Assembly: GCA_965263355.1 (NCBI GenBank)
Contig: CBDHHL010000056.1
Coordinates: 960,001 to 1,024,000 of the forward strand
Length of the DNA: 64,000 nt
Origin: Leptolyngbyaceae cyanobacterium
GTDB taxonomy: Bacteria; Cyanobacteriota; Cyanobacteriia; Phormidesmidales; Phormidesmidaceae
Direction of reading: 5' to 3'
Both the position numbers and the translations under genes were made by a program. Shown here one piece after another: positions 1 to 64,000 of the stretch. How positions within the stretch are numbered: the first letter of the stretch is position 1; every line of letters starts with the position of its first letter. The notes beneath the pieces were generated by a model. The model ran no database searches and was not told where the DNA came from. It was given only the letters and a program-made list of their open reading frames with translations.

Positions 1-404
1 TACAGCAAGAGTTTGGCATGGCAATTATCTTTATCTCCCATGATCTGGCGGTAATTTCTCAAATTGCCGACGATGTCCTTGTAATGTATCTGGGCAAGGC
101 CATGGAAACGGGACCCGTGAGAACGATTATTCGAGACCCGAAACATCCCTATACCCAAGGGTTAATCCAGGCGATTCCTCGTCTGGAGCTATTGGATGCA
201 CCGTTGCTTCCCATTCCTGGGGATATCCCCAGTCCGCTAGAACGCCCTGAGGGCTGCGTCTTTTCCACCCGCTGTCAATTTGTAAACAGCCGCTGCCACA
301 CTGAGGTACCTCAAATGACCGTAACCGATGGGGTGCATCAAACGGCCTGCCATTTGTTAACAGGCCAAGGAACTAAAGAGAAAGTACTGGAGGAAACAGC
401 ATGA
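1..404 (+). CDS. Oligopeptide/dipeptide ABC transporter ATP-binding subunit (DppD/OppD-like), 3' part
   Basis: IFISHDL motif, HPYT and C-terminal Cys-rich 'GCVFSTRC' oligo_HPY domain; the gene runs off the window start. Confidence 0.85.
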   Translation, partial: QQEFGMAIIFISHDLAVISQIADDVLVMYLGKAMETGPVRTIIRDPKHPYTQGLIQAIPRLELLDAPLLPIPGDIPSPLERPEGCVFSTRCQFVNSRCHTEVPQMTVTDGVHQTACHLLTGQGTKEKVLEETA

Positions 405-1408
405 CCACACCGATTGTTTCCGTCCGTCATCTCAAGGTTCACTATCCCATTGGCAAAGGGGGACTGTTTGGTGGCAAAAAACAGATAGTGCGGGCTGTGG
501 ATGGAGTGAGTTTTGATATTCTGCCAGGTCAAACCTTTGGCTTGGTGGGAGAATCAGGCTCCGGTAAATCCACCATTGGACGAGCGATTCTAAAGGCGGC
601 ACCGATCACGGCAGGTGAGGTTCTATTTAATATTGACCATCAGTCTCTGGATATTGCCAAACTCAAAGGAGAACAGTTAAAACAACTGCGTCGCAATGCC
701 CAGATGATTTTTCAGGATCCCTATGCAGCCCTATCTCCCCGCATGACGGTGCGGGATATTATCGCTGAGCCCCTAGAGGCAATGCAGCTGACCAAAACCC
801 GCCAGGCCACTGATCAGCAGGTACGTCAGGTGGCAAAGCGCTGCAGTCTGAACCTGGAACATCTGCGGCGGTTTCCCCATGCATTTTCTGGGGGGCAGCG
901 ACAGCGGATTGCCATTGCCCGAGCGCTGGTGTCTGACCCTAAATTTTTGGTGGCTGATGAAGCGGTGGCAGCGTTGGATGTGTCAATCCAGGCGAACATT
1001 CTCAACCTGATGAAGGCGTTGCAGGATGATATGCAGCTGACCTTTTTGTTTATTAGCCACGATCTCTCGGTAGTGGCCCATGTATGTGATGTGGTGGCGG
1101 TATTGTATCTGGGTGAGATTGTTGAAATTGCACCGACGCGTCAATTGTTTGCAACACCAGCCCATCCTTACACCCAGGCGCTGCTGTCGGCGATTCCGCC
1201 GTTAGACCCGGATGCTGAGCGCGATCGCACCCGTCTTACTGGCGAAATCCCATCCCCCATCAATCCCCCCACAGGCTGCCGATTTCACACCCGCTGCCCC
1301 GTTGCAGAACCCCGTTGCAAAACGAGCCAACCCGAATGGAGTCAGCTATCGGATAGTCATGGTGCTGCCTGTCACTTGGTGGCTGATAAACTACCTGCAG
1401 CTGCATGA
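401..1408 (+). CDS. Oligopeptide/dipeptide ABC transporter ATP-binding subunit (DppF/OppF-like)
   Basis: Walker A GESGSGKS, FSGGQRQR signature, HPYT and GCRFHTRC tail. Confidence 0.92.
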   Translation: MTTPIVSVRHLKVHYPIGKGGLFGGKKQIVRAVDGVSFDILPGQTFGLVGESGSGKSTIGRAILKAAPITAGEVLFNIDHQSLDIAKLKGEQLKQLRRNAQMIFQDPYAALSPRMTVRDIIAEPLEAMQLTKTRQATDQQVRQVAKRCSLNLEHLRRFPHAFSGGQRQRIAIARALVSDPKFLVADEAVAALDVSIQANILNLMKALQDDMQLTFLFISHDLSVVAHVCDVVAVLYLGEIVEIAPTRQLFATPAHPYTQALLSAIPPLDPDAERDRTRLTGEIPSPINPPTGCRFHTRCPVAEPRCKTSQPEWSQLSDSHGAACHLVADKLPAAA

Positions 1409-1418
1409 GGAGATACCA

Positions 1419-2081
1419 ATGAATCAGTCAACGTGGACCGCAGTCGATAACTACTTTAATGATGTTTTGCTGACGGCAGACCCTGTTTTAGAGCAGGCGA
1501 TTCAGGCTAGCGAAGCAGCTGGTATGCCCCAGCATCAAGTCGCCCCTAACCAAGGACAACTGCTGCAGCTTTTAGTCCAGATGATGGGGGCTAAAAATAT
1601 TCTGGAAATTGGCACCTTAGCTGGCTACAGCACTATCTGGCTAGGGCGGGCTGTGGCACCGGACGGTCGTGTTATTACCCTAGAGGCCGATGCCGCCTAT
1701 GCAGAGGTAGCTAAGCAAAATATTGCCCTGGCAGAACTAACCCATGTGGTCGATGTGCGGGTGGGCAGAGCCATTGACACCCTGCCACAGCTGGTAGACC
1801 TGGCTCCCTTTGATTTTATCTTTATCGATGCAGATAAACCGAGCAATCCAGACTATCTGCGGTGGTCTTTAAAACTGTCTCGTCCGGGCACCATCATCGT
1901 TGGCGATAATGTAGTACGTAACGGTGCTGTGGTAGAGCCCGATAGCGCAGATCCTAAGGTTCAGGGCGTGCGTGCGTTTTTGCAGATGATGGCAGATGAG
2001 CCCAGGCTATCGACTACGGCCATTCAGACCGTTGGCAGTAAGGGATATGACGGATTTGCGATCGCACAAGTATTAACTTAA
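1419..2081 (+). CDS. SAM-dependent O-methyltransferase (Methyltransf_3 family)
   Basis: LEIGTLAGYS, FIDADK and GDNVV motifs; SD GAGGAG precedes ATG 1419. Confidence 0.9.
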   Translation: MNQSTWTAVDNYFNDVLLTADPVLEQAIQASEAAGMPQHQVAPNQGQLLQLLVQMMGAKNILEIGTLAGYSTIWLGRAVAPDGRVITLEADAAYAEVAKQNIALAELTHVVDVRVGRAIDTLPQLVDLAPFDFIFIDADKPSNPDYLRWSLKLSRPGTIIVGDNVVRNGAVVEPDSADPKVQGVRAFLQMMADEPRLSTTAIQTVGSKGYDGFAIAQVLT

Positions 2082-2732
2082 ACGTGTATGCGAATCTTTC
2101 AAATCACTCAATACGTATGTTTGCGTATCGCATACGCTGTCTCTAAGTATCATATGACAAGGCTAAAAAAGCCTATTTCAATATGTAGCTATAAATGAAC
2201 AAGATATTTTGATTAGCGATAAAGATTTATAAATCAACATTTCTTTTTGTTCGATAGCCTGGACGCCAAAAAACGCTTGGTGCTAAGTTTTGTAATACTG
2301 CGAGCAACTTGCAAAAAAGCGTGATCTTTTGGGTTTACACATTGTTTTTACTCTATAAATCTGTTCTTAAACACTGCAATTCATATATTTTGAATCATTT
2401 AGCATTTCCCTCAGGTCATCTTAAAAGATTGGTTATGGTCAGGCTCAATTGTCCAGTGGTACGTTGCTCGACAGAGTACTAGTAAGAAGCTAGTCAGAAA
2501 GCAGTTTCTCTTTTGCTGTCTGACCCTCACATCAATTCTTAAAACACATGTTATTTCTCCGACGTAGATTTCGTTCTATAGTCGGTGTTCTTGTTGCAAA
2601 CGCTATCTTTAACCAACATTATAATCACGTTGCCAAGGAGATTTTTTCCTGAAATTAGGCTGGGGAGAGCTACCTCCTCAACGTCCGATAAACAGTGATG
2701 TAATGAGTGGTGAGTCGTAAAAAGAGATCAGG

Positions 2733-5700
2733 ATGAACAGAAGACGGGTGCCAAAAACGATTACTCAGGGAGGTGCATTGCTCATAGTCAGTGCCTTCCT
2801 GTGCTCTATGCTCTTTCTATTTCCATTGCAGAACCTACCTGTTAGCTATGCCCAAACCAGTCCTGCGTTAGGATTTGTGGGCAATATGCTGCCGGCAGGG
2901 GGAACCATCTTTGAGGTTGATTCCTTTAGCATTAATATCGAAGCTTACAAAGCGGGGGTGACGGATCAAATTGGTCAGGGAAACGACATCCGCTGTAATG
3001 TTTATTGGAGTCCGGTGACTAGCTTTGGTAGCGATTGGTTAAATCCAGTCACCACTCCCATGAACTATGCAGGGGATGTGGCTAACAACGATGAGTATGG
3101 GGCAACCCTTTTCCCTGGCATCGGCACCTATGAATATACGACCAATTGCGAAGACCTGACAACAGACACAGTGGTCTGGCAACAGGATGGCAATGGGCAA
3201 CTGACCGTTAACAACGATCGCAATGCCCTATGGGTAGACCAGACAACGATTGCCTGGAACAGCTTTGGTTATGCCACCTATGAACTCCATGGGAGCCGAG
3301 ACGGACAGTTGAATATTCCCATGCAGGTAGGTGCTGGGATTCCTTTAAACTTTTCCCGTAAACTTCAACTAGGGGACTATCCCAAGACACCTAATCTGTC
3401 TAACTATGATGCCTGGACAATTCCAGCGGAGTTCATAGGGCAAATTCCTGATTTGTTAAAAGGTGAAGTTGCGATCGCAGCCTATGACCGCAGTGGTTTT
3501 TTGCGAGATGCCTCTCGACTGCAGCTCCAGGGTGTCTTGGACGACATGTACACCTACACAGGAGAACTGGGGGTTGTTTATGCCGAGAATCAACCCAGCT
3601 TGCATCTATGGGCACCCACTGCTCAGTCTGTGGTTTTGCAACGTTTCACCAGTCCTGATCCAACCGCTACACCGATCACGAATCCAATGACCTTAGATTC
3701 GACAACCGGGGTGTGGAGCATTACTGGGGACCCCGATTGGGACAAACAATACTATCGCTACGACATCCAGGTTTTTGTGCCAGATGCTCGCCAGATCGAA
3801 CGCAATCTTGTCACCGATCCCTACTCTCTCAATCTGTCCCAAAATAGCCAGCTAAGCCAAATTCTGGATATTTACAACGACCCTACCCTGAAACCAGCGG
3901 GATGGGACAGCTTACCAAAACCTTCTCTGGAAGCACCTGAGGACATTGCTGTTTATGAAGTCCATGTCCGGGACTTTAGCGCTAATGATACTAAGGTAGC
4001 CGCTCAGGAACAGGGAAAGTTTAAGGCTTTCACCTATGATGGCACTGGCGATAGGCCCTTATCTGATGGCATGAAGCATTTGCTTAACTTAGCCAATGCC
4101 GGCCTCACCCATGTGCATCTATTACCTGCCTTTGATATTGCCTCGGTCAATGAAGATCCCACCCAGCAACAATCGCCTGATCCAGCTGTCTTAGCGACAT
4201 TTGCGCCAGACTCTCCCAAGCAACAGGAAGCGGTCACAGCTACCCGTGGGTTGGATGCCTTTAACTGGGGGTATGACCCATTTCACTATGGAGCTGCCGA
4301 GGGAAGTTACGCGACTAACGCCAATGACACGTCACGGGTGCTTGAGTTTAGGGAAATGGTTCAGGCCCTAAACCGCCATAATCTAGGGGTGGTCATGGAC
4401 GTAGTCTATAACCATACCGCCGCCAGCGGTCAATTTAGTGACTCTGTTTTGGACCGCGTTGTCCCCGGTTATTATTACCGCTATGACAACAATGGGTTTC
4501 TGCAAACCTCCAGCTGTTGTTCAGATACGGCCACTGAGTTCAACATGATGGAAAAGCTCATGGTTGACACGGTGTTGATTTGGGCTAAGGCGTATAAAGT
4601 AGATGGTTTTCGATTTGACTTGATGAATCTCCATACGGTCAAAAATATGCAGGTGCTGAGGGATGCGGTGCAGTCCCTGACCCTAGAAAATGATGGTGTA
4701 GATGGTCAACGTATTTATCTCTATGGTGAAGGGTGGGATTTTGGGTCAGCTCAAGGTAAATTTGCCTCTGTCCAAAGTCAACTACCCAGAAATCCCAACT
4801 TTTTGCATGCTAATCAATTCAATGTAGGAGGAACCGGCATCGGTACCTTTAATGACAAAATCCGTGACGCAGTCCATGGTGGTTTTGGTGATAAAACCAG
4901 ACAGGGATTCTCTAACGGGCAAGCCTATGACTGGAACGGCTATAGGTATTCCAACCGAGGACGGGGAGATTTACGATTTTCCATGGATCGAGTCCGGGTG
5001 GGTCTGGCAGGTAACCTCAGAAATTATCGCTTTACAGACCAGGCAGGTCGCTCAATCACAGGGGAACAGCTGGCCTTTACCGGCTATGCCTTAGATCCCG
5101 AAGAGGTGGTTAACTATGCGACAAAACATGACAATGAGACCCTGTACGACCTGAATGTGTTCAAATTGCCCTTAGGTCAAGGGGGGACACCGATTACTCC
5201 CATGGCTGATCGAGTACGGGTACAAAATATGAACCTAAGCGTGATTGGTTTGTCCCAGGGGATTCCGTTCTTCCACATGGGTAGTGATATGTTGCGTTCA
5301 AAGTCGTTGGACCGCAACAGTTATGATTCTGGGGATTGGTTTAATCGCGTAGATTTTACTTACAATACCAATCATTTTGGCTCAGGTTTACCTCCTAGCT
5401 TCGAGAATGCACGCCTTTGGGGATTTATGGGTCCTTTTTTGAGAAATCAAAGTTTGGTACCGACCTCCACAAACATTGACAATTCTGTTAATCATCTGCA
5501 AGAGATTTTGGCAATTCGCAAAAGCTCCAAGCTGTTTCGTTTGGAAACGGCAGACGCGATCCAGGACCGGGTTAAGTTTCTGAATACAGGACCTGGACAA
5601 CAGGATGCTTTAATTGTCATGTCTCTTCAGGACGGAGATGGTGAGGAGGATTTGGATCCTACCTACGATCAAGTGGTGGTTTTGTTTAATGCGAATAAGT

Positions 5701-5873
5701 TTGGGCAAACCTTTACGGTGCCATCCCTAGCAGGGGCAATGTTGGAACTACATCCTGTGCAGGTGCGATCGCAAGACCCGATTGTCCAAACCGCCAACTT
5801 CGATAGCACCACTGGAACCTTTTCCATTCCAGCGCGAACCACCGCTGTGTTTGTGCTACCTCAAACCCCTTAA
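2733..5873 (+). CDS. Pullulanase-type alpha-1,6-glucosidase (GH13) with N-terminal signal-like segment
   Basis: NWGYDP, DVVYNH, DGFRFDLM, YGEGWD and HDN motifs; hydrophobic N-terminus ending in SYA-Q. Confidence 0.92.
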   Translation: MNRRRVPKTITQGGALLIVSAFLCSMLFLFPLQNLPVSYAQTSPALGFVGNMLPAGGTIFEVDSFSINIEAYKAGVTDQIGQGNDIRCNVYWSPVTSFGSDWLNPVTTPMNYAGDVANNDEYGATLFPGIGTYEYTTNCEDLTTDTVVWQQDGNGQLTVNNDRNALWVDQTTIAWNSFGYATYELHGSRDGQLNIPMQVGAGIPLNFSRKLQLGDYPKTPNLSNYDAWTIPAEFIGQIPDLLKGEVAIAAYDRSGFLRDASRLQLQGVLDDMYTYTGELGVVYAENQPSLHLWAPTAQSVVLQRFTSPDPTATPITNPMTLDSTTGVWSITGDPDWDKQYYRYDIQVFVPDARQIERNLVTDPYSLNLSQNSQLSQILDIYNDPTLKPAGWDSLPKPSLEAPEDIAVYEVHVRDFSANDTKVAAQEQGKFKAFTYDGTGDRPLSDGMKHLLNLANAGLTHVHLLPAFDIASVNEDPTQQQSPDPAVLATFAPDSPKQQEAVTATRGLDAFNWGYDPFHYGAAEGSYATNANDTSRVLEFREMVQALNRHNLGVVMDVVYNHTAASGQFSDSVLDRVVPGYYYRYDNNGFLQTSSCCSDTATEFNMMEKLMVDTVLIWAKAYKVDGFRFDLMNLHTVKNMQVLRDAVQSLTLENDGVDGQRIYLYGEGWDFGSAQGKFASVQSQLPRNPNFLHANQFNVGGTGIGTFNDKIRDAVHGGFGDKTRQGFSNGQAYDWNGYRYSNRGRGDLRFSMDRVRVGLAGNLRNYRFTDQAGRSITGEQLAFTGYALDPEEVVNYATKHDNETLYDLNVFKLPLGQGGTPITPMADRVRVQNMNLSVIGLSQGIPFFHMGSDMLRSKSLDRNSYDSGDWFNRVDFTYNTNHFGSGLPPSFENARLWGFMGPFLRNQSLVPTSTNIDNSVNHLQEILAIRKSSKLFRLETADAIQDRVKFLNTGPGQQDALIVMSLQDGDGEEDLDPTYDQVVVLFNANKFGQTFTVPSLAGAMLELHPVQVRSQDPIVQTANFDSTTGTFSIPARTTAVFVLPQTP

Positions 5874-5939
5874 AACCAGTTAAGGGCATGGGTTTATCTA
5901 TTAAAAGATATCCATGCCCTACCGACAACTCTTTAAACT

Positions 5940-6287
5940 TTAACTGCTAACTGCCCTGGGATCAGGCCCAAACTTATTGGCACCAGCTGTACCTTCCGTG
6001 ACCGCAAAGATTAAATTTACAATTGGACAAAATATCCACCAACCACTACGTTCAATGTCATGCATGCGACGAAACCCCACCGCAAGCGATGGAACGATCA
6101 TCGCTAAGCTGTAAATTGAGCCAAGAATACTTTGATCCGTATTCATGATTCCGCTCAAAATCCCTGATATAAAGCCGATTCCTATGGAAATTAGAATATT
6201 GAACAAAACAAACATCCAGTATTCTTTTCGGTGTGCACGTCCGTCAAACACCGCATAGTTCTTTAAAACCTTGATATACCATTCCAT
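5940..6287 (-). CDS. DUF805 inner membrane protein (YhaH-like)
   Basis: MEWY..KNYAVFDGRA.RKEYW, RRMHD and N.FGPDP motifs. Confidence 0.9.
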   Translation of the reverse strand: MEWYIKVLKNYAVFDGRAHRKEYWMFVLFNILISIGIGFISGILSGIMNTDQSILGSIYSLAMIVPSLAVGFRRMHDIERSGWWIFCPIVNLIFAVTEGTAGANKFGPDPRAVSS

Positions 6288-6470
6288 TGCACATTTCTCT
6301 CTACGCGTTTGCAGCTAGCTTGCCCAGCCCCTTAATTAGGCCTTATATCGCCCTAGGGGTTGGTCAGCAATTGATTTCTAATATAATCCTTAATTTATAT
6401 CTAACGAATACTATTCAGAATTTATTTGATATCTAGTCAACGTTTATGGATATTACAGGCAAACAACCAT

Positions 6471-8084
6471 TTAAGAACTAGCAAGTCTGCTCCCCAAATT
6501 CTCAAACCCGCTTTTAAGAACCAACTTTGTATCCATTGAGCCCACTTCAATATCTTCTTTTAGCAACTCCACCAAACAACGCTGTCTAAGCAATCGCTGA
6601 ATCTTGAGATGTTTACCCGGCTTTACCTTGGTGCGGGTATAAATCATACAAATCTCTTCTGCAAAGGTCTCTACCCCCATAATACAAGTTGGCTCCAGAA
6701 TATCGTCCTCCGCCTCACACAGCTCCACCCCTACCCGCTCAATAATCTCAAACGCCTTTTCTGGGTCCACCTCATAGGTAATCGACACTTCCACCGCTGC
6801 ATCGATTGGCTGTTTGGAATAGTTCACAATCGAGCCAATATCACCATTGCGAAGGATCTGCACCTGGCCATCTGGGTGCAAAATTCGAGTAGTGCGCAGC
6901 TCAATGGACTGGACAACGCCCTGGGCTTCCGCCGTCTCAATAAAATCACCGACCAGATAATAATCTTCAAACAAGATGAAAAACCCACTCACCAAATCCG
7001 TCACCAGGTTCTGAGCCCCTAAGCCAACGGTAATACCAACAATTCCAGCCCCCGCTAAGATCGGCCCTGGATCAATGTTGAGTACTTTCAAAACAAATAA
7101 AGCCGTGCCAAAATAAATCATGTACCTGAGTAAGCTCACTACCAGGGGGGTAACTGTGACCCGCCGCTGATAAACCTCAGCCGATGTATCCTCAGTGGCC
7201 AGCAATACTTCCGAGACAACCAGTTGCATAATATTGGCAGCAAATCGCCCTACAAAAACCAGGACAATGACTTTCACAGCCATGGCACCATAGCCTGCCA
7301 AATCGGCAATCAAGGCAATTTGGCTAACCACTAGCATTGCCACATACAGCCAGACCACATATTCTAAACAGCGTTTTAGAAACGGAATCAGATGCTGTAG
7401 CCGCTCATAAAACCGCAATAAATTATTTGGGCTCGAATACTTTTTACTGAGGGCATCTAAACTGTCAACTACAACACTGACCGATCTAAAAACGATCACC
7501 CCAATCGAAACAATCAAATAAATACGCCAAGTGGCATATAAATAGGGAGAAACCTGGTCTGGCAAATGCAAAAAACGAGCACACCAAATCAAAGCCAAAA
7601 GCCACATACCCACCGCCAGAACAGCACTCAAAGCATTGAACAGATGCTCGACACTGTCATCATTGGCCGTAATTTGTTCTACCTGCTTAACATAGCGACT
7701 TCCCTTAGCTAACCCGCGTCTAAGGGGACGTTGTAAAGTACCCACCAACACCAGCAAACAAATGCTTTTAGCAATACCCGCCGCAATCCTTAGCCATATA
7801 TCCTGTGGTGTATTTTGAATCAACGACCAGGTGTAGGTATCTGGTCGTTCTCCCTGCAGCAGTATCCATCCGTTAAATCCTGCTACTAATAGAATGAGCA
7901 AGGCACCAGCAATCAGGACAATGCCAAATACGTTCTGTCGCAGCGTTTGCAAACCGGCATCATCTAACTGTAGTGGAGATGATTGAAAAATCCATTGAGT
8001 CCCCCAGTTAAACGAAGCATATAAGAAATAGCAAAGGATAATAATTAAAGTTAGCTCGATGGAAAAGAGCACTAACGCAGCCAT
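6471..8084 (-). CDS. MscS-family mechanosensitive channel
   Basis: Multiple TM helices, then GAGIVGITVGLGAQNLV.D..SGFFIL and VGDFI. Confidence 0.9.
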   Translation of the reverse strand: MAALVLFSIELTLIIILCYFLYASFNWGTQWIFQSSPLQLDDAGLQTLRQNVFGIVLIAGALLILLVAGFNGWILLQGERPDTYTWSLIQNTPQDIWLRIAAGIAKSICLLVLVGTLQRPLRRGLAKGSRYVKQVEQITANDDSVEHLFNALSAVLAVGMWLLALIWCARFLHLPDQVSPYLYATWRIYLIVSIGVIVFRSVSVVVDSLDALSKKYSSPNNLLRFYERLQHLIPFLKRCLEYVVWLYVAMLVVSQIALIADLAGYGAMAVKVIVLVFVGRFAANIMQLVVSEVLLATEDTSAEVYQRRVTVTPLVVSLLRYMIYFGTALFVLKVLNIDPGPILAGAGIVGITVGLGAQNLVTDLVSGFFILFEDYYLVGDFIETAEAQGVVQSIELRTTRILHPDGQVQILRNGDIGSIVNYSKQPIDAAVEVSITYEVDPEKAFEIIERVGVELCEAEDDILEPTCIMGVETFAEEICMIYTRTKVKPGKHLKIQRLLRQRCLVELLKEDIEVGSMDTKLVLKSGFENLGSRLASS

Positions 8085-8714
8085 AATCTAATAGCCCTTA
8101 AATCTGCAGGTGAGTGGACAGATACAGCGTGCGTCCCCATGCCTGAACATTAGGAACATACGATATACGCACCATACAGAACTTGCCCATCCAATGGCAA
8201 TTCCAAGTGGATAAAACCACGAGAGAGGACCTTAAATGTGGAGTCGACTCTCTTGCAAAATATATATTGTTGGCCCGTTCACTTGTTGACCTGTTGAGGC
8301 AACAAAATCACCTAACCAACAACATGACTAGTACCATCAGAAGTCTTATGCCAAGACCAAAATTTAAGATAAGGCAATGAGTAGTGTGTGATGAATTAAA
8401 GAGAGACCATCTCACTACTTAACTACACAACCAGACTGTATTTATCGCAACCGGGAACCGCTATAGAGTGGAGTAGCCCAGATAGGCTTGAACAAATGTG
8501 CTTAGCTCATACCCATGGGAGCTGGTTAGAATACTAATCTATCAACCAACGTATGGATTATTACTCACAGCAATCTGAACCTTAACCCGCTATAAGGGAA
8601 GATGGTACCCCATACCTCCATGCTCTTAAAGTTTCTCTATATGAATTTCCCATGATGGCTTTCAAGTTCACGGCTAAAAACCAGTTGCATCGTGTCCTCA
8701 AACGAGCAATAATT

Positions 8715-8724
8715 TGTCTAGACA
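8715..8724. promoter_or_regulatory. Palindrome TGTCTAGACA, candidate PhnF (GntR/HutC) operator
   Basis: Perfect palindrome upstream of phnG; near-identical copy upstream of phnM; fits the HutC-subfamily GTMTAKAC pattern. Confidence 0.6.
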
Positions 8725-8763
8725 TCTACATGAATTAACGATTGATTAATTTTTGGTTAAGTC

Positions 8764-9216
8764 ATGATAAAAACAGTGCAGCAGTCAACCAGAGCCATTT
8801 GGATGTCCGTCTTGGCAAAGGCTCCTTTGCCGCTTCTAGAGCAGTGCATCGCCATGATTAAAGACGTACCTGAGTACAGCTTTTTGCGATCGCCAGAAAT
8901 TGGCTTGACCATGGTGCGAGGTCGGGCTGAGGGGACTGGACAACCCTTTAACCTCGGTGAAATGACATTGACTCGATGTGTCGTACAGCTCGATGACATC
9001 ACTGGATTTGGCTATGTCGCTGGGCGCTCAAAACGCCATGCCGAACTAGCTGCCCTATGTGATGGACTCCTGCAGCACCCTGACTGGCACGACCGGGTCC
9101 AGTCCCAGGTAATTGCCCCTTTGCAAACAGCCGCTCAGACAAAACGGGCGACTGACGCTGCGGAAGTAGAATCCACTCGCGTCAATTTCTTCACAATGCT
9201 GCGGGGGGAGAGTTAA
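8764..9216 (+). CDS. phnG: C-P lyase subunit PhnG
   Basis: WMSVLAKA, PFNLGEMTLTRC and TRVNFFTMLRG. Confidence 0.95.
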   Translation: MIKTVQQSTRAIWMSVLAKAPLPLLEQCIAMIKDVPEYSFLRSPEIGLTMVRGRAEGTGQPFNLGEMTLTRCVVQLDDITGFGYVAGRSKRHAELAALCDGLLQHPDWHDRVQSQVIAPLQTAAQTKRATDAAEVESTRVNFFTMLRGES

Positions 9217-9218
9217 CC

Positions 9219-9824
9219 ATGGTTACCCAACTACCAGGATTTGCCGACCCAGTTCACAACGCCCAGAACACCTTTCGTGCCCTTTTAGATGCCCTGGCTA
9301 GACCTGGTATTGCCCAAACAACCCTCTCCCTCAGGTCGCCCAATGGGTTGGAGCCTAGCTGTGCAGCTGCTTGCCTGACGCTATTAGATTTGGAAACTGT
9401 GGTGTGGCTGCAGCCGGGACTTCCAGATGATGTGCGCCCATGGTTAGTGTTTCACACGGGTTGTCGGTTTACTGACAGTCCTCAAGCGGCCAACTTTGCT
9501 GTAATTTGGAATATTGCCACTGCGCCAGAGCTAACTGAATTCTCTTGGGGGACTGCCGAATATCCAGAAGCATCCACATCATTATTAATTCAGTTGTCTG
9601 AGTTATCGGCGGGAGAGGTGATGACGTTGCAAGGACCTGGCATCTTAAACAAGATAGAGATAGAGCTTCCCCTTGGCTTAAGATTTTGGCAACAGTGGCA
9701 AGCTATGACCACAGACTATCCCCTTGGTCTGGACTGTTGGTGTTTTGCCAACGACAAAATGCTAGGCTTACCCCGAACAGCCAAATTGGCAACAGCATCG
9801 ACAGAGGTCCATGGCACTAGCTAA
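9219..9824 (+). CDS. phnH: C-P lyase subunit PhnH
   Basis: GFADPVHNAQNTFRALLDALARPG, GTAEYPE and GLPRT. Confidence 0.95.
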   Translation: MVTQLPGFADPVHNAQNTFRALLDALARPGIAQTTLSLRSPNGLEPSCAAACLTLLDLETVVWLQPGLPDDVRPWLVFHTGCRFTDSPQAANFAVIWNIATAPELTEFSWGTAEYPEASTSLLIQLSELSAGEVMTLQGPGILNKIEIELPLGLRFWQQWQAMTTDYPLGLDCWCFANDKMLGLPRTAKLATASTEVHGTS

Positions 9825-9878
9825 CTGAACACAGATACAGCTATCGAGTTGAGTTAACAAACCCATCAGGAGAGAATT

Positions 9879-11042
9879 ATGCCCTACGTTGCGGTCAAAG
9901 GTGGAGAACAGGCCATTCGCAATGCCGAAGCCTTACTTATGGCAAAACGGCGGGGTGATCAGGCTGTGCCGGAGCTTTCCCTGGAGCAGATCAAGCAACA
10001 GATGCAACTAGCGGTAAACCGCGTCATGGCCGAAGGTAGTTTATACGATCCAGATCTGGCAGCATTGGCAATAAAACAGGCCTGGGGTGACCTGGTGGAG
10101 GCAGCGTTTTTGCTGCGGGCTTATCGGACAACGTTGCCTCGACTTTATTACAGTCAGCCGCTAGATACTAGCATTATGGTTATCCAGCGGCGGATTTCTG
10201 CCATCTTTAAGGAGGCTCCGGGGGGACAGAAACTGGGACCCACCTTTGACTATATTCATCGGTTATTGGACTTTAAACTGGCAGCTGAGGATAATACGTT
10301 TCCGGCACCTACGAGTGAGAAGGTGGAGGTGAAAGAAACAACACCTCGGGTTGCCCATACGTTGGCCCAGGAGGGGTTGGTTATGCCACCAACTAGTGAG
10401 GCGATGGGTGATGGGGCAGAGCCGTTTGACATTACGCGGCAATCATTGACCACGCCAGCAACTCGGGATGCTCGTTTGCAAAATTTAGCCCGTGGTGATG
10501 AGGGTTTTTTGTTGTCTATGGCCTACTCCACCCAGCGGGGGTATGGTAAAAATCATCCCTTTGCTGGCGAGGTGCGTATGGGCGAGGTGGAGGTGATGAT
10601 TTGTCCTGAAGAACTTGGGTTTGAAATTGCCATTGCTGACATTACGGTGACCGAAGTGCAAATGGTTAACCAGTTTAAGGGCAGTAAAGAGATTCCCCCT
10701 CAGTTTACCCAAGGGTACGGTCTCACCTTTGGCTATAACGAACGCAAGGCGATGGCCATGGCTTTGGTGGATCGAGCACTTCAGGCAAAGGATTTGGGAG
10801 AGTCTCTAGATGGGCCAGCCCAGGACGAAGAATTTGTTCTTTATCATTCAGATAATACCGAGGCCCAGGGGTTTGTACAGCATCTTAAGTTACCCCATTA
10901 TATTGACTTCCAGGCTGAGTTGAATCTAATTCGTAAGCTGCGTAGTGATTACGAACAGACAAAATACTTAGGAAACTCGCCATTAGCTAACGTTGAGCAT
11001 GTTCCCTCTGACTCTAGTTCTAAGGAGGTCACAACAGCATGA
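9879..11042 (+). CDS. phnI: C-P lyase subunit PhnI
   Basis: YVAVKGGE and GFVQHLKLPHYIDFQAEL. Confidence 0.96.
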   Translation: MPYVAVKGGEQAIRNAEALLMAKRRGDQAVPELSLEQIKQQMQLAVNRVMAEGSLYDPDLAALAIKQAWGDLVEAAFLLRAYRTTLPRLYYSQPLDTSIMVIQRRISAIFKEAPGGQKLGPTFDYIHRLLDFKLAAEDNTFPAPTSEKVEVKETTPRVAHTLAQEGLVMPPTSEAMGDGAEPFDITRQSLTTPATRDARLQNLARGDEGFLLSMAYSTQRGYGKNHPFAGEVRMGEVEVMICPEELGFEIAIADITVTEVQMVNQFKGSKEIPPQFTQGYGLTFGYNERKAMAMALVDRALQAKDLGESLDGPAQDEEFVLYHSDNTEAQGFVQHLKLPHYIDFQAELNLIRKLRSDYEQTKYLGNSPLANVEHVPSDSSSKEVTTA

Positions 11043-11239
11043 TCAAAGGGGTAAACCATGTCACCCTGGTGGCCTCAGATTTGGAGACGTCTTTTAACTT
11101 TTACAAAGATATCCTTGGCTGTCAGCCACTAGCACGTTGGCAACGAGGGGCCTATTTTCTGGTAGGTGATTTGTGGTTGTGTCATCGCTATATGGGTGAT
11201 TGGCGGTCTCGTCTGGCGGCTGTGAGGGTGGACCCGTAG
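11039..11239 (+). pseudogene. FosA-like VOC-family (fosfomycin resistance-type) gene with internal deletion
   Basis: N-terminus GVNHVTL..DL..S..FY..LG..ARW..GAY..GDLWLC is joined directly to a FosA-like C-terminus GDWRSRLAA; only 66 aa. Confidence 0.7.
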
Positions 11240-11340
11240 ACGATATGGAATTTTTTATTTGATTTTGTGGATGGGGGATTGGCTATGTTGTGATGTTGCG
11301 GATGGTTGGGGTATGGGATGTGGGGGGCGGGATCCTGGAT

Positions 11341-11372
11341 TGTTGGGTTTCGTTGCCTTCAACCCAACCTAC
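11341..11372 (-). repeat. GTAG-type REP / small dispersed repeat, flanked by heptamer-like runs
   Basis: Minus strand reads GTAGGTTGGGTTGAAGGCAACGAAACCCAACA (hairpin); a related GTAGGTTGGGTT starts at 48260. Confidence 0.6.
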
Positions 11373-11419
11373 GGTGTTTGTCTATTGTCTATCGTTTATT
11401 GTCGTCAACAACATCACGT

Positions 11420-12325
11420 ATGACCGCTTCTTTCCCTGCGTCTCCTCCCGCCTCCCCTGGTTCCCCCGAACCTGGCTTCAATTTTGCGTATCTGGATGAA
11501 CAGACTAAACGCTCTATTCGTCGTGCCCTACTTAAGGCTGTTGCTATCCCTGGGCATCAGATTCCGTTTAGCTCGCGGGAAATGCCGATGTCCTATGGTT
11601 GGGGGACTGGGGGCATTCAGGTGACAGCCTCGGTCATTGGTAAGGAAGATACCTTAAAGGTGATTGACCAGGGTGCCGATGATACGACCAATGCTGTGAA
11701 TATTCGGCGCTTTTTTAGGAAGGTATGTGGTGTAGCTACCACCGAGCGTACGGAAGAGGCTACATTAATTCAAACCCGTCATCGGATTCCTGAAATTCCC
11801 CTCAAAGAGGGACAGGTGTTTGTCTATCAGGTGCCTATGCCAGAGCCCCTGTATTTTATTGAGCCGTCTCAGACCGAGGCGAACAAGATGCATGCGTTGG
11901 AAGAATATGGGCCGATGTATGTGAAGCTTTATGAGGATATTACCAAATTTGGGCGGATTGCCCTGGCCTATGACTATCCGGTCATGGTGAATGAGCGCCA
12001 CTTGATGAATCCTAGCCCAATTCCCCGGTTTGATAATCCAAAAATGGATATGAATCCGGCGCTACAACTATTTGGGGCGGGAAGAGCAAAACGGATCTAT
12101 GCCATACCACCCTACACCAAGGTAAAAAGCCTGGACTTTGAGGATCATCCATTCTCTGTGGAGCACTGGGAACAGCCCTGTGAGTTTTGTGGGGCAACGG
12201 ATAGTTATTTAGATGAAGTTGTTATTGATGACCAGGGTGGTCGCATGTGGATTTGTTCGGATACGGACTATTGTGAACGACGTCAGCGGGAACAACGGGG
12301 CAGTGCACAAAAACTCGGGCAATAG
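11420..12325 (+). CDS. phnJ: Radical SAM C-P lyase PhnJ
   Basis: FAYLDEQTKR, GWGTGG and C..C...CSDTDYC; likely start ATG 11420. Confidence 0.96.
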   Translation: MTASFPASPPASPGSPEPGFNFAYLDEQTKRSIRRALLKAVAIPGHQIPFSSREMPMSYGWGTGGIQVTASVIGKEDTLKVIDQGADDTTNAVNIRRFFRKVCGVATTERTEEATLIQTRHRIPEIPLKEGQVFVYQVPMPEPLYFIEPSQTEANKMHALEEYGPMYVKLYEDITKFGRIALAYDYPVMVNERHLMNPSPIPRFDNPKMDMNPALQLFGAGRAKRIYAIPPYTKVKSLDFEDHPFSVEHWEQPCEFCGATDSYLDEVVIDDQGGRMWICSDTDYCERRQREQRGSAQKLGQ

Positions 12326-12337
12326 GAGGAATACACC

Positions 12338-13108
12338 ATGCAGCCACTATTAACGGTCAATAACTTAAGCAAGTATTATGGTGATTTGTGCGCGTGCGAT
12401 CGCATCTCCTTTACCCTTTACCCTGGGCAAGTTCTCGGCATCATCGGCGAGTCGGGTTCTGGCAAAAGTACCCTGCTCGATAGCATTGCCGGTCATGTAC
12501 CCTTGGAAGAGGGAGAGATCACCTATTGTAATCGAGACAACAACCTAATCAATCTACGCACCCTGCCTGAACCCCGACGACGTCAGCTCATGAAAACCGA
12601 ATGGGGATTTGTCCGGCAAAACCCACGGGATGGGCTACGGATGAGAGTCACCGCTGGAGCCAACATTGGTGAACGGCTCTTGGATATTGGTCAACGCCAC
12701 TATGGCAACATTCGCACCGACGCCCTCCAATGGCTTAGAGAAGTCGAAATTCCGGCTGACCGAATCGATAATTTTCCTAGCACTTTTTCCGGTGGCATGC
12801 AACAGCGGTTACAATTAGCCCGTATCCTCGTCACTCGCCCCCGCATTGTACTGATGGACGAGCCCACTGGCGGTCTAGATGTCTCGGTCCAGGCCAGACT
12901 GTTAGACCTGCTGCGTTCCCTGGTACGCACCCTCAACCTCAGCGTAATTTTGGTCACCCATGATATTGGAGTCGTACGGCTATTGGCCCATCGGCTAATG
13001 GTGATGCAAAACGGTCAGGTCGTGGAAACCGGCCTCACCGACCAAGTATTGGATGATCCCCATCATCCGTATACTCAACAGCTTGTAAATGCCACGTTAG
13101 TTCCTTAG
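12338..13108 (+). CDS. phnK: C-P lyase ATP-binding protein PhnK
   Basis: GESGSGKS, FSGGMQQRLQ and LDDPHHPYTQ. Confidence 0.95.
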   Translation: MQPLLTVNNLSKYYGDLCACDRISFTLYPGQVLGIIGESGSGKSTLLDSIAGHVPLEEGEITYCNRDNNLINLRTLPEPRRRQLMKTEWGFVRQNPRDGLRMRVTAGANIGERLLDIGQRHYGNIRTDALQWLREVEIPADRIDNFPSTFSGGMQQRLQLARILVTRPRIVLMDEPTGGLDVSVQARLLDLLRSLVRTLNLSVILVTHDIGVVRLLAHRLMVMQNGQVVETGLTDQVLDDPHHPYTQQLVNATLVP

Positions 13109-13128
13109 TTAAACAAGCAGATTACTCC

Positions 13129-13350
13129 ATGCTTAAGCAAGCCATTAACAAATTCTGTCCCCGCTCCGGTAAATATGTTCGAGACGATGCATTAACAACC
13201 TATAGAAGTCATACAGTCGGTTTTTGTAATCCCCAATGCTGTCAAGACTTTGCCGCGAATCCAGACGCCCATTCCAGCGATCGGGCCTATTTTGACACGT
13301 TGCTTAAGGAATATGAACTGGCAACAGAAGTAGATGAATCACACCAATGA
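13129..13350 (+). CDS. Small YHS-like Cys-containing protein
   Basis: CPRSGK...VGFCNPQC..DFA.NP pattern resembles YHS/TRASH-like metal-binding domains. Confidence 0.55.
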   Translation: MLKQAINKFCPRSGKYVRDDALTTYRSHTVGFCNPQCCQDFAANPDAHSSDRAYFDTLLKEYELATEVDESHQ

Positions 13351-14078
13351 ATACAGTACAACTCTCATCCCCACCCACAACTCCCAAAAACACTACTGCC
13401 TTACTCCAGGCAGAACAACTCTACAAAAGCTTTATTCTTCACCATCAGGGTGGTATCCAACTGCCCGTTCTCACAGGTGTTTCCCTCGCCGTTGCCCCTG
13501 GCGAATGCGTGGCTCTCCAGGGACCATCCGGTTCGGGTAAGTCTACCTTTATGCGGTCCCTATATGCCAACTATCGGGTCGATAGCGGCGCTATCTGGGT
13601 AAAGCACCAGGGTACATGGGTTGATCTACCCCAGCTGGAAGCCCACCAACTGATTGAGGTGCGCCAGTATACCCTGGGATATGTCAGTCAGTTTCTGCGG
13701 GTCATCCCTCGGGTACCAGCGGTAGAAGTAGCGGCAGAACCACTGATAGAACTAGGGACTGATGCAGACACCGCCCAGGCTAAAGTGTGTGGACTCTTCT
13801 CTCGGCTTAACCTGCCAGAGCGACTGTGGGAACTGTCACCGACCACCTTTTCTGGAGGAGAAAAGCAGCGAGTGAATATTGCCCGTGCGTTTGCCGTAGA
13901 CTATCCCATTTTGCTTTTAGATGAACCTACATCTGCCCTAGACGTTGCTAACCGCGAAGTCGTGATGCAGCTGATCGAAGAACGTAAGGCTCAAGGCTGT
14001 GCCATGGTTGGTATTTTCCATGATGACGAAGTGAGAGAACGGGTATGCGATCGCACCCTCAACTTTGGACAAGCCTAA
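13347..14078 (+). CDS. phnL: C-P lyase system protein PhnL
   Basis: YVSQFLRVIPRV and PTTFSGGEKQRVNIAR. Confidence 0.95.
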   Translation: MNTVQLSSPPTTPKNTTALLQAEQLYKSFILHHQGGIQLPVLTGVSLAVAPGECVALQGPSGSGKSTFMRSLYANYRVDSGAIWVKHQGTWVDLPQLEAHQLIEVRQYTLGYVSQFLRVIPRVPAVEVAAEPLIELGTDADTAQAKVCGLFSRLNLPERLWELSPTTFSGGEKQRVNIARAFAVDYPILLLDEPTSALDVANREVVMQLIEERKAQGCAMVGIFHDDEVRERVCDRTLNFGQA

Positions 14079-14299
14079 GCGTCTTTCAAATTTTTAGCTT
14101 GTCTGAGCCGTTAAAATCGCTACCAAAATACTCATTAGCAGTTCTACATCTGCAGGTACCCGATATAGCTCCAGATCTTGAGATTTTTTTTACTTAAATC
14201 ACATCGCAAAGGACACCATAAGTTTTAACTTGGCCGTGGTTGAATCAGAAAAATAACAGGACTCCGGCAGTTCAATTGTTTGAGCCATTCTTTTATCTC

Positions 14300-14329
14300 C
14301 TAAACCTAACGATAACGTTAACTTAACCT
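14300..14329 (+). promoter_or_regulatory. Candidate Pho box (SphR site) upstream of phnM
   Basis: CTAAACCT / GATAACGT / CTTAACCT at 11-bp periodicity, matching the cyanobacterial CTTAACCT-type Pho box. Confidence 0.6.
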
Positions 14330-14349
14330 TGATTGGATATTAGTTAGGG

Positions 14350-14361
14350 ATGTCTAGACGT
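14350..14361. promoter_or_regulatory. ATGTCTAGACGT, second candidate PhnF operator
   Basis: Same TGTCTAGAC core as 8715-8724, upstream of phnM. Confidence 0.55.
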
Positions 14362-14421
14362 TTTTGCGATATCTAATCGGTAGAGAAGCCCGTTTTAGCC
14401 CCATAGCCTCCCCACACGCCC

Positions 14422-15558
14422 ATGACTGAAACCATCTACACCAATTATCGCTTGCAACTCCCTGACCAGGAAGTGCTAGGCACCCTAGTCGTTGAGGATG
14501 GCCTGATTGCCGATATTCAGCCAGAAACGGTCCACCAGGGGCAAAATGGCAACGGCGACTATCTGCTGCCAGGGCTGATTGAGCTACACACCGATAATCT
14601 AGAACGGTGTATGTCGCCTCGGCCAAAAGTAAACTGGCCTCTGGATGTGGCTGCCGTCAATCACGATCGAGATTTAGCGGGGGCTGGTATCACCACGGTT
14701 TGTGACGCCATTTCCATTGGCGATATTACCCCTGGTTCTCTGCGCATGACCCAGTTTGGGCCGATGATCGATACCATTTATAACGGCCAAAACCAGGGGC
14801 GGTTTGCGGTGGACCATCGCCTACACCTGCGTTGTGAGTTGGGCTACAACCAGGTGTATGACCTGGTAGAAACCTATGCTGACCATCCGCTGCTGTCGTT
14901 AATGTCCTTGATGGATCATACGCCAGGTCAACGACAGTTTGTAAAAATTGACAAGTATAAAGAATATTATCAGGGCAAACATGGCGTGAGTGCGGAGGAA
15001 ATGGAGGGCTTTATTCGCGATCGCATCGAAGCCCAGCAGCTCCATGCCGTGGACAATCGCCGTAGGCTAGTAGAATTAGCTCAGCAGCGCGATATTTGTT
15101 TGGCCAGCCATGACGATGCCACTCCAGAGCATGTCCAAGAGGCGGTGGCAGATGGTGCGGCCATTGCCGAATTTCCCACCACCCTGGATGCGGCCAAAGA
15201 AGCCCACAGTCATGGTTTACAGGTGCTGATGGGGGCCCCTAACTTAATCCTGGGGGGCTCCCATTCTGGCAATGTGTCAGCCATGGATTTAGTCGAGCGA
15301 GAGTTAGCCGATATTATCTCCTCAGACTATGTACCCCAAAGTTTAGTTCAAGCGATATTCCTTATTGCGGAGCAGGTCCAGCTACCGCTCCACAAAGCTA
15401 TGCGTTTGTTTACCTTAAATCCAGCTAAGGCGATTGGTTTAGATTGCGATCGCGGCAGTCTGGAAGTGGGTAAACGAGCTGACATGATTACCTTGCACCA
15501 CGACGGTGTAGTACCTCGGCTCACTTCTGTTGTTAGCCAGGGCAAACGCATTGCATAG
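14422..15558 (+). CDS. phnM: RPnTP diphosphatase PhnM
   Basis: PGLIELHTDNLE, MDHTPGQRQF, ASHDD and SSDYVP. Confidence 0.95.
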   Translation: MTETIYTNYRLQLPDQEVLGTLVVEDGLIADIQPETVHQGQNGNGDYLLPGLIELHTDNLERCMSPRPKVNWPLDVAAVNHDRDLAGAGITTVCDAISIGDITPGSLRMTQFGPMIDTIYNGQNQGRFAVDHRLHLRCELGYNQVYDLVETYADHPLLSLMSLMDHTPGQRQFVKIDKYKEYYQGKHGVSAEEMEGFIRDRIEAQQLHAVDNRRRLVELAQQRDICLASHDDATPEHVQEAVADGAAIAEFPTTLDAAKEAHSHGLQVLMGAPNLILGGSHSGNVSAMDLVERELADIISSDYVPQSLVQAIFLIAEQVQLPLHKAMRLFTLNPAKAIGLDCDRGSLEVGKRADMITLHHDGVVPRLTSVVSQGKRIA

Positions 15559-15649
15559 GTGTAAGGGAATTAGGGGGGAGTGAGAGAAGTTCCTCACCGA
15601 AACTTATTTGCTTCTCTCCCCCCTTTTCTTCGTGGCCTCGTGTAATTAG

Positions 15650-16828
15650 ATGACCAACAACATCATGACGCCCATTTCTTCAACGAAGCTCGCGTTTCAC
15701 GGAGCCCAGGTGCTCACGCCAGATGGCTGGCTAGAGGACAGTACCGTTCTGGTCGAAGACGGTAAATTTATTGCAGTTGATCAAACTACTATCCCTGATG
15801 GTTATACCGAAGTAGATAGCTCTGATCTTCAGCTATTACCTGGTCTCATTGATATTCATGGAGATGCGTTTGAGCGCATGATTGCGCCACGACCCAGTAT
15901 ATCCATGCCCTTAGATATGGCCCTGGTCGAAAATGATCAGGCCTTACTCGCTGCGGGTATCACCACATTTTTCTATTCCATTACCGATTCGTTTGAGCCA
16001 GGGTTACGCAGTCGAGCCACAGCCCGACAACTAATTGAAAAGATTACGGCCCCTGACAATTATCTCCAAACAGATAGCCGCATTCATATCCGTCATGAAC
16101 AAGCCAATACCGCCGATTATGACGAGCTATGTCACTGGTTAGACTCGCGTCAGGTAACCTTACTATCCCTCAATAATCACTTACCTGACACCCTTGAAGA
16201 ATCCAAAATTCAACGTTATGCCAGCAGTGTACGCCAACGCATTAAACAGTCTGACCAGGACATTCGCACCCTGGTAGAAACAGCCTTTACTCAATTAGAC
16301 AAAGGCTTAACTCAAACAGAAGAGCTGGTAATGCGCTGCCATCAGCTCGGTATACCGGTTGCTTCCCATGATGATGAGACCGAGGCTGATGTTGCCAAGA
16401 GTCGAGAAAGGGGTGTTGCGATCGCAGAATTTCCCGCCGCTATTCCCCTGGCCAAACAATCCCGAGCCTATGGTGCTGCCGTCCTTATGGGAGCCCCTAA
16501 CCTGGTGCGAGGAGGGTCTCACGTCGGCTACATGGGTGTGGCCGAAGCTGCCCATGCCCAAGTGCTCGACTGCCTGTGTTCCGACTACCATTATCCGTCG
16601 TTATTCCATGCCCCTTTCTTGCTAGCCGAGAAAAATTTAATGTCCTTTGAACAAGCCTGGAAATGCGTTTCTCAATACCCAGCCGAAGCCGCCAAAATCG
16701 GAGACCAAAAAGGAAAAGTCGCACCCGGCCACGACGCCGATTTTCTCTTGTTAACCCCCGACTGTCCCTTACCCAGTGCCATCCGAGCTGTGTACATCAA
16801 CGGCAACCTCGTTAAGCAATCCAGATAA
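15650..16828 (+). CDS. phnM: Second PhnM-like amidohydrolase
   Basis: PGLIDIHGDAFER, ASHDD, MGAPNLVRGGSH and CSDYHYP. Confidence 0.88.
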   Translation: MTNNIMTPISSTKLAFHGAQVLTPDGWLEDSTVLVEDGKFIAVDQTTIPDGYTEVDSSDLQLLPGLIDIHGDAFERMIAPRPSISMPLDMALVENDQALLAAGITTFFYSITDSFEPGLRSRATARQLIEKITAPDNYLQTDSRIHIRHEQANTADYDELCHWLDSRQVTLLSLNNHLPDTLEESKIQRYASSVRQRIKQSDQDIRTLVETAFTQLDKGLTQTEELVMRCHQLGIPVASHDDETEADVAKSRERGVAIAEFPAAIPLAKQSRAYGAAVLMGAPNLVRGGSHVGYMGVAEAAHAQVLDCLCSDYHYPSLFHAPFLLAEKNLMSFEQAWKCVSQYPAEAAKIGDQKGKVAPGHDADFLLLTPDCPLPSAIRAVYINGNLVKQSR

Positions 16829-16879
16829 TCTATGTACAGACGTTCCATGGAACGTCTCCACACCCTACTCCTAATTCCC

Positions 16880-17437
16880 ATGACTGTAACCCTAACTCAA
16901 ATTCTCGATCTCTACCGCCACCGGGGGCAGGCCCAATATGGTGGTGAAGCCGTTAGCCAACTGGAACACGCCCTCCAGTGCGCCACCCTGGCCGAAGACA
17001 ATGGCGAATCGCCGGAATTAATTGCCGCTTGTTTACTCCATGATTTAGGTCACTTAGTGCACCATCTCGGTGATGACCCTGCTATACGTGGCATCGATGA
17101 TCGCCATGAATATCGGGCCGTTCCTGTCTTAGAAACACTGTTTCCAGAAGCGGTTACCACCCCAATTCGTTTACATGTGGCCGCCAAGCGCTATCTTTGT
17201 GCAGTGGATAAAGACTACTGGAGTTCACTCTCGCCAGCCTCTAAGCTAAGCCTGGAACTCCAGGGAGGCATATTCTCAAAGCCGATGGCAGACAAATTTA
17301 TCGATCAGCCCAATGCGCCCCAGGCCGTTAAGCTGCGTCGTTGGGATGACCTGGCCAAGATCGAAAAGCTAAAAACGCCTGACTTAGATCATTTTCAACC
17401 CATTCTCAAAGTCGCTTGTCGGGTACCCGTAGCATGA
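16880..17437 (+). CDS. phnZ: HD-domain phosphonate oxygenase (PhnZ-like)
   Basis: YGGEAVSQLEHALQCA, LLHDLGH, HVAAKRYL, SLELQGG and LRRWDD.AK. Confidence 0.85.
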   Translation: MTVTLTQILDLYRHRGQAQYGGEAVSQLEHALQCATLAEDNGESPELIAACLLHDLGHLVHHLGDDPAIRGIDDRHEYRAVPVLETLFPEAVTTPIRLHVAAKRYLCAVDKDYWSSLSPASKLSLELQGGIFSKPMADKFIDQPNAPQAVKLRRWDDLAKIEKLKTPDLDHFQPILKVACRVPVA

Positions 17438-18264
17438 CTTTTATCGCCCAAATTAGTGACCTGCATGTCCAATTGCCCGGCAAACTCGCCTATGGCATCG
17501 TAGACACTAACCCTTTAGTCGCTGAAGCCATCGCTAGACTGAGCAGACTCAACCCTCAGCCAGATGTAGTAGTCGCATCTGGCGATCTGATTCAAGACGG
17601 TACTGTGGAGGAATATGAACTGCTAAAAGTCATGCTCTCGCCGCTACAGTGCCCTGTTTATTTAATGCCTGGCAACCATGATGATCGGGATAATCTACGA
17701 CAGGTATTTGACACTCACACCTATCTCTTTAGGGAGCGTTCTCATATCAGTTACGTTGTAGACGGCTATCCCGTTCGTATGGTTATGCTCGATAGCATCA
17801 TTCCAGGACAAGGTGGGGGCCGTATTGATGCAGAGCGTTTGGCCTGGTTAGAACAACAACTTTTAGCAGCCCCCAAAACCCCCACACTGATATTTATTCA
17901 CCATCCGCCCTTTGCCACTGGTATACCCTGGATAGACCGCAAACGGTTTCACGGTCATGGGGCACTGGCGGAGTTAATTAGCCAACATCCCCAGGTAAAG
18001 CGTATTAGCTGTGGTCACTTGCACCGTACTATTTACTGTCCCTGGGCTGGTACGGTGGCCAGTAGTCAGCCTAGCTTGGTCCACCAGAGTGCCGTAGATT
18101 TTAACCCTGACAGTTCTAGCCAGTTTGTGATGGAGCCACCAGCCTACCAACTCCATGTGTGGACCCATGAAAATTTGGTCTCTCACACCATGTATGTTGG
18201 TCAGTTTGATGGCCCCTATCGTTTTTCCAATGGCAAACTGATTGCCACAGCTGCGTTAGGTTAG
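17434..18264 (+). CDS. Calcineurin-like metallophosphodiesterase (CpdA/GpdQ-like)
   Basis: ISDLH, SGDL, PGNHD, HHPP and GHLH. Confidence 0.88.
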   Translation: MTFIAQISDLHVQLPGKLAYGIVDTNPLVAEAIARLSRLNPQPDVVVASGDLIQDGTVEEYELLKVMLSPLQCPVYLMPGNHDDRDNLRQVFDTHTYLFRERSHISYVVDGYPVRMVMLDSIIPGQGGGRIDAERLAWLEQQLLAAPKTPTLIFIHHPPFATGIPWIDRKRFHGHGALAELISQHPQVKRISCGHLHRTIYCPWAGTVASSQPSLVHQSAVDFNPDSSSQFVMEPPAYQLHVWTHENLVSHTMYVGQFDGPYRFSNGKLIATAALG

Positions 18265-18918
18265 TTCTCTAACAATAGCCAACACATCCTGGGGTTCAGC
18301 TCGCTGGGTATAGTCTGCTTCGGCAAAGGCATAGCGAATGCGCCTGGATTGATCAATCACATAGGTAGCGGGCATGGGTAGCTCGTAGCTATCATCGCCA
18401 TTGTTAGCCGGGATATCAATGCCAAAGTTCTTGTAAATGGGCTGCAGAGACTTATCCAGGATAAAGACCAGACCATACTGGCGAGAGACTTGGTTACCCA
18501 CATCGCTGAGAACAGCAAATTCCAGGTTATGCTTCTCAGTCACACTGAGGGAATGGTCCGGCAGCTCTGGAGAAATGGCGACCAAGGTGGCACCGGCTTG
18601 CTTAAATTCAGGCAGTAGGCTCTGAAATGCCCGCAGTTCCAAATTACAATAGGGACACCATTCGCCTCGATAGAAGTTAATGATAACGGGGCCTTCTTTA
18701 AGCAATTCACTAAGACGTACGGACTTACCCGTAGCATCGGGCAGTTCAAAATCTGGCGCAATATCACCTACGGTGAGGGCCTGATTAGCAATACCTGATG
18801 CTTCCAGGGCATCTGTTGCTGCTGCCATTGTATCCTGAATGCCTTGGGGCACCTGTTGCTGGAACCCAGCACGAAATTCTGCAAGGTCATCGGCCAGGGA
18901 ATGAGTCGTTGTAGTCAT
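18256..18918 (-). CDS. Peroxiredoxin-like protein (AhpC/TSA family)
   Basis: APDFELPD and FYRGEWCPYCN. Confidence 0.9.
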   Translation of the reverse strand: MTTTTHSLADDLAEFRAGFQQQVPQGIQDTMAAATDALEASGIANQALTVGDIAPDFELPDATGKSVRLSELLKEGPVIINFYRGEWCPYCNLELRAFQSLLPEFKQAGATLVAISPELPDHSLSVTEKHNLEFAVLSDVGNQVSRQYGLVFILDKSLQPIYKNFGIDIPANNGDDSYELPMPATYVIDQSRRIRYAFAEADYTQRAEPQDVLAIVRELT

Positions 18919-19225
18919 GGAATATGCCTCTGGGGGATTAGCTTTGTTCGAGATTTTAGAACTAGCTTATTGACCAAAGATGAGAGCCCGCTGAGAAATG
19001 TCAATTAATCCCACTATTGGTCCGTCCAGCCTAAGATTTTGGCTTGGGTATGTAAAGAGTCAAGAGTTTAACGGCTAGCATAGTGAGTTCATTCTGCGGC
19101 CATAGCCGCATTGATGTTGGTATGAAAGATAATGCTCAGATTCAGCTTGAGAATAAAACCTAAAGTATCTGGGCGCGGCGATCAAAAATCACTAGCCAGC
19201 CATGGAAATCCACGCTAAATTTGTT

Positions 19226-19410
19226 TTATGTGTCATCTTGCAACAAAGATTTGGCCTGAACAACAAATTGAGTCGCCAGCTCAAGTGCTTGTTTAGCTGA
19301 GGGCTCGGTAACATGAGCGGTCTCACCATAGTCTTTTAGCCAACGTAGTGACCTGAAGAGCGGCATCTGAATCTTTCTAAGTTGGCTTGAATTTCATCGG
19401 GATAGTTCAC
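19226..19410 (-). pseudogene. HEPN-domain gene remnant (internal deletion)
   Basis: Start MNYPDEIQANLER overlaps the MNT stop; an out-of-frame C-terminal DYGETAHVT..AKQALELATQFV..AKSLL resembles HEPN ends; the middle is missing. Confidence 0.6.
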
Positions 19411-19763
19411 AGTTTTATCCCTTCTCGATGAATGTTTCGGTATAGCTGATTAGTCCCGGCCATAAATTTATCGGTTTCGGCTGGGCTGGCGGAAATCCAG
19501 TGACTGGCCTCTAGCTGCAGGGGATACAGTAGGTCCACAATGGTTCTAAGCTCCTGGCCATAGTCAAAGGGACCGGGCAGTACAACCAGTAAGTCAAGAT
19601 CACTGTTGGGGGTAAGTTCTTGTCTAGCAGCGGAACCGTAGAGAATTAGTTCGTTAAGACGCTGTTGATAATGCTGCTCAAGAATTTCTTTGCATCGCCT
19701 TACGACTTCTTGAATTTCTGAGGGTAAAGGGTTAATACCTTCTGCCATATCATTTTGGTTCAT
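19407..19763 (-). CDS. Minimal nucleotidyltransferase (MNT)
   Basis: LYGSAAR...SDLDLLVV. Confidence 0.88.
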   Translation of the reverse strand: MNQNDMAEGINPLPSEIQEVVRRCKEILEQHYQQRLNELILYGSAARQELTPNSDLDLLVVLPGPFDYGQELRTIVDLLYPLQLEASHWISASPAETDKFMAGTNQLYRNIHREGIKL

Positions 19764-19849
19764 GAAATTGACAAGAACTCAATTTTGCAAGTGGATTGAA
19801 AGGGCTAAACGTCTACAAATACTATAAGCGGGCAGCTTTCTATAGTTTA

Positions 19850-20146
19850 CTAACGAGGTAAATATTTCACCAAAGCCCGCATGGATTCGTGGGGTTGGGG
19901 CTGGATGGGGCGATCGGTGGGTAGGAATTGGGTCCATTCAAAAGGTTCGGCGAAGTGGAGATGGTGGAGGCTGTGGATGATGGTGTTGACGGCGGTCTGG
20001 GAACCGATAATAAGGATTTTGACGGGTTCGCGATCGTGCTTGGGAACTGAATAGAGCCGAAGGGCTGTTTCAGGGGAAATAGCAGGATTAGGCAAGGCTA
20101 TAAAGCTTTGGAGTTGCATAGTTAACATGTATACCCAATGGTTCAC
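19850..20146 (-). CDS. Conserved cyanobacterial hypothetical protein
   Basis: REPVKILIIGS..AV..IH.LH...FAEP.EW pattern; divergent from an XRE gene. Confidence 0.55.
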   Translation of the reverse strand: MNHWVYMLTMQLQSFIALPNPAISPETALRLYSVPKHDREPVKILIIGSQTAVNTIIHSLHHLHFAEPFEWTQFLPTDRPIQPQPHESMRALVKYLPR

Positions 20147-20230
20147 GCTTTTAATTTAGTTGCCCATTGGGTATACGTCAACTAGTTGGTATACTTTTGT
20201 GGTGGATGATCCTCTGACACGATGTGTGTC

Positions 20231-20470
20231 ATGGGAAAAGCTGGACGCGTTTTGAAGCAGGTTCTGGAAACCTACGATATTAGTCAATACAGCCTCGCTG
20301 CCACGTTGGGTATCGAGCGGACTAATGTGTATCGTTGGGTGCACGAGAGGCGGGATCCGACGTCTGAGACGTTGGTGGATATTGTTAAGGCGTTACGGAC
20401 ACTTAACTCAGAGGCAGCTGAGATATTTGTGCAGAAGTATTTAGGGGATGTGGCCCAAGGATTGGACTAA
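20231..20470 (+). CDS. XRE-family HTH regulator
   Basis: ISQYSLAATLGIERTNVYRWVHERRDP. Confidence 0.85.
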   Translation: MGKAGRVLKQVLETYDISQYSLAATLGIERTNVYRWVHERRDPTSETLVDIVKALRTLNSEAAEIFVQKYLGDVAQGLD

Positions 20471-20504
20471 ATTTCAACAGATAGGTAAGTTTGGAAAGAA
20501 TCTC

Positions 20505-21362
20505 TCATTCTTGATAGCGGTTGTACAAAGTTTGAATTTGTGAATATATCTTTTCTCTTACACTCTCTGGACCAATCACTTCACAGTCTCCGCCATAGGG
20601 GAGTACTTCTCGTATAAACCAAAAGGTACTGGTAATTTGTCGGATCACCTGGCGTACCTGGGGTTTATCGGGTAACCATTCCACTGAGATATCTCTGCTT
20701 TTTTTACTTCGGTAGGCAAAGGCAAGACCTTTGTATAAGTGCATTTCCACCTTGAGGGTATCTAAATCATCGCGCCAGGGGCCTTTAATGGCGCTGATAG
20801 CGGCATCGGTAATGCGATCTAGTCGTAGGGTGCGGTTATGAATGAGTTCAGGGACATCTTGGGAGCCTTCGGTTTCTTCGCACCAGCAGTCGAGATACTG
20901 CCGTTCGTCTCTGGGGACGATACGGGCATGGCGGATGGTGAAGTGCCAGATGATGTCTCGGGCGTCTTGATAGGAGAGTTGAAACGGCTGCTGACGATTT
21001 ATGTAACGTTCGATATCGATGCGCCAGGGATGTACGTGACTGGTTACGAATTGTTCTAGTTCGTTACGCAGGGGTATGGTGAGTTCGCTACGGCTACACA
21101 ATAGCTGTGTAATCGTGATGGCATCTGCGATTTTGCCTGCATCGACCAGGGTCAGGCGGGCTTGGTTGAGGGCTTCGATGCGTTCCGAGGACCAGTCATG
21201 GTTAGGGGCAATTTTAAGGTCTTTGCGGGCGATGGCTTCGACGAGTTTGGAGATGTTAGGGCGCTCCCCCCAGGTCATGTTGTATTCGAGCGCGAGTGCT
21301 TCGAGCAGCGCTTTGTCGCGTTCTGAAATAGAAAGGGTAACAGATTGGCCTCGACGTCCCAT
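20505..21362 (-). CDS. CRISPR-associated WYL-domain regulator (Sll7009-like)
   Basis: RHH-like N-terminus, QYLDCWC..NRTLRLDRI WYL core and WCX tail; divergent from the cas genes. Confidence 0.88.
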   Translation of the reverse strand: MGRRGQSVTLSISERDKALLEALALEYNMTWGERPNISKLVEAIARKDLKIAPNHDWSSERIEALNQARLTLVDAGKIADAITITQLLCSRSELTIPLRNELEQFVTSHVHPWRIDIERYINRQQPFQLSYQDARDIIWHFTIRHARIVPRDERQYLDCWCEETEGSQDVPELIHNRTLRLDRITDAAISAIKGPWRDDLDTLKVEMHLYKGLAFAYRSKKSRDISVEWLPDKPQVRQVIRQITSTFWFIREVLPYGGDCEVIGPESVREKIYSQIQTLYNRYQE

Positions 21363-21508
21363 GGGGTTACTACTTTGGTCTAGAACTTATACTTTTACCT
21401 GGCTTGTACGTACACTTTAATCTAAAATGAGTTTATTTAGCCTTGACTGTCCAAATTATCGATGACAGTATAGGTATATTCAAGTCGTCAAGTACAGTTT
21501 ATAGACTT

Positions 21509-22528
21509 ATGACGATACAACCTTCAGGTGACTACCAAAATTTACTCGGTGACGTCAAACAACGCATCCGCTCAGCGCAATATGATGCTTTGAAATCGGT
21601 CAATCGTGAGCTGATTGCCCTGTACTGGGAAATTGGGCAGATGATCGTCACTCGTCAGCAAACTACGGGTTGGGGGCGTTCGGTGGTGGAGCAGTTATCA
21701 AAAGACCTCCGGGCAGAGTTCCCAGGTATTAGTGGGTTCTCGGCTCGTAATATTTGGAGAATGAGGGATTTCTATCTTAATTATCGTACTAATGAAAAAC
21801 TGCCACCATTGGTGGCAGAAATTGGCTGGACCCACAATTGTGTCATTTTAGAAAAATGTAAGGATGATTTGGAGCGTGAGTTTTACCTGCGCATGACGCG
21901 TAAATTTGGTTGGACGAAGAATGTTTTAATTCATCAAATTGATAATAAGACCTATGGGAAAACTCTCACGAGTCAGACTAACTTTGATGGAGCTTTACCT
22001 GAAGAGATTCGAAATCAAGCCAAGCTTGCTGTAAAAGACGAGTATACGTTTGATTTTCTAGAGCTAGCCGATGAACATAGTGAACGGCAGCTAGAGCAGG
22101 CCATTTTGAGTAAAGTTGAACCCTTTCTAAGAGAAATGGGTGGCATGTTTACGTTTGTGGGTAGCCAGTATCGCCTGGAAATCAGTGGTGAGGAGTATTT
22201 TATTGATCTGTTGCTCTATCATCGGACTTTGAAGTGTTTGATTGCGGTAGAGCTGAAGATTGGGAAGTTTTTACCAGAGTATGTGGGCAAGATGCAGTTT
22301 TATTTGGCTGCCTTGGATGCTCGGGTGCGGTTGCCGGATGAGAATTCGGCGATTGGCATCATTCTTTGTAAATCGAAAGATCGGACCATCGTAGAGTATG
22401 CGCTGCGGGAGTCGAATAAGCCAATTGGGGTGGCCACATATCAGATTGTGTCAGCGGTGCCTCCAGAGTTGGAGGGGCAGCTACCGGCACCGGAACAGAT
22501 AGCGAAATTATTGGGAGATGTTAATTAA
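21509..22528 (+). CDS. DUF1016 / YhcG PD-(D/E)XK nuclease-domain protein
   Basis: LYWEIG, GFSARN..MR.FY, FIDLLLYHR..VELK and GKMQFY. Confidence 0.9.
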   Translation: MTIQPSGDYQNLLGDVKQRIRSAQYDALKSVNRELIALYWEIGQMIVTRQQTTGWGRSVVEQLSKDLRAEFPGISGFSARNIWRMRDFYLNYRTNEKLPPLVAEIGWTHNCVILEKCKDDLEREFYLRMTRKFGWTKNVLIHQIDNKTYGKTLTSQTNFDGALPEEIRNQAKLAVKDEYTFDFLELADEHSERQLEQAILSKVEPFLREMGGMFTFVGSQYRLEISGEEYFIDLLLYHRTLKCLIAVELKIGKFLPEYVGKMQFYLAALDARVRLPDENSAIGIILCKSKDRTIVEYALRESNKPIGVATYQIVSAVPPELEGQLPAPEQIAKLLGDVN

Positions 22529-22551
22529 TCAGCGCACTACAATAAAGCTCT

Positions 22552-24729
22552 ATGTATAGCATTACCTTAAAGCCAGTCTATTCATGTCCTGCTCAACAAC
22601 TGCCTGATGGAGTTATTTTGCCTGATGGCTGGGAGTCTTTGGCTTGGCATCAGGTCGAGACCTTTAAAGCACTCAACGATCCTGATGTCGATGTTGTTTT
22701 TAACACAGCAATGACCGGAGATGGTAAGAGTTTAGCTGCCTATCTCAAGGTATTTCAGGAGTATTACTGTGCTCTAGGTCTTTATCCCACCAATGAGTTA
22801 GCCAGAGATCAAGAAAATCAACTGCTGGAGAATATCCAAAAATTTAAGCCATCCCATAGGCCAAGAGTAAATCGTCTGAGTAGTGCTGAGTTAGAGATTT
22901 ATGCAGAAACTGAAGGGTTGACTAAAGCTGGGTCCATAGGAACACTAACAAACCAATCCGAAGTCATCGTCACTAACCCTGATATCCTGCACTACATTTA
23001 CCGGGGTGCCTATGTAATGAAACAGGACACGCCAGATAAGCTATGGAATCGGATTGACCGAAATTTTGACTTATTTATCTTTGATGAGTTTCATATTTTT
23101 GCGGCACCCCAAGTGGCCAGTGTTATCAACACGCTGTTGTTAATTCGATTGACCAATCGGCCTAAAAAGTTTTTATTCTTGTCTGCGACGCCTGATGAAC
23201 AACTTGTGGGACGCCTGAGAACTGCTGGGTTTCGTTGTCAGGTGATTGATCCACAGAAAGAGAACAAATATAATTTTCCAGATAGTGCTGAACAAGCTAT
23301 TGAGTTAAATGGTAAACACTGGCGGCAAATTGCCAGGGCTATAGATCTAAACTTTGTAGCAGTTGAATCGACGTCTAAAGCATCGGAAACCTGGATCAAA
23401 GAGAATTCAGAACAAATTCTGCAGCATTTTCAACAAGGTCCTGGCACTAAGGGGGCAATCATTCTGAACTCTATTGCTTCAGTTAAGCGGCTGGTACCTT
23501 TTCTACAAAACTTGTTTCAGCCCCATGGATTGACTGTTGGTGAAAATACAGGACTTTCAGGTAAAGAAAAACGAGCGCAATCTTTAGAGGCTGATTTGGT
23601 TATTGGTACCAGCACCATTGATGTGGGTGTGGACTTTAAGATTAACTTTTTAATTTTTGAATCAGCCGATGCTGGTAATTTTATTCAGCGATTGGGGCGA
23701 TTGGGCAGACATGATGGCTATGTGAAAGCAGGCAAGGAAATTGCATTCAATGGGTTTACCGCCTATGCCCTGATTCCTCAGTTCTTTGCAGAACGGCTAT
23801 TTACAAAAGGAGACCAGCCACCACTTAAAACGGGTAAGAGTTATGATCGTCAGTCTTTGCACAACATCATCAGAGACAATTATCGAAATATCAACGACTT
23901 TCAGGGTTATTATTCTCGCTGGGGTGCTTATCAGTCCCTGGCATTGGGTAAGAAGTTGGCCGACAAGAAAATTCAAGAACAGTATGCAGGTAGTTTAGCG
24001 GTCTTTCAAGCAACCTGTGAAAAGGTTTTTAATCGTCGCTTTAAGGAATTGTCCGGTCGGGCTAGCAGTTGGCGCAAAGACTGGCAGGCATTATCCGGGA
24101 AGAAAGATGGAAGTAACCCTATTTTTGAAGATGCCTGTAGTTTTCGAGGGGCTAGTCCGCTGCAGTGTGGACTATATGATCTGACTGAAGAAAACCCAGT
24201 GGATCGGTATAAGACCTATTCACTACCGGGCATCCTCAGCAATTTAGAGGTAGAGGTATGGACAAAAGCTGCATTTTTGAGATCCCTCAAAGAAACGGTT
24301 AAAGCGACTGGACAGTCGATACCCAAAGGCAGATTTGAACATTGCCTGATTTTTCTAAAGCTCCGTGCCTACCGTGAAGAACGATTGGATTGGAAGTTTA
24401 CGTATCCAGGTGAACTGACTAAGCAGACTAATCAGGTACAGGTACTGACAGGACTTGAAATCTGGCAACCTGATAACCCATGGGCCAGCAGTGTTAATAA
24501 AAAGCTACGGAATCAAGGAATAGTCTGCTATGGCCTTCATAAACCTGTTCAGGAAGTACGGCATAAGCTGCGACTACCAATGCATTTTCAGCTTTATTCC
24601 ATCAGCGATCACTATAGTTATCACGATCCTAAAGCACCGTATTCAATAGCCTTTGGGCAAAGCGCTTTGATGCTGGATACACTGACTGGCTGGCTCAAGC
24701 ACAAGAGCAGTGAACCACTTATTTTTTAG
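22552..24729 (+). CDS. cas3: Type I-D helicase Cas3'
   Basis: TGDGKS, DEFH, LSAT and QRLGRLGRH; no HD domain; I-D context. Confidence 0.93.
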   Translation: MYSITLKPVYSCPAQQLPDGVILPDGWESLAWHQVETFKALNDPDVDVVFNTAMTGDGKSLAAYLKVFQEYYCALGLYPTNELARDQENQLLENIQKFKPSHRPRVNRLSSAELEIYAETEGLTKAGSIGTLTNQSEVIVTNPDILHYIYRGAYVMKQDTPDKLWNRIDRNFDLFIFDEFHIFAAPQVASVINTLLLIRLTNRPKKFLFLSATPDEQLVGRLRTAGFRCQVIDPQKENKYNFPDSAEQAIELNGKHWRQIARAIDLNFVAVESTSKASETWIKENSEQILQHFQQGPGTKGAIILNSIASVKRLVPFLQNLFQPHGLTVGENTGLSGKEKRAQSLEADLVIGTSTIDVGVDFKINFLIFESADAGNFIQRLGRLGRHDGYVKAGKEIAFNGFTAYALIPQFFAERLFTKGDQPPLKTGKSYDRQSLHNIIRDNYRNINDFQGYYSRWGAYQSLALGKKLADKKIQEQYAGSLAVFQATCEKVFNRRFKELSGRASSWRKDWQALSGKKDGSNPIFEDACSFRGASPLQCGLYDLTEENPVDRYKTYSLPGILSNLEVEVWTKAAFLRSLKETVKATGQSIPKGRFEHCLIFLKLRAYREERLDWKFTYPGELTKQTNQVQVLTGLEIWQPDNPWASSVNKKLRNQGIVCYGLHKPVQEVRHKLRLPMHFQLYSISDHYSYHDPKAPYSIAFGQSALMLDTLTGWLKHKSSEPLIF

Positions 24730-24841
24730 TTTCAGTCCCGGTTTTCGGGATTAGGGATGTCGATAGAAATGAAACAGCTTTCGCCATTAAGTACAGACAG
24801 ACGTGTTTCAGTCCCGATTGTCGGGATTTATATTAACTTCG
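24729..24841 (-). CRISPR. One-spacer mini-array (CreA/CreR-like) with two degenerate repeats
   Basis: Minus-strand repeats ...AAATCCCGACAATCGGGACTGAAAC (24805-24841) and ...TAATCCCGAAAACCGGGACTGAAAC (24729-24765) keep the hairpin and 8-nt handle of the main repeat; ~39-nt spacer at 24766-24804. Confidence 0.9.
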
Positions 24842-24912
24842 ACAAATTGACCTATCGAACTCTATCAACCAATTTCAATCATATATGGTTTAAGCAATCA
24901 AAGATTGAAAAG

Positions 24913-24933
24913 GTAACGTCAGTCTTAACTTAA
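24913..24933 (+). promoter_or_regulatory. PAM (GTA) plus partial protospacer for the mini-array guide
   Basis: GTA-ACGTCAGTCTTAACTTAA versus guide ACGTCTGTCTGTACTTAA: 15/18 matches, mismatches at 6, 11 and 12. Confidence 0.75.
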
Positions 24934-25032
24934 CATATTTAGAAAAAGGTATTGCTATCGGCTATCGATTAAGTTAGCTTCAGATTGTCAGAGGAAGTAA
25001 TTCATTCGTATTAGTTAACTAGGAGTATATCA

Positions 25033-25233
25033 ATGCGACGAATCAAGACGAAAGGAAAAATTGATCTCTTATTAAAGGTACTTTCCGATCACGAATGGCA
25101 TTGGGGAGAAGAGCTTGCTACTAAAGTAGGATGGCGATTTGGTGCAACAGTTAAAACAGCAAGAGACAAAGGATATCAAATTGAAAGTGAGCGTGTTGGT
25201 CTTCAGTGGAGGTATCGACTATTGAGAGATTAG
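25033..25233 (+). CDS. Small winged-HTH protein (BirA N-terminal/HTH_11-like)
   Basis: LL.VLSDHEWHWGEELA...GYQIES..YRL; SD AGGAG upstream. Confidence 0.75.
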   Translation: MRRIKTKGKIDLLLKVLSDHEWHWGEELATKVGWRFGATVKTARDKGYQIESERVGLQWRYRLLRD

Positions 25234-25294
25234 CTAAAACTTAGATTAAAGTAGCTCTTCGCGAATAACTGTTCCATAAGTTGAAGAGCTCCAC

Positions 25295-25431
25295 AAGGAA
25301 GCCTGATTAATAGCTTTCGGCGTTAAGAACAGGCAGACGTAGTCTAAACCCCCTCGCTTTTTGATAGCAGGCTGGTTAAGTCTTAAGAGCTGATGAACTG
25401 ACTCGAATTTGCAAAGTTCTCAGGCTTCCTT
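25295..25431. ncRNA. Candidate structured RNA closed by a 12-bp stem and containing the guide complement
   Basis: AAGGAAGCCTGA (25295-25306) / TCAGGCTTCCTT (25420-25431) perfect inverted repeat with internal hairpins. Confidence 0.45.
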
Positions 25432-25468
25432 TCTTATAGTTTCAGTCGATGAGTACCTCAAGTGAAAC

Positions 25469-25911
25469 ATGTTTATTCAAAGCCTTGAGAATCTGTATTC
25501 CAAAGTGCCAAAGATTTTAGAGCAAGTTCCCTATCTCAAGCTATTAATACTTTTTGGGTCTAGGGCAAAAGGTGACAATACATCCAACAGTGATTGGGAT
25601 TTTGCTTTTCTATGTGATGAAAATGAGCGTTCTCATTATGAACAAGGTGGTTGGGATAACTTCAGGATCAGTAGCTTGTTAGGACAGGTACTTGAACTTC
25701 CTAGTCATGCTATAGACATCGTGGATCTTAACGAGTGTCCTGAACTTTTAGCCCATCAAATAGCTCAGGACGGAAGGTCATCTACGAAAAAGAACCCAGC
25801 GAGTTTGAACGGTTTCGACAAAGCCATCTAAAGAGTCCAGAGCAAATACAGCAAATAGGACAAGACTTAAGTTCAAGCATTCAAGAGCGTCTACGACAGT
25901 GGAGTGCATGA
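25469..25911 (+). pseudogene. mntA: MntA-type adenylyltransferase antitoxin, frameshifted near 25775
   Basis: LFGSRAKG...SDWDFA motif; the expected continuation KVIYEKEPSEFERFRQ...QWSA* is in another frame and its TGA overlaps the hepT ATG. Confidence 0.75.
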
Positions 25912-26348
25912 CAATGAATTTTAACTCTGTTCGTTTCAGACTTAACTTGATTCTGGATTATCTAGAAGAGCTGAGACCGCTTGGAACAGTGACGTTTGAT
26001 GAATTAACTGATGATCGATACAAATATCGTTCTGCTGAACGATTGTTGGAAATCATTATCCAGGCTGCCATTGATATCAACAACCATCTGATATCAGGAC
26101 TGAGCAAACGACGACAGGCATCAAATACCGACAATTTTCTGGAAATGGCTAAATTAAATATCCTGACTCCAGAAATAGCGCAAGATTTATCGGCCTCCAG
26201 CAATTTTCGAAATCGTTTGGCCCATGAATATTACAGCATTGATCCATCCATTGTTTTTCAGTCCATTACTAAAGCTTTAGAACAATATCCACAGTACGTG
26301 CAACAAGTGCTTGAATTTGTAGACAACTTTGAGATGAATGATGAGTAA
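25908..26348 (+). CDS. hepT: HepT-type HEPN RNase toxin (DUF86)
   Basis: AERLLEIIIQAAIDI and intact R-x4-H motif FRNRLAHEY. Confidence 0.88.
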   Translation: MTMNFNSVRFRLNLILDYLEELRPLGTVTFDELTDDRYKYRSAERLLEIIIQAAIDINNHLISGLSKRRQASNTDNFLEMAKLNILTPEIAQDLSASSNFRNRLAHEYYSIDPSIVFQSITKALEQYPQYVQQVLEFVDNFEMNDE

Positions 26349-29300
26349 TAATCTCAACGACGATAATCTTGATTGGTTAGATGACGATATTGGGGATGAA
26401 CAGTCGTCTAACCGAACGATTGAACCCACTCAGCGTGAGCTTCTGACCTTAAAGCTTTTACGCTCCGCGATTCACACACAGAATCCTGATGATGCCGTAA
26501 TGCAGGATTTTGCTGAGTATGTATTACCTAACTTGTTGAAAATTACCATTGGCGTTACGGCTAAGGGAGGTAAGTTTTTTGACAAGTTAGATCAAGAAAA
26601 GGGGAAAGAAAACGTTCGGCGTGATAATGCAGCGGATCAGTCTCTGAATACTCACTTGCTTAATGGTTTATTTCCAGCAAATCTAATCGAACAACGGCTT
26701 GAACAACTGGATACAACGATTCAACGATTAGTGCGAGAGCAAGAGCGTCGTTTGGTCATGGCGGCTTTTATTCTGCATGATTTTGAGAAATTTCCTGATG
26801 TTGATGGTGAGATTAGAAGCTTGCCTGGTGAAGAACGTCTAAAACAACATCGTCAGGTTATCGACAAAAAAATACAACAGCTTGGGCTAGATCACTTTAT
26901 TAATCCCCAAAATCCAACGGCATACCGAGAGTATCTGGATGATCTGTTATGTATGGCTTACAACGCCCAAAGACGTTGGGATACGAATTGGAATTTTTCA
27001 GAATATGGGTTGCAGCCAGTCTTAAAAGACAAAATTTTGCGAAATTTGACTGAGTTAACCTGTTTAGCTGATTCCTTGGCATCCATCATCAAACATCCCC
27101 AAGATGCCACCAGTTATAAGTTCAAAGAACTACTCCATAGCTTGAGTGACGGACAAATCAGCCTTACCTATCATAGCATTTCAGAAAACAGGGGGGTGTT
27201 GACCAACGTAGTCAATAATGCCGTTATGGATGCCCATATTGCGCTCAATACCCCAGATAAAAAGCATTATGAACCGCTACTCTATCTACCAACTGGGGTT
27301 ATTTATCTGGCCTATGGGAAACCACCTCCGGTGGCACTTAATGATTTGCCTGAGCGGGTGATCGCCAAAATCAAACAACTCTGTTTTGAACAGCTAAGAC
27401 GTCGCCAAACTGGTTTTAGTCGGGATGGTAAAGGCATGAAATATGCCGACTACTACACGCTTTTCTGTGACACTCGGCAGTTAATGTACATCGCCTTAGA
27501 TGCCACCCTCAGAATCTTATCTAACAATAAAAAGTCTGTTGGTCCTAGCCGCAGTGCAAAACTCAAAACGTTTCAAGAAAAAGGTGCTCTTTCAGCGGAT
27601 TATGATTTTCAACTGGGGGATGATATTCGGATTGATCAGCTAGCTGAGTTCGGCGATGTGATTTGCCGTAAAGTGTGGGGTGAGCGATGCGATCTCATCC
27701 AAACCCTATACAAAGAAAGAACCAAAAAACGGAAGAAAAACAAAGACTTATCAGAACTTCCGGAGTTAAAGCTATTGCCTGAACAACTGGTTATCAAGCT
27801 GGCTGAGTTTTTAGGTCTATCAGAGTATCTACCGCAACTCCGAGAAATCCAGACTATTAACGCTACTCTAAAAGAGAAAAAAGTCAAAGGCAGTACCGGT
27901 GGCATTCCCTACGAATGGTATTTTATCTCCACTAAACTAATTCAGGGTTCAGGTATCGAAAATATTCGAGAGATTGCCGAGAAAATTATTGACCATGCTG
28001 CAAACTTAATTGAGCCTGTTATCGCCCAATATGAAGTTGCTGATGGCTGGGATGACTTAAGATCTTGGGTAAATCAAGTGGTGATGCTGCCACAGGCCAC
28101 CATAACTAAAACACCCAAAGATCAGACCGATATCTTTCTAAAGGAATTGGCCAGCTATCAGGTGGCCAAAAAAGTTGGACGTGGCAAACTAGCGATTTGC
28201 TCAGTCTCCCATTCTGCCTACTCTGTAAAAGAGCAAATGGAATCAGAGGTATTATTTACTCCCCAGGTGTATACCAATAAACAGCTACTGGGTGGTTCTA
28301 ACGCGAAACGCAATATTTCCAGCATTGCAGGGTTAGAAATGATGCTACGTCAGATTCTAATGAACCAAACTCAAGCAGTGGGCAAACGGTTTGAAGATGG
28401 CAAATATCGTTATCTCTACTTTTACCCTACCTACTACTTCACCCCGGAAACCAGTCGTTTCTTACAAAAAGCTTATACAGGCATTGCCCAAACTCGATTT
28501 AGTACCAATCTACGCAATCACTTTATCTCTAAGGATTTGGTCGTTGATTTTAGTCGTGAGCACTATCAGGCGGTTGATTCATTCTTGATCGATGATGATT
28601 TAGAGCGCAAGACAACCTTACCTGAAGATGATCCAGACTATAAACGCGATCGCACCTTTAAACTCTCTTACCCAGACGATCAGCCATTAACCTTTTTCTT
28701 TATGGCATTGCCACCGGGACGAGACCCCACCGATACCGAATCTTGGGTAATGCCAGCCTGGTTAGCCTTTGCTAGTCCAATGATTCTGGATGTCAAAACC
28801 GTGGTCTCAGAATCTCCTGTCCCCCCATTTAATGATGGTGCGGAGTTTGAAGAAAGTGTCTTTTTGGATAGTGCCCCCCAAGCCTTTAGAGCCCTACTCA
28901 AACAGGATAGGTTCCGGTTAGATTACATCCTTGAAGGTTGGCAAACCCCAGACGGCACCCAGCAAGCTTCTCCCCTTAATGCCTTAACCAGTGCCTATGC
29001 AATTCACCTGGATGTGAATGCCAAACAAGGTAAGGGAGGATATGACGCTAACTGGGGCAAGTTGACAGAGCTAGCCAAAGATTTAGAAACCAGTCCGCTC
29101 TATGTATTCAATTACTTAAATCGTTGGCTTCGTAATCAGAAAAAAGAATCTATACGTATAGAAAAGATCAAACTCTATGCCTACCACTTTTATCCCTGTT
29201 TTGACCCGCATACAAAATTAATCGTACTTGACTTGGAGGAAATGCTTGTGTGTGACGAGAAATCTGCGCTGAGACATCCGCAAAGACTGACCGAATTGTA

Positions 29301-29757
29301 CAGACGGTTTTATCGTGCCGATAAACGATATAACCCCAAAAGCAATGCCGTTTTGAAACCGATCAAGGAAGCCGCTGATGTTATTTTGAATGCGGATACT
29401 GATGGGTTTAGGGGAGAAGACTTAGTCTTTTTAGTTGCTGCTAAGAATACAAAGTTAATGGATCGAATTCATTCGTCAGGTGCGGAAGGCTATCCTGTCT
29501 TTAAACGAAATGAGCGCGACCAAGAACGAGAATCTATCCTAGAATTTGCTCGATATTTTGTCCATGAGGTATTTGAAAAATCCTTTGCTAGTGATCGTGG
29601 TCGGTTAGCAGGCAGACAACTCAATCTTCTGCGTGATGCGTGTGAATTCATCTATCGTCTTGAACAAGACAAAGAAAATAAAAAAGATAAAGATAAAGCA
29701 GACAGTAAGCAAATCAAGAACGACGTTAACTCATCGAACGATAATGGCGAGGATTAA
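26338..29757 (+). CDS. cas10d: Type I-D large subunit Cas10d (Csc3)
   Basis: N-terminal HD domain (DQSLNTHLLNG...LHDFEK), PQVYTNK; 1139 aa. Confidence 0.93.
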   Translation: MMSNNLNDDNLDWLDDDIGDEQSSNRTIEPTQRELLTLKLLRSAIHTQNPDDAVMQDFAEYVLPNLLKITIGVTAKGGKFFDKLDQEKGKENVRRDNAADQSLNTHLLNGLFPANLIEQRLEQLDTTIQRLVREQERRLVMAAFILHDFEKFPDVDGEIRSLPGEERLKQHRQVIDKKIQQLGLDHFINPQNPTAYREYLDDLLCMAYNAQRRWDTNWNFSEYGLQPVLKDKILRNLTELTCLADSLASIIKHPQDATSYKFKELLHSLSDGQISLTYHSISENRGVLTNVVNNAVMDAHIALNTPDKKHYEPLLYLPTGVIYLAYGKPPPVALNDLPERVIAKIKQLCFEQLRRRQTGFSRDGKGMKYADYYTLFCDTRQLMYIALDATLRILSNNKKSVGPSRSAKLKTFQEKGALSADYDFQLGDDIRIDQLAEFGDVICRKVWGERCDLIQTLYKERTKKRKKNKDLSELPELKLLPEQLVIKLAEFLGLSEYLPQLREIQTINATLKEKKVKGSTGGIPYEWYFISTKLIQGSGIENIREIAEKIIDHAANLIEPVIAQYEVADGWDDLRSWVNQVVMLPQATITKTPKDQTDIFLKELASYQVAKKVGRGKLAICSVSHSAYSVKEQMESEVLFTPQVYTNKQLLGGSNAKRNISSIAGLEMMLRQILMNQTQAVGKRFEDGKYRYLYFYPTYYFTPETSRFLQKAYTGIAQTRFSTNLRNHFISKDLVVDFSREHYQAVDSFLIDDDLERKTTLPEDDPDYKRDRTFKLSYPDDQPLTFFFMALPPGRDPTDTESWVMPAWLAFASPMILDVKTVVSESPVPPFNDGAEFEESVFLDSAPQAFRALLKQDRFRLDYILEGWQTPDGTQQASPLNALTSAYAIHLDVNAKQGKGGYDANWGKLTELAKDLETSPLYVFNYLNRWLRNQKKESIRIEKIKLYAYHFYPCFDPHTKLIVLDLEEMLVCDEKSALRHPQRLTELYRRFYRADKRYNPKSNAVLKPIKEAADVILNADTDGFRGEDLVFLVAAKNTKLMDRIHSSGAEGYPVFKRNERDQERESILEFARYFVHEVFEKSFASDRGRLAGRQLNLLRDACEFIYRLEQDKENKKDKDKADSKQIKNDVNSSNDNGED
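29248..29757 (+). CDS. cas11d: Cas11d small subunit from an internal start in cas10d
   Basis: SD GGAGG at 29235-29239 followed by in-frame ATG 29242 / GTG 29248, just before LTELYRRFYRA. Confidence 0.7.
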   Translation: MCDEKSALRHPQRLTELYRRFYRADKRYNPKSNAVLKPIKEAADVILNADTDGFRGEDLVFLVAAKNTKLMDRIHSSGAEGYPVFKRNERDQERESILEFARYFVHEVFEKSFASDRGRLAGRQLNLLRDACEFIYRLEQDKENKKDKDKADSKQIKNDVNSSNDNGED

Positions 29758-29760
29758 ACA

Positions 29761-30369
29761 ATGGTTAAACTATTGCAAGCTGGACAATCCTACACCTTTA
29801 GTAAAATCTTTGACCTCAAAATCCCGGCTGATGAATTGGCCAGTGAGTTTGGGTATACCTTTAGTCGGCAAAAATTAAAGTTAGGACGCTATCAGGGAGA
29901 ACTTGATCGAATTGTGGAATTGCAATCACGCATCGAAGAAATTTTGCCTTATGTTGATCTAGCAAACGAAACATCTCGCCGAGAAATTTTAATTTCTCGA
30001 ATTGTCTCAGAGGTAGTTCACTATACTAAAGCCCAATTGCGCATTGAGTATCCCATCAAAGTTACGGAACAATTGCAAGGGTACCTTGATTATTTATTGC
30101 GGACTCAAACAGAACTCATTGTGATTGAGGCTAAGCGCCAGGATTTAGACTATGGATTTACCCAACTGGTTGCTGAAATGATTGCCCTTGATCAATGGGA
30201 GCGTACACCCACTCAATCGTCGTTGCTAGGTGCAATCACAACAGGGTCGGTATGGCAATTTGGCGTCTTATATCGAGAGAATAAGCATATCGAAAAGGGC
30301 TTAGATAGCTACCGTGTCCCTGAAGATATAGATGACTTGATGCGGATATTAGTAGCTGCATTACCTTAA
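29761..30369 (+). CDS. Cyanobacterial PD-(D/E)XK restriction-endonuclease-like protein
   Basis: GYLDYLL...VIEAK..DL..GFTQL and GAITTG..WQFG. Confidence 0.7.
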   Translation: MVKLLQAGQSYTFSKIFDLKIPADELASEFGYTFSRQKLKLGRYQGELDRIVELQSRIEEILPYVDLANETSRREILISRIVSEVVHYTKAQLRIEYPIKVTEQLQGYLDYLLRTQTELIVIEAKRQDLDYGFTQLVAEMIALDQWERTPTQSSLLGAITTGSVWQFGVLYRENKHIEKGLDSYRVPEDIDDLMRILVAALP

Positions 30370-30415
30370 CTGTGTTTTGAATGTCCAGCAAACTATTAAA
30401 CCAGGAAAATTAATT

Positions 30416-31426
30416 ATGACTTTGCTCAAAACCCTCGATTCTAAGTTTTTCCATAACGAAATTCCCTATAAACCCATGGGAAAATATGCACATTTTCTGA
30501 CTGTTCGTATCACCGAGTCTTATCCTCTATTTCAAACAGATGGAGAACTCAATAAAGCAAGGGTTCGAGCTGGAATCGTAAATGCTCAACCTGTCAGGCG
30601 ATTAAGCATGTTTAAGCGTAAACAATCAACGCCAGAACGTTTGGTAGGCAGAGAACTTTTACGTAACTATGGCTTTATGACTGCAGAAGACTGTGAGTAT
30701 AACGTCAAATTTGCCATGGATAATCCAGACTGTATTATCTATGGATTTGCCATTGGTGACTCTGGTTCAGAAAAGTCAAAGGTGGTTGTAGATACTGCTT
30801 TTTCTATTACACCCTTTGATAAATCCCATGAAACTTTTACCCTAAATGCACCATTTGAGAATGGAACAATGGCCTCTAAAGGAGAAGGTGGAGGAAAGTT
30901 AGGAGAAATTACAAATCGCATCAATCAGCAAGACCATATTCGCCCCCAGGTTTTTTTCCCAAGCATTGTCACCCTCAAAGATCCAACGGAAGCAGGCTTT
31001 TTGTATGTGTTCAACAATATCTTACGTACTCGTCATTATGGAGCTCAGACGACACGTACAGGACGGGTACGGAATGAGTTAATTGGTGTTGTTTTTGCTG
31101 ATGGTGAAATTGTTAGCAACCTGCGCTGGACTCAAGCTATCTACGATTTAATGAAAGATGGTGGCCATTTAGATATTCCAGACCCTTTAAATGAGGATGA
31201 TGTTGTACAAGCCGCTAAAGATGCGATCGCAAATCTCATGTCAGATGAATTTATTGTCCATACAGACTTTATCGGGGATGATTTTCAATCTGTACTGGAT
31301 GAAGTTAAGTCTTTAACCGGTACTGAAAAAGGTATCAAGTCAATTTTAGAAGCCGCTGATGCCGAAGCTAAAACCTATGCCTCTAAGCACATCAGTAGCA
31401 AGAAAAAAGCTGCCGCCAAGAAATAA
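30416..31426 (+). CDS. cas7: Type I-D Cas7 (Csc2)
   Basis: FKRKQSTPERLVGRELLR, DCIIYGFAIG and YGAQTTRTG. Confidence 0.92.
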   Translation: MTLLKTLDSKFFHNEIPYKPMGKYAHFLTVRITESYPLFQTDGELNKARVRAGIVNAQPVRRLSMFKRKQSTPERLVGRELLRNYGFMTAEDCEYNVKFAMDNPDCIIYGFAIGDSGSEKSKVVVDTAFSITPFDKSHETFTLNAPFENGTMASKGEGGGKLGEITNRINQQDHIRPQVFFPSIVTLKDPTEAGFLYVFNNILRTRHYGAQTTRTGRVRNELIGVVFADGEIVSNLRWTQAIYDLMKDGGHLDIPDPLNEDDVVQAAKDAIANLMSDEFIVHTDFIGDDFQSVLDEVKSLTGTEKGIKSILEAADAEAKTYASKHISSKKKAAAKK

Positions 31427-31428
31427 TC

Positions 31429-32157
31429 ATGCCAATTATCTATCGTTGCACCCTAGAACTGCACGATAGCTTGTACTTTGCCACCCGTGAGATTGGACGG
31501 CTTTATGAAACCGAACCGATTTTGCATAATTATGCTCTTTCCTACGTTTTAGGGCTGGTGGACAACGAACAATTAGCCACTACTGTTGCTGAAGAGTACA
31601 GCTATCGTAACTTTTGTGCAGAACAAATTCCTCGATATCAGGAACAACTCACTCCCCTTACGCAGCAAGGTATCTATGTCACCCCAGCCAGGTCGCTCAC
31701 CCATACCAGTGTGCTTAATACCTGGAAGTATGCCGACAACCGCTACCACGTAGAAATGCAGGCCACTGAAAAGAACATTCCCAGTTTTGGGCGTACCAAA
31801 GAGATTGCGATTGAGAGCCAGTTTGAGTTTTTTGTGTTCTCAGAACAGACTTTGAAACTACCCCGATGGGTGCGTATCGGTAAGTGGGCCAGCAAAGCTG
31901 AGCTAACAGCTTTTGAACTCCCTAAACCACAACTCAATAAGGCGAATAAGGAGTTTACCTATGCCTATCCACTCAATCCGTTGGATGTGATGTTTACTAA
32001 TCAGGTCTTGAGCTATGACACGATCAATATGCCACCCGTTAGCCTGATTCGTAATGTCCGCATGGTTGGTGATTACTATACATTCAACAACACCGATGAT
32101 GACACCCTCAAAAAACTAAAACTCCCTGCCAACATGCACTATCACTTTGGAGATTAA
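31429..32157 (+). CDS. cas5: Type I-D Cas5 (Csc1)
   Basis: LYFATRE..LHNYALSY, NIPSFGR and PRWVRIGKW. Confidence 0.9.
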   Translation: MPIIYRCTLELHDSLYFATREIGRLYETEPILHNYALSYVLGLVDNEQLATTVAEEYSYRNFCAEQIPRYQEQLTPLTQQGIYVTPARSLTHTSVLNTWKYADNRYHVEMQATEKNIPSFGRTKEIAIESQFEFFVFSEQTLKLPRWVRIGKWASKAELTAFELPKPQLNKANKEFTYAYPLNPLDVMFTNQVLSYDTINMPPVSLIRNVRMVGDYYTFNNTDDDTLKKLKLPANMHYHFGD

Positions 32158-32162
32158 CAATA

Positions 32163-33050
32163 ATGCCCTATAGTCTTGTGCTTAATCTGGTGCCTCAGGA
32201 AACAATTCCCAAAAGTCATTTAAGTGGACGACATTTGCACGCCTTGTTTTTGGAGTTGGTGCGATCGCAATCCCCTACTCTGGCCACCACTCTCCACGGA
32301 CAAACCACCACCAAAGCCTTTACCCTCAGCCCACTGCAGCCCACAGCCAAACAACATATCGGCACCCTACAGTGGACTTACCGTCGCGCCATTCCAGCCG
32401 GTACCCCTTGCTGGTGGCGCATTACCCTACTAGACGATGCACTATTTGGACAATTGGCCCATCTCTGGTTGGGCCTTAGCAGCCAACAAAACTGGAGCTT
32501 AGGCGGTAGCCCTATCCAGGTCGTCAGCGTACTAGGCACACCTCAATCAAACCAATCCTGGTCCAACTACACCCCTTACGACCAGCTTTACACCCAGGCC
32601 TCAGATAGCAACCGTAAACTGCACTTTACCCTCTGTACCCCAACTACATTTCGTGTCAGCGACTACGACTGCGCCCTACCCACCCGAGAGAGTGTCTTCA
32701 GAGGACTACTCAAACGCTGGAATCGTTATAGTCAAAGCACTTTCCCAGATACCCTTGTAGAGCCCGTATACCCAAGCTTTTTCAACATCCGCACCGAACT
32801 AGCCACTGATAGTCGCAGTAAACTAATCGGCTGTGTTGGCGACATCACCTTTCAGATACTTGGAGATGTAAAACCAGAAACCATCAAGCAATTAAATACC
32901 TTAACCAATTACGCTTTGTATACTGGCATTGGTCGCAAAACCCCCATGGGTATGGGACAAGTATTTCCAGCAAAAGCAGACACAAAAACTCGCTGTCAGC
33001 AGCAGCCACCTAAACCTCATAAATCCCGCCGCTATGCCACTGCCTCATAA
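32163..33050 (+). CDS. cas6: Cas6 endoribonuclease
   Basis: GRHLHALF and Gly-rich loop GIGRKTPMGMG. Confidence 0.92.
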   Translation: MPYSLVLNLVPQETIPKSHLSGRHLHALFLELVRSQSPTLATTLHGQTTTKAFTLSPLQPTAKQHIGTLQWTYRRAIPAGTPCWWRITLLDDALFGQLAHLWLGLSSQQNWSLGGSPIQVVSVLGTPQSNQSWSNYTPYDQLYTQASDSNRKLHFTLCTPTTFRVSDYDCALPTRESVFRGLLKRWNRYSQSTFPDTLVEPVYPSFFNIRTELATDSRSKLIGCVGDITFQILGDVKPETIKQLNTLTNYALYTGIGRKTPMGMGQVFPAKADTKTRCQQQPPKPHKSRRYATAS

Positions 33051-33240
33051 CCATAGACAGCTAAAGCTCGATGAGCTATTTCAACGCATTGATGCCCTTG
33101 AACCAGATTTCGATCAACCCTCTGACGAAGAAATTTGCCAGATAGTCCAGGAAGTTCGCCATAGGCGAGCCATCCATGAGAGTAATCCTTTCTTTAAACC
33201 CATTACGGATCAAGGGGTAAACCATGGCTCAGGTGCTTAA
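33034..33240 (+). CDS. Small hypothetical protein (antitoxin-like)
   Basis: ORF coupled to cas6; acidic helix PSDEEICQIVQEVR. Confidence 0.45.
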   Translation: MPLPHNHRQLKLDELFQRIDALEPDFDQPSDEEICQIVQEVRHRRAIHESNPFFKPITDQGVNHGSGA

Positions 33241-33280
33241 GCCTGAGCAGTCCTATACTTTTGGTGAAATCTTTGACCTT

Positions 33281-33862
33281 ATGAATGAAAATTATCTTCC
33301 TCTTGCGTACCTTAACGCATGGGAATATTGTCCTCGCCGCTTTTACCTGGAATATGAACTCGGCGAAATGCAAGACAATGCCCATATAGTTATGGGTCGT
33401 CACCTCCATCGTAACATTGACGAAGAAACTGTGCGCCAGGAAGGCGATACCCGCATTTACCAACAACAATGGGTCTGGAGCGATCGCCTGATGGTCTCTG
33501 GCAAAATCGATGCCGTCGAAGAAACCAATGGCCAGTTGGTGCCGCTCGAATACAAAAAAGGCCGTATGGGTCGGCACCTGAGCGATCACTTTCAGCTATG
33601 TGCTGCTGCCCTATGCATCGAAGAACGTACAGGCCGAGAGATTGACCATGGCGAGATTTTTTACCATGCTAATCGCAGGCGAGAGAATGTCACCTTTACT
33701 GATGAGCTAAGACAGGCGACTGAGGGTGCGATCATCAATGCTCAGAATGCAATTAACAAACCAATGCCAGCTCCTATTGACCATCTAAAAAAATGTCAGG
33801 CTTGCAGCTTGCAAGAGATTTGTTTGCCCATAGAAACGAAGGTATTGGGTATTAGGTATTAG
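33281..33862 (+). CDS. cas4: Cas4
   Basis: YCPRR, GKIDAVE..EYKKG, QLCA and C..CSL..IC; likely start ATG 33281. Confidence 0.93.
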   Translation: MNENYLPLAYLNAWEYCPRRFYLEYELGEMQDNAHIVMGRHLHRNIDEETVRQEGDTRIYQQQWVWSDRLMVSGKIDAVEETNGQLVPLEYKKGRMGRHLSDHFQLCAAALCIEERTGREIDHGEIFYHANRRRENVTFTDELRQATEGAIINAQNAINKPMPAPIDHLKKCQACSLQEICLPIETKVLGIRY

Positions 33863-33978
33863 GTTTTGGGTTTTAGATTTTAGATACACTACCCACCACC
33901 TATCACCCACCACTTATCACCCACCACCTATCACCCACCACCTATCACCCACCACCTATCACCCACCACCTATCACCC
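33841..33978 (+). repeat. Heptamer-based tandem repeats (GGTATTR/GGTTTTR run, then ~6x CACCCACCACCTAT)
   Basis: Directly visible between cas4 and cas1. Confidence 0.9.
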
Positions 33979-34956
33979 ATGTCTTCGCTCTATATTACTC
34001 AACCCGATGCTGTTGTCAGCAAAAAATATGAGGCGTTTAATGTTGCCCTAAAACAAGAAGATGGTTCCTGGAAACGACAGTCTATTCCTGCTCAAACTGT
34101 GGAACAAGTGATTCTAATGGGTAACCCTCAAGTCACTGGAGATGCTTTAATGTATGCGTTAGAGCTGGGAATGCCAGTTCATTATCTATCCAGCTTTGGC
34201 AAATATTTAGGTGCTGCTCTACCAGGCCACTCACGTAATGGTCAACTACGGCTTGCTCAGTATGCAATGTATCGCGACATTGAACAACGGTTAATCCTGG
34301 TAAAAGCAATGATCACTGCCAAAATTCATAACCAGTATGCGGTGCTTTATCGCCATGGTCAAAAGGATAATCCATTAAAGCAACATAAACGTATGGTGGC
34401 ACAGCAAAAAACTTTGGATCAAGTACGTGGCATCGAAGGGCTAGCGGCACGAGAGTATTTTGCTAGTTGGATCCAAATGTTAGATAAGTCTTGGCAGTTT
34501 ACAGGACGTAATCGTAGACCGCCTACGGATCCGGTCAATGCATTGCTGAGTTTTGCCTATGCTTTGTTGCGAAGTCAGGTGACAGCAGCAGTCCATATTG
34601 CGGGGCTTGATCCGTATATTGGGTATCTCCATGAAGTTCATCATGGACAGCCTGCTATGGTTTTAGATTTGATGGAAGAATTTCGGCCTTTGGTAGCTGA
34701 TAATTTAGTTCTGGCGGCCATTAACAATCGTTCAATTCAGCAGAAGGATTTTACTGAGAGTTTAGGAGCCTATCGTTTATCAGATAATGCTCGAAAGGCT
34801 TTTCTACAAGCTTTTGATCGCAAAATGAATGATGAGTTTAAACATCCTGTTTTTGACTATCGGTGTAGTTATCGACGAGCAATTATTTTACAGGCACGGT
34901 TGCTGGCAAAGTATCTGCAAGAGGGAATCGAGTATAAGGGGCTAATGCTACGGTAA
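33979..34956 (+). CDS. cas1: Cas1 (type I-D)
   Basis: RGIEGLAAREYF, NRRPPTDPVNALLSFAY and DLMEEFRP. Confidence 0.96.
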   Translation: MSSLYITQPDAVVSKKYEAFNVALKQEDGSWKRQSIPAQTVEQVILMGNPQVTGDALMYALELGMPVHYLSSFGKYLGAALPGHSRNGQLRLAQYAMYRDIEQRLILVKAMITAKIHNQYAVLYRHGQKDNPLKQHKRMVAQQKTLDQVRGIEGLAAREYFASWIQMLDKSWQFTGRNRRPPTDPVNALLSFAYALLRSQVTAAVHIAGLDPYIGYLHEVHHGQPAMVLDLMEEFRPLVADNLVLAAINNRSIQQKDFTESLGAYRLSDNARKAFLQAFDRKMNDEFKHPVFDYRCSYRRAIILQARLLAKYLQEGIEYKGLMLR

Positions 34957-35249
34957 TGACTACGCTCTTCTACCTTATCATCTACGACCTCCCTGATTCT
35001 AAAGCAGCGAATAAACGCCGTAATCGCTTGCATAAGCTTCTTTCTGGCTATGGTACCTGGACTCAATACAGTGTGTTTGAATGTTTTTTAACGGGAATGC
35101 AATTTGCTAAATTACAGACACAGATTGAGACGTTGATCAAACCTGATGAAGATTCTGTTCGTGTTTATGTCTTGGATGCAGGTGCGGTAAGGCGGACGAT
35201 TACCTATGGGTCTGAGAAACCACGTCAGGAGACGGCTATCATTCTGTGA
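34956..35249 (+). CDS. cas2: Cas2
   Basis: LIIYDL...QYSVFEC..DSVRVY. Confidence 0.95.
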   Translation: MTTLFYLIIYDLPDSKAANKRRNRLHKLLSGYGTWTQYSVFECFLTGMQFAKLQTQIETLIKPDEDSVRVYVLDAGAVRRTITYGSEKPRQETAIIL

Positions 35250-35477
35250 TGCTAATTTTTCTAAATAGTTCACTCCTGTTCAACGTTTTTTTGGCAAACT
35301 AAAGCAAGGGCTAAATCCTTAGGGGTTTGCCAAATGGGTAGAACCTTGATAATTGAATAGTTTTAGAAGTTTATGAGTACCAAAGTTGAGCTTTATTAGG
35401 CTTGATCAGCTCATGATTTTGACCTTTGCCAAAGTTATGGGCAGAATGCTTATATGGCAAGCTTTTACAAGCGCGGG
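35250..35477 (+). promoter_or_regulatory. CRISPR leader
   Basis: AT-rich region between cas2 and the first repeat, with a TTTGGCAAAC...GTTTGCCAAA inverted repeat. Confidence 0.8.
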
Positions 35478-38400
35478 CTCGCCAACCAAAAATCCCGACA
35501 ACCGGGACTGAAACTTGAACCATCGAACTATGATGGTAGCACCTTTAGCCTACTCGCCAACCAAAAATCCCGACAACCGGGACTGAAACTAGCCTGAACG
35601 ATAATCGAACTCAGAAAATTGTATTTACTGACTCGCCAACCAAAAATCCCGACAACCGGGACTGAAACAGCTCGTTGACGGGAACCCCCAATTTAACCCC
35701 TCGCCAACCAAAAATCCCGACAACCGGGACTGAAACAAATAGGGCCATCAAAAATCCCGACAACCGGGGATGATTCAGCTCTGCAGTTCATACTCGCCAA
35801 CCAAAAATCCCGACAACCGGGACTGAAACATCGATGAGAAAACTATGTTTGCTTAGAAAACCTGGCTGTAGTCTGCTCGCCAACCAAAAATCCCGACAAC
35901 CGGGACTGAAACGTATCTGAGGCAACACGATACGCTTCAATTAGCTCTGCAAGCTCGCCAACCAAAAATCCCGACAACCGGGACTGAAACCAGGGGACAT
36001 GGTTGGAGCAGTTTAACTTATGTAGCTCGCCAACCAAAAATCCCGACAACCGGGACTGAAACGGAAACTGAGCGTGATCACTTGGCGCACTGAAGCTCGC
36101 CAACCAAAAATCCCGACAACCGGGACTGAAACCAGGATATGGACGGACCCTGAGGATTTAAGACGTCATGGCTCGCCAACCAAAAATCCCGACAACCGGG
36201 ACTGAAACTCTGTCAGCATTACCTATCTTGTTCAGCTGGTTGAACGGCCTCGCCAACCAAAAATCCCGACAACCGGGACTGAAACAGAACGGAGGCCGTA
36301 GGCTCGCCAACCAAAAATCCCGACAACCGGGACTGCTCTTACCACTTCCTCGCCAACCAAAAATCCCGACAACCGGGACTGAAACTCGTCAATGTCTTGG
36401 CCATGCGCGACCTGCCCATGCTCGCCAACCAAAAATCCCGACAACCGGGACTGAAACATGGATTTCAGCGTTAGGAGCAGGCTCGCCAACCAAAAATCCC
36501 GACAACCGGGACTGAAACATGTCTGGCCTTCCTAATTCCTGCTGCTCGCCAACCAAAAATCCCGACAACCGGGACTGAAAACCCGAATGATCAGATAATT
36601 GATCTCTCACAGTGTGACTCGCCAACCAAAAATCCCGACAACCGGGACTGAAACATGCTTTCTGCGTCACGGGTTCTATCTCCCTACTAGCTCGCCAACC
36701 AAAAATCCCGACAACCGGGACTGAAAACTTAAGCTGTAACTTTCCTGGGAGTCAGGAACCCCTCGCCAACCAAAAATCCCGACAACCGGGACTGAAACGC
36801 CACTGTCGCAGCTTTGCCGCACCGTTGGCTTGTTGGCTCGCCAACCAAAAATCCCGACAACCGGGACTGAAACTTTGCCATCACGCAATTCATGATCACC
36901 CAATCCCCTCGCCAACCAAAAATCCCGACAACCGGGACTGAAACGCCAGTTATCAACTCTCCTTCCTCAATGTCAGCATGGCCGCACTCGCCAACCAAAA
37001 ATCCCGACAACCGGGACTGAAACGCATTAGGAGTATCCTTTGAACGGGTTGAATTGCTCTGCTCGCCAACCAAAAATCCCGACAACCGGGACTGAAACAT
37101 TTCCTAACCTGTATGGTTCCGTTCCTGCCCCAACTCGCCAACCAAAAATCCCGACAACCGGGACTGAAACTACGTGGATTCTATGGCTCGCCCTATACCT
37201 GCTAAAAGCTCGCCAACCAAAAATCCCGACAACCGGGACTGAAACATTATTTCTGGGGCTGCCATAGGGACTAACTTCCTCCTCGCCAACCAAAAATCCC
37301 GACAACCGGGACTGAAACTGGTTCTATGAATCGGGCCTGAATTAAAGGCATATTCAAGATACTCGCCAACCAAAAATCCCGACAACCGGGACTGAAACAT
37401 CAGGTTAACTCACTAACCTAGGGTCCGCCACTGCTCGCCAACCAAAAATCCCGACAACCGGGACTGAAACATTACCTGATAATCCGTCATAATAACAGTG
37501 AAACAGCTCCATTCACTCCTCGCCAACCAAAAATCCCGACAACCGGGACTGAAACTATTGGTTCCTTATACGTTAATCGTTGACATGTCGGGGAAGCTCG
37601 CCAACCAAAAATCCCGACAACCGGGACTGAAACATGGTGCATTGCTCCTCAGCAATTGAAGCGTTGCAGACTCGCCAACCAAAAATCCCGACAACCGGGA
37701 CTGAAACCTGATGACTTGGAGATGCATCAGTAGGCAGCTAAATACTCGCCAACCAAAAATCCCGACAACCGGGACTGAAACAGAAACTGAGCTAACAAGC
37801 TACGCTGCAGGTAATCAAAGATGAGCTCGCCAACCAAAAATCCCGACAACCGGGACTGAAACAAACCTCCGCCCATAGAAGCCTTAACAGAATTCCAGAC
37901 CCAAGCTCGCCAACCAAAAATCCCGACAACCGGGACTGAAACGCTCACTGTTTCCGTTCCTGCCTATTCGTGCGAGATCCCAAGCTCGCCAACCAAAAAT
38001 CCCGACAACCGGGACTGAAAACTTTGCCTTGGGGTTGTCGGCGCTGCAACACTCGCCAACCAAAAATCCCGACAACCGGGACTGAAACCGTAGATCTTCC
38101 CCCATGTGCCCCTTGGCTCGCCAACCAAAAATCCCGACAACCGGGACTGAAACCTTCCAAGCAGCTGGCCAATGCAACGGAGCTACCTCGCCAACCAAAA
38201 ATCCCGACAACCGGGACTGAAACTAGCTGCTTCACTGGAAGAAACAGTAAGTTGAAACTCGCCAACCAAAAATCCCGACAACCGGGACTGAAACTGAATC
38301 TTTACCGCAAGAATGGTATCTGTTTTCTCGCCAACCAAAAATCCCGACAACCGGGACTGAAACTCAGGTTGCACTCACTAACCTAGGGTGTAAGCGCCAC

Positions 38401-41400
38401 AGCTCGCCAACCAAAAATCCCGACAACCGGGACTGAAACGGTTAATTCGATGATCTTTTGCTGCCTAGTAATGTTCTTGCTCGCCAACCAAAAATCCCGA
38501 CAACCGGGACTGAAACGATTCACTAGAGTTATGAGTGACCGACCGACTGGTTCCTCGCCAACCAAAAATCCCGACAACCGGGACTGAAACACTGCTTTAA
38601 GTTTTGCGACTCGTTTTAGTCGTGTCAGCTCGCCAACCAAAAATCCCGACAACCGGGACTGAAACGCTTGTTACTTCAACGACGACAACAAGGATCAACT
38701 CGCCAACCAAAAATCCCGACAACCGGGACTGAAACTACAAAGAACTTGGCATTGAGTTTCAGGAGGGTTTCTCGCCAACCAAAAATCCCGACAACCGGGA
38801 CTGAAACTCCTGAGCTGGGCTTTCATTCGAAGAAACCGGGACTCGCCAACCAAAAATCCCGACAACCGGGACTGAAACATTTCTGTCTACTGTCATGTCG
38901 CTAGTGATGTTGTTCTCGCCAACCAAAAATCCCGACAACCGGGACTGAAACATCGGAACAGATCCAAGGACAGAGATACGGCAGCGCTCGCCAACCAAAA
39001 ATCCCGACAACCGGGACTGAAACACCCTCAACAGACCCTCTGCCCAATTATAAAGCAATCACTCGCCAACCAAAAATCCCGACAACCGGGACTGAAACTG
39101 CCATTTGGAGCTTGGATGACAACTTCGACTAGTTCGAGACTCGCCAACCAAAAATCCCGACAACCGGGACTGAAACGTGTCCAGCTGCCATGATGCTTGG
39201 CACCCCGAGCCTCGCCAACCAAAAATCCCGACAACCGGGACTGAAACGACCGGTTGGTTGATGCGTTTGGGGGCGCTTGAACCAGTCCTCGCCAACCAAA
39301 AATCCCGACAACCGGGACTGAAACTGAAGTTGAACCGCCATAAAACGTCTGTAACTAACTCGCCAACCAAAAATCCCGACAACCGGGACTGAAACAAAGT
39401 CCAGCTATTTCCGGCTTGGAGGACGCTAGGCTCGCCAACCAAAAATCCCGACAACCGGGACTGAAACCCAAATCACCTTGCTCTTTTAGAAGACTGTCAG
39501 GATCTCGCCAACCAAAAATCCCGACAACCGGGACTGAAACTGCTCTTTTTTTATCTGGAGTCGCAGCACCCGCTTACTCGCCAACCAAAAATCCCGACAA
39601 CCGGGACTGAAACACACAGCCAAAAGGGACAGAGGGATTCGAACCCCCCGACTCGCCAACCAAAAATCCCGACAACCGGGACTGAAACTTAGGCCACTTG
39701 TTTTTTATCTGCATTGTTTGGCCGATCTCGCCAACCAAAAATCCCGACAACCGGGACTGAAACTAATGCTCCGCAACTGGCCAGCATATATAGGCAGTGC
39801 TCGCCAACCAAAAATCCCGACAACCGGGACTGAAACCTGTCCACATATTCAAAGATGCTCTAAAGATGCTCGTCTCGCCAACCAAAAATCCCGACAACCG
39901 GGACTGAAACGCATCGCAAGGTTGGGCACAGTGTTCTGTGCTGTCTCGCCAACCAAAAATCCCGACAACCGGGACTGAAACTTTAAGCGAGAATTAGTAT
40001 CTTCTACGAACTCCTGCTCGCCAACCAAAAATCCCGACAACCGGGACTGAAACTGATCAATACCGCTCACTTTATCCGCTTTGCTCTCATCTCGCCAACC
40101 AAAAATCCCGACAACCGGGACTGAAACTTCTAACGAAAGAGAGTTTTGCATCAGCTGGGTCTACTCGCCAACCAAAAATCCCGACAACCGGGACTGAAAC
40201 TCGATAGTTTAGCCTAGGTTTGTGTAAAAATCCACAACTCGCCAACCAAAAATCCCGACAACCGGGACTGAAACATAAATTTACCTGAATTATTCGCCAT
40301 AGGAGGCTTGGCTCGCCAACCAAAAATCCCGACAACCGGGACTGAAACGCACATAGACGCAAGGCTTCAAACTGCACCAAACGCCCACTCGCCAACCAAA
40401 AATCCCGACAACCGGGACTGAAACTATTAGAAAATCAATTATTCAACAATACTAGGATTCCTCGCCAACCAAAAATCCCGACAACCGGGACTGAAACCTT
40501 GTGGGAATGGGGCGAAGTTACACCCTCTAACTACTCGCCAACCAAAAATCCCGACAACCGGGACTGAAACCACAGTCTTAGAAGCAGATTAAGGAGAGAA
40601 AAAACTCGCCAACCAAAAATCCCGACAACCGGGACTGAAACTGGGGTAAGCCTGCCGAGAACCTTTGTCAATACCGACTCGCCAACCAAAAATCCCGACA
40701 ACCGGGACTGAAACCATAGCCTGGAATAACCTTGGGCTCCCATCGATGACTCGCCAACCAAAAATCCCGACAACCGGGACTGAAACGACCGTTGGCACGG
40801 TCAGGCGCGAGCGTGGGCAGCGCTCGCCAACCAAAAATCCCGACAACCGGGACTGAAACTCTAAAGCTGAAGGTTCACCACAAGGATAACAATTTCCCTC
40901 GCCAACCAAAAATCCCGACAACCGGGACTGAAACGCGTTCTTGACTCTGCGTCCTGAGGCCCACTTCACTCGCCAACCAAAAATCCCGACAACCGGGACT
41001 GAAACAATTGCTTTTCATGGCCTACATATTCCCCTCAATTGCTCGCCAACCAAAAATCCCGACAACCGGGACTGAAACGCTACTGGGACAGCTGCCGAGT
41101 ACAGGATCAAAGACCTCGCCAACCAAAAATCCCGACAACCGGGACTGAAACGGCGATTGAGCCAAGCCCATCAACAACGTTACTGGCCTCGCCAACCAAA
41201 AATCCCGACAACCGGGACTGAAACTTTTGGCCACGGGTTGAGAACAGATAGAGGTAGAACTCGCCAACCAAAAATCCCGACAACCGGGACTGAAACGAGA
41301 CGAACCAGACGCTAAAGAGCAAGCTGGCCAGCTCGCCAACCAAAAATCCCGACAACCGGGACTGAAACATTGTTAATAAGTATCGGTGAAATTCTGCTGT

Positions 41401-43005
41401 TGCCTCGCCAACCAAAAATCCCGACAACCGGGACTGAAACTTCTGTTTCGCCTGAGTATTTGAACCTATCAATAGCTCGCCAACCAAAAATCCCGACAAC
41501 CGGGACTGAAACCTAAGGGTTAAATTGCCGCGCCTGGTCCCCAGCTGCCGGGGCTCGCCAACCAAAAATCCCGACAACCGGGACTGAAACGAACCTATTG
41601 AGCTAACCGCTACCAACCCTCCCAAAACTCGCCAACCAAAAATCCCGACAACCGGGACTGAAACGATCGACCACAGGCCTCAAAAAAGCCGGACTCGCCA
41701 ACCAAAAATCCCGACAACCGGGACTGAAACCCAATGCATCGCAAGCATCCACCACCGTTAGCTCGCCAACCAAAAATCCCGACAACCGGGACTGAAACAG
41801 AGTGACACCGTACATGTTTAGACTAGCAGTACTCGCCAACCAAAAATCCCGACAACCGGGACTGAAACCTACTACAACAGTTAATGACCAGGAAACCTAA
41901 TGAGGCTCGCCAACCAAAAATCCCGACAACCGGGACTGAAACTGATAAAAGTCAATCTGGTGATTATGGTTGAGGCCTCGCCAACCAAAAATCCCGACAA
42001 CCGGGACTGAAACGCCCATGAAGACCTCAGCATTTGTAATTTTTGTTTGCTCGCCAACCAAAAATCCCGACAACCGGGACTGAAACATTATTAGCTTTGC
42101 TATCGGACTAGGGCCAAAACTCGCCAACCAAAAATCCCGACAACCGGGACTGAAACTTTATTGTAACGGCTGATATTCAGGAACTAAGCTCGCCAACCAA
42201 AAATCCCGACAACCGGGACTGAAACAGACGTATTAGCCGTTGCATTAAAACCTAAGACTCCTCGCCAACCAAAAATCCCGACAACCGGGACTGAAACGTA
42301 GGATTTCTACTAGATAGCAAAACTACAAATCCTCGCCAACCAAAAATCCCGACAACCGGGACTGAAACGTAGCTAACACGATCTAAAAAACTACTTTCTT
42401 CTCCCTCGCCAACCAAAAATCCCGACAACCGGGACTGAAACTCATGCCCTAGTGACATGTTCAGATTTACATACTCGCCAACCAAAAATCCCGACAACCG
42501 GGACTGAAACGTAGCAGTAAGGAAATCGTTGGCTGGATAGCGCTCGCCAACCAAAAATCCCGACAACCGGGACTGAAACCTTATACTCAGTCACAGCAAG
42601 AGTGCTCGCCAACCAAAAATCCCGACAACCGGGACTGAAACTGGTGAGAAACTTAGACCCTGTTTGGTCTACAACAAACTCGCCAACCAAAAATCCCGAC
42701 AACCGGGACTGAAACGTTTTGGACTCTCCAGAGTCGGAGTCAATCAAGGTGCTCGCCAACCAAAAATCCCGACAACCGGGACTGAAACAGCATGGGCCAA
42801 AGCGGAGGACTGAGGATTTGAACCTCGCCAACCAAAAATCCCGACAACCGGGACTGAAACCTTAGGGCCTATTGGCACACCACGAAAGGACATTGCTCGC
42901 CAACCAAAAATCCCGACAACCGGGACTGAAACTCAATAGTGGTTTGAATGCTTTGCTGACCCAGCTATCTCGCCAACTATAAAACCGATCAGCTAATTTA
43001 AATCA
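35478..43005 (+). CRISPR. Type I-D CRISPR array, 37-nt repeat CTCGCCAACCAAAAATCCCGACAACCGGGACTGAAAC
   Basis: About 103 repeats by manual count plus a degenerate terminal copy at 42969; the GAAAC 3' end, leader position and decayed distal repeat give + orientation. Confidence 0.98.
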
Positions 43006-43135
43006 CATTAACCTGCGTCAGACTTCTCCCTATCAGTTGTCTGCCCTAAGCTTATTGTGCGTTTCAGCACGGAAACGAATGATGGCCTAAGGGTATGTCT
43101 GCATTACTGCCATTAAACGTTTTCCTCTCCGCTCC

Positions 43136-44371
43136 ATGACACCGACACTTATCCTCAGAAACTGCACCTTGGCCAATGGCCCAGCCGACATCGCCATTGA
43201 AGCCTCAACCATTATCGCCATTGAACCCAATCTACAGCTGACCGCCCCCACCGAAATCGACTGCACTGACAAACTCGTCAGTCCCCCCTTTGTCGAATCC
43301 CACATTCATCTAGATTCAGCCCTCACCGCCGGACAGCCCCGCCACAACCAAAGCGGCACCCTGTTTGAAGGCATTGAAATTTGGCGCGATCGCAAACGCA
43401 CCCTCACCCTTGACGACATCAAACATCGTGCCACCAACGCCCTCAAACTCATGGCCAGCCAGGGCACCCTCTTCGTCCGTAGCCACGCCGATGTCAGCGA
43501 AGCCAGCCTCACCACCTTACAAGGCCTACTCGCCGTCCGCGACACCGTCAAAGACTGGATTACCGTGCAAGTCGTCGCCTTTCCCCAAGACGGCATCTAT
43601 GGCAGCCCTAAAAACGATGACCTGATGGAAGAAGCGATCAAACAAGGAGCCGATGCCGTCGGTGGCATTCCCCACTACGAACTTACCCGCGAAGACGGCG
43701 TCCGTTCTATCCATCGCATCTTTGAGCTGGCCCAAAAATATAACCGCCTGATCGACATCCACTGCGACGAAATCGACGACGACCACTCCCGCTTTCTCGA
43801 AGTCGTCTCCGCCTGCGCCCTACGCACTGGCCTCAAAGACCAGGTTACCGCCAGCCACACAACCGCCTTTGGCTCCTACAACGACGCCTATGCCCTCAAA
43901 CTTATGGGCTTTCTCAAACGCTCGGACATTAACTTTATCACCAACCCCCTGATTAACATTACCCTCCAGGGCCGCACCGACACCTACCCCAAACGTCGTG
44001 GTCTTACCCGCGTTAAAGAACTGTGGCAGGCCGGCCTCAACGTTAGTCTCGGCAACGACTGCATTCAAGACCCCTGGTACGGCCTCGGCACCGGCAATAT
44101 GCTAGATGTTGTCTCCATGGTTGTACATGCGGCTCAAATGACTGGCCTTAAAGAAATTGATGCCTGTTACGATATGGCAACAACCCATGGAGCCCGCACA
44201 TTAAATTTACAAGATTCCTATGGGCTAGAGGTAGGTAAACCCGCCAACCTAATTGTGTTGGACTGCCCCAGTAAGTATGAAGCCGTTCGTTGTCGTCCTG
44301 TTGTCAGCCACGTCATTTCTCGCGGACAGATTTTAGTAGAGACAACGACACCTGAGGTGAAATGGCGATGA
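43136..44371 (+). CDS. codA: Cytosine deaminase
   Basis: PFVESHIHLD, VAFPQDG, DIHCDE and TYPKRRGLTRVKEL. Confidence 0.92.
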   Translation: MTPTLILRNCTLANGPADIAIEASTIIAIEPNLQLTAPTEIDCTDKLVSPPFVESHIHLDSALTAGQPRHNQSGTLFEGIEIWRDRKRTLTLDDIKHRATNALKLMASQGTLFVRSHADVSEASLTTLQGLLAVRDTVKDWITVQVVAFPQDGIYGSPKNDDLMEEAIKQGADAVGGIPHYELTREDGVRSIHRIFELAQKYNRLIDIHCDEIDDDHSRFLEVVSACALRTGLKDQVTASHTTAFGSYNDAYALKLMGFLKRSDINFITNPLINITLQGRTDTYPKRRGLTRVKELWQAGLNVSLGNDCIQDPWYGLGTGNMLDVVSMVVHAAQMTGLKEIDACYDMATTHGARTLNLQDSYGLEVGKPANLIVLDCPSKYEAVRCRPVVSHVISRGQILVETTTPEVKWR

Positions 44372-44385
44372 GCCATGGGATGACG

Positions 44386-44413
44386 GTAGAGAGGTTGCAT
44401 GCAACGCCTCTAC
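44386..44413. repeat. Cyanobacterial palindromic small dispersed repeat
   Basis: GTAGAGAGGTTGCATGCAACGCCTCTAC. Confidence 0.7.
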
Positions 44414-44456
44414 CAGCGTTTATCATGGAAATACCTCATTCTGTGGAGCCGGGTCG

Positions 44457-45017
44457 ATGACAGCAGTCAATAAAGTTCGCTGGACGGTAGATGACCTAGA
44501 AAGTCTTCCTGAAAGTAGCGATCGCTTCGAAATCATTAACGGAGATTTACATGTGACCAGAGCCCCCCATTGGAAGCATCAGGACGTAGCCGGTGCCATT
44601 TATGCAGAACTTAGGACATGGTCTCAGCAGTCACAATTGGGAAAACCGGTATTTACTCCGGGGATAATTTTTTCGCCTTCTGACGCGGTGATTCCTGACG
44701 TTGTATGGGCTAGCAATGAACGGATTGGCACCTTAATAGATGAGGCCGGACATTTCACAGGGGCTCCTGAGCTAATCATTGAGGTGTTATCAAAGTCCCA
44801 GACAGATAAAGATCGTGACAGAAAATACAAGCTCAAACTTTATTCTGTTGAAGGGGTGGGTGAATATTGGATCGTTGATCGCGAGCAAGAATTGATTGAG
44901 ATTTTTCGTCGTGATAACGGTGTTTTAGTTAAAGCAATTACCCTTTACACCAAAGATATCTTGACTAGCCCCTTACTGCCTGACTTTAGCTGCTCAGTGG
45001 CTTCTTTGTTTGCTTAA
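44457..45017 (+). CDS. Uma2-family endonuclease
   Basis: PDVVW, APELIIEVLS and YWIVD. Confidence 0.9.
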   Translation: MTAVNKVRWTVDDLESLPESSDRFEIINGDLHVTRAPHWKHQDVAGAIYAELRTWSQQSQLGKPVFTPGIIFSPSDAVIPDVVWASNERIGTLIDEAGHFTGAPELIIEVLSKSQTDKDRDRKYKLKLYSVEGVGEYWIVDREQELIEIFRRDNGVLVKAITLYTKDILTSPLLPDFSCSVASLFA

Positions 45018-45179
45018 AGCCCTCGCCCCACTTTCTATTCCCTACTGCCTCTTTTGCCACACTGATCACCACATAATTAAGCCCTATGACGTACCATAAA
45101 GAAATGTTTACCCCATACTAGTACTGATTTATCAGTCTAGCTATGATCTAGCTGCCTGCGCTGTAACTCATTCGTCCCC

Positions 45180-48100
45180 ATGCCCCAGTCAAAGACCTCT
45201 AAAACGGCCAAGACACGCAATGGCAAAACTGCTAATGGCAAAGCGTCCAACGGTCAGATGACCACCAATGGGAAAACAGCAAAGGCTAAACTCACCAATC
45301 TATCCGATGACCTGATCCGCATTCGCGGTGCCCGTCAGCACAACCTGAAAAACATCGATCTGGACTTACCCCGCAACCAGATGATTGTGTTCACAGGGGT
45401 GTCCGGTTCGGGTAAGTCCTCCCTCGCCTTCGATACAATTTTTGCTGAGGGCCAGCGTCGCTACGTCGAATCCTTGAGTGCCTATGCCCGACAGTTTCTA
45501 GGCCAGGTGGATAAGCCCGAAGTGGATTCCATTGAAGGGCTAAGTCCAGCTATTTCCATTGATCAGAAGTCCACCTCCCATAACCCTCGATCCACGGTGG
45601 GAACGGTGACTGAAATCTATGACTATTTGCGATTGCTGTATGGTCGGGCCGGACAGCCCCATTGTCCCCATTGCGATCGCTCCATTGCCCCCCAGGCCAT
45701 TGACCAAATGCTAGACCAGGTGATGGCTTTGCCCGACCGCACCCGGTTTCAGATTCTGGCCCCAGTGGTGCGGGGGAAGAAAGGCACCCATGCCAAGTTG
45801 CTGTCGGGCTTAGCCGCCGAAGGCTTTGTGCGGGTGCGGGTGGATGGTGAAATCCGTGAACTTAGTGACAATATTGAGCTAGCCAAAAATAAGACCCACG
45901 ACATTGAAGTGGTGGTGGACCGTCTGGTCAAGAAGGACGACATCCAGGAACGTCTGGCGGACTCATTAGCCACCTGTCTAAAGCGGGCTGAGGGGATTGC
46001 GATTATAGATATCCTCGAGGAGCGTAAAAAGGCGGATGTGGTCCCCCTAGAGTCAAAGCGCAAGGAAAAAGCTGACGTGCCTATGGCGGCAGAATCTGAG
46101 GGAGCATATGGTTCTGAACTGCCATCAGAACTGGTCTTTTCAGAGAACTTTGCCTGTCCAGAACATGGGGCGGTGATGGATGAACTATCACCCCGTTTGT
46201 TTTCGTTTAACTCACCCTATGGGGCCTGTCCTGACTGCCATGGATTAGGAAGCCATCGGCGGTTTGCGGCAGATTTGGTAGTGCCGGATCCGAGTTTGCC
46301 AGTGTATGCTGCGATCGCACCCTGGTCCGATAAAGACAACACCTACTATTTCTCTCTTCTCTACAGCGTTGGTCAGGCCTATGGGTTTGAGATCCAAGCC
46401 ACCTGGTCTAGTCTGACCGATAAACAGCGCGACATTATTCTCAACGGCTCGCCCGACAAAATTTATATCGAGACCGACTCTCGCTACGGCAATGGTAAAA
46501 AAGGCTATGAACGCAAATACGAGGGTGTCCTACCCATTTTGGATCGACAGTATCGCGAGAGCACGTCTGATCTGTACAAACAAAAGTTAGAAAAATATCT
46601 GATCGATCAAGTTTGTGAAACCTGTAATGGAGCCCGATTACGGCCTGAATCCCTGGCAGTCAGAATGGGACCCTATAACATTCTAGACTTTACTAGCGTT
46701 TCCATTCGTGATTGTCTGTACAACATTGAAGATCTCATGGGTGAGAATGGAGAAGACTCTGTTCTTAGCAAGAAACAGCTTGCCATTGGTGAGTTGGTGC
46801 TCAAAGAAATCAAGGCCCGTCTGACATTTTTGCTGGATGTGGGGTTAGACTACCTCACCCTAGATCGGACTGCCATGACGTTGTCCGGGGGAGAGGCACA
46901 ACGGATCCGCCTTGCGACTCAGATTGGCGCAGGTTTAACCGGCGTTCTATATGTGCTTGACGAACCAAGTATCGGTCTACATCAGCGTGATAACGAACGC
47001 TTACTAAAAACCCTCAATCGTCTGCGTAATTTAGGGAATACCCTAATTGTAGTAGAACATGACGAAGACACCATTCGAGCCGCTGACTACATCGTAGATA
47101 TTGGCCCTAGGGCTGGTGTTCACGGCGGCAATATTGTTGTCCAGGGTGATATGAAGGCTCTGTTGAAGAGTAAAGACTCTCTTACCGGTGCATATCTATC
47201 CGGTCGAGAGAGGATTGACACACCCGCTGAGCGTCGACCTGGCAACAAGAGCAAACTACAAATTCGGAATGCCCATCGTAACAACTTAGAGCATATTGAT
47301 GTTGATATTCCCCTGGGTAAGTTTGTCTGCATCACAGGGGTGTCTGGCTCTGGTAAATCGACTCTGGTTAACGAGTTGCTGTATCCGGCACTGCAGCATC
47401 ACTTTGGTAGTAAAGTACCTGACCCCAATCAGATGGAACCCATCAAGGGGCTGAAAGCCTTAGATAAAGTTATCGTGATTGACCAGTCTCCCATTGGTCG
47501 GACACCCCGCTCAAATCCGGCTACCTACACAGGGGTGTTCGATGTTATTCGCGATTTGTTTTCTGAAACAATTGAGGCAAAGGCCCGAGGCTATAAACGG
47601 GGACAGTTCTCATTTAACGTTAAAGGTGGTCGCTGTGAGGCCTGTGGTGGTCAGGGTGTAAACGTGATTGCCATGAATTTCTTGCCCGATGTGTATGTGC
47701 AATGTGAGGTGTGCAAAGGGGCACGTTACAACCGCGAGACACTACAGGTGAAGTACAAGGGCAAGACAATTTCTGATGTGCTCAATATGACTGCAGAAGA
47801 GGCCCTGGGGTTCTTTGAAAATATCCACAAGGCGGCAAATAAGCTGCAGACCATGGTGGATGTGGGGCTGGGATATATTCGTCTAGGTCAAACGGCTCCC
47901 ACACTGTCCGGTGGTGAAGCCCAACGGATGAAGCTGGCATCTGAATTGGCTCGCCGTTCGACGGGTCAAACCATGTATTTGATCGATGAACCGACGACGG
48001 GACTCTCTTTTTACGATGTGCATAAGCTGTTGGACGTGGTTCAACGCCTAGTAGATAAAGGGAATTCTGTGGTGATGATTGAGCATAACCTGGACGTGAT

Positions 48101-48263
48101 CCGCTGTTGTGATTGGATTATTGATTTAGGACCGGAAGGGGGCGATCGCGGTGGGCAGATTATTGCAGAAGGTACACCGGAGGAGGTGGCCCAGGTAGAA
48201 AATTCTTACACCGGGCATTATTTGAACCATGTGTTGGAACAACATCCCCCAAAAGAAACGTAG
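45180..48263 (+). CDS. uvrA: Excinuclease ABC subunit A
   Basis: Two GVSGSGKS motifs, zinc fingers and LSGGEAQR signatures. Confidence 0.98.
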   Translation: MPQSKTSKTAKTRNGKTANGKASNGQMTTNGKTAKAKLTNLSDDLIRIRGARQHNLKNIDLDLPRNQMIVFTGVSGSGKSSLAFDTIFAEGQRRYVESLSAYARQFLGQVDKPEVDSIEGLSPAISIDQKSTSHNPRSTVGTVTEIYDYLRLLYGRAGQPHCPHCDRSIAPQAIDQMLDQVMALPDRTRFQILAPVVRGKKGTHAKLLSGLAAEGFVRVRVDGEIRELSDNIELAKNKTHDIEVVVDRLVKKDDIQERLADSLATCLKRAEGIAIIDILEERKKADVVPLESKRKEKADVPMAAESEGAYGSELPSELVFSENFACPEHGAVMDELSPRLFSFNSPYGACPDCHGLGSHRRFAADLVVPDPSLPVYAAIAPWSDKDNTYYFSLLYSVGQAYGFEIQATWSSLTDKQRDIILNGSPDKIYIETDSRYGNGKKGYERKYEGVLPILDRQYRESTSDLYKQKLEKYLIDQVCETCNGARLRPESLAVRMGPYNILDFTSVSIRDCLYNIEDLMGENGEDSVLSKKQLAIGELVLKEIKARLTFLLDVGLDYLTLDRTAMTLSGGEAQRIRLATQIGAGLTGVLYVLDEPSIGLHQRDNERLLKTLNRLRNLGNTLIVVEHDEDTIRAADYIVDIGPRAGVHGGNIVVQGDMKALLKSKDSLTGAYLSGRERIDTPAERRPGNKSKLQIRNAHRNNLEHIDVDIPLGKFVCITGVSGSGKSTLVNELLYPALQHHFGSKVPDPNQMEPIKGLKALDKVIVIDQSPIGRTPRSNPATYTGVFDVIRDLFSETIEAKARGYKRGQFSFNVKGGRCEACGGQGVNVIAMNFLPDVYVQCEVCKGARYNRETLQVKYKGKTISDVLNMTAEEALGFFENIHKAANKLQTMVDVGLGYIRLGQTAPTLSGGEAQRMKLASELARRSTGQTMYLIDEPTTGLSFYDVHKLLDVVQRLVDKGNSVVMIEHNLDVIRCCDWIIDLGPEGGDRGGQIIAEGTPEEVAQVENSYTGHYLNHVLEQHPPKET

Positions 48264-48297
48264 GTTGGGTTACCCCACGTCCATAATTCTCGCCTTT

Positions 48298-48401
48298 ATG
48301 GAAACCCATAATTAACCCAACATTACCAATCACCCATGACCATAATCAAATGGAAACCCATAATTAACCCAACATTACCAATCACCCATGACCATAATCA
48401 A
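48298..48401 (+). repeat. Perfect 52-bp tandem duplication
   Basis: ATGGAAACCCATAATTAACCCAACATTACCAATCACCCATGACCATAATCAA, two copies. Confidence 0.9.
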
Positions 48402-48404
48402 AAC

Positions 48405-48974
48405 CTAAAATCGATTGATTGTTGTTTCAAAGCCAGGGAGAATATCGTCTCCAGTGAGTATTTTCGGTAATGAATAAATGACTTTTGCCTGTTGGGGACG
48501 GTAAATTTCGACTTGCTGGTCCTGTGGATTAAACAACCAGCCTAGACGGACACCACTGACCATATATTCCTGCATTTTGTCTTGTAACGTTTGCAGGTTG
48601 TCGGTGCGGGACCTCAATTCCATCACAAAATCAGGCGCAATTGGAGGAAATTTAGCCCGCTCCTCAGGCGTCAGTGCCTCCCAACGCGACAGTTCTACCC
48701 AGGCGACGTCTGGAGAACGATCTCCACCGCCAGGAAGTTTGAAAACAGTGGATGAGCTAAAGACTTTACCTAACCCAGTCTGACGGTTCCAGATGCCTAA
48801 ATCTAGACCCAGCTCAAATTCGCGATTACCGCTTTCTCCACCGACTGGAGGCATAACAAGCAAAATTCCCTTAGCCGTGCGCTCCAAACGCATCTCTGAA
48901 TTATCTACACAAAGCTGGTAGAACTGCTCATCTGTGAGATGCACCTGACTGATATCCAACGTGATGGGGAGCAT
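48405..48974 (-). CDS. Uma2-family endonuclease
   Basis: RSPDVAW, PDFVMELRS and KMQEY..GVRLGWL. Confidence 0.92.
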   Translation of the reverse strand: MLPITLDISQVHLTDEQFYQLCVDNSEMRLERTAKGILLVMPPVGGESGNREFELGLDLGIWNRQTGLGKVFSSSTVFKLPGGGDRSPDVAWVELSRWEALTPEERAKFPPIAPDFVMELRSRTDNLQTLQDKMQEYMVSGVRLGWLFNPQDQQVEIYRPQQAKVIYSLPKILTGDDILPGFETTINRF

Positions 48975-49033
48975 CGGGCAAACTCCTAAAGTCGGTGTGC
49001 TTGGAGCGCGTTGGCTTTGATCATAGCTTACAG

Positions 49034-49243
49034 TTAAGCAGCTGACTCAGTAGAGGTTTCGGTATCAGTAGGAATTTGGCCTTCGAGTTCGCCAATGGCA
49101 GCATTGATGGCGGCTAGATGAACCTGCATGCGATCGCGACTTGCCTTGAGCCACTGGAGCCTCATTTTTTGGCAATTGGCATAGAAGGTAGCATAATCGC
49201 TGCATTTACCAGAAGCAGATGGATTGCAGAAGGGAAAAAACAT
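49034..49243 (-). CDS. Small hypothetical protein
   Basis: 69-aa ORF with a coiled-coil-like C-terminus. Confidence 0.5.
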   Translation of the reverse strand: MFFPFCNPSASGKCSDYATFYANCQKMRLQWLKASRDRMQVHLAAINAAIGELEGQIPTDTETSTESAA

Positions 49244-49419
49244 GGTAGCAGGCTAATGAAACGAGGTACCCCTATAAGCTAACAACTTTCAAAAAAACAT
49301 GCGGCGATATGCTATGTAGAGTACCAAGTTATTGATAACTATTTGACTGGTGCAGGTTCCCAAATACAAACTCAAAGCGTCTGTACTAAGTTTCTTGGAT
49401 GTTAGGTACTATGTATCAG

Positions 49420-49450
49420 TTCATTGTCATCTTACTAAGTTCTTGATTTT
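49420..49450 (+). promoter_or_regulatory. Shared OmpR-type regulator box, copy 1
   Basis: 26/31 identical to 50251-50281. Confidence 0.6.
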
Positions 49451-49502
49451 TGACTGTTAATATTTGAGCATTCAGCAGTCATTGGGTGGCAGGCTTAGCA
49501 CT

Positions 49503-50108
49503 ATGTTTAGAGAGCAGTGGCTTAAATTAGGGATAATTAGCCTGGCTGTTTTTAGCATCACAGCTTGTGCAGAAGAAGAAATTCCTGCAATCTTATCGGA
49601 ATCAGTCCCTCAATCGGAATTCAAAGTAACGTTTCCAGAAGCGTTAGCCATTGCAGAAGCAACGGCTGATGGTCAACAAGCCTATAGTATGGAGCGGGAA
49701 ACAGAAAAGGGACAGCCAGTTATTGAAGTTGGTATTGATGGTCAGGAGATTTTTGTTCACGCCGTTACGGGTGAGATTATATCTATTGATAATCTTAGAG
49801 AAACAGACGACCAAGAGGATTTAGAAGAAGCTACAGAATTCTTGGCATTACAGGACCTTGCGACGGTTCCTATTTTGGAAGCACTGCAAGCGGGTGAAGC
49901 ATTTGCTGGAGAACAGGCCCATACAATCGAGCTGGAAAATGAGGATGGGAATCTGGTCTATGAAGTTGTGGTTGGGCGACAGGAAATCTACGTGGATGCT
50001 GGCACCGGACAGGTGCTTTATACAGAAGGCGGCTCTGGTGGTAATGAAACGGAGCAAGCTAGTAGCATTCAGGTTCCAGGTGGCAGTAATGATGACGATG
50101 AAGAATAA
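49503..50108 (+). CDS. PepSY-domain lipoprotein
   Basis: Lipobox ITAC and two PepSY-like repeats (ELENEDGNLVYEV...VDAGTG). Confidence 0.82.
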   Translation: MFREQWLKLGIISLAVFSITACAEEEIPAILSESVPQSEFKVTFPEALAIAEATADGQQAYSMERETEKGQPVIEVGIDGQEIFVHAVTGEIISIDNLRETDDQEDLEEATEFLALQDLATVPILEALQAGEAFAGEQAHTIELENEDGNLVYEVVVGRQEIYVDAGTGQVLYTEGGSGGNETEQASSIQVPGGSNDDDEE

Positions 50109-50250
50109 TAAATTCAGACTAACGATCGATTGAATGTAATTAGACCTCAGCAGAGATGTGGTAACTAATTGCTACTTTTACCCTAAGAAAATACTTTCTT
50201 GCATGGGCCAAACTTTCGGCCCATTTTTGTTGCCAAAAATCTCTCTTCAC

Positions 50251-50281
50251 TTCATACAAATCTTACTAACTTCTTGATTTT
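50251..50281 (+). promoter_or_regulatory. Shared OmpR-type regulator box, copy 2
   Basis: TTCAT-N4-ATCTTACTAA-N-TTCTTGATTTT. Confidence 0.6.
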
Positions 50282-50395
50282 CGATCTCTATAACTATCTT
50301 CGAAGAGGTTTCTCAGAAGAAAACCATGGTGTGTACATCACAACAGTTCTTTTGAGTCTCGGACTTACACGATGTCAATTTTTGGAGATAGATCA

Positions 50396-52318
50396 ATGAC
50401 TACGCTTCTTCCTGATTTTAATGATGCTACGTTCGAACCTGGTGCTGTTATTGACAATGAATATTTCCCTCTGAATCCAGGCAATCTTTATGTGTACGAA
50501 GGCCAGGAGGTAGATGAAGACGATGGCGATAACGAACAACGTGTGGTATTGGTGACCAACGAAACAGAGGATATCTTGGGAGTGACCACCAGGGTTGTGC
50601 GTGATAGCGAGTTTGACGATGGACTACTGACAGAAGATAAGTTGGTTTACTATGCTCAAGATGATCTGGGTAATGTCTGGCTGATGGGGGAGTCAGTCAC
50701 TGAATACGAGTATGACGAGAGTGGTAACGTCATCGATACGGACACCAATGATAGCTGGTTAGCGGGTGAGGAGGATAACCTACCTGGATTTATCATGTTG
50801 GCCGATCCTGAGGAGGGAGATGCCTACTATCAGCGATTTCAACTTGGGGAAGAAGAAGAGCAGGCCCTGGTGTTAGATGACGATTCTGAAATTGAGCTTG
50901 ATGGTGAAGAGATTGAGGATGTCCTACGGGTGAAAGAATTTTCTGCTTTAGAACCCGATGAATTTGATATTACTTACTACGCAGAGGACGTGGGTCAGGT
51001 AGCCCAGAAAGAATTTGAAGACGATGGAGAACTTGAGTTTGTATCTGAGCTAGTGGAGACCAAGGATTTAGGGGAGACATTACTACCAGACTTTAGTGCG
51101 GCCACATTTGAACCAGGGGCATTTGGCGATAATCCTTATATTTCGCTGACGCCCGGTTCAGTGCATAGCTATGAGTTAGAAGTGATCGATGAAGAGACCG
51201 GTGAAATTAGTCTGGAAAATAATCAGGTCTTTGTCACCTATGACACTAAAAATATTCTAGGGGTCGATGCCCGTGTGGTGAGAGATCGCGAATATGTCGA
51301 TGGTTTGCTGGTGGAAGATACCTTTGATTGGTATGCCCAGGATACGGATGGTAATGTGTGGTATATGGGTGAAGATTCCACCAGCTTTGAGTATGACGAT
51401 GCGGGGAATTTAATCGAAACTAATACTGACGGTTCCTGGCAAGCGGGTGTTGATGGTGCTTTGCCAGGTATTTTAATGTATGCGCAACCAGAAGTCGGGG
51501 CGAATTACTACCAGGAATTTTTCCTTGGGGAAGCCGAGGATGAGGCCCAGGTAGTAAGTTTAGATGAGTCCATCTCCATTGGGTTAGGCAGCTATGATAA
51601 TGTACTCCAAACCTTTGAATCCACTGCATTAGAGCCTGATGCTCTAGAGTTTAAGTACTATGCACCGGGGGTAGGGCTGCTGCGTATTGAGGCATTGGAT
51701 GAAGAGGGCGAGCCGGAAGAGGTCACAGAGTTCACTGGCATGGAGATGTTTGATCAGTTCTTCTTTGGTGAAGATGGCCGAGATAAGTTTGTTGGGGGTG
51801 ACGGCAATGACTTTATCGATGGTGGCGCTGGCAATGACAAGATTGCGGGTGGTCTAGGTGACGATAAAATCCTGGGTGGTGCTGGTAATGATGTATTGCG
51901 CGGTGATCTAAACCGTCGTAGTCCTCAAAATAATGTTGATGGTGGTGACGACCTGATCGATGGTGGCGCTGGTAATGACCGTATTGGTGGTAAGAGTGGT
52001 GATGACACCCTCTATGGTGGTACTGGCAATGATAGGCTATGGGGCGATGCTGGCGATGATTTGTTATTTGGCGGTGAGGGTAAGGATAAGCTATGGGGTG
52101 GTCTTGGCAGTGACACCTTTGTTCTGAGTGTTGGTGAAGGGCGAGACAAGATTATGGACTTTAAGGTGGGCACAGACCTGATTGGGTTGGGTGAGGACAT
52201 TTCCCTGGGTCAGCTTGAGTTTCAGGGGAATAAGATTCTGTTTGAGGATGAGGTTCTAGCTACGCTCTCTGGAGTGCATACCTGTACTCTTGGGGAGAGT
52301 AGTTTTGTGATGGTGTAA
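50396..52318 (+). CDS. Acidic RTX-type calcium-binding protein with a duplicated N-terminal domain
   Basis: Two LLPDF..ATFEPG...YAQD..GNVW repeats followed by GGxGxD nonapeptides. Confidence 0.85.
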   Translation: MTTLLPDFNDATFEPGAVIDNEYFPLNPGNLYVYEGQEVDEDDGDNEQRVVLVTNETEDILGVTTRVVRDSEFDDGLLTEDKLVYYAQDDLGNVWLMGESVTEYEYDESGNVIDTDTNDSWLAGEEDNLPGFIMLADPEEGDAYYQRFQLGEEEEQALVLDDDSEIELDGEEIEDVLRVKEFSALEPDEFDITYYAEDVGQVAQKEFEDDGELEFVSELVETKDLGETLLPDFSAATFEPGAFGDNPYISLTPGSVHSYELEVIDEETGEISLENNQVFVTYDTKNILGVDARVVRDREYVDGLLVEDTFDWYAQDTDGNVWYMGEDSTSFEYDDAGNLIETNTDGSWQAGVDGALPGILMYAQPEVGANYYQEFFLGEAEDEAQVVSLDESISIGLGSYDNVLQTFESTALEPDALEFKYYAPGVGLLRIEALDEEGEPEEVTEFTGMEMFDQFFFGEDGRDKFVGGDGNDFIDGGAGNDKIAGGLGDDKILGGAGNDVLRGDLNRRSPQNNVDGGDDLIDGGAGNDRIGGKSGDDTLYGGTGNDRLWGDAGDDLLFGGEGKDKLWGGLGSDTFVLSVGEGRDKIMDFKVGTDLIGLGEDISLGQLEFQGNKILFEDEVLATLSGVHTCTLGESSFVMV

Positions 52319-52327
52319 TCAGTTGCT

Positions 52328-52352
52328 GGGGCTCCTCATCGGAGCCCCTTTG
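52328..52352 (+). terminator. Intrinsic terminator-like hairpin
   Basis: GGGGCTCC-TCATC-GGAGCCCC followed by TTTG. Confidence 0.65.
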
Positions 52353-52462
52353 TTACAGATTTTGCCTTGAGTTAGTTGGCTTAAATATCTACAAACTAGT
52401 GTTGCCAATGCCGAGTTTTATAGGCTTAAACTGACCTGTGGTGGTGGGTGCGATTATGTATG

Positions 52463-52546
52463 AGTGTACGTCGAAGTTCAACGGCGGCAGTAACTTTAAA
52501 TTTTAACTGACTGCTGATGCTCCGCCGTTGCAACGCAGTGTTAGGC
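52463..52546 (-). mobile_element. attC-like integron cassette recombination site
   Basis: Minus strand: GCCTAAC-N5-GTTGCAAC...GTTGAAC-N6-GTACACT; the upstream gene's TAA lies inside GCCTAAC. Confidence 0.65.
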
Positions 52547-52894
52547 ATCACCGTCCGTTTTTGACGGTGCTTTGGCTGCGTCTTGTATCTTTTGCTGAAG
52601 AAGAGCAACCGTGCCAGAGTCTAGCGCCTTTTCCGGTGGCACTGTTTCTCGTTCAATCAATGCAGTTGCAATCTCAGATGAAGAAGCCTTTCCTAGGTCT
52701 TGTATCAAAGATTGGAATGCTAGTTTTTGTTGTTGAACCTCTTCTTTAGGAACTTCACTAACAGAATAGGTAAGGGTTACCTGTCGTGTTAGAGCATAGA
52801 CAATATATTGATTTAAGGAAACACCTTCACCTTCTGCCAAATTAGTTAATTGTTGGTGTAGTGTTTCTGGTAATCGAAGGGTTAATCGACTCAT
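52541..52894 (-). CDS. HicB-like/RHH antitoxin
   Basis: RLTLRLPETLHQQL...EGVSLNQYIVYAL. Confidence 0.8.
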   Translation of the reverse strand: MSRLTLRLPETLHQQLTNLAEGEGVSLNQYIVYALTRQVTLTYSVSEVPKEEVQQQKLAFQSLIQDLGKASSSEIATALIERETVPPEKALDSGTVALLQQKIQDAAKAPSKTDGDA

Positions 52895-53331
52895 GTTTCA
52901 CCTCCATTTCCTGCTAATTTGACGACTAATTCAATTGGAGTCATAACTCGTAAGCCTAACGATACTTCAGCACTTCGGAAGTCACGCAGATTAGATGTAA
53001 TGACGGTTGCTCCTGCATTCATGGCACAGTCCACAACTAAATCATCACCGGGATCTGGTGAAGTGGGTCTCCACGAATAGTAAATTGCTGCAAAATTACA
53101 AAGGTGTAGCAATTTACCTACAACGGGTCGAAGTGTTTGCCAGCGTTTTTCGGAAAGCTTACGGGATAAAACATCGACGTACTCGTAAGCAAGGGCATTA
53201 GAAACATAAACGGTTAACAAACCAGCCAACCATACATCTATGACTAACCCAGCAGCACCGCCCTGCTTGGTTAAGCCCTCGAATACCACGTTTGTATCAA
53301 TCACAACCCGCAAAGATGCATCAATAGCCAT
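52891..53331 (-). CDS. PIN-domain toxin
   Basis: VVIDTNV...DPGDD..VDCA...ITSNLRDF. Confidence 0.88.
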   Translation of the reverse strand: MAIDASLRVVIDTNVVFEGLTKQGGAAGLVIDVWLAGLLTVYVSNALAYEYVDVLSRKLSEKRWQTLRPVVGKLLHLCNFAAIYYSWRPTSPDPGDDLVVDCAMNAGATVITSNLRDFRSAEVSLGLRVMTPIELVVKLAGNGGET

Positions 53332-53811
53332 GACACTACTATAGCACTGTATCTGGTGTCATGACTTTATGCGAAGCTATTCGATATCAAACCCATTAGC
53401 TGACACCGACCAATACCGAATGGCCAAATTTCGCAGCTGTGCTATAGACTTCAATCCGCATGGGGTGGAGATGCAGTTGACTTAGGACTCCTCTTTACTC
53501 CGAGGGCGAGGTGTTCGTAGTCGATATTTAGACGCTACCGACCCTCATTTGCCCCAAAATGCTCGTATCAGCCATTTCGAGCACCTAAATTAACGAAGCT
53601 TCATCAAGGATTCACTTACATTACCCTTAGCAACCTTGCTCTAGCCTGCACCCTCGATTTGGCTTCAAAGGTGCTTCGACATTTATCCTCGTCTGCTGAT
53701 ACTGCCCTTCCATTACTGGTCGAACATTTCGAGGCGGACATCCACCTGAACACTGGCGGGAAGAGACTTTTGGGAGTCTCTTCAACTCCTCCAAACGACT
53801 TCGAGTCGCAC

Positions 53812-53895
53812 ACCTAGCGTGGAGCTGAGCGGCGGTCAGTATTTTTGCATCGATGCCTGGTCGTAAATTCCGTCCGCTCCTGCGTAGGGTTAGAC
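53812..53895 (-). mobile_element. attC-like integron cassette recombination site
   Basis: Minus strand: GTCTAAC-N5-GCAGGAGC...GCTCAGC-N5-GCTAGGT. Confidence 0.6.
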
Positions 53896-54067
53896 AGCAG
53901 GCCCGAGGGAATTGTCGATATGCACATCAGTAGTCTCTTGCCTTAAAAACACATAAATATAATGCGTTCTAATAAGCTTATCGGTGGAATCATATGAATT
54001 ACATCGAGTAACGCACCATACGGCCTGCTGGGAGGGATCAGTAGTGGAATAGCGGAATGCATGACAA

Positions 54068-54310
54068 TTAAGTCTGATCCGCTGACTCTAAAGTCTGTAT
54101 CAGCATGGCACCAACCCCAAAACTGTTGTAAGGGGTCGGCAAATCATAGGCCTTGAAGGGTTCCAAGGGCGAGATATCCTCTGCTGACTCTAGATCCTCT
54201 GCTAAAATTCGGATTAACCTGAGCTTCTCGATAATAGAAAATCGGTGAACGGATGGTAGAACTTCAGATAAAGTAGTACAAATGTTTCTAAGCAGAAAAG
54301 CTATAAGCAA
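54068..54310 (-). CDS. Small hypothetical protein (start uncertain, possibly decayed)
   Basis: LSEVLPSV..EKLRLIRILAEDL...PTPYNSFG. Confidence 0.5.
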   Translation of the reverse strand: MLIAFLLRNICTTLSEVLPSVHRFSIIEKLRLIRILAEDLESAEDISPLEPFKAYDLPTPYNSFGVGAMLIQTLESADQT

Positions 54311-54393
54311 ACTCTAACCTTTATTTGCCAAAACAATTCGGCTATCGTAAGCAATTCGAAGACCAAAATTTCCTTCAAGGTAGAATCACCTGA

Positions 54394-55083
54394 TCATAAA
54401 GGTATCCAGCTTTTTTCAAGACTATTCTTTAAAGCTTCAGGCAGTCGAAACTGCTTTACATTGCTAATGTGTAGTAAGGCTGGGTCAATCGGAACGGCAG
54501 CATACCAATTGTGATACACACGAAGATGGATGTTGTCCTCGTCGTATGCATCGATAGCTGCTACTGCACTAATTGTAGTATTAATATCAGAGCGCATCGC
54601 ACGTTTACCACCCGACTCTACTTTTCCAAAAACATTTGGTTGCTTAGGATCTCTAGGAACTGCAACTGGTATCTGATCAACACCCTTCATAGCGGTCATT
54701 ACGCAATATTCACTTGTATGGCCTAACCATGGGCCTAAACATGGATCGGGGAAAACGTTATCGAAAACGAATAGCAAAGTTGGTATCTTTCCTTTGGAAA
54801 GCTGTTTCAATTGTGAGTTTGCCTTACGAATTGCTTTCCTAATTCTTTCTCCAGGATTTATGGAAAAAGCAATACCTTCTCCCTGCTGCTGTCTCTTGAT
54901 TATTTCTTGCTCTTCCTCATTGAGATCAAACTGTTTGATCTCAACAATAAAATCTTGTCCAGATAGATTGATTTTGTAATCTGGCCTTCTTGCTAGGGAA
55001 GATTCTTCAATTTTTTCCCATGAAATTTGATTTAAATTGCAGAAAGTTTCAAACAATTTTTCGGACTTAGATTTCTGACTCAT
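54394..55083 (-). CDS. Hypothetical protein with PD-(D/E)XK-like motif
   Basis: RPDYKI...IVEIK; AT-rich. Confidence 0.65.
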   Translation of the reverse strand: MSQKSKSEKLFETFCNLNQISWEKIEESSLARRPDYKINLSGQDFIVEIKQFDLNEEEQEIIKRQQQGEGIAFSINPGERIRKAIRKANSQLKQLSKGKIPTLLFVFDNVFPDPCLGPWLGHTSEYCVMTAMKGVDQIPVAVPRDPKQPNVFGKVESGGKRAMRSDINTTISAVAAIDAYDEDNIHLRVYHNWYAAVPIDPALLHISNVKQFRLPEALKNSLEKSWIPL

Positions 55084-55670
55084 CTGACTTACATAAGGTC
55101 ATCTTCTTGAATTTTCTAACCAGGAACAATACACCTTAATTTTTTATACTCAAAGGCATATACAGATTTTCTTAGGTCGGTCTAACTCTTGATTAGATCT
55201 ACTCTTTCAGTCTATCTCCCCTTATTGGCATACTATACTGCACACTTGCAGTCTATCCACCCAAATTGGCGTACTATACTGCGAGGTGTCTATATAGCCC
55301 CCTATATTAGACGGATATATGGAAAATTTCAGTATAGTTACCCTTTGAACAGGTTAATGCGTAGCATCGTAACATTCAGGACAATTAGCTCTGATCAGAA
55401 ACTACTGCTTAAACCAATAACCCTGATGGGTGCGCCAAGCATTTAGGCAAAGAACTGGATAACTTGTAATTCAATGTCAGAACTGCTGAATAAGATCCAC
55501 TCTTCCGGGTGTTATTCAGCATTTTTGCGAAATAACATCCCTATTCATAAAACCTATACTTGATGTCTACTGTATAACCCCAAGAATCTATGGTGTTATC
55601 CATTACTTTCGACAGATAAGCATCCCTAAAAGGGAGTTATACAGCATTTATATGACACCACTTGCTAGCT

Positions 55671-56891
55671 CTAATCCGCAGGTAGCTCAACTGTAAAACA
55701 ACTGCCCTGCCCAAGCTGGCTGGTTACCTTAATCTCACCCCCATGGCTGTGGGCAATACTCTGGGCGATAGCCAAGCCTAACCCTGCGCCGTCGCTTTTG
55801 TAAGCCCGAGCCTGATCGGCTTGCCAGAAGCGTTCAAAAATATGGTCTAAATGGTCAGGGGAAATGCCAATGCCGGTATCTTTTACACTAATAATGAGTT
55901 TAGGAGATATATGTTTAGCCGTTATTTTAACCGTGCCTCCTTCAGGGGTATAGCGTAGGGCATTGTCGATTAAATTAGTAATCAGACGAGTGATCTGGAC
56001 CTGGTTGCCAATGGTCAGTAGCCTGGTTGCAAATTGGGCCTGTAGACGAATCTGTTTAGCATTTGCCTGAGGCAGATATAGGGTATGGAGCTGTTCCAGG
56101 ACGGGGGTGAGATCAATTGAGGTGTGTTCGACAACCATTTTCTGATCTAACCTTGTCAGTATTAATAAGTCTTCGGTAAGGGCCTTCATTTGCATAGAGG
56201 CACTTTTGATTGCTTGAAATTTTTCTGCATCTGAAGGGCGCATATTGTCTGGATATTTGAGCGCCACAGTGGCATTGGTCTGGATTGCCATGAGCGGGCT
56301 ACGCAGTTCATGGGAGGCATCAGATGTGAATCGCTGCAACCGCTGAAAACTGTTTTCAATGGGATGCATGGCCTGATGTGTGAGCCATAGACCACCCAAG
56401 GTACTAAGCATAAGGGCTGCGATAATACCGCTCCCTAAGCCTATATCCAGGGTTCGTAATGTATTATTGTTAGCAAGGGTAGACTCGCTTACTCGGGTGT
56501 AGCCAAGAAATACGCCTTTGTTCTCATCAGTGACAGGAATCGTTAAGGCCTTTACTGGATGAGGATGCTGTTGGATTTGAAGCGAGGTTTCTAGCTTTAA
56601 AGGGAGTGTGGTGACATACTGCCCCTGGCTTTCTAAAAGGGTACCGTCTTCATCAAACCATTGTACAGCTTGATTTTCGTTGGTAATATTTTCGAGATCA
56701 ACGCTGAGGGTGCCACCGTCAAGTTCCAGTTCAAGGGCGGCTGAGCGGGCTAAGGTGGCTAATCGATTATTGAGTTGCTGGTTAAGGCTATAGGCAAATG
56801 TGGTGCGGACTGCGATCGCAAACACCCCTAACACTACAGTCAATACCACCAGATAAGACAACAACAGTCGAGTTTGAATTTGCTTGAACAC
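55671..56891 (-). CDS. Sensor histidine kinase (RppB-like)
   Basis: FTSDASHELRSP, NLIDNALRYT, DTGIG and GAGLGLAI. Confidence 0.92.
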   Translation of the reverse strand: MFKQIQTRLLLSYLVVLTVVLGVFAIAVRTTFAYSLNQQLNNRLATLARSAALELELDGGTLSVDLENITNENQAVQWFDEDGTLLESQGQYVTTLPLKLETSLQIQQHPHPVKALTIPVTDENKGVFLGYTRVSESTLANNNTLRTLDIGLGSGIIAALMLSTLGGLWLTHQAMHPIENSFQRLQRFTSDASHELRSPLMAIQTNATVALKYPDNMRPSDAEKFQAIKSASMQMKALTEDLLILTRLDQKMVVEHTSIDLTPVLEQLHTLYLPQANAKQIRLQAQFATRLLTIGNQVQITRLITNLIDNALRYTPEGGTVKITAKHISPKLIISVKDTGIGISPDHLDHIFERFWQADQARAYKSDGAGLGLAIAQSIAHSHGGEIKVTSQLGQGSCFTVELPAD

Positions 56892-56983
56892 CGCGTTAAA
56901 TTCCTGTTGCCCCTTGAAACCATTATGGCATTACCCATTAGTCGTCCACCATGGTATACATTGCGTAATTCTTACACAGTTAA

Positions 56984-58237
56984 CTAAAATTCAAAAGCTG
57001 TTCTTACGGTAAAGAGAACAATATCATCGTTATCATTATTGTGGTCAGGGGCCGTGAGCCAGACAAAGCCAGGAGTTATTGAGAGATAGTCATTTAACTG
57101 ATGCGTGTAGAATGCCTCAATGTGAAAGGACGTATCGGGATCACGCTGCCGGTCATCAATAGAAAACCCACTAGTGTCCATTAATTTAGGCTCTTGACCA
57201 AGAATAATGCCCAACAGATTATCCTCTCCTCCCAAGTCTGGAAATGCCAGGGTTAAGGCATAGTTCAAAAGATAAGCGTTGCCCTCGTCAATCACCCTGG
57301 CGTTGGTATAGCCTACCCACCCGCCGATAGCTAGCCACTCATTGGGGGACCAGTTCCCTGCCAAACCATAGGAATTACCAATGACGGGTTGTTCTAAATC
57401 AAGCTGCGACCGAAAACTGCCGGTATCTGTTTCTAGACTACTATCGTTGTTGGTATACACATAGGTGAAACCCAAAAGTAGCTCATCGCTTGGTTCATAG
57501 CCAACCTGGATAAAGGCACTGTTGTTGCGGTCAAACAAACCTGTCGATGCGTCGCTAGCACTGTCAGCAAAGTAACCTATGCCAATATCTAAACCCTCTA
57601 TGGGCTCATAGTTTATCTGGATGCCCACATCTTCCACCAGGCTATGGATAGGGTTTTCGCTGCCGAACTCAGAAATTGCCCCAGTGAGATCATCTTCTAA
57701 AAGGGGATTGAAGTCATCGAGATCGTCACCTGTGGTTGAGAGATATACAGTCCCATCATCACCAATGGGAAACTCATAGGACAGTTCGCTCATCTCGACA
57801 TTGTCATCCGTATCGGTTAGAAAGCTAAGCTGTCCTTCGGCTGTAATCTCATCATTAAAGCTAAATTCTCCGGCGTTACCCGCTTCAATGCCAATTTCTA
57901 ACTGGTCTTCTCCTGTAAAGGTGACACCCAGGATAAGTTCAATACTGCGGTCAAATCTGCTGCTGTCGCTAATATCATTACCGGCAACATCACTGATACC
58001 GAAGATGGCCTCTCCCGATAGGGTAATTACAGGAGATACCTGTTCTTCTTCTAGGTTAGAGATGCGATTTTCCAAATCATCGACCTGTGTTTCTATCGCT
58101 GCTTGTTCCTTTAGCAGTTCTTCAAGCTCGGAGACAAGAGAAAATGGGATATCAGAGTCCTGATCAATCAGACTTTGGGCGATAATTGGCTGTACTTCAA
58201 TCGGGTGTAAAGGGGCAAGATATTCGATGAAAAGCAT
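56984..58237 (-). CDS. Cyanobacterial outer-membrane porin (OprB/iron uptake porin family)
   Basis: Coiled coil then LSGEAIFG...; C-terminal ITPGFVW..P...VRTAFEF. Confidence 0.85.
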   Translation of the reverse strand: MLFIEYLAPLHPIEVQPIIAQSLIDQDSDIPFSLVSELEELLKEQAAIETQVDDLENRISNLEEEQVSPVITLSGEAIFGISDVAGNDISDSSRFDRSIELILGVTFTGEDQLEIGIEAGNAGEFSFNDEITAEGQLSFLTDTDDNVEMSELSYEFPIGDDGTVYLSTTGDDLDDFNPLLEDDLTGAISEFGSENPIHSLVEDVGIQINYEPIEGLDIGIGYFADSASDASTGLFDRNNSAFIQVGYEPSDELLLGFTYVYTNNDSSLETDTGSFRSQLDLEQPVIGNSYGLAGNWSPNEWLAIGGWVGYTNARVIDEGNAYLLNYALTLAFPDLGGEDNLLGIILGQEPKLMDTSGFSIDDRQRDPDTSFHIEAFYTHQLNDYLSITPGFVWLTAPDHNNDNDDIVLFTVRTAFEF

Positions 58238-58247
58238 AAATTGTCTC

Positions 58248-58928
58248 TTAATGGTTTAGCCTGTTGAGGCGATAGCCGACGCCATAAACGGTTTCTATAT
58301 ACGGATGCTTGCTGCCAGCACTTTTGAATTTTTGGCGGAGGTTGTTGATATGGGTGCGGATGGTCCCTTCTCCAGAGTCGCGATCGCACTCCCAAAGCTT
58401 GTCTAATAACATGGCTCGGGTAAACACCTGCCCTGGATGTTGCATCAGATGCTCCAGAATTAAATACTCTTTGGGCGTCAGCTCTAGAGTTTTGCCTGCA
58501 TAGCTCACCAGATGGGTGCCTGGATCTAGCTGCAGCTGGCCCTGCTGTAAAACAAGAGCCTGAATCTGAGTAGGGCGACGCGATAAAGCCCGAATACGCG
58601 CAGCTAGCTCATCCACCTCAAAGGGTTTGACCATATAGTCATCGGCCCCAGCATCCAGACCGATAATTTTATCGGTGGTGGTGTCCTTAGCAGTTAGCAT
58701 GAGCACAAAGCCGCTAAAGCCAGATGTACGCAACTTTTTGCATAGACTAATGCCATCCAGGCGAGGCAGCATTAAATCCAGCAGAATCAGGTCATAATCA
58801 ATACTCTGGGCATAGTCCCAACCATCTACGCCATCAGCAGCCATATCGACAACATGCTGTTGGTACTTGAGATCTTCCGCTAGCGGCTTAGCGATACGGT
58901 CATCATCTTCGACTAATAGGATTCTCAC
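58248..58928 (-). CDS. OmpR-family response regulator
   Basis: RILLVEDD, LDLMLP, GADDYMVKPF and ETVYGVGYR. Confidence 0.95.
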   Translation of the reverse strand: MRILLVEDDDRIAKPLAEDLKYQQHVVDMAADGVDGWDYAQSIDYDLILLDLMLPRLDGISLCKKLRTSGFSGFVLMLTAKDTTTDKIIGLDAGADDYMVKPFEVDELAARIRALSRRPTQIQALVLQQGQLQLDPGTHLVSYAGKTLELTPKEYLILEHLMQHPGQVFTRAMLLDKLWECDRDSGEGTIRTHINNLRQKFKSAGSKHPYIETVYGVGYRLNRLNH

Positions 58929-59247
58929 CCATCTATTCTCCCAAGAGTCCAGTTGACTTCATTCATATGCCACAGCTATACAGTACTCCTAAAAGATCAA
59001 GAACTTGATAAGTTTTTGATCTTGAAACGATATAACTCAAAAAGAGCAATGCTGGAATCTTAAGATTTCTCAATTAGATTTGAAAGACGTCCTTAATCAA
59101 TAGATCTAATAGTGTATTGACTGTTAAATTTTAGCATCAGGGCTCTCGATAACAGAGTTACATCCTTCTTTCAAAGATAAAACGAATGCCGATTATGTAC
59201 CTTAATGACTACAATGACGTCTAAGTTCTGTAGGACGCCTAGACGCT

Positions 59248-59607
59248 ATGAATAAGCATGAAAAAATAAACTACATTGAATTGCCTGCTCATGATATTCC
59301 GGCGACAAAGGCGTTTTTTACCCAGGTCTTTGGTTGGTCTTTTGAGGATTTTGGTTCTGAGTACACGGCATTTACCGACCAGGGGTTAGACGGTGGCTTC
59401 TTTAAATCTTACCTGGCATCATCTACTAAAAACGGTGGAGCGCTGATTGTTTTTTACAGTCAGGAGCTGGAGGCGACACAGGCTAAGATTGAAGCAGCAG
59501 GCGGTGTCATTGTTGAAACTATATTCTCGTTTCCAGGGGGTCAGCGGTTTCATTTTACTGAGCCTAGTGGTAATGAGTTTGCTGTCTGGTCAGATCTGGG
59601 TAAATGA
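59248..59607 (+). CDS. VOC/glyoxalase-family protein
   Basis: INYIELPA...FPGGQRFHFTEPSGNE. Confidence 0.88.
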   Translation: MNKHEKINYIELPAHDIPATKAFFTQVFGWSFEDFGSEYTAFTDQGLDGGFFKSYLASSTKNGGALIVFYSQELEATQAKIEAAGGVIVETIFSFPGGQRFHFTEPSGNEFAVWSDLGK

Positions 59608-60500
59608 AAATAAGGTTAGGATATTTCTTGAGTAGACGATGGATTATCTTTGCTTGCCTGCTTGCCCTTGAAAGTTGTGGCAGTGATCTTGCACCTGCAG
59701 ACTCAACAAATCTCATTCGTCATAATTTCTTGGTAGAGGATCAGCATTTTTCTGTTTTACTGCCAGCTAATATACAGCCAATGTCGTCCAGGTCCGAGAG
59801 GGCTGAAGTTGTTTTTTCAGATAATGAGAGGCAGCGTGTGATTCAATACATCAGGTTTTTACCATCAGATGCCTCCACAAATGCTGATTATTCCAAGGTT
59901 ATATCATTGGAGAGTAGCGCTGTTTTAGGATATAAAATTTCTCAACCAAAGGAAATTGGTTCTGGGGGGCCTGAGGTTGTTTTAATGGGGGAGCTAGACT
60001 TTGGTAATGCTCAAATCAAAGTGGAGTGCCATACTCAGCATGAATGGGAGCCTAAGGGACAATGGTGCATACCGTTTTTACATCATGTGCTCAATCAGCA
60101 GGCCGACTCTTCTGTAGTAGTGGAAACAGCCACGCCACCTTTAATTGAGGCGACACTGGCAGGAAATAGCGAGGTGGTGAGCAGGCTGCTTGAGCAAGGC
60201 ACCGATCCAAATCTGGTCTACAACACCAATACTGCCCTCACCTATGCAGCTCGTGATGGCTTTACAGACATCGCTCGTCTACTTATTGACCATGGTGCCA
60301 ATGTTAACTGGATCGATGGAGAAGGCGTTACACCATTAATTCTGGCATCGTTCAAAGACCACATTGAGTTAGTTGAACTCTTGCTAGCCCATGGTGCTGA
60401 CACAACTATTAGAGATCAATGGAATCGAACAGCGCTGGACTATGCCCTACGTCGTGGACCAGCAGACCCCATTGTTCAGTTATTAAGAGAAAGACCATGA
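59604..60500 (+). CDS. Ankyrin-repeat protein with lipoprotein-like N-terminus
   Basis: TALTYAA, TPLILAS and TALDYA repeats; LESC lipobox-like sequence. Confidence 0.8.
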   Translation: MKIRLGYFLSRRWIIFACLLALESCGSDLAPADSTNLIRHNFLVEDQHFSVLLPANIQPMSSRSERAEVVFSDNERQRVIQYIRFLPSDASTNADYSKVISLESSAVLGYKISQPKEIGSGGPEVVLMGELDFGNAQIKVECHTQHEWEPKGQWCIPFLHHVLNQQADSSVVVETATPPLIEATLAGNSEVVSRLLEQGTDPNLVYNTNTALTYAARDGFTDIARLLIDHGANVNWIDGEGVTPLILASFKDHIELVELLLAHGADTTIRDQWNRTALDYALRRGPADPIVQLLRERP

Positions 60501-60642
60501 TAAATTTTTCTCAAGCATAACGGATTCCACTTTTAATGCTGCTTTACTTACAAAATACTGGTTACGGGAACCAATGAACAAGGGTAACAATCAGCCGCCT
60601 TTAGCCTAAAATTAAGGTATTACCACCGGCTGATAAATTGCA

Positions 60643-61431
60643 ATGAGTCAGGCTCAAGACTCCCCTTCTTGGGAACTTTTCTTACATCTTTCGCTCTTGT
60701 TAGCGTGGGTTATCCCCATTCCCTTTATAGATATTCTATTGCCAATTCTTATTTGGCAAATTGCTAAACGGCGATATCCTCAGGTCGAGCCCCATGGCCA
60801 GAATGTTCTCAACTGGTTGATTTCGTCAACGCTCTATAGCGTTATTCTCTTGCTCACGTTAGTCGGCACTGTTTTACTGCCCATATTGTGGGGAATGCGG
60901 CTTGTATTTCCTATTATTGCAGCGATTCAGGCCAGTAAAGGTAACGTGTGGCGGTACCCTCTTACTATTGACGTCCTGGGTGCTAAACCAGAGAAGCAGT
61001 TGCAAAGAGCTGCCGTTGGCTTCCTGTCATTGGTTGTGATGCCGTTGGCGGCTTTTGTCGGTTCTTATATTTGGCGAAATAATCGTAGCAATTGGCTGGC
61101 CAGCCTATCACCAGCCACTGGTACGGTGACCCAAGTGATGGAAAAAACGGATGAATATGGCGACACGCTTTATCAACCCGTGATTAAATTCGAGGGGCCT
61201 CAAAAAGAGTCTTATAAGGTTCCTTCAACTAGTTGGTCCAGCTACCTATCCTATAAAAAAGGAGATTCTGTTGATGTGCTTTATTTGCCATCTGATCCAA
61301 GTGATGCTGTTGTGGATGAATGGTTTGCCAAATGGGGATTTGTCACCATAGTCTTGATACTCAGCACAATTGTTTTAGGCTTCTCTTTTATCCCTAGTCT
61401 CTTTTGTTTGGTGGTTTCACGCTTTATGTAG
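60643..61431 (+). CDS. Membrane protein (DUF4870-like plus DUF3592-like)
   Basis: HG..VLNW.IS...WRYP, then ATGTV..GDSVDVLY.P.DP..A. Confidence 0.7.
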   Translation: MSQAQDSPSWELFLHLSLLLAWVIPIPFIDILLPILIWQIAKRRYPQVEPHGQNVLNWLISSTLYSVILLLTLVGTVLLPILWGMRLVFPIIAAIQASKGNVWRYPLTIDVLGAKPEKQLQRAAVGFLSLVVMPLAAFVGSYIWRNNRSNWLASLSPATGTVTQVMEKTDEYGDTLYQPVIKFEGPQKESYKVPSTSWSSYLSYKKGDSVDVLYLPSDPSDAVVDEWFAKWGFVTIVLILSTIVLGFSFIPSLFCLVVSRFM

Positions 61432-61533
61432 AAAGGACGCGTAGGGTGATCAGGGAGGAATGCGTCAGTGCTAAGTGGTAAAATTGAACGCTGCTCACCA
61501 GGTAATGGGCCGACAGAGCATTGCTCACCGGGC

Positions 61534-62298
61534 TTAAACCAGATTAAACCGCTGCAGTTTTGCATCCAGCATTTTAGGCAGTGCCTTTTGCAGTACAGAT
61601 TTACTGGTAAACTCCAGTTTATGCTGGGCAGCGATGTCAAATGGAAACTGCCCAGGCAAGTCGTCCCGTTCCATTTGGGCCACAATCAATTGCTCAGGGC
61701 GCTTTTGACATAGGGCATACCCCAATTCCACGCAGACCGCTGGGTTAGGCAGAAGCAGGGGTAAATCGCTCTCGACTTCTACAATCGGTGTGGCGTCGGC
61801 AATAAATAGCAGGCTACGACGAATGTGGCGCATCAGATTGCTGTTGAGTCTAACGGGGCCATTACTAAGCCGATGGGATTCAACTAGCTGGATGGGGATA
61901 CGGGAACGGCGGTTAAACTTTTCGATGTAAGTTTCCAGGGCATCGTGCAGCAGATCGCTGGATTCGGAATATTCCTCCTGGTAGCAAAGGAATATGGTGG
62001 GATCAAGATTGGCGAGGGAGTCGGCCTTAGCAAAGTAGATTTCGTGGCTGATCAGATCGATGTTTGCGATCGCATACGTCCCACTCCCCTCCACATAGAA
62101 CTCCACCCCATCGCCTTCTAGATAACGCTGAAACCACTCTGCCTCACGGACCTCGTCAATATCATCCAAAAAGTCAGCCCGTAGCGCCGATTTGAGCAAG
62201 CTATTTTTAGCTAGCCGCAGATCGTGGGGCCGATTTTCCAGATCTCGAATTGGCTCATAATCCTGGAGATACCAAGCCTTCAGTGCAATAATCGCCAT
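61534..62298 (-). CDS. Conserved cyanobacterial hypothetical protein
   Basis: MAIIALKAWY N-terminus; C-terminal FIADAT...NPAVCVELGYA domain. Confidence 0.75.
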   Translation of the reverse strand: MAIIALKAWYLQDYEPIRDLENRPHDLRLAKNSLLKSALRADFLDDIDEVREAEWFQRYLEGDGVEFYVEGSGTYAIANIDLISHEIYFAKADSLANLDPTIFLCYQEEYSESSDLLHDALETYIEKFNRRSRIPIQLVESHRLSNGPVRLNSNLMRHIRRSLLFIADATPIVEVESDLPLLLPNPAVCVELGYALCQKRPEQLIVAQMERDDLPGQFPFDIAAQHKLEFTSKSVLQKALPKMLDAKLQRFNLV

Positions 62299-62562
62299 AT
62301 ATAAATACCTCGGCTTAAAATTTTAAATACATAGTTAGTAGTTCAGGTTCGAAATAGTACGCTTTTAGTACAACCAATTCTGTAAGCATACCTCTTAGAT
62401 TATTTGAAATTACCCTTCCTAAGGATCTACTTAGAAATTTGTGTAAAAAATTGCTTACGTTAGCTAAATCAAGTTAGCTGCCATTACCTTTCAGCAATCT
62501 AGATTTTTTTGAATTTTAGTTGAGTTAGCGGGCAAATTGTCTCATATGAGAAAACTGATTCG

Positions 62563-62665
62563 GAGCTTTATTCGCTTTATGGTGTGCAAGAATACTGGGT
62601 TGCAAGCTAGCAGTTGCAAACAATGGAAGTCTATCGTCGTAAAGAGGGGCAATTAGAGCTTATCG
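62563..62665 (+). pseudogene. Uma2 endonuclease C-terminal remnant
   Basis: LYSLYGVQEYWVAS*QLQTMEVYRRKEGQLELI with an internal stop. Confidence 0.55.
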
Positions 62666-62680
62666 GCTCGAAGCCCGGAC

Positions 62681-63031
62681 TTATTCATCCTCACCAAAGT
62701 CAATCGTCTCAATCATTGCTGGAGGCGGCTGCCAACGATACTTACCCAAATTAATCTTGTTACCATCAAACTCTATCCCTTCTTCTTCTAACAATACTCT
62801 CTGCAGATCGTCTGACCCATCTCGAAAGGCAGATGTCGAGATCTCCCCCTTGGCGTTGATCACTCGCTGCCAGGGAATGTTGTCGTCAGGTGCTACTTTG
62901 TAGAGGGCATAGCCGACTACACGGGGCTTGCCAATCAGGCCAGCCAGCTCAGCTACCTGGCCGTAGGTGGCAACTTTACCCACGGGAATTTGGCGAACAA
63001 CGGCATAGATACGGTCATAGCTGTTGGCCAT
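62681..63031 (-). CDS. Alkyltransferase-like protein (MGMT/ATL family)
   Basis: IPVGKVATYGQVA and PWQRV (Trp in place of the catalytic Cys). Confidence 0.9.
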   Translation of the reverse strand: MANSYDRIYAVVRQIPVGKVATYGQVAELAGLIGKPRVVGYALYKVAPDDNIPWQRVINAKGEISTSAFRDGSDDLQRVLLEEEGIEFDGNKINLGKYRWQPPPAMIETIDFGEDE

Positions 63032-63040
63032 AATTTACCC

Positions 63041-64000
63041 TCATTTAGAGATAGTGCGAGTGGCACCGTTGGAACTAGAAGCAGTGTCAAAGCAGTGGGG
63101 ACAGGCTAACAAAACTAGCGACCAGGCCGCCACAGGAACTTTTTGATCATGGTCATATACGGGGCCCTTGTCTACAAACCCTGTAGGATTTTTCGTATCT
63201 AGAATAACGCGCCAATCTTTACGTTCTACCGTTGGTGGCAGAGAAAATTCCTGGAGTTCGGGATAGGCGTTAAAAAAGACCAGAAAACTGTCGTCAATCA
63301 TACGTTGGCCTTGGTCATCGGTGTTGAGAATTTCTTCTCCGTTGAGAAAGATACTGATGGCTTTGGAACTGCCATCGTGCCAGTCTTCTTCACTGATAAT
63401 GGTGCCGTCAGGATTAAACCAACCGATGTCAATGACGCCGGACCCATGGATCTCTCGACCCAAGAACCACTGACGACGACAGAGGATGGGATGCTGTTTA
63501 CGAAACTCAATCAGACGCTGGGTAAAGGTAAACAGTTCTTTGTTTTTATAGCGGTAGCTCCAATCAAACCAAGCAATTTCATTATCCTGGCAGTAGGTGT
63601 TATTGTTACCCTGCTGGGTACGGCCCATTTCATCACCACCTAATATCATGGGTACACCCTGGGAGAGAAATAAGGTGGCAAGAAGATTGCGTTGTTGTTG
63701 CGATCGCAACAACAAAATCTCCTCATTCTCCGTCTCACCCTCCGCACCACAGTTCCAGGAACGGTTATAGCTTTCACCATCCCGATTACCTTCACCATTG
63801 GCCTCATTATGCTTTTCGTTGTAGCTCACCAGATCGTGCAGGGTAAAGCCATCGTGGGCAGTAATAAAATTAATACTGGCATGGGGCAGTTTTCCATTGG
63901 CCTGGTAAAGGTCAGAGCTGCCCGTAAACCGAAACGCAAACTCACCTAAACGACAGTGATGGTCACGCCAAAAGTCTCGCATAGTATCCCGATATTTCCC
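63041..64000 (-). CDS. glgX: Glycogen debranching enzyme (isoamylase), 3' part
   Basis: FITAHDGFTL.DLVSYN.KHN, SWNCG and GNNNTYCQDN; runs off the window end. Confidence 0.93.
   Translation of the reverse strand, partial: GKYRDTMRDFWRDHHCRLGEFAFRFTGSSDLYQANGKLPHASINFITAHDGFTLHDLVSYNEKHNEANGEGNRDGESYNRSWNCGAEGETENEEILLLRSQQQRNLLATLFLSQGVPMILGGDEMGRTQQGNNNTYCQDNEIAWFDWSYRYKNKELFTFTQRLIEFRKQHPILCRRQWFLGREIHGSGVIDIGWFNPDGTIISEEDWHDGSSKAISIFLNGEEILNTDDQGQRMIDDSFLVFFNAYPELQEFSLPPTVERKDWRVILDTKNPTGFVDKGPVYDHDQKVPVAAWSLVLLACPHCFDTASSSNGATRTISK

Follow-up and report, generated by a model that had tools for sequence, protein, structure and literature searches.

The type I-D locus described here raises the question of why two repeat-like sequences, separated by a single spacer-like sequence, are found at the very end of cas3', far from the main CRISPR array and on the opposite strand. 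The locus itself is otherwise easily recognized. Searches against Pfam and NCBIfam identified a complete type I-D set, Cas10d, Csc2 (Cas7d), Csc1 (Cas5d), Cas3' and Cas6, together with an array, in the window (i.e., the whole 64-kb stretch of DNA that was analysed). The gene for the type I-D helicase cas3' (22552-24729; NCBIfam TIGR03158 cas3_cyano, E 7e-113; Pfam DEAD and Cas3-like_C_2) is followed on the same plus strand by a gene for a small winged-helix protein of 66 aa (25033-25233) and by two cargo genes, mntA, encoding a type VII antitoxin nucleotidyltransferase (25469-25831; NCBIfam NF047752, E 2e-20), and hepT, encoding a type VII toxin RNase (25899-26348; NCBIfam NF047751, E 9e-28). 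Next comes cas10d (26338-29757, plus strand; NCBIfam TIGR03174, E 5e-280), which encodes the large subunit of type I-D Cascade. Because hepT and the start of cas10d overlap by 11 nt, the cargo genes and cas10d are probably organized as one unit. The small winged-helix gene lacks any Pfam or NCBIfam family match and was assigned by structure: its AlphaFold2 model (pLDDT 85) has three helices and a wing, and every top Foldseek match was a winged-helix regulator (best E 0.017, TM 0.73). The main array, located by a repeat-pattern search, contains 102 repeats at 35478-42932 on the strand of the cas genes (plus), with spacers of 24-63 nt (mode 35-36).

A 23-nt pattern representing the repeat core matched all 102 main-array repeats on the plus strand and, again with 0 mismatches, two sites on the minus strand at 24729-24751 and 24805-24827, and it gave zero matches in 100 shuffles. 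These two sites belong to a proximal (3') unit (24729-24765) and a distal (5') unit (24805-24841), which are identical to the 37-nt main repeat at 25 and 27 positions, respectively, with all differences confined to their 5' halves. Both units preserve the ACTGAAAC end and the hairpin of the main repeat, and folding placed this hairpin at the same position in each. They lie about 10.6 kb away from the main array, inside the cas locus, and the cas3' stop codon (24727-24729) shares its G with the proximal unit, of which it is base 1. The original prediction of two minus-strand repeats at the cas3' stop, with hairpin and handle kept and 5' halves diverged, was thus borne out. Using a permissive E-value, Rfam returned weak CRISPR-DR52 matches on both units and a sub-threshold hammerhead match; no relevant match was obtained otherwise, and a CreT-like small RNA toxin was not evident.

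Between the two units is a spacer-like sequence of 39 nt on the minus strand (24766-24804, read from 24804 down to 24766), hereafter the guide, which is predicted to be part of a crRNA-like RNA. Among related loci the guide is variable at positions 6, 12, 18, 24 and 30, and the core between these positions is conserved across genera. Expression of such an RNA would require a promoter of its own in the interval 24842-24912 on the minus strand, in which candidate -10-like hexamers can be picked out by eye.

A possible target of the guide is found close by. It has been reported that the PAM of type I-D systems is GTN and that binding of dsDNA is PAM-specific (PMC9123187, PMC10212523), and that every sixth base of the Cas7-bound guide is flipped out (PMC10212523). 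On the plus strand of the window, a GTA PAM (24913-24915) is followed by an 18-nt partial target (24916-24933) that matches the guide at 15 of 18 positions, with mismatches at 6, 11 and 12 and no match beyond 18, exactly as had been proposed from the letters of the window. When both strands of the 64-kb window were searched, the only better match to the guide was at 25340 on the minus strand (16/18) and the next best site reached 14/18; since 15/18 is surpassed by one other site only, this match is well beyond chance. The seed in the window departs from the consensus of its class at positions 2, 3 and 5, in the guide and in the target alike. Many relatives have a second PAM-flanked site; a search for one in the window found none.

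The PAM-flanked site is located just upstream of a promoter-like motif for the small winged-helix gene, mntA, hepT and cas10d. This predicted sigma-70-like promoter (24952-24980, plus strand) consists of a -35 box TTGCTA (24952-24957), a spacer of 17 nt and a -10 box TAGCTT (24975-24980), the latter being weak, and cas10d lies 1.35 kb downstream of it on the same strand. Its prediction is based on conservation: of 24 class-A loci, 23 have the motif TTGnnA-N17-TAKnnT downstream of the PAM site, the spacing being 17 nt in every case, and GCTATCG is conserved within the spacer. A consensus promoter and terminator scan of 24300-25500 called nothing, either at 24952-24980 or within 24842-24912. In the window the -35 box begins at guide position 37, i.e., at the far edge of the footprint, and in many relatives at positions 23-27.

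To place the mini-array in an evolutionary context, we compared 76 type I-D loci, comprising 75 relatives and the window; five of 80 loci (L035, L039, L049, L053 and L072) were excluded from all counts, either because their cas3' match was cut or because it ran up to the end of a contig, or to within a few bases of it. The guide was detected 45-135 nt past the cas3' end in 67 of the 76 loci, and in these 67 the position and orientation of the mini-array are constant across cyanobacterial orders. The best 16-nt match to the guide within 300 nt was GT-flanked and scored at least 11/16 in 49 of 63 unique guide/best-hit pairs, 45 of them on the plus strand, and these 49 pairs cover 16 distinct 5-nt seeds; as the related loci share common ancestry, such counts do not represent independent events. 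In 42 unique pairs tested earlier, a GT flank was seen in 31 and a score of at least 13 in 28, compared with 53 and 2, respectively, of 840 trials with shuffled seeds. The GTA flank of the window is rare among the relatives (2/49). Spacer-target covariation in related type I-D loci, which the original prediction had named as a check on its proposal, was therefore found. The gap between cas3' and cas10d on pSYSA of Synechocystis PCC 6803, the bench model for type I-D, is only 13 nt, so that the mini-array is absent there. Culturable relatives such as Anabaena sp. 90 (pANA02) or a Nostoc strain do have the module.

The matches are not evenly distributed along the guide. Among the 49 GT-flanked pairs, positions 1-5 match in 49, 49, 49, 44 and 47, and position 6 in 13; positions 7-11 match in 41, 49, 49, 39 and 37, and position 12 in 15; positions 13-17 match in 39, 44, 40, 31 and 19, and position 18 in 10, with background levels thereafter. 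Matching between guide and PAM site in the relatives thus ends near positions 17-19. Dips at 6, 12 and 18 are expected of a guide bound to Cas7, given that every sixth base is flipped out. Both the GTN PAM and the unpaired sixth positions, which had been assumed at the outset, agree with the published passages cited above as well as with these counts.

Based on these sequence comparisons, it is quite likely that the two units and the 39-nt guide constitute a gene for a crRNA-like regulatory RNA, of the kind called CreR/CreA or 'mini-array', which is encoded on the minus strand opposite to cas3' and would steer the Cascade of the same locus onto the neighbouring promoter. The proposal of a Cas6-processed minus-strand guide with which Cascade would repress, without cleavage, a promoter somewhere in 24842-25032 is likewise supported by comparative evidence, namely the covariation, the GTN flank and the promoter-like motif of the class-A loci. 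In the predicted pathway, Cas6 would cleave at both hairpins and release an RNA in which the guide is preceded by a 5' handle and followed by a 3' hairpin, the distal unit being the would-be source of the 8-nt ACUGAAAC handle. This RNA would be loaded by type I-D Cascade, Cas10d would recognize the GTA at 24913-24915, and the guide would pair at positions 1-5, 7-10 and 13-18 of the adjacent target. Because pairing would stop at position 18, we propose that Cascade binds without recruiting Cas3'. The bound complex would sit immediately upstream of the promoter, its 39-nt footprint reaching the -35 box, and this promoter would drive the small winged-helix gene, a leader, mntA-hepT and probably cas10d onwards. 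Both the cargo genes and Cascade itself would then be repressed in a Cascade-dependent manner.

Elements of this kind have precedents. CreTA modules encode a crRNA-like antitoxin RNA by which Cascade is directed, via a PAM-flanked partial match, to a neighbouring promoter and represses it; CreT is a small RNA toxin. The mini-array in the window resembles CreTA in having such a match near a neighbouring predicted promoter; unlike CreTA, the cargo in the window is the protein toxin-antitoxin pair MntA/HepT plus cas genes, with no evident gene of the CreT kind. CreR was described as a degenerate mini-CRISPR that leads the effector to its own cas promoter by limited complementarity (Liu et al., 2023, preprint, 10.1101/2023.03.10.532045). 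The element in the window is similar in both respects, being degenerate and having limited complementarity to a site beside a predicted promoter within a cas locus, whereas its first predicted regulated gene is the small winged-helix gene and cargo lies ahead of cas10d. The experiments on CreR concerned types I-B, I-E and V-A and not I-D, for which creA-like elements appear in a supplementary figure of the same preprint. The closest counterparts are the type I-D mini-arrays between cas3 and cas10d that Shmakov et al. (2023; PMC10120712) predicted to be regulators of cas10d or cargo. They sit at the same position as the element in the window, likewise run opposite to cas3, also consist of two repeat-like units and show a partial seed match, flanked by the cognate PAM, at a likely promoter, and the cargo before cas10d again comprises toxin-antitoxin and regulator genes; the type I-D part of that work is computational and its bench experiment was on type I-F1. 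The mini-array and its PAM-flanked promoter site are a further member of this kind already predicted for type I-D, and the novelty of the arrangement had been overrated in the original prediction since these two computational descriptions (Shmakov et al., 2023; Liu et al., 2023) had already been published. The relevant parts of a preprint on the Cas6 of Anabaena 7120 make no mention of such a mini-array unit.

The single better match to the guide mentioned above is part of a longer one. A full-length copy of the guide is present at 25309-25340 on the minus strand (27 of 32 positions identical), so that its complement lies on the sense (plus) strand; it has an ACT flank and no PAM. This copy, longer than the PAM-flanked match, had escaped the original prediction. 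It is located within a leader-like element of about 137 nt (25295-25431, plus strand) that is closed by a perfect 12-bp stem (25295-25306 with 25420-25431). Of 18 class-A loci, 11 have closing arms of 9-13 bp, the window and locus L045 having arms of differing sequence. On the plus strand 244 of 255 cells are paired versus 220 of 255 for the minus mirror, a comparison that is biased towards plus because the structure was predicted on that strand, and the duplex energies of the closing stem do not distinguish the strands.

A PAM-less copy scoring at least 20/32 occurs in 44 of the 67 loci, a score that shuffled guides reached in 4 of 150 trials, and is missing in the other 23. Among 35 unique pairs none has a GTN flank, and the copy matches the guide over about 30 nt. 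Positions 6, 12, 18, 24 and 30 match in only 10, 8, 9, 7 and 4 of these pairs, whereas most other positions from 4 to 29 match in 27-35, with positions 8 and 21 at 16 and 20; positions 1-3 are mismatched in about half of the pairs. The dips are present separately in three guide classes, and in a permutation test only 2 of 200000 random position sets were as good. A match that extends over about 30 nt and dips at positions 6, 12, 18, 24 and 30 suggests Cascade-type pairing of the guide with the sense strand at this site, plausibly with an mRNA leader, and without such pairing it would be difficult to account for a six-base pattern that runs as far as position 30 in each of three independent guide classes. 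In addition, the guide is conserved to position 30 and the PAM site is matched only to about 17-19, which implies that a full-length partner is needed. Of RNA, ssDNA and dsDNA, RNA appears to be the most plausible partner on this strand.

A biochemical basis for such binding has been reported: type I-D Cascade was found to bind complementary ssRNA at about 11 nM irrespective of the flank (Schwartz et al., 2022; PMC9123187). This provides a mechanism for binding a PAM-less, fully complementary sense-strand site; the targets in that work were synthetic, and its relevant passages describe no RNA that a type I Cascade would target naturally. The main text of Shmakov et al. (2023; PMC10120712) contains no mention of an mRNA, ssRNA or RNA target, of a second target or of a PAM-free target, and no description of the PAM-less full-length copy was found in the passages of the literature that were searched. 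On this reading the guide would have two classes of natural target, namely promoter DNA that is PAM-flanked and paired at the seed only, and a PAM-less sense-transcript site of about 30 nt that is bound as RNA by type I-D Cascade. We consider the chances of this being correct to be nearly balanced, tilting slightly against. If so, a second layer would be added to promoter repression, in which the guide also pairs over about 30 nt at 25309-25340, within a structured leader upstream of cargo and cas10d.

Other explanations should be considered for each part of this scheme. That the mini-array is a decayed array remnant without function and the 15/18 match a coincidence might be suggested by the diverged 5' halves of both units, but is extremely improbable: it is contradicted by a position and orientation that stay the same across cyanobacterial orders in 67 of the 76 loci and by covariation over 16 seeds, and the shuffle controls rule out chance. 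It might also be argued that the copies of the 16-30-nt motif (guide, PAM site and third copy) are operators for a DNA-binding protein, e.g., the small winged-helix protein, and not part of any RNA-guided process. The winged-helix gene is indeed flanked by motif copies, GCTATCG is conserved inside the promoter spacer, and the first gene and the motif class are co-inherited. A protein operator, however, predicts neither relaxed constraint at exactly every sixth base nor a GT flank on one copy only, both of which are seen, and leaves the location of one copy between two Cas6-type hairpins unexplained. Loci with other first genes display the pattern too, and we regard a protein operator as very unlikely. 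For the PAM-less copy, an origin as a relic left when the mini-array was duplicated and kept similar through gene conversion, or a role as another guide gene, rather than as a target, would fit the likeness of its flanks to the 3' end of the repeat and to a degenerate repeat hairpin, and RNAalifold gave no covariation-supported fold for the minus strand of the copy. Conversion or relic status nevertheless fails to predict divergence exactly at positions 6, 12, 18, 24 and 30, the copy lacks the upstream hairpin that Cas6 would need for cutting, and the full-length partner that guide conservation to position 30 calls for would still be missing, as the PAM site stops at about 17-19. This explanation of the copy thus seems unlikely.

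A different question is what the repression would be for. The guide may mainly silence the cargo, the small first gene and the HepT toxin cassette, as a CreTA-like safeguard, such that loss or inhibition of Cascade would free the cargo and harm or arrest the cell. The cargo separating the mini-array from cas10d varies and contains many toxin-antitoxin genes, as also reported by Shmakov et al. (2023), and different first genes accompany different guide classes. In cargo-poor loci such as L069, however, the module directly precedes cas10d, toxicity is not obvious if mntA and hepT are derepressed together, and, as noted above, there is no sign of a CreT-like RNA. A safeguard role is therefore possible but somewhat doubtful as the main function. 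Such a role and cas autoregulation are not mutually exclusive.

Returning to the guide as a regulator with two classes of target, the comparative data strongly support the published type I-D prediction, with 16 seeds, the GTN flank and free positions 6, 12 and 18. The PAM-less site would in turn account for the conservation of the whole 30-nt guide across cyanobacterial orders, beyond the seed, and is a candidate natural role for the RNA binding of type I-D Cascade observed in vitro. If this is true, changes at multiples of six would be neutral and changes at other positions would not. It would also give type I Cascade its first natural RNA target, and cas autoregulation would gain a post-transcriptional arm, acting through control of translation, termination or titration.

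A complete cyanobacterial type I-D locus was identified on the plus strand of the window. It comprises cas3' (22552-24729, +; TIGR03158 match), a small ORF (25033-25233, +), mntA and hepT (both +; NF047752 and NF047751 matches, respectively), cas10d (26338-29757, +; TIGR03174 match), csc2, csc1, cas6, cas4, cas1 and cas2 (all +) and a main CRISPR array of 102 repeats (35478-42932, +), together with a WYL regulator gene (20505-21362, -) and a DUF1016/YhcG nuclease gene. The end of hepT overlaps the start of cas10d by 11 nt. Several minor features were also observed. A 202-aa ORF between cas10d and csc2 (29761-30369, +) has only a weak Cas4-like match (TIGR00372, E 0.001, far under the cut-off), the cas4-cas1 interval contains 6.4 copies of a 14-nt unit, ACCCACCACCTATC (33891-33979), and a 52-nt unit is perfectly duplicated in tandem at 48298-48402. 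Three of the 102 main-array repeats have a terminal A in place of C (36559-36581, 36705-36727 and 37999-38021). A sub-threshold match to the type I hammerhead at the end of mntA (25822-25880, +; E 0.78, 17.6 bits where the gathering score is 34) is probably due to chance.

Two repeat-like units lie on the minus strand at the end of cas3' (24729-24765 and 24805-24841), and form a mini-array around a 39-nt guide (24766-24804) whose length falls inside the main-array spacer range (24-63 nt, mode 35-36). On the minus strand, the 23-nt repeat-core pattern has two mismatch-free hits, 24729-24751 and 24805-24827; all remaining matches were main-array repeats on the plus strand, and 100 shuffles gave none. 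Both units are predicted to fold into the same hairpin as the main repeat, at the same place, and their identity to that repeat is 25/37 and 27/37, with the differences confined to the 5' halves. The guide matches 24916-24933 at 15 of 18 positions (mismatches at 6, 11 and 12), with GTA on the 5' side (24913-24915), and only one other place on either strand of the whole 64-kb window matches its first 18 nt better. Thus, the mini-array and GTA-flanked partial self target of the original prediction were recovered in all their parts: repeat cores, hairpins and the 15/18 match. The precursor (24729-24841, -) is predicted to fold such that UGAAACA, the end of the handle, is paired with a UGUUUCA in the guide's 3' part; GTTTCAT is also present in several related guides.

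For type I-D systems, the text of Shmakov et al. 2023 (PMC10120712) describes mini-arrays between cas3 and cas10d, transcribed opposite to cas3, with partial matches to PAM-flanked sites that lie in the cas10d promoter or ahead of cargo genes, the cargo being toxin-antitoxin pairs and regulators located between mini-array and cas10d; the bench test described there is of type I-F1. CreA-like elements are mentioned for type I-D by Liu et al. 2023 (10.1101/2023.03.10.532045). Considering these descriptions, the mini-array and PAM site of the window are of a kind already described.

Cas3' homologues were aligned, and 80 related cyanobacterial type I-D loci were obtained. Five were left out, having either a truncated cas3' match or a contig end that coincided with the end of the match or lay at most a few bases from it, and the remaining 75 relatives and the window gave a sample of 76 loci. 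A two-unit antisense mini-array beginning at most a few bases from the cas3' stop was found in 45 of them, and at least the distal unit in a further 22 by pattern match; four loci had the proximal unit alone and five had neither. Such frequencies (45 and 22 of 76) imply that the mini-array is a regular part of such loci. In the bench-model type I-D locus of Synechocystis PCC 6803 (pSYSA), cas3' and cas10d are separated by a 13-nt gap (3518-3532), with no mini-array and no cargo.

Spacer-target covariation in related loci had been proposed as a check of the prediction, and it was found. Each locus' own guide was compared with up to 300 nt downstream on both strands, and the best 16-nt match was retained. 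Among 63 unique guide/best-hit pairs, 49 were GT-flanked with at least 11/16 matches, 45 of these 49 on the plus strand, and the third PAM base was most often T (28), followed by C (19) and A (2). In an earlier test of 42 unique pairs, the GT flank was present in 31 (53/840 shuffled-seed trials) and a score of at least 13 was reached in 28 (2/840). Since the loci share ancestry, these pair counts are not independent events; even so, the 49 GT-flanked pairs contain 16 different 5-nt seeds, which makes chance or simple inheritance unlikely as the origin of the guide-target matches. The seed of the window itself departs from the class consensus at positions 2, 3 and 5, in guide and target alike. 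Counted per position (n=49), matches were 49, 49, 49, 44 and 47 at positions 1-5 and 13 at position 6; 41, 49, 49, 39 and 37 at positions 7-11 and 15 at position 12; and 39, 44, 40, 31 and 19 at positions 13-17 and 10 at position 18, followed by background. In type I-D, every sixth base is flipped out and the PAM is given as GTN or GTH (review PMC10212523); the observed pattern is the one that would be expected of a guide held by Cas7 subunits. Type I-D binding of dsDNA is PAM-specific (structure paper PMC9123187). Two GT-flanked seed sites occur in many relatives (L014, L041, L047, L050, L056 and others), at about +158 to +197 from the end of cas3'; they are either in tandem, at a distance of 26 nt, or on opposite strands, back to back. 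Only one site was found in the window. By eye, a -35-like box on the minus strand coincides in part with the upstream site of these relatives and may belong to the mini-array's own promoter, which in the window would lie within 24842-24912.

Alignment of the region from target to small ORF in class-A loci, one of the guide classes, revealed a TTGnnA-N17-TAKnnT motif in 23 of 24 loci, with a constant spacing of 17 nt and a start at guide position 23-39. In the window, the predicted -35 box TTGCTA (24952-24957) lies at the far edge of the 39-nt footprint and is followed by the predicted -10 box TAGCTT (24975-24980); a stricter consensus promoter scan did not call the 24952-24980 site. In class B, an extended -10 motif (TGnTAnnnT) was found within the footprint in 8 of 13 loci. 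The comparative data support the original reading that Cascade loaded with this guide may repress a promoter in the 24842-25032 interval, and we infer every functional step of such regulation from sequence.

The small ORF has no Pfam or NCBIfam family. A model based on 19 homologues (mean pLDDT 85) has three helices and a wing, and the leading Foldseek matches are all winged-helix regulators (best NolR, E 0.017, TM 0.73); its earlier designation as a wHTH protein holds at the fold level. Across the relatives (L004-L080), guide classes were inherited together with different first genes after the mini-array. Some of these genes encode a winged-helix protein; in other loci the product is a 63-67-aa protein that has two QLEL-type repeats and no family, or a coiled-coil protein, with a DUF433 protein encoded next. 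A short motif, CTATCG, is found at several places around the mini-array and within the promoter spacer (24760-24766 on the minus strand, 24853-24859, 24955-24961 and 24962-24968), and class-A loci share GCTATCG as a conserved sequence in that spacer. This motif is a candidate operator of the small winged-helix protein.

A longer copy of the guide is present at 25309-25340 (-), with 27/32 matches and the flank ACT. Same-strand second copies with at least 20/32 matches to the locus' own guide were found in 44 of 67 loci (4/150 trials with shuffled guides), and GTN flanked none of 35 unique pairs. Matches in these 35 pairs were 17, 15 and 15 at positions 1-3, 32 and 31 at positions 4-5, and 10 at position 6; 30, 16, 28, 29 and 35 at positions 7-11, and 8 at position 12; 29, 34, 33, 33 and 35 at positions 13-17, and 9 at position 18; 27, 29, 20, 31 and 35 at positions 19-23, and 7 at position 24; and 35, 29, 33, 35 and 35 at positions 25-29, and 4 at position 30. 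Taken one by one, class A (16 pairs), class B (7) and the remaining pairs (7) each showed the sixth-base dips, which were equalled by only 2 of 200000 random five-position sets. Conservation of the guide itself among the loci follows this six-base period as far as position 30; the PAM site cannot account for this, since it matches only to about position 17-19.

With regard to what the guide recognizes at this second copy, we infer that the sense transcript may also be bound, which might act through termination, translation or titration; exposed sense-strand DNA is a less likely partner. Mismatches between guide and sense strand comprise 77 G-U-compatible changes, 35 reverse transitions and 155 transversions, and three of the five in the window are G-U-compatible. 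In class A, the second copy follows the small ORF within an element of about 150 nt. A stem of 9-13 bp closes this element in 11 of 18 loci, and some 30-65 nt lie between its 3' arm and the next gene downstream. The window (25295-25306 with 25420-25431) and the related locus L045 deviate in arm sequence, with complementarity kept. In the plus-strand consensus structure, 95.7% of cells were paired and eight cells changed on both sides versus 2.6 in shuffles; pairing was 244/255 cells on the plus strand versus 220/255 on the minus-strand mirror, a comparison biased toward the plus strand, on which the structure was predicted. In the cargo-poor locus L069, the second copy is at +594, just upstream of cas10d (+720). 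In class B, about 2 nt separate the extended -10 motif from the start of the second copy, and the predicted transcript would therefore begin with sequence complementary to the guide.

No mention of a PAM-less second site was found in Shmakov et al. 2023 (PMC10120712; main text), in the covered part of Liu et al. 2023 (10.1101/2023.03.10.532045) or by literature search. The conserved, PAM-less full-length site is an addition to the original prediction and deserves a bench test.

Follow-up and report, generated by a model that had tools for sequence, protein, structure and literature searches.

In this study, we describe a probable second target site for the crRNA-like guide of a type I-D CRISPR-Cas mini-array in a Leptolyngbyaceae cyanobacterium. 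The mini-array lies between cas3' and cas10d in the window, i.e. the whole stretch of 64,000 nucleotides that was analysed. Its spacer recurs downstream as a PAM-less copy (site 2), the + strand of which is complementary to the guide. We put the probability that selection maintains site 2 as a second target of this guide at roughly 60%. Slightly better than even, in our judgement, are the odds that type I-D Cascade hereby has a natural and conserved RNA target: a cis-encoded anti-guide, bound free of PAM and seed, in an operon that is silenced at the DNA level, the two sites together forming a two-level circuit.

The locus is a type I-D CRISPR-Cas locus. Cas10d/Csc3, Cas7d/Csc2, Cas5d/Csc1, the Cas3' helicase and Cas6 are all matched by family profiles (NCBIfam TIGR03174, 4.7e-280; TIGR03159, 7e-60; TIGR03158, 7e-113; Pfam Csc2, 1.4e-120, and Pfam Cas6). 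The helicase gene cas3' (22552..24729, + strand) is the TIGR03158 match and shows the Pfam domains DEAD and Cas3-like_C_2; its stop codon shares the first base of the mini-array. The mini-array (24729-24841) consists of two degenerate repeats around one spacer, in which CCCGnnnnnCGGG and GTTTCAGT are kept. Repeat 1 (24729..24765, - strand) is the source of the 3' hairpin of the guide RNA. Repeat 2 (24805..24841, - strand), which starts at 24805 with GTTTCAGTCCC, is the source of the 8-nt 5' handle ACUGAAAC and of the Cas6 hairpin CCCGnnnnnCGGG. The repeats are 92% identical over 24 nt, and Rfam CRISPR-DR52 gives a weak - strand match on repeat 1, under the gathering score. Between them lies the spacer (24766..24804, - strand), the core of which is conserved in relatives. 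Guide positions are counted from 24804 (position 1), so that positions 1-32 run from 24804 down to 24773. The orientation of the repeats is fixed by the main I-D CRISPR array (35478..42932, + strand, about 102 repeats), which reads ...GGGACTGAAAC on the + strand, with the leader adjoining cas2; the last repeat, at the opposite end, is degenerate. As the mini-array repeats are inverted with respect to the main-array repeat, the guide is read from the - strand and is complementary to the + strand of site 2.

Concerning the genes downstream, the + strand is the sense strand for a small ORF, mntA, hepT and cas10d. The small ORF (25033..25233, + strand, 66 aa) has no Pfam or NCBIfam family match. 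In one class of loci, to which the window belongs, it is conserved in its place between the two sites described below (homologues in L012, L017, L021, L025 and L028, a truncated one in L003). It is followed by an mntA-like nucleotidyltransferase gene, the cargo antitoxin (25469..25831, + strand; Pfam Polbeta, 1.7e-15), a hepT-like RNase gene, the cargo toxin (25899..26348, + strand; Pfam HepT-like, 2.9e-28), and cas10d, the first effector gene of the operon (26338..29757, + strand; TIGR03174). A consensus scan of 24650-25520 returned no sigma-70-like promoter and no intrinsic terminator, and + strand transcription over site 2 is assumed here from gene orientation alone.

Site 1 (24913..24935, + strand) has the form of a CreR-type DNA target, composed of the PAM GTA and the protospacer ACGTCAGTCTTAACTTAACA (15/20 match). 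GTA|ACGTCAGTCTTAACTTAACA matches guide positions 1-5, 7-10 and 13-18; under the rule of the comparative analysis this amounts to 14/15 non-sixth positions and a seed of 7/7. For this comparison, relatives were collected through Cas3' searches, and the set comprises 45 non-redundant cyanobacterial I-D mini-array loci; a metagenome scan yielded 17 loci, two of them new and usable. A GTN-flanked partial site 1 is found in 39/45 loci, with the PAMs GTC (20), GTT (17) and GTA (2). As the search rule demanded GT, these counts show that seed-matched sites with this PAM exist; an unbiased scan recovered identical sites. Across the 39 loci, mismatches are nearly absent at positions 1-5 and 7-9 and at chance level at 6, 12 and 18, and pairing is lost beyond about 18. 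The mini-array of the window with its site 1 is a member of the set already described by Shmakov et al. (2023).

Site 2 (25309..25340, + strand) is the complement of guide positions 32 to 1 on the + strand, with 27/32 matches and no PAM. Thus, 24773-24804 and 25309-25340 form a direct repeat (27/32 identical, 84%) at a spacing of 536, and no further spacer match with at most three mismatches occurs within the window. In 1000 mononucleotide shuffles of the spacer, the best match over the downstream 1465 nt averaged 17.0 and never exceeded 21, so that none came up to 27. The match stops at 24804/24805, which is the spacer/repeat border. At the other end homology ceases with position 32; in the rest of the 39 nt between the repeats (24766-24772), 0/7 nt match. 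A preliminary description of this DNA had reported the 27/32 match and its end at the boundary, and both are confirmed. Its further statements, that site 2 is oriented opposite to site 1 and that the guide is complementary to the + strand, agree with the repeat orientation given above. The PAM-equivalent triplet is ACT (reverse complement of agt, 25341-25343) rather than GTN, again as described. The five mismatches fall on guide positions 8, 13, 19, 21 and 30, of which 8, 19 and 30 would form G:U pairs if the partner is a + strand RNA; these are the wobbles that had been pointed out before. Positions 1-7 are fully paired in the window. Since only one of the five mismatches (position 30) hits a sixth position here, the periodicity argument set out below rests on the relatives.

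Site 2 was called in relatives when a direct-orientation copy of the spacer exceeded the 99th percentile of 200 shuffles and reached at least 20/32. By this rule it is present in 24/45 mini-array loci, 20 of which carry both sites. Inverted 32-nt matches under the identical rule were found in three loci only, all of them long site-1 sites. None of 31 site-2 copies has a GTN PAM; the triplets are ACT, ATT, AAT, TTA, ATG and AGT. Four loci with site 2 fail the site-1 rule (L008, L013, L067 and L088). On looser inspection PAM-flanked partial sites are still present in L008 and L013; a search of both strands of L088 and L067 found no site 1. Relative to the downstream genes, site 2 is invariably found on the sense strand. 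In the window the small ORF precedes it and mntA-hepT-cas10d follows; in other lineages site 2 occupies the 5' end of the leader, beginning 8-25 nt past a -10-like box, e.g. TTGCAA-N17-TATAAT in L018. The full module also stands directly ahead of cas10d on plasmid NZ_CP016482.1 of a culturable strain, Picosynechococcus sp. PCC 7117 (L101), the single match in a DNA search of a plasmid collection; it comprises the mini-array, a site 1 with GTC, the small ORF and, about 70 nt before cas10d, site 2. Throughout the 151 cyanobacterial genomes searched, the site-2 element is single-copy and stands exclusively beside I-D cas3'. A covariance model (R1) run on these genomes, with 26 candidates scored per genome, gave five matches, all of them training members.

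The flank to the right of site 2 resembles the repeat (AGTCTCAACCCCC versus ATTTCAATCCC). Judging from this likeness, a duplicated spacer-repeat unit was probably the origin of site 2, and some of the similarity is then purely historical. This raises the question whether site 2 is a functionless remnant of the duplicated unit in the course of decay. Besides the likely duplication origin, its absence from 21/45 mini-array loci speaks for such a relic, as does a truncated site-2 copy in L015, a locus without a mini-array. Indeed, the preliminary description had taken relatives with site 1 and no site 2 as a sign of a neutral relic, and such relatives make up 19 of the 39 site-1 loci. Given the covariation in the remaining loci, it follows that site 2 can be dispensed with, but not that it is neutral. 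In the window's class, site 2 is as conserved between genera (20-27/32) as the spacer itself. Moreover, site 2 follows the lineage-specific changes of the spacer. Between lineages, identity of spacer to spacer falls to 5-18/32, so that spacers become mutually unalignable, whereas the spacer and site 2 of the same locus keep 21-27/32. The sum of same-locus identities (282) was reached by 0/100,000 permutations of locus pairing (kinship ignored), and within the window's class 2/720 permutations reached the observed sum. With 20/45 relatives carrying both sites and with this covariation, the earlier prediction of relatives with both sites and compensatory changes gains support. Furthermore, variation is free at every sixth position only, whereas a neutral copy would decay uniformly. 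Taken with these observations, a neutral relic has a next to negligible probability, and we continue with site 2 as a probably selected target.

The pattern of matches carries most of the mechanistic information. Covariation between spacer and site 2 extends over guide positions 4-32 but spares 6, 12, 18, 24 and 30. At these five positions they are identical in 5, 9, 5, 6 and 2 of 21 loci, where 4.1, 6.8, 5.8, 5.4 and 3.7 would be expected for unlinked sequences. Non-sixth positions match in up to 21/21 loci, with up to all four bases in use: position 5 is matched in 18 loci (7.8 expected), position 25 in 20 (9.1 expected) and position 26 in 20 (8.5 expected), and four different matched bases occur at positions 5, 11, 15, 16 and 25. 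Of the 149 mismatches within positions 4-32, 78 are located at these sixth positions (17% expected). The mean number of mismatches per position is 15.6 in phase 0 and 0.8-5.2 in the other phases (21 non-redundant loci, kinship ignored). At positions 1-3 matching is no better than chance (8, 6 and 7 of 21 loci). The register of the periodicity had been set beforehand by the repeat border. The covariation statistics ignore phylogeny; this inflates the binomial p-value in particular and has less influence on how many matched base types are counted. It is established structural knowledge that every sixth base stays unpaired in Cascade. The Cas7 thumb intersects the duplex (PMC9123187). We read this 5+1 periodicity, whose register agrees with that of the 5' handle, as the footprint of pairing on the Cas7 backbone. 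The feature of 5-nt paired segments with a free sixth base is present at site 2; site 1 shows it too, at positions 6, 12 and 18.

This register bears on whether Cascade is needed at all. The + strand RNA could pair with the free mini-array transcript, in the manner of a type I toxin-antitoxin or an sRNA/anti-sRNA pair, and the duplex be cut, for instance, by RNase III. Such naked antisense pairing would be served by about 29 nt of complementarity and would not require a PAM, and three of the five mismatches in the window are would-be G:U pairs. A free duplex, on the other hand, gives no reason for positions 6, 12, 18, 24 and 30, counted from the Cas6 cleavage site, to be free. The wobble bias over 12 loci is slight too, with 25 G:U-compatible versus 16 incompatible transitions, next to 61 transversions. 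As evidence for an RNA partner the bias would be weak, which is how it had been judged before. Pairing without Cascade is therefore quite improbable.

Two co-varying homologous copies could also both track a common third partner. Site 2 might be a second, unprocessed - strand guide gene, or both copies might be operators of one protein, such as the product of the small ORF, which is conserved between the copies in the window's class, or a WYL regulator. As to a guide gene, neither the Cas6 hairpin nor the 8-nt handle is present at site 2, and on the same grounds site 2 was rejected as a second Cas6-processed guide. For a protein operator, a 6-nt periodicity in the register of the crRNA handle would not be expected, and site 2 persists in lineages that have no small ORF between the sites. 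Concerning a third partner of either kind, site 1 pairs from position 1 to about 17, whereas the covariation of spacer and site 2 spans positions 4-32 and is absent at 1-3. We consider a common third partner highly improbable.

In the window, site 2 is enclosed by a predicted structured element. Its closing helix P1 is formed by a 12-nt perfect inverted repeat, with the 5' arm AAGGAAGCCTGA at 25295..25306 and the 3' arm TCAGGCTTCCTT at 25420..25431 (both + strand), the latter followed by a T/C-rich run. A helix search of each sequence, with shuffles, found P1 of at least 10 bp in 13/16 related loci, with differing sequences. It is unconvincing in L074 (7 bp), L082 (8 bp; 82/300 shuffles as good) and L021 (10 bp; 52/300). 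Inside P1, the repeat-like flank AGTCTAAACCCCCT (25341..25354, + strand), with the conserved motif ..TCTCAACCCCC.., is paired by RNAalifold with GGCTGGTTAAG; the 3' strand of this helix P3, GGCTGGTTAAGTCT, lies at 25370..25383 (+ strand). RNAalifold on the MAFFT alignment of 16 sequences did not recover the long-range helix, because its arms are misaligned. Part of site 2 is predicted to form a local hairpin, which would compete with guide binding. The Rfam 15 covariance models gave nothing in 25290-25440 at E up to 1, and weak CRISPR-DR52 matches on the mini-array repeats were the only ones. A tracrRNA-like anti-repeat is absent, as site 2 complements the spacer and the flank has the same sense as the repeat. 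An attC-like or MITE-like mobile element was considered as well and rejected, the element being single-copy and always beside cas3'.

The strand on which this structure would form helps to distinguish RNA from DNA. Cascade might engage the + (non-template) strand of the DNA once transcription or replication has exposed it, and hereby act as a transcription-coupled roadblock. A single-stranded DNA target predicts the same covariation, periodicity and PAM-independence. According to the accessible text of a 2023 review of type I-D systems, I-D Cascade has a high affinity for ssDNA and the S. islandicus complex cuts ssDNA at 6-nt intervals (PMC10212523). However, a transcription bubble opens far fewer than 29 nt, and cutting of chromosomal ssDNA would be hazardous. 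In addition, when the closing helix is built under pairing rules that allow G:U, the + strand version is longer than the - strand version in 8/16 loci, shorter in two and equal in six; this helix set fits a + strand RNA better than the - strand, a preference that is irrelevant for DNA. All in all, we regard a DNA strand as an unlikely partner. Lacking PAM and seed, site 2 could not be opened as dsDNA, which argues for engagement as a single strand, and the sense transcript is the most likely partner.

These observations suggest the following scheme. The guide would be transcribed from the - strand, cut by Cas6 at the two degenerate repeats and loaded into type I-D Cascade, to which the divergent + strand unit would offer two targets. 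The first, site 1, would serve as a DNA operator of the CreR/CreA type, with its GTN PAM and with pairing from position 1 to about 17, too short for cleavage. Site 2 would in most loci be left unpaired at positions 1-3 and be bound over 4-32 in 5-nt blocks. The transcript that is repressed at the DNA level would thus carry a high-affinity site for the same guide-Cascade complex. Each transcript could titrate one repressor complex, and derepression would then become switch-like. Nearly as likely as a decoy is a second layer at site 2, i.e. post-transcriptional repression or processing. In the window's class, the structured element of about 135 nt could last as a stable decoy; the RNA with its anti-guide may act in this way or as a Cascade-sensing, riboswitch-like element before the toxin-antitoxin cargo and cas10d. 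The preliminary description had proposed a PAM-less target on the RNA side, acting as sponge or post-transcriptionally. The PAM-less target has gained from the recurrence in 24/45 loci, the covariation, the 6-nt periodicity and the absence of GTN; the RNA partner and the effect of binding are what we infer.

The mini-CRISPRs of CreR, CreA and crlRNA are understood as DNA-level repressors. The covariation would be the evolutionary footprint, in many cyanobacteria, of guide-loaded Cascade on a sense-strand site without PAM and seed, and site 2 would supply the missing natural substrate for the single-strand binding of type I-D. If it is RNA that is bound, a transcriptional repressor is coupled in this circuit to a site in the message of its own product. 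Thresholds, memory or a tighter silencing of toxin-antitoxin cargo and cas genes can follow from such a motif, which would also bear on how a cell senses the loss of Cascade, e.g. by anti-CRISPRs. It also suggests that Cascade could be programmable for RNA binding.

Mini-array and site 1 are already known, and site 2 appears to be new as far as the literature search shows. Full-text literature searches and the main text of Shmakov et al. gave no account of a further site in antisense orientation. The preliminary description likewise knew of no CreA/CreR system with such a dual layout. As far as the text of Shmakov et al. (bioRxiv 10.1101/2023.03.03.530964) was accessible, the I-D mini-arrays reported there have, like ours, two repeats and one spacer after cas3' and a PAM-flanked partial target upstream of cargo (toxin-antitoxin genes, regulators) before cas10d, in a cas3-cas10d region that is a hotspot of cargo shuffling. 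They are given one promoter-region target per mini-array, and the second site is the feature added here. The terms 'antisense' and 'two target' are absent from that main text; the protospacers of Supplementary file 6 might list site-2 matches without comment. The available text of Liu et al. (bioRxiv 10.1101/2023.03.10.532045) describes for CreR/CreA a degenerate mini-CRISPR, a crRNA-like product and a PAM-flanked partial promoter site, all as here, with non-cleaving repression that serves cas autoregulation or toxin control. This regulation is described at the DNA level only, and the words sponge, decoy and antisense are absent from that text; the present locus differs by a longer, PAM-less site on the sense strand, which co-evolves with the guide. 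For comparison with CreTA, the unit downstream of site 1 holds the 66-aa ORF without family match and the protein toxin-antitoxin pair mntA/hepT. In CreTA, CreT is a small RNA toxin that arrests growth once Cascade is lost.

The capacity needed at site 2 is on record for type I-D. In the part of Schwartz et al. (2022, PMC9123187) available, I-D Cascade has a type III-like Cas7 backbone and binds ssRNA in vitro, in a sequence-specific way, at about 11 nM with either flanking sequence tested, and the earlier claim of PAM-independent ssRNA binding holds accordingly. The target used there was synthetic and fully matching, and that part names no natural RNA target. The 2023 review poses the physiological role of single-strand and RNA targeting as an open question in its accessible text (PMC10212523). 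The hallmark of a decoy or sponge, an extended, conserved and co-varying complementarity to the guide, is present at site 2. In RNA sponges and anti-sRNAs, a complementary site in a transcript titrates a complex of guide RNA and protein, sometimes within the regulated operon. The partners of sponges are sRNAs of the Hfq/ProQ type, whereas here the titrated species would be Cascade-crRNA, with the 5+1 geometry of the Cas7 filament. Racr, the RNA anti-CRISPRs of phages, are reportedly repeat-like non-coding RNAs that interfere with Cas complexes. Cracr/crlRNA are crRNA-like regulators that interfere with or hijack Cas complexes (bioRxiv 10.1101/2024.10.29.618823, in the text available). Racr and Cracr/crlRNA mimic the repeat or the guide, whereas site 2 is the complement of the guide, encoded by the host and in cis.

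On its + strand the window carries a complete type I-D CRISPR-Cas locus, in which a gap of 740 nt between cas3' (22552-24729, +) and mntA houses a mini-array and two sites related to its spacer. After the gap follow mntA/hepT, cas10d, an extra PD-(D/E)XK-like ORF, csc2, csc1, cas6, cas4, cas1, cas2 and the main array. The extra ORF (202 aa, 29761-30369, +), which lies between cas10d and csc2 and outside the standard I-D gene set, has no Pfam match and a weak Cas4 match under the cut-off (TIGR00372, E 0.001); its N-terminus (..QSYTFSKIFDL..) is similar to that of the locus's own Cas4 (33224-33862; ..QSYTFGEIFDL..). Between a WYL/WCX regulator gene (20505-21362, -) and cas3', a DUF1016/YhcG PD-(D/E)XK nuclease gene is inserted (21443-22528, +), a family of which fragments or copies are present in the cargo downstream of the mini-arrays in the related loci L019, L020 and L021. 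The main array has approximately 102 repeats, reading CTCGCCAACCAAAAATCCCGACAACCGGGACTGAAAC on the + strand, its leader adjoining cas2 and a degenerate repeat marking the distal end. Near the leader end an irregular unit (35738-35790, +) has a truncated repeat fragment beginning caaaaatcccgacaaccgggg within a 93-nt interval, and three repeats have a variant last base.

The mini-array (24729-24841) lies directly 3' of the cas3' stop and consists of two repeats and one spacer. Since its repeats are inverted compared to the main array and retain the Cas6 hairpin and the 8-nt handle, the predicted product is a - strand crRNA-like RNA with the handle ACUGAAAC, referred to here as the guide, whose position 1 is base 24804. 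Site 1 (24913-24935, +), flanked by the mini-array and a 66-aa ORF, reads GTA followed by ACGTCAGTCTTAACTTAACA and pairs with guide positions 1-5, 7-10 and 13-18. Consensus scans of 24650-25520 returned no promoters and no terminators. At 25437-25465 (+), just past the closing helix described below and 4 nt upstream of mntA, TAGTTTCAGTC recurs; 25434-25447 equals 24724-24737, where the cas3' stop meets repeat 1, at 13/14 positions. This recurrence, whose presence is inconsistent among relatives, might represent the stump of a third, solitary repeat at the border of the cargo insertion, or be due to chance.

Site 2 (25309-25340) is a direct copy of the spacer (24773-24804), identical at 27/32 positions, and the preliminary description proved right in every detail: the similarity ends exactly at the spacer/repeat border and, at the other end, at guide position 32, the PAM equivalent is ACT, and of the mismatches at guide positions 8, 13, 19, 21 and 30 three would be G:U pairs. 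None of 1000 spacer shuffles reached 27/32 in the 1465 nt downstream (maximum 21). Because its flank is repeat-like, site 2 probably originated by duplication of a spacer-repeat unit, a point that weighs against the functional reading proposed below.

Type I-D loci of relatives were gathered through Cas3' from species-representative genomes (43 loci), metagenomes (17 loci), 40 regions downstream of cas3' taken from the 51 that matched out of 401 cyanobacterial genomes, and a Picosynechococcus sp. PCC 7117 plasmid. A mini-array follows cas3' in 52 loci, 45 once near-identical ones are removed. Under fixed rules, site 1 (GT-flanked and seed-matched) is found in 39/45 and site 2 (a spacer copy in direct orientation, scoring 20/32 or better and exceeding the 99th percentile of 200 shuffles) in 24/45, with both in 20/45; the layout of the window is therefore a recurrent architecture and no local accident. 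Inverted 32-nt matches passing the site-2 rule occur in only three of the 45 loci, all of them unusually long site-1 sites. Counting against the functional reading of site 2 proposed below, it is missing from 21/45 loci and four site-2 loci fail the site-1 rule.

Several relatives show variants of the layout. PCC 7117 is a cultured strain whose plasmid (L101; NZ_CP016482.1, 2630-3330) has the complete module and no cargo: a site 1 with PAM GTC and mismatches at 7, 12 and then from 19 onward, a small ORF, and a site 2 at 23/32 (3130-3161) approximately 160 nt upstream of the annotated cas10d start, with mini-array, both sites and small ORF all unannotated. The Nostocales-like loci L017, L021, L045, L082 and L085 have site 1 on the other strand (PAM GTT/GTC on the - strand; up to 18/20 non-sixth positions matched), L017 having an extra + strand site besides, and L025, L026 and L074 have two tandem + strand sites each. 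In L088 and L067 (with the near-duplicates L089-L091), site 2 lies about 150-165 nt past the mini-array and no PAM-flanked site 1 is detectable on either strand; a short hairpin and a T-run after site 2 (e.g. GTTCTctagacAGAACggttttt in L088) suggest an attenuator or a short RNA that terminates there.

The layout is found across lineages in which the spacers are no longer recognisably related: spacer identity between classes is 5-18/32, and within a locus spacer and site 2 agree at 21-27/32. Random re-pairing of loci reached the same-locus identity in 0/100,000 trials, and permutation within the window's own class of related loci in 2/720, kinship being ignored in both. The comparative search proposed in the preliminary description, for loci with both sites and compensatory changes, thus came out in its favour. 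Position by position, in 21 non-redundant loci with the register preset by the repeat border, spacer and site 2 agree at guide positions 6, 12, 18, 24 and 30 in 5, 9, 5, 6 and 2 loci, which fits the expectation for unlinked columns (4.1, 6.8, 5.8, 5.4 and 3.7). At the remaining positions of 4-32 agreement reaches up to 21/21 loci with the base differing between lineages, as at position 5 (18/21, 7.8 expected), 25 (20, 9.1 expected) and 26 (20, 8.5 expected); at positions 5, 11, 15, 16 and 25 the matched states include all four bases. Positions 1-3 agree at chance level (8, 6 and 7 of 21). Between positions 4 and 32 there are 149 mismatches, 78 of them on the five sixth positions, 17% being expected; shared ancestry inflates the binomial p-value of 2e-22 but has less effect on how many base types are seen matched. 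Picking site 2 by maximal identity in a preset register cannot generate a six-nucleotide period. In type I and III complexes every sixth target base is left unpaired on the Cas7 filament, and the pattern of five paired and one free position therefore says, as read from sequence covariation, that site 2 is kept complementary to the guide as seated in Cascade. The window's own mismatches lack this periodicity, only position 30 being a sixth position, and count against this reading.

Site 1 serves as a control. In the 39 loci its PAM is GTC, GTT or GTA (GT was demanded by the search rule), positions 1-5 and 7-9 hardly ever mismatch, those at 6, 12 and 18 match no more often than by chance, and pairing is gone past about 18; by this pattern it is a predicted canonical DNA operator. 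Compared with each other, the two footprints are complementary: a PAM and positions 1 to about 17 at site 1; no PAM, no pairing at 1-3 and pairing at 4-32 at site 2.

Among 31 site-2 copies with inspected flanks none has a GTN PAM, and most lack the first three seed pairs, so a dsDNA R-loop should not be nucleated there and the chromosome would be safe from Cas3'/Cas10d despite approximately 29 nt of complementarity. A covariation footprint without PAM or seed thus points to I-D Cascade engaging a natural single-stranded target in cis, probably RNA. For Synechocystis I-D Cascade the affinity for a matching ssRNA is about 11 nM whichever of two flanking sequences is present, its PAM-recognition domain remaining disengaged (PMC9123187). 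Site 2 is always in the sense orientation for the downstream genes. In several lineages it starts 8-25 nt past a -10-like box (TTGCAA-N17-TATAAT in L018; a conserved TATAAC in the L013/L016/L023/L084 group), which would place it at the 5' terminus of the putative regulated transcript. Loci of the window's class have it downstream of a conserved ORF of about 65 aa without recognised family, embedded in an element of about 135 nt with three predicted helices: a closing helix AAGGAAGCCTGA/TCAGGCTTCCTT (25295-25306/25420-25431; at least 10 bp in 13/16 loci, with differing sequences), a hairpin within site 2, and a third helix in which the repeat-like flank pairs with a conserved GGCTGGTTAAG. Single-stranded DNA is a possible partner as well; in 8 loci the closing helix is longer when paired by + strand rules than by - strand rules, against 2 in which it is shorter and 6 with equal length, which favours + strand RNA. 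Right 3' of the small ORF lies an 8-bp hairpin with a 22-nt loop (25253-25260/25283-25290, +; AGCTCTTC and GAAGAGCT), and relatives have a hairpin there too (L025, TTTGGTGG/CCACCAAA; L028, GGAGAGG/CCTCTCC); having no U-run, the window's hairpin may serve in processing or stabilisation.

The guide-Cascade complex predicted to silence the promoter at site 1 would also bind with high affinity on that promoter's transcript. We prefer, at a probability of roughly one in three, the reading that site 2 is a decoy by which each transcript removes one repressor complex. Such titration would make derepression switch-like, and the structured element seen in the window's class could last as a stable decoy. 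A second layer of leader repression or processing fits the data equally and would go well with keeping the hepT/mntA cargo tightly shut off; we rate it only slightly less probable than the decoy, and the covariation data would be compatible with either sign of regulation.

Shmakov et al. 2023 describe I-D mini-arrays, their position after cas3', a PAM-flanked target upstream of cargo and the enrichment of toxin-antitoxin cargo, and Liu et al. describe CreR/CreA-type regulation. A second, PAM-less site on the sense strand was not found described by full-text literature searches or in the texts of these two papers, the crlRNA preprint or reviews; an unremarked entry in the protospacer list of Shmakov et al. 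(Supplementary file 6) is possible. With its mini-array and site 1 the window is an ordinary member of the described systems, and what appears to be new compared to them is the five-plus-one covariation footprint without PAM or seed.
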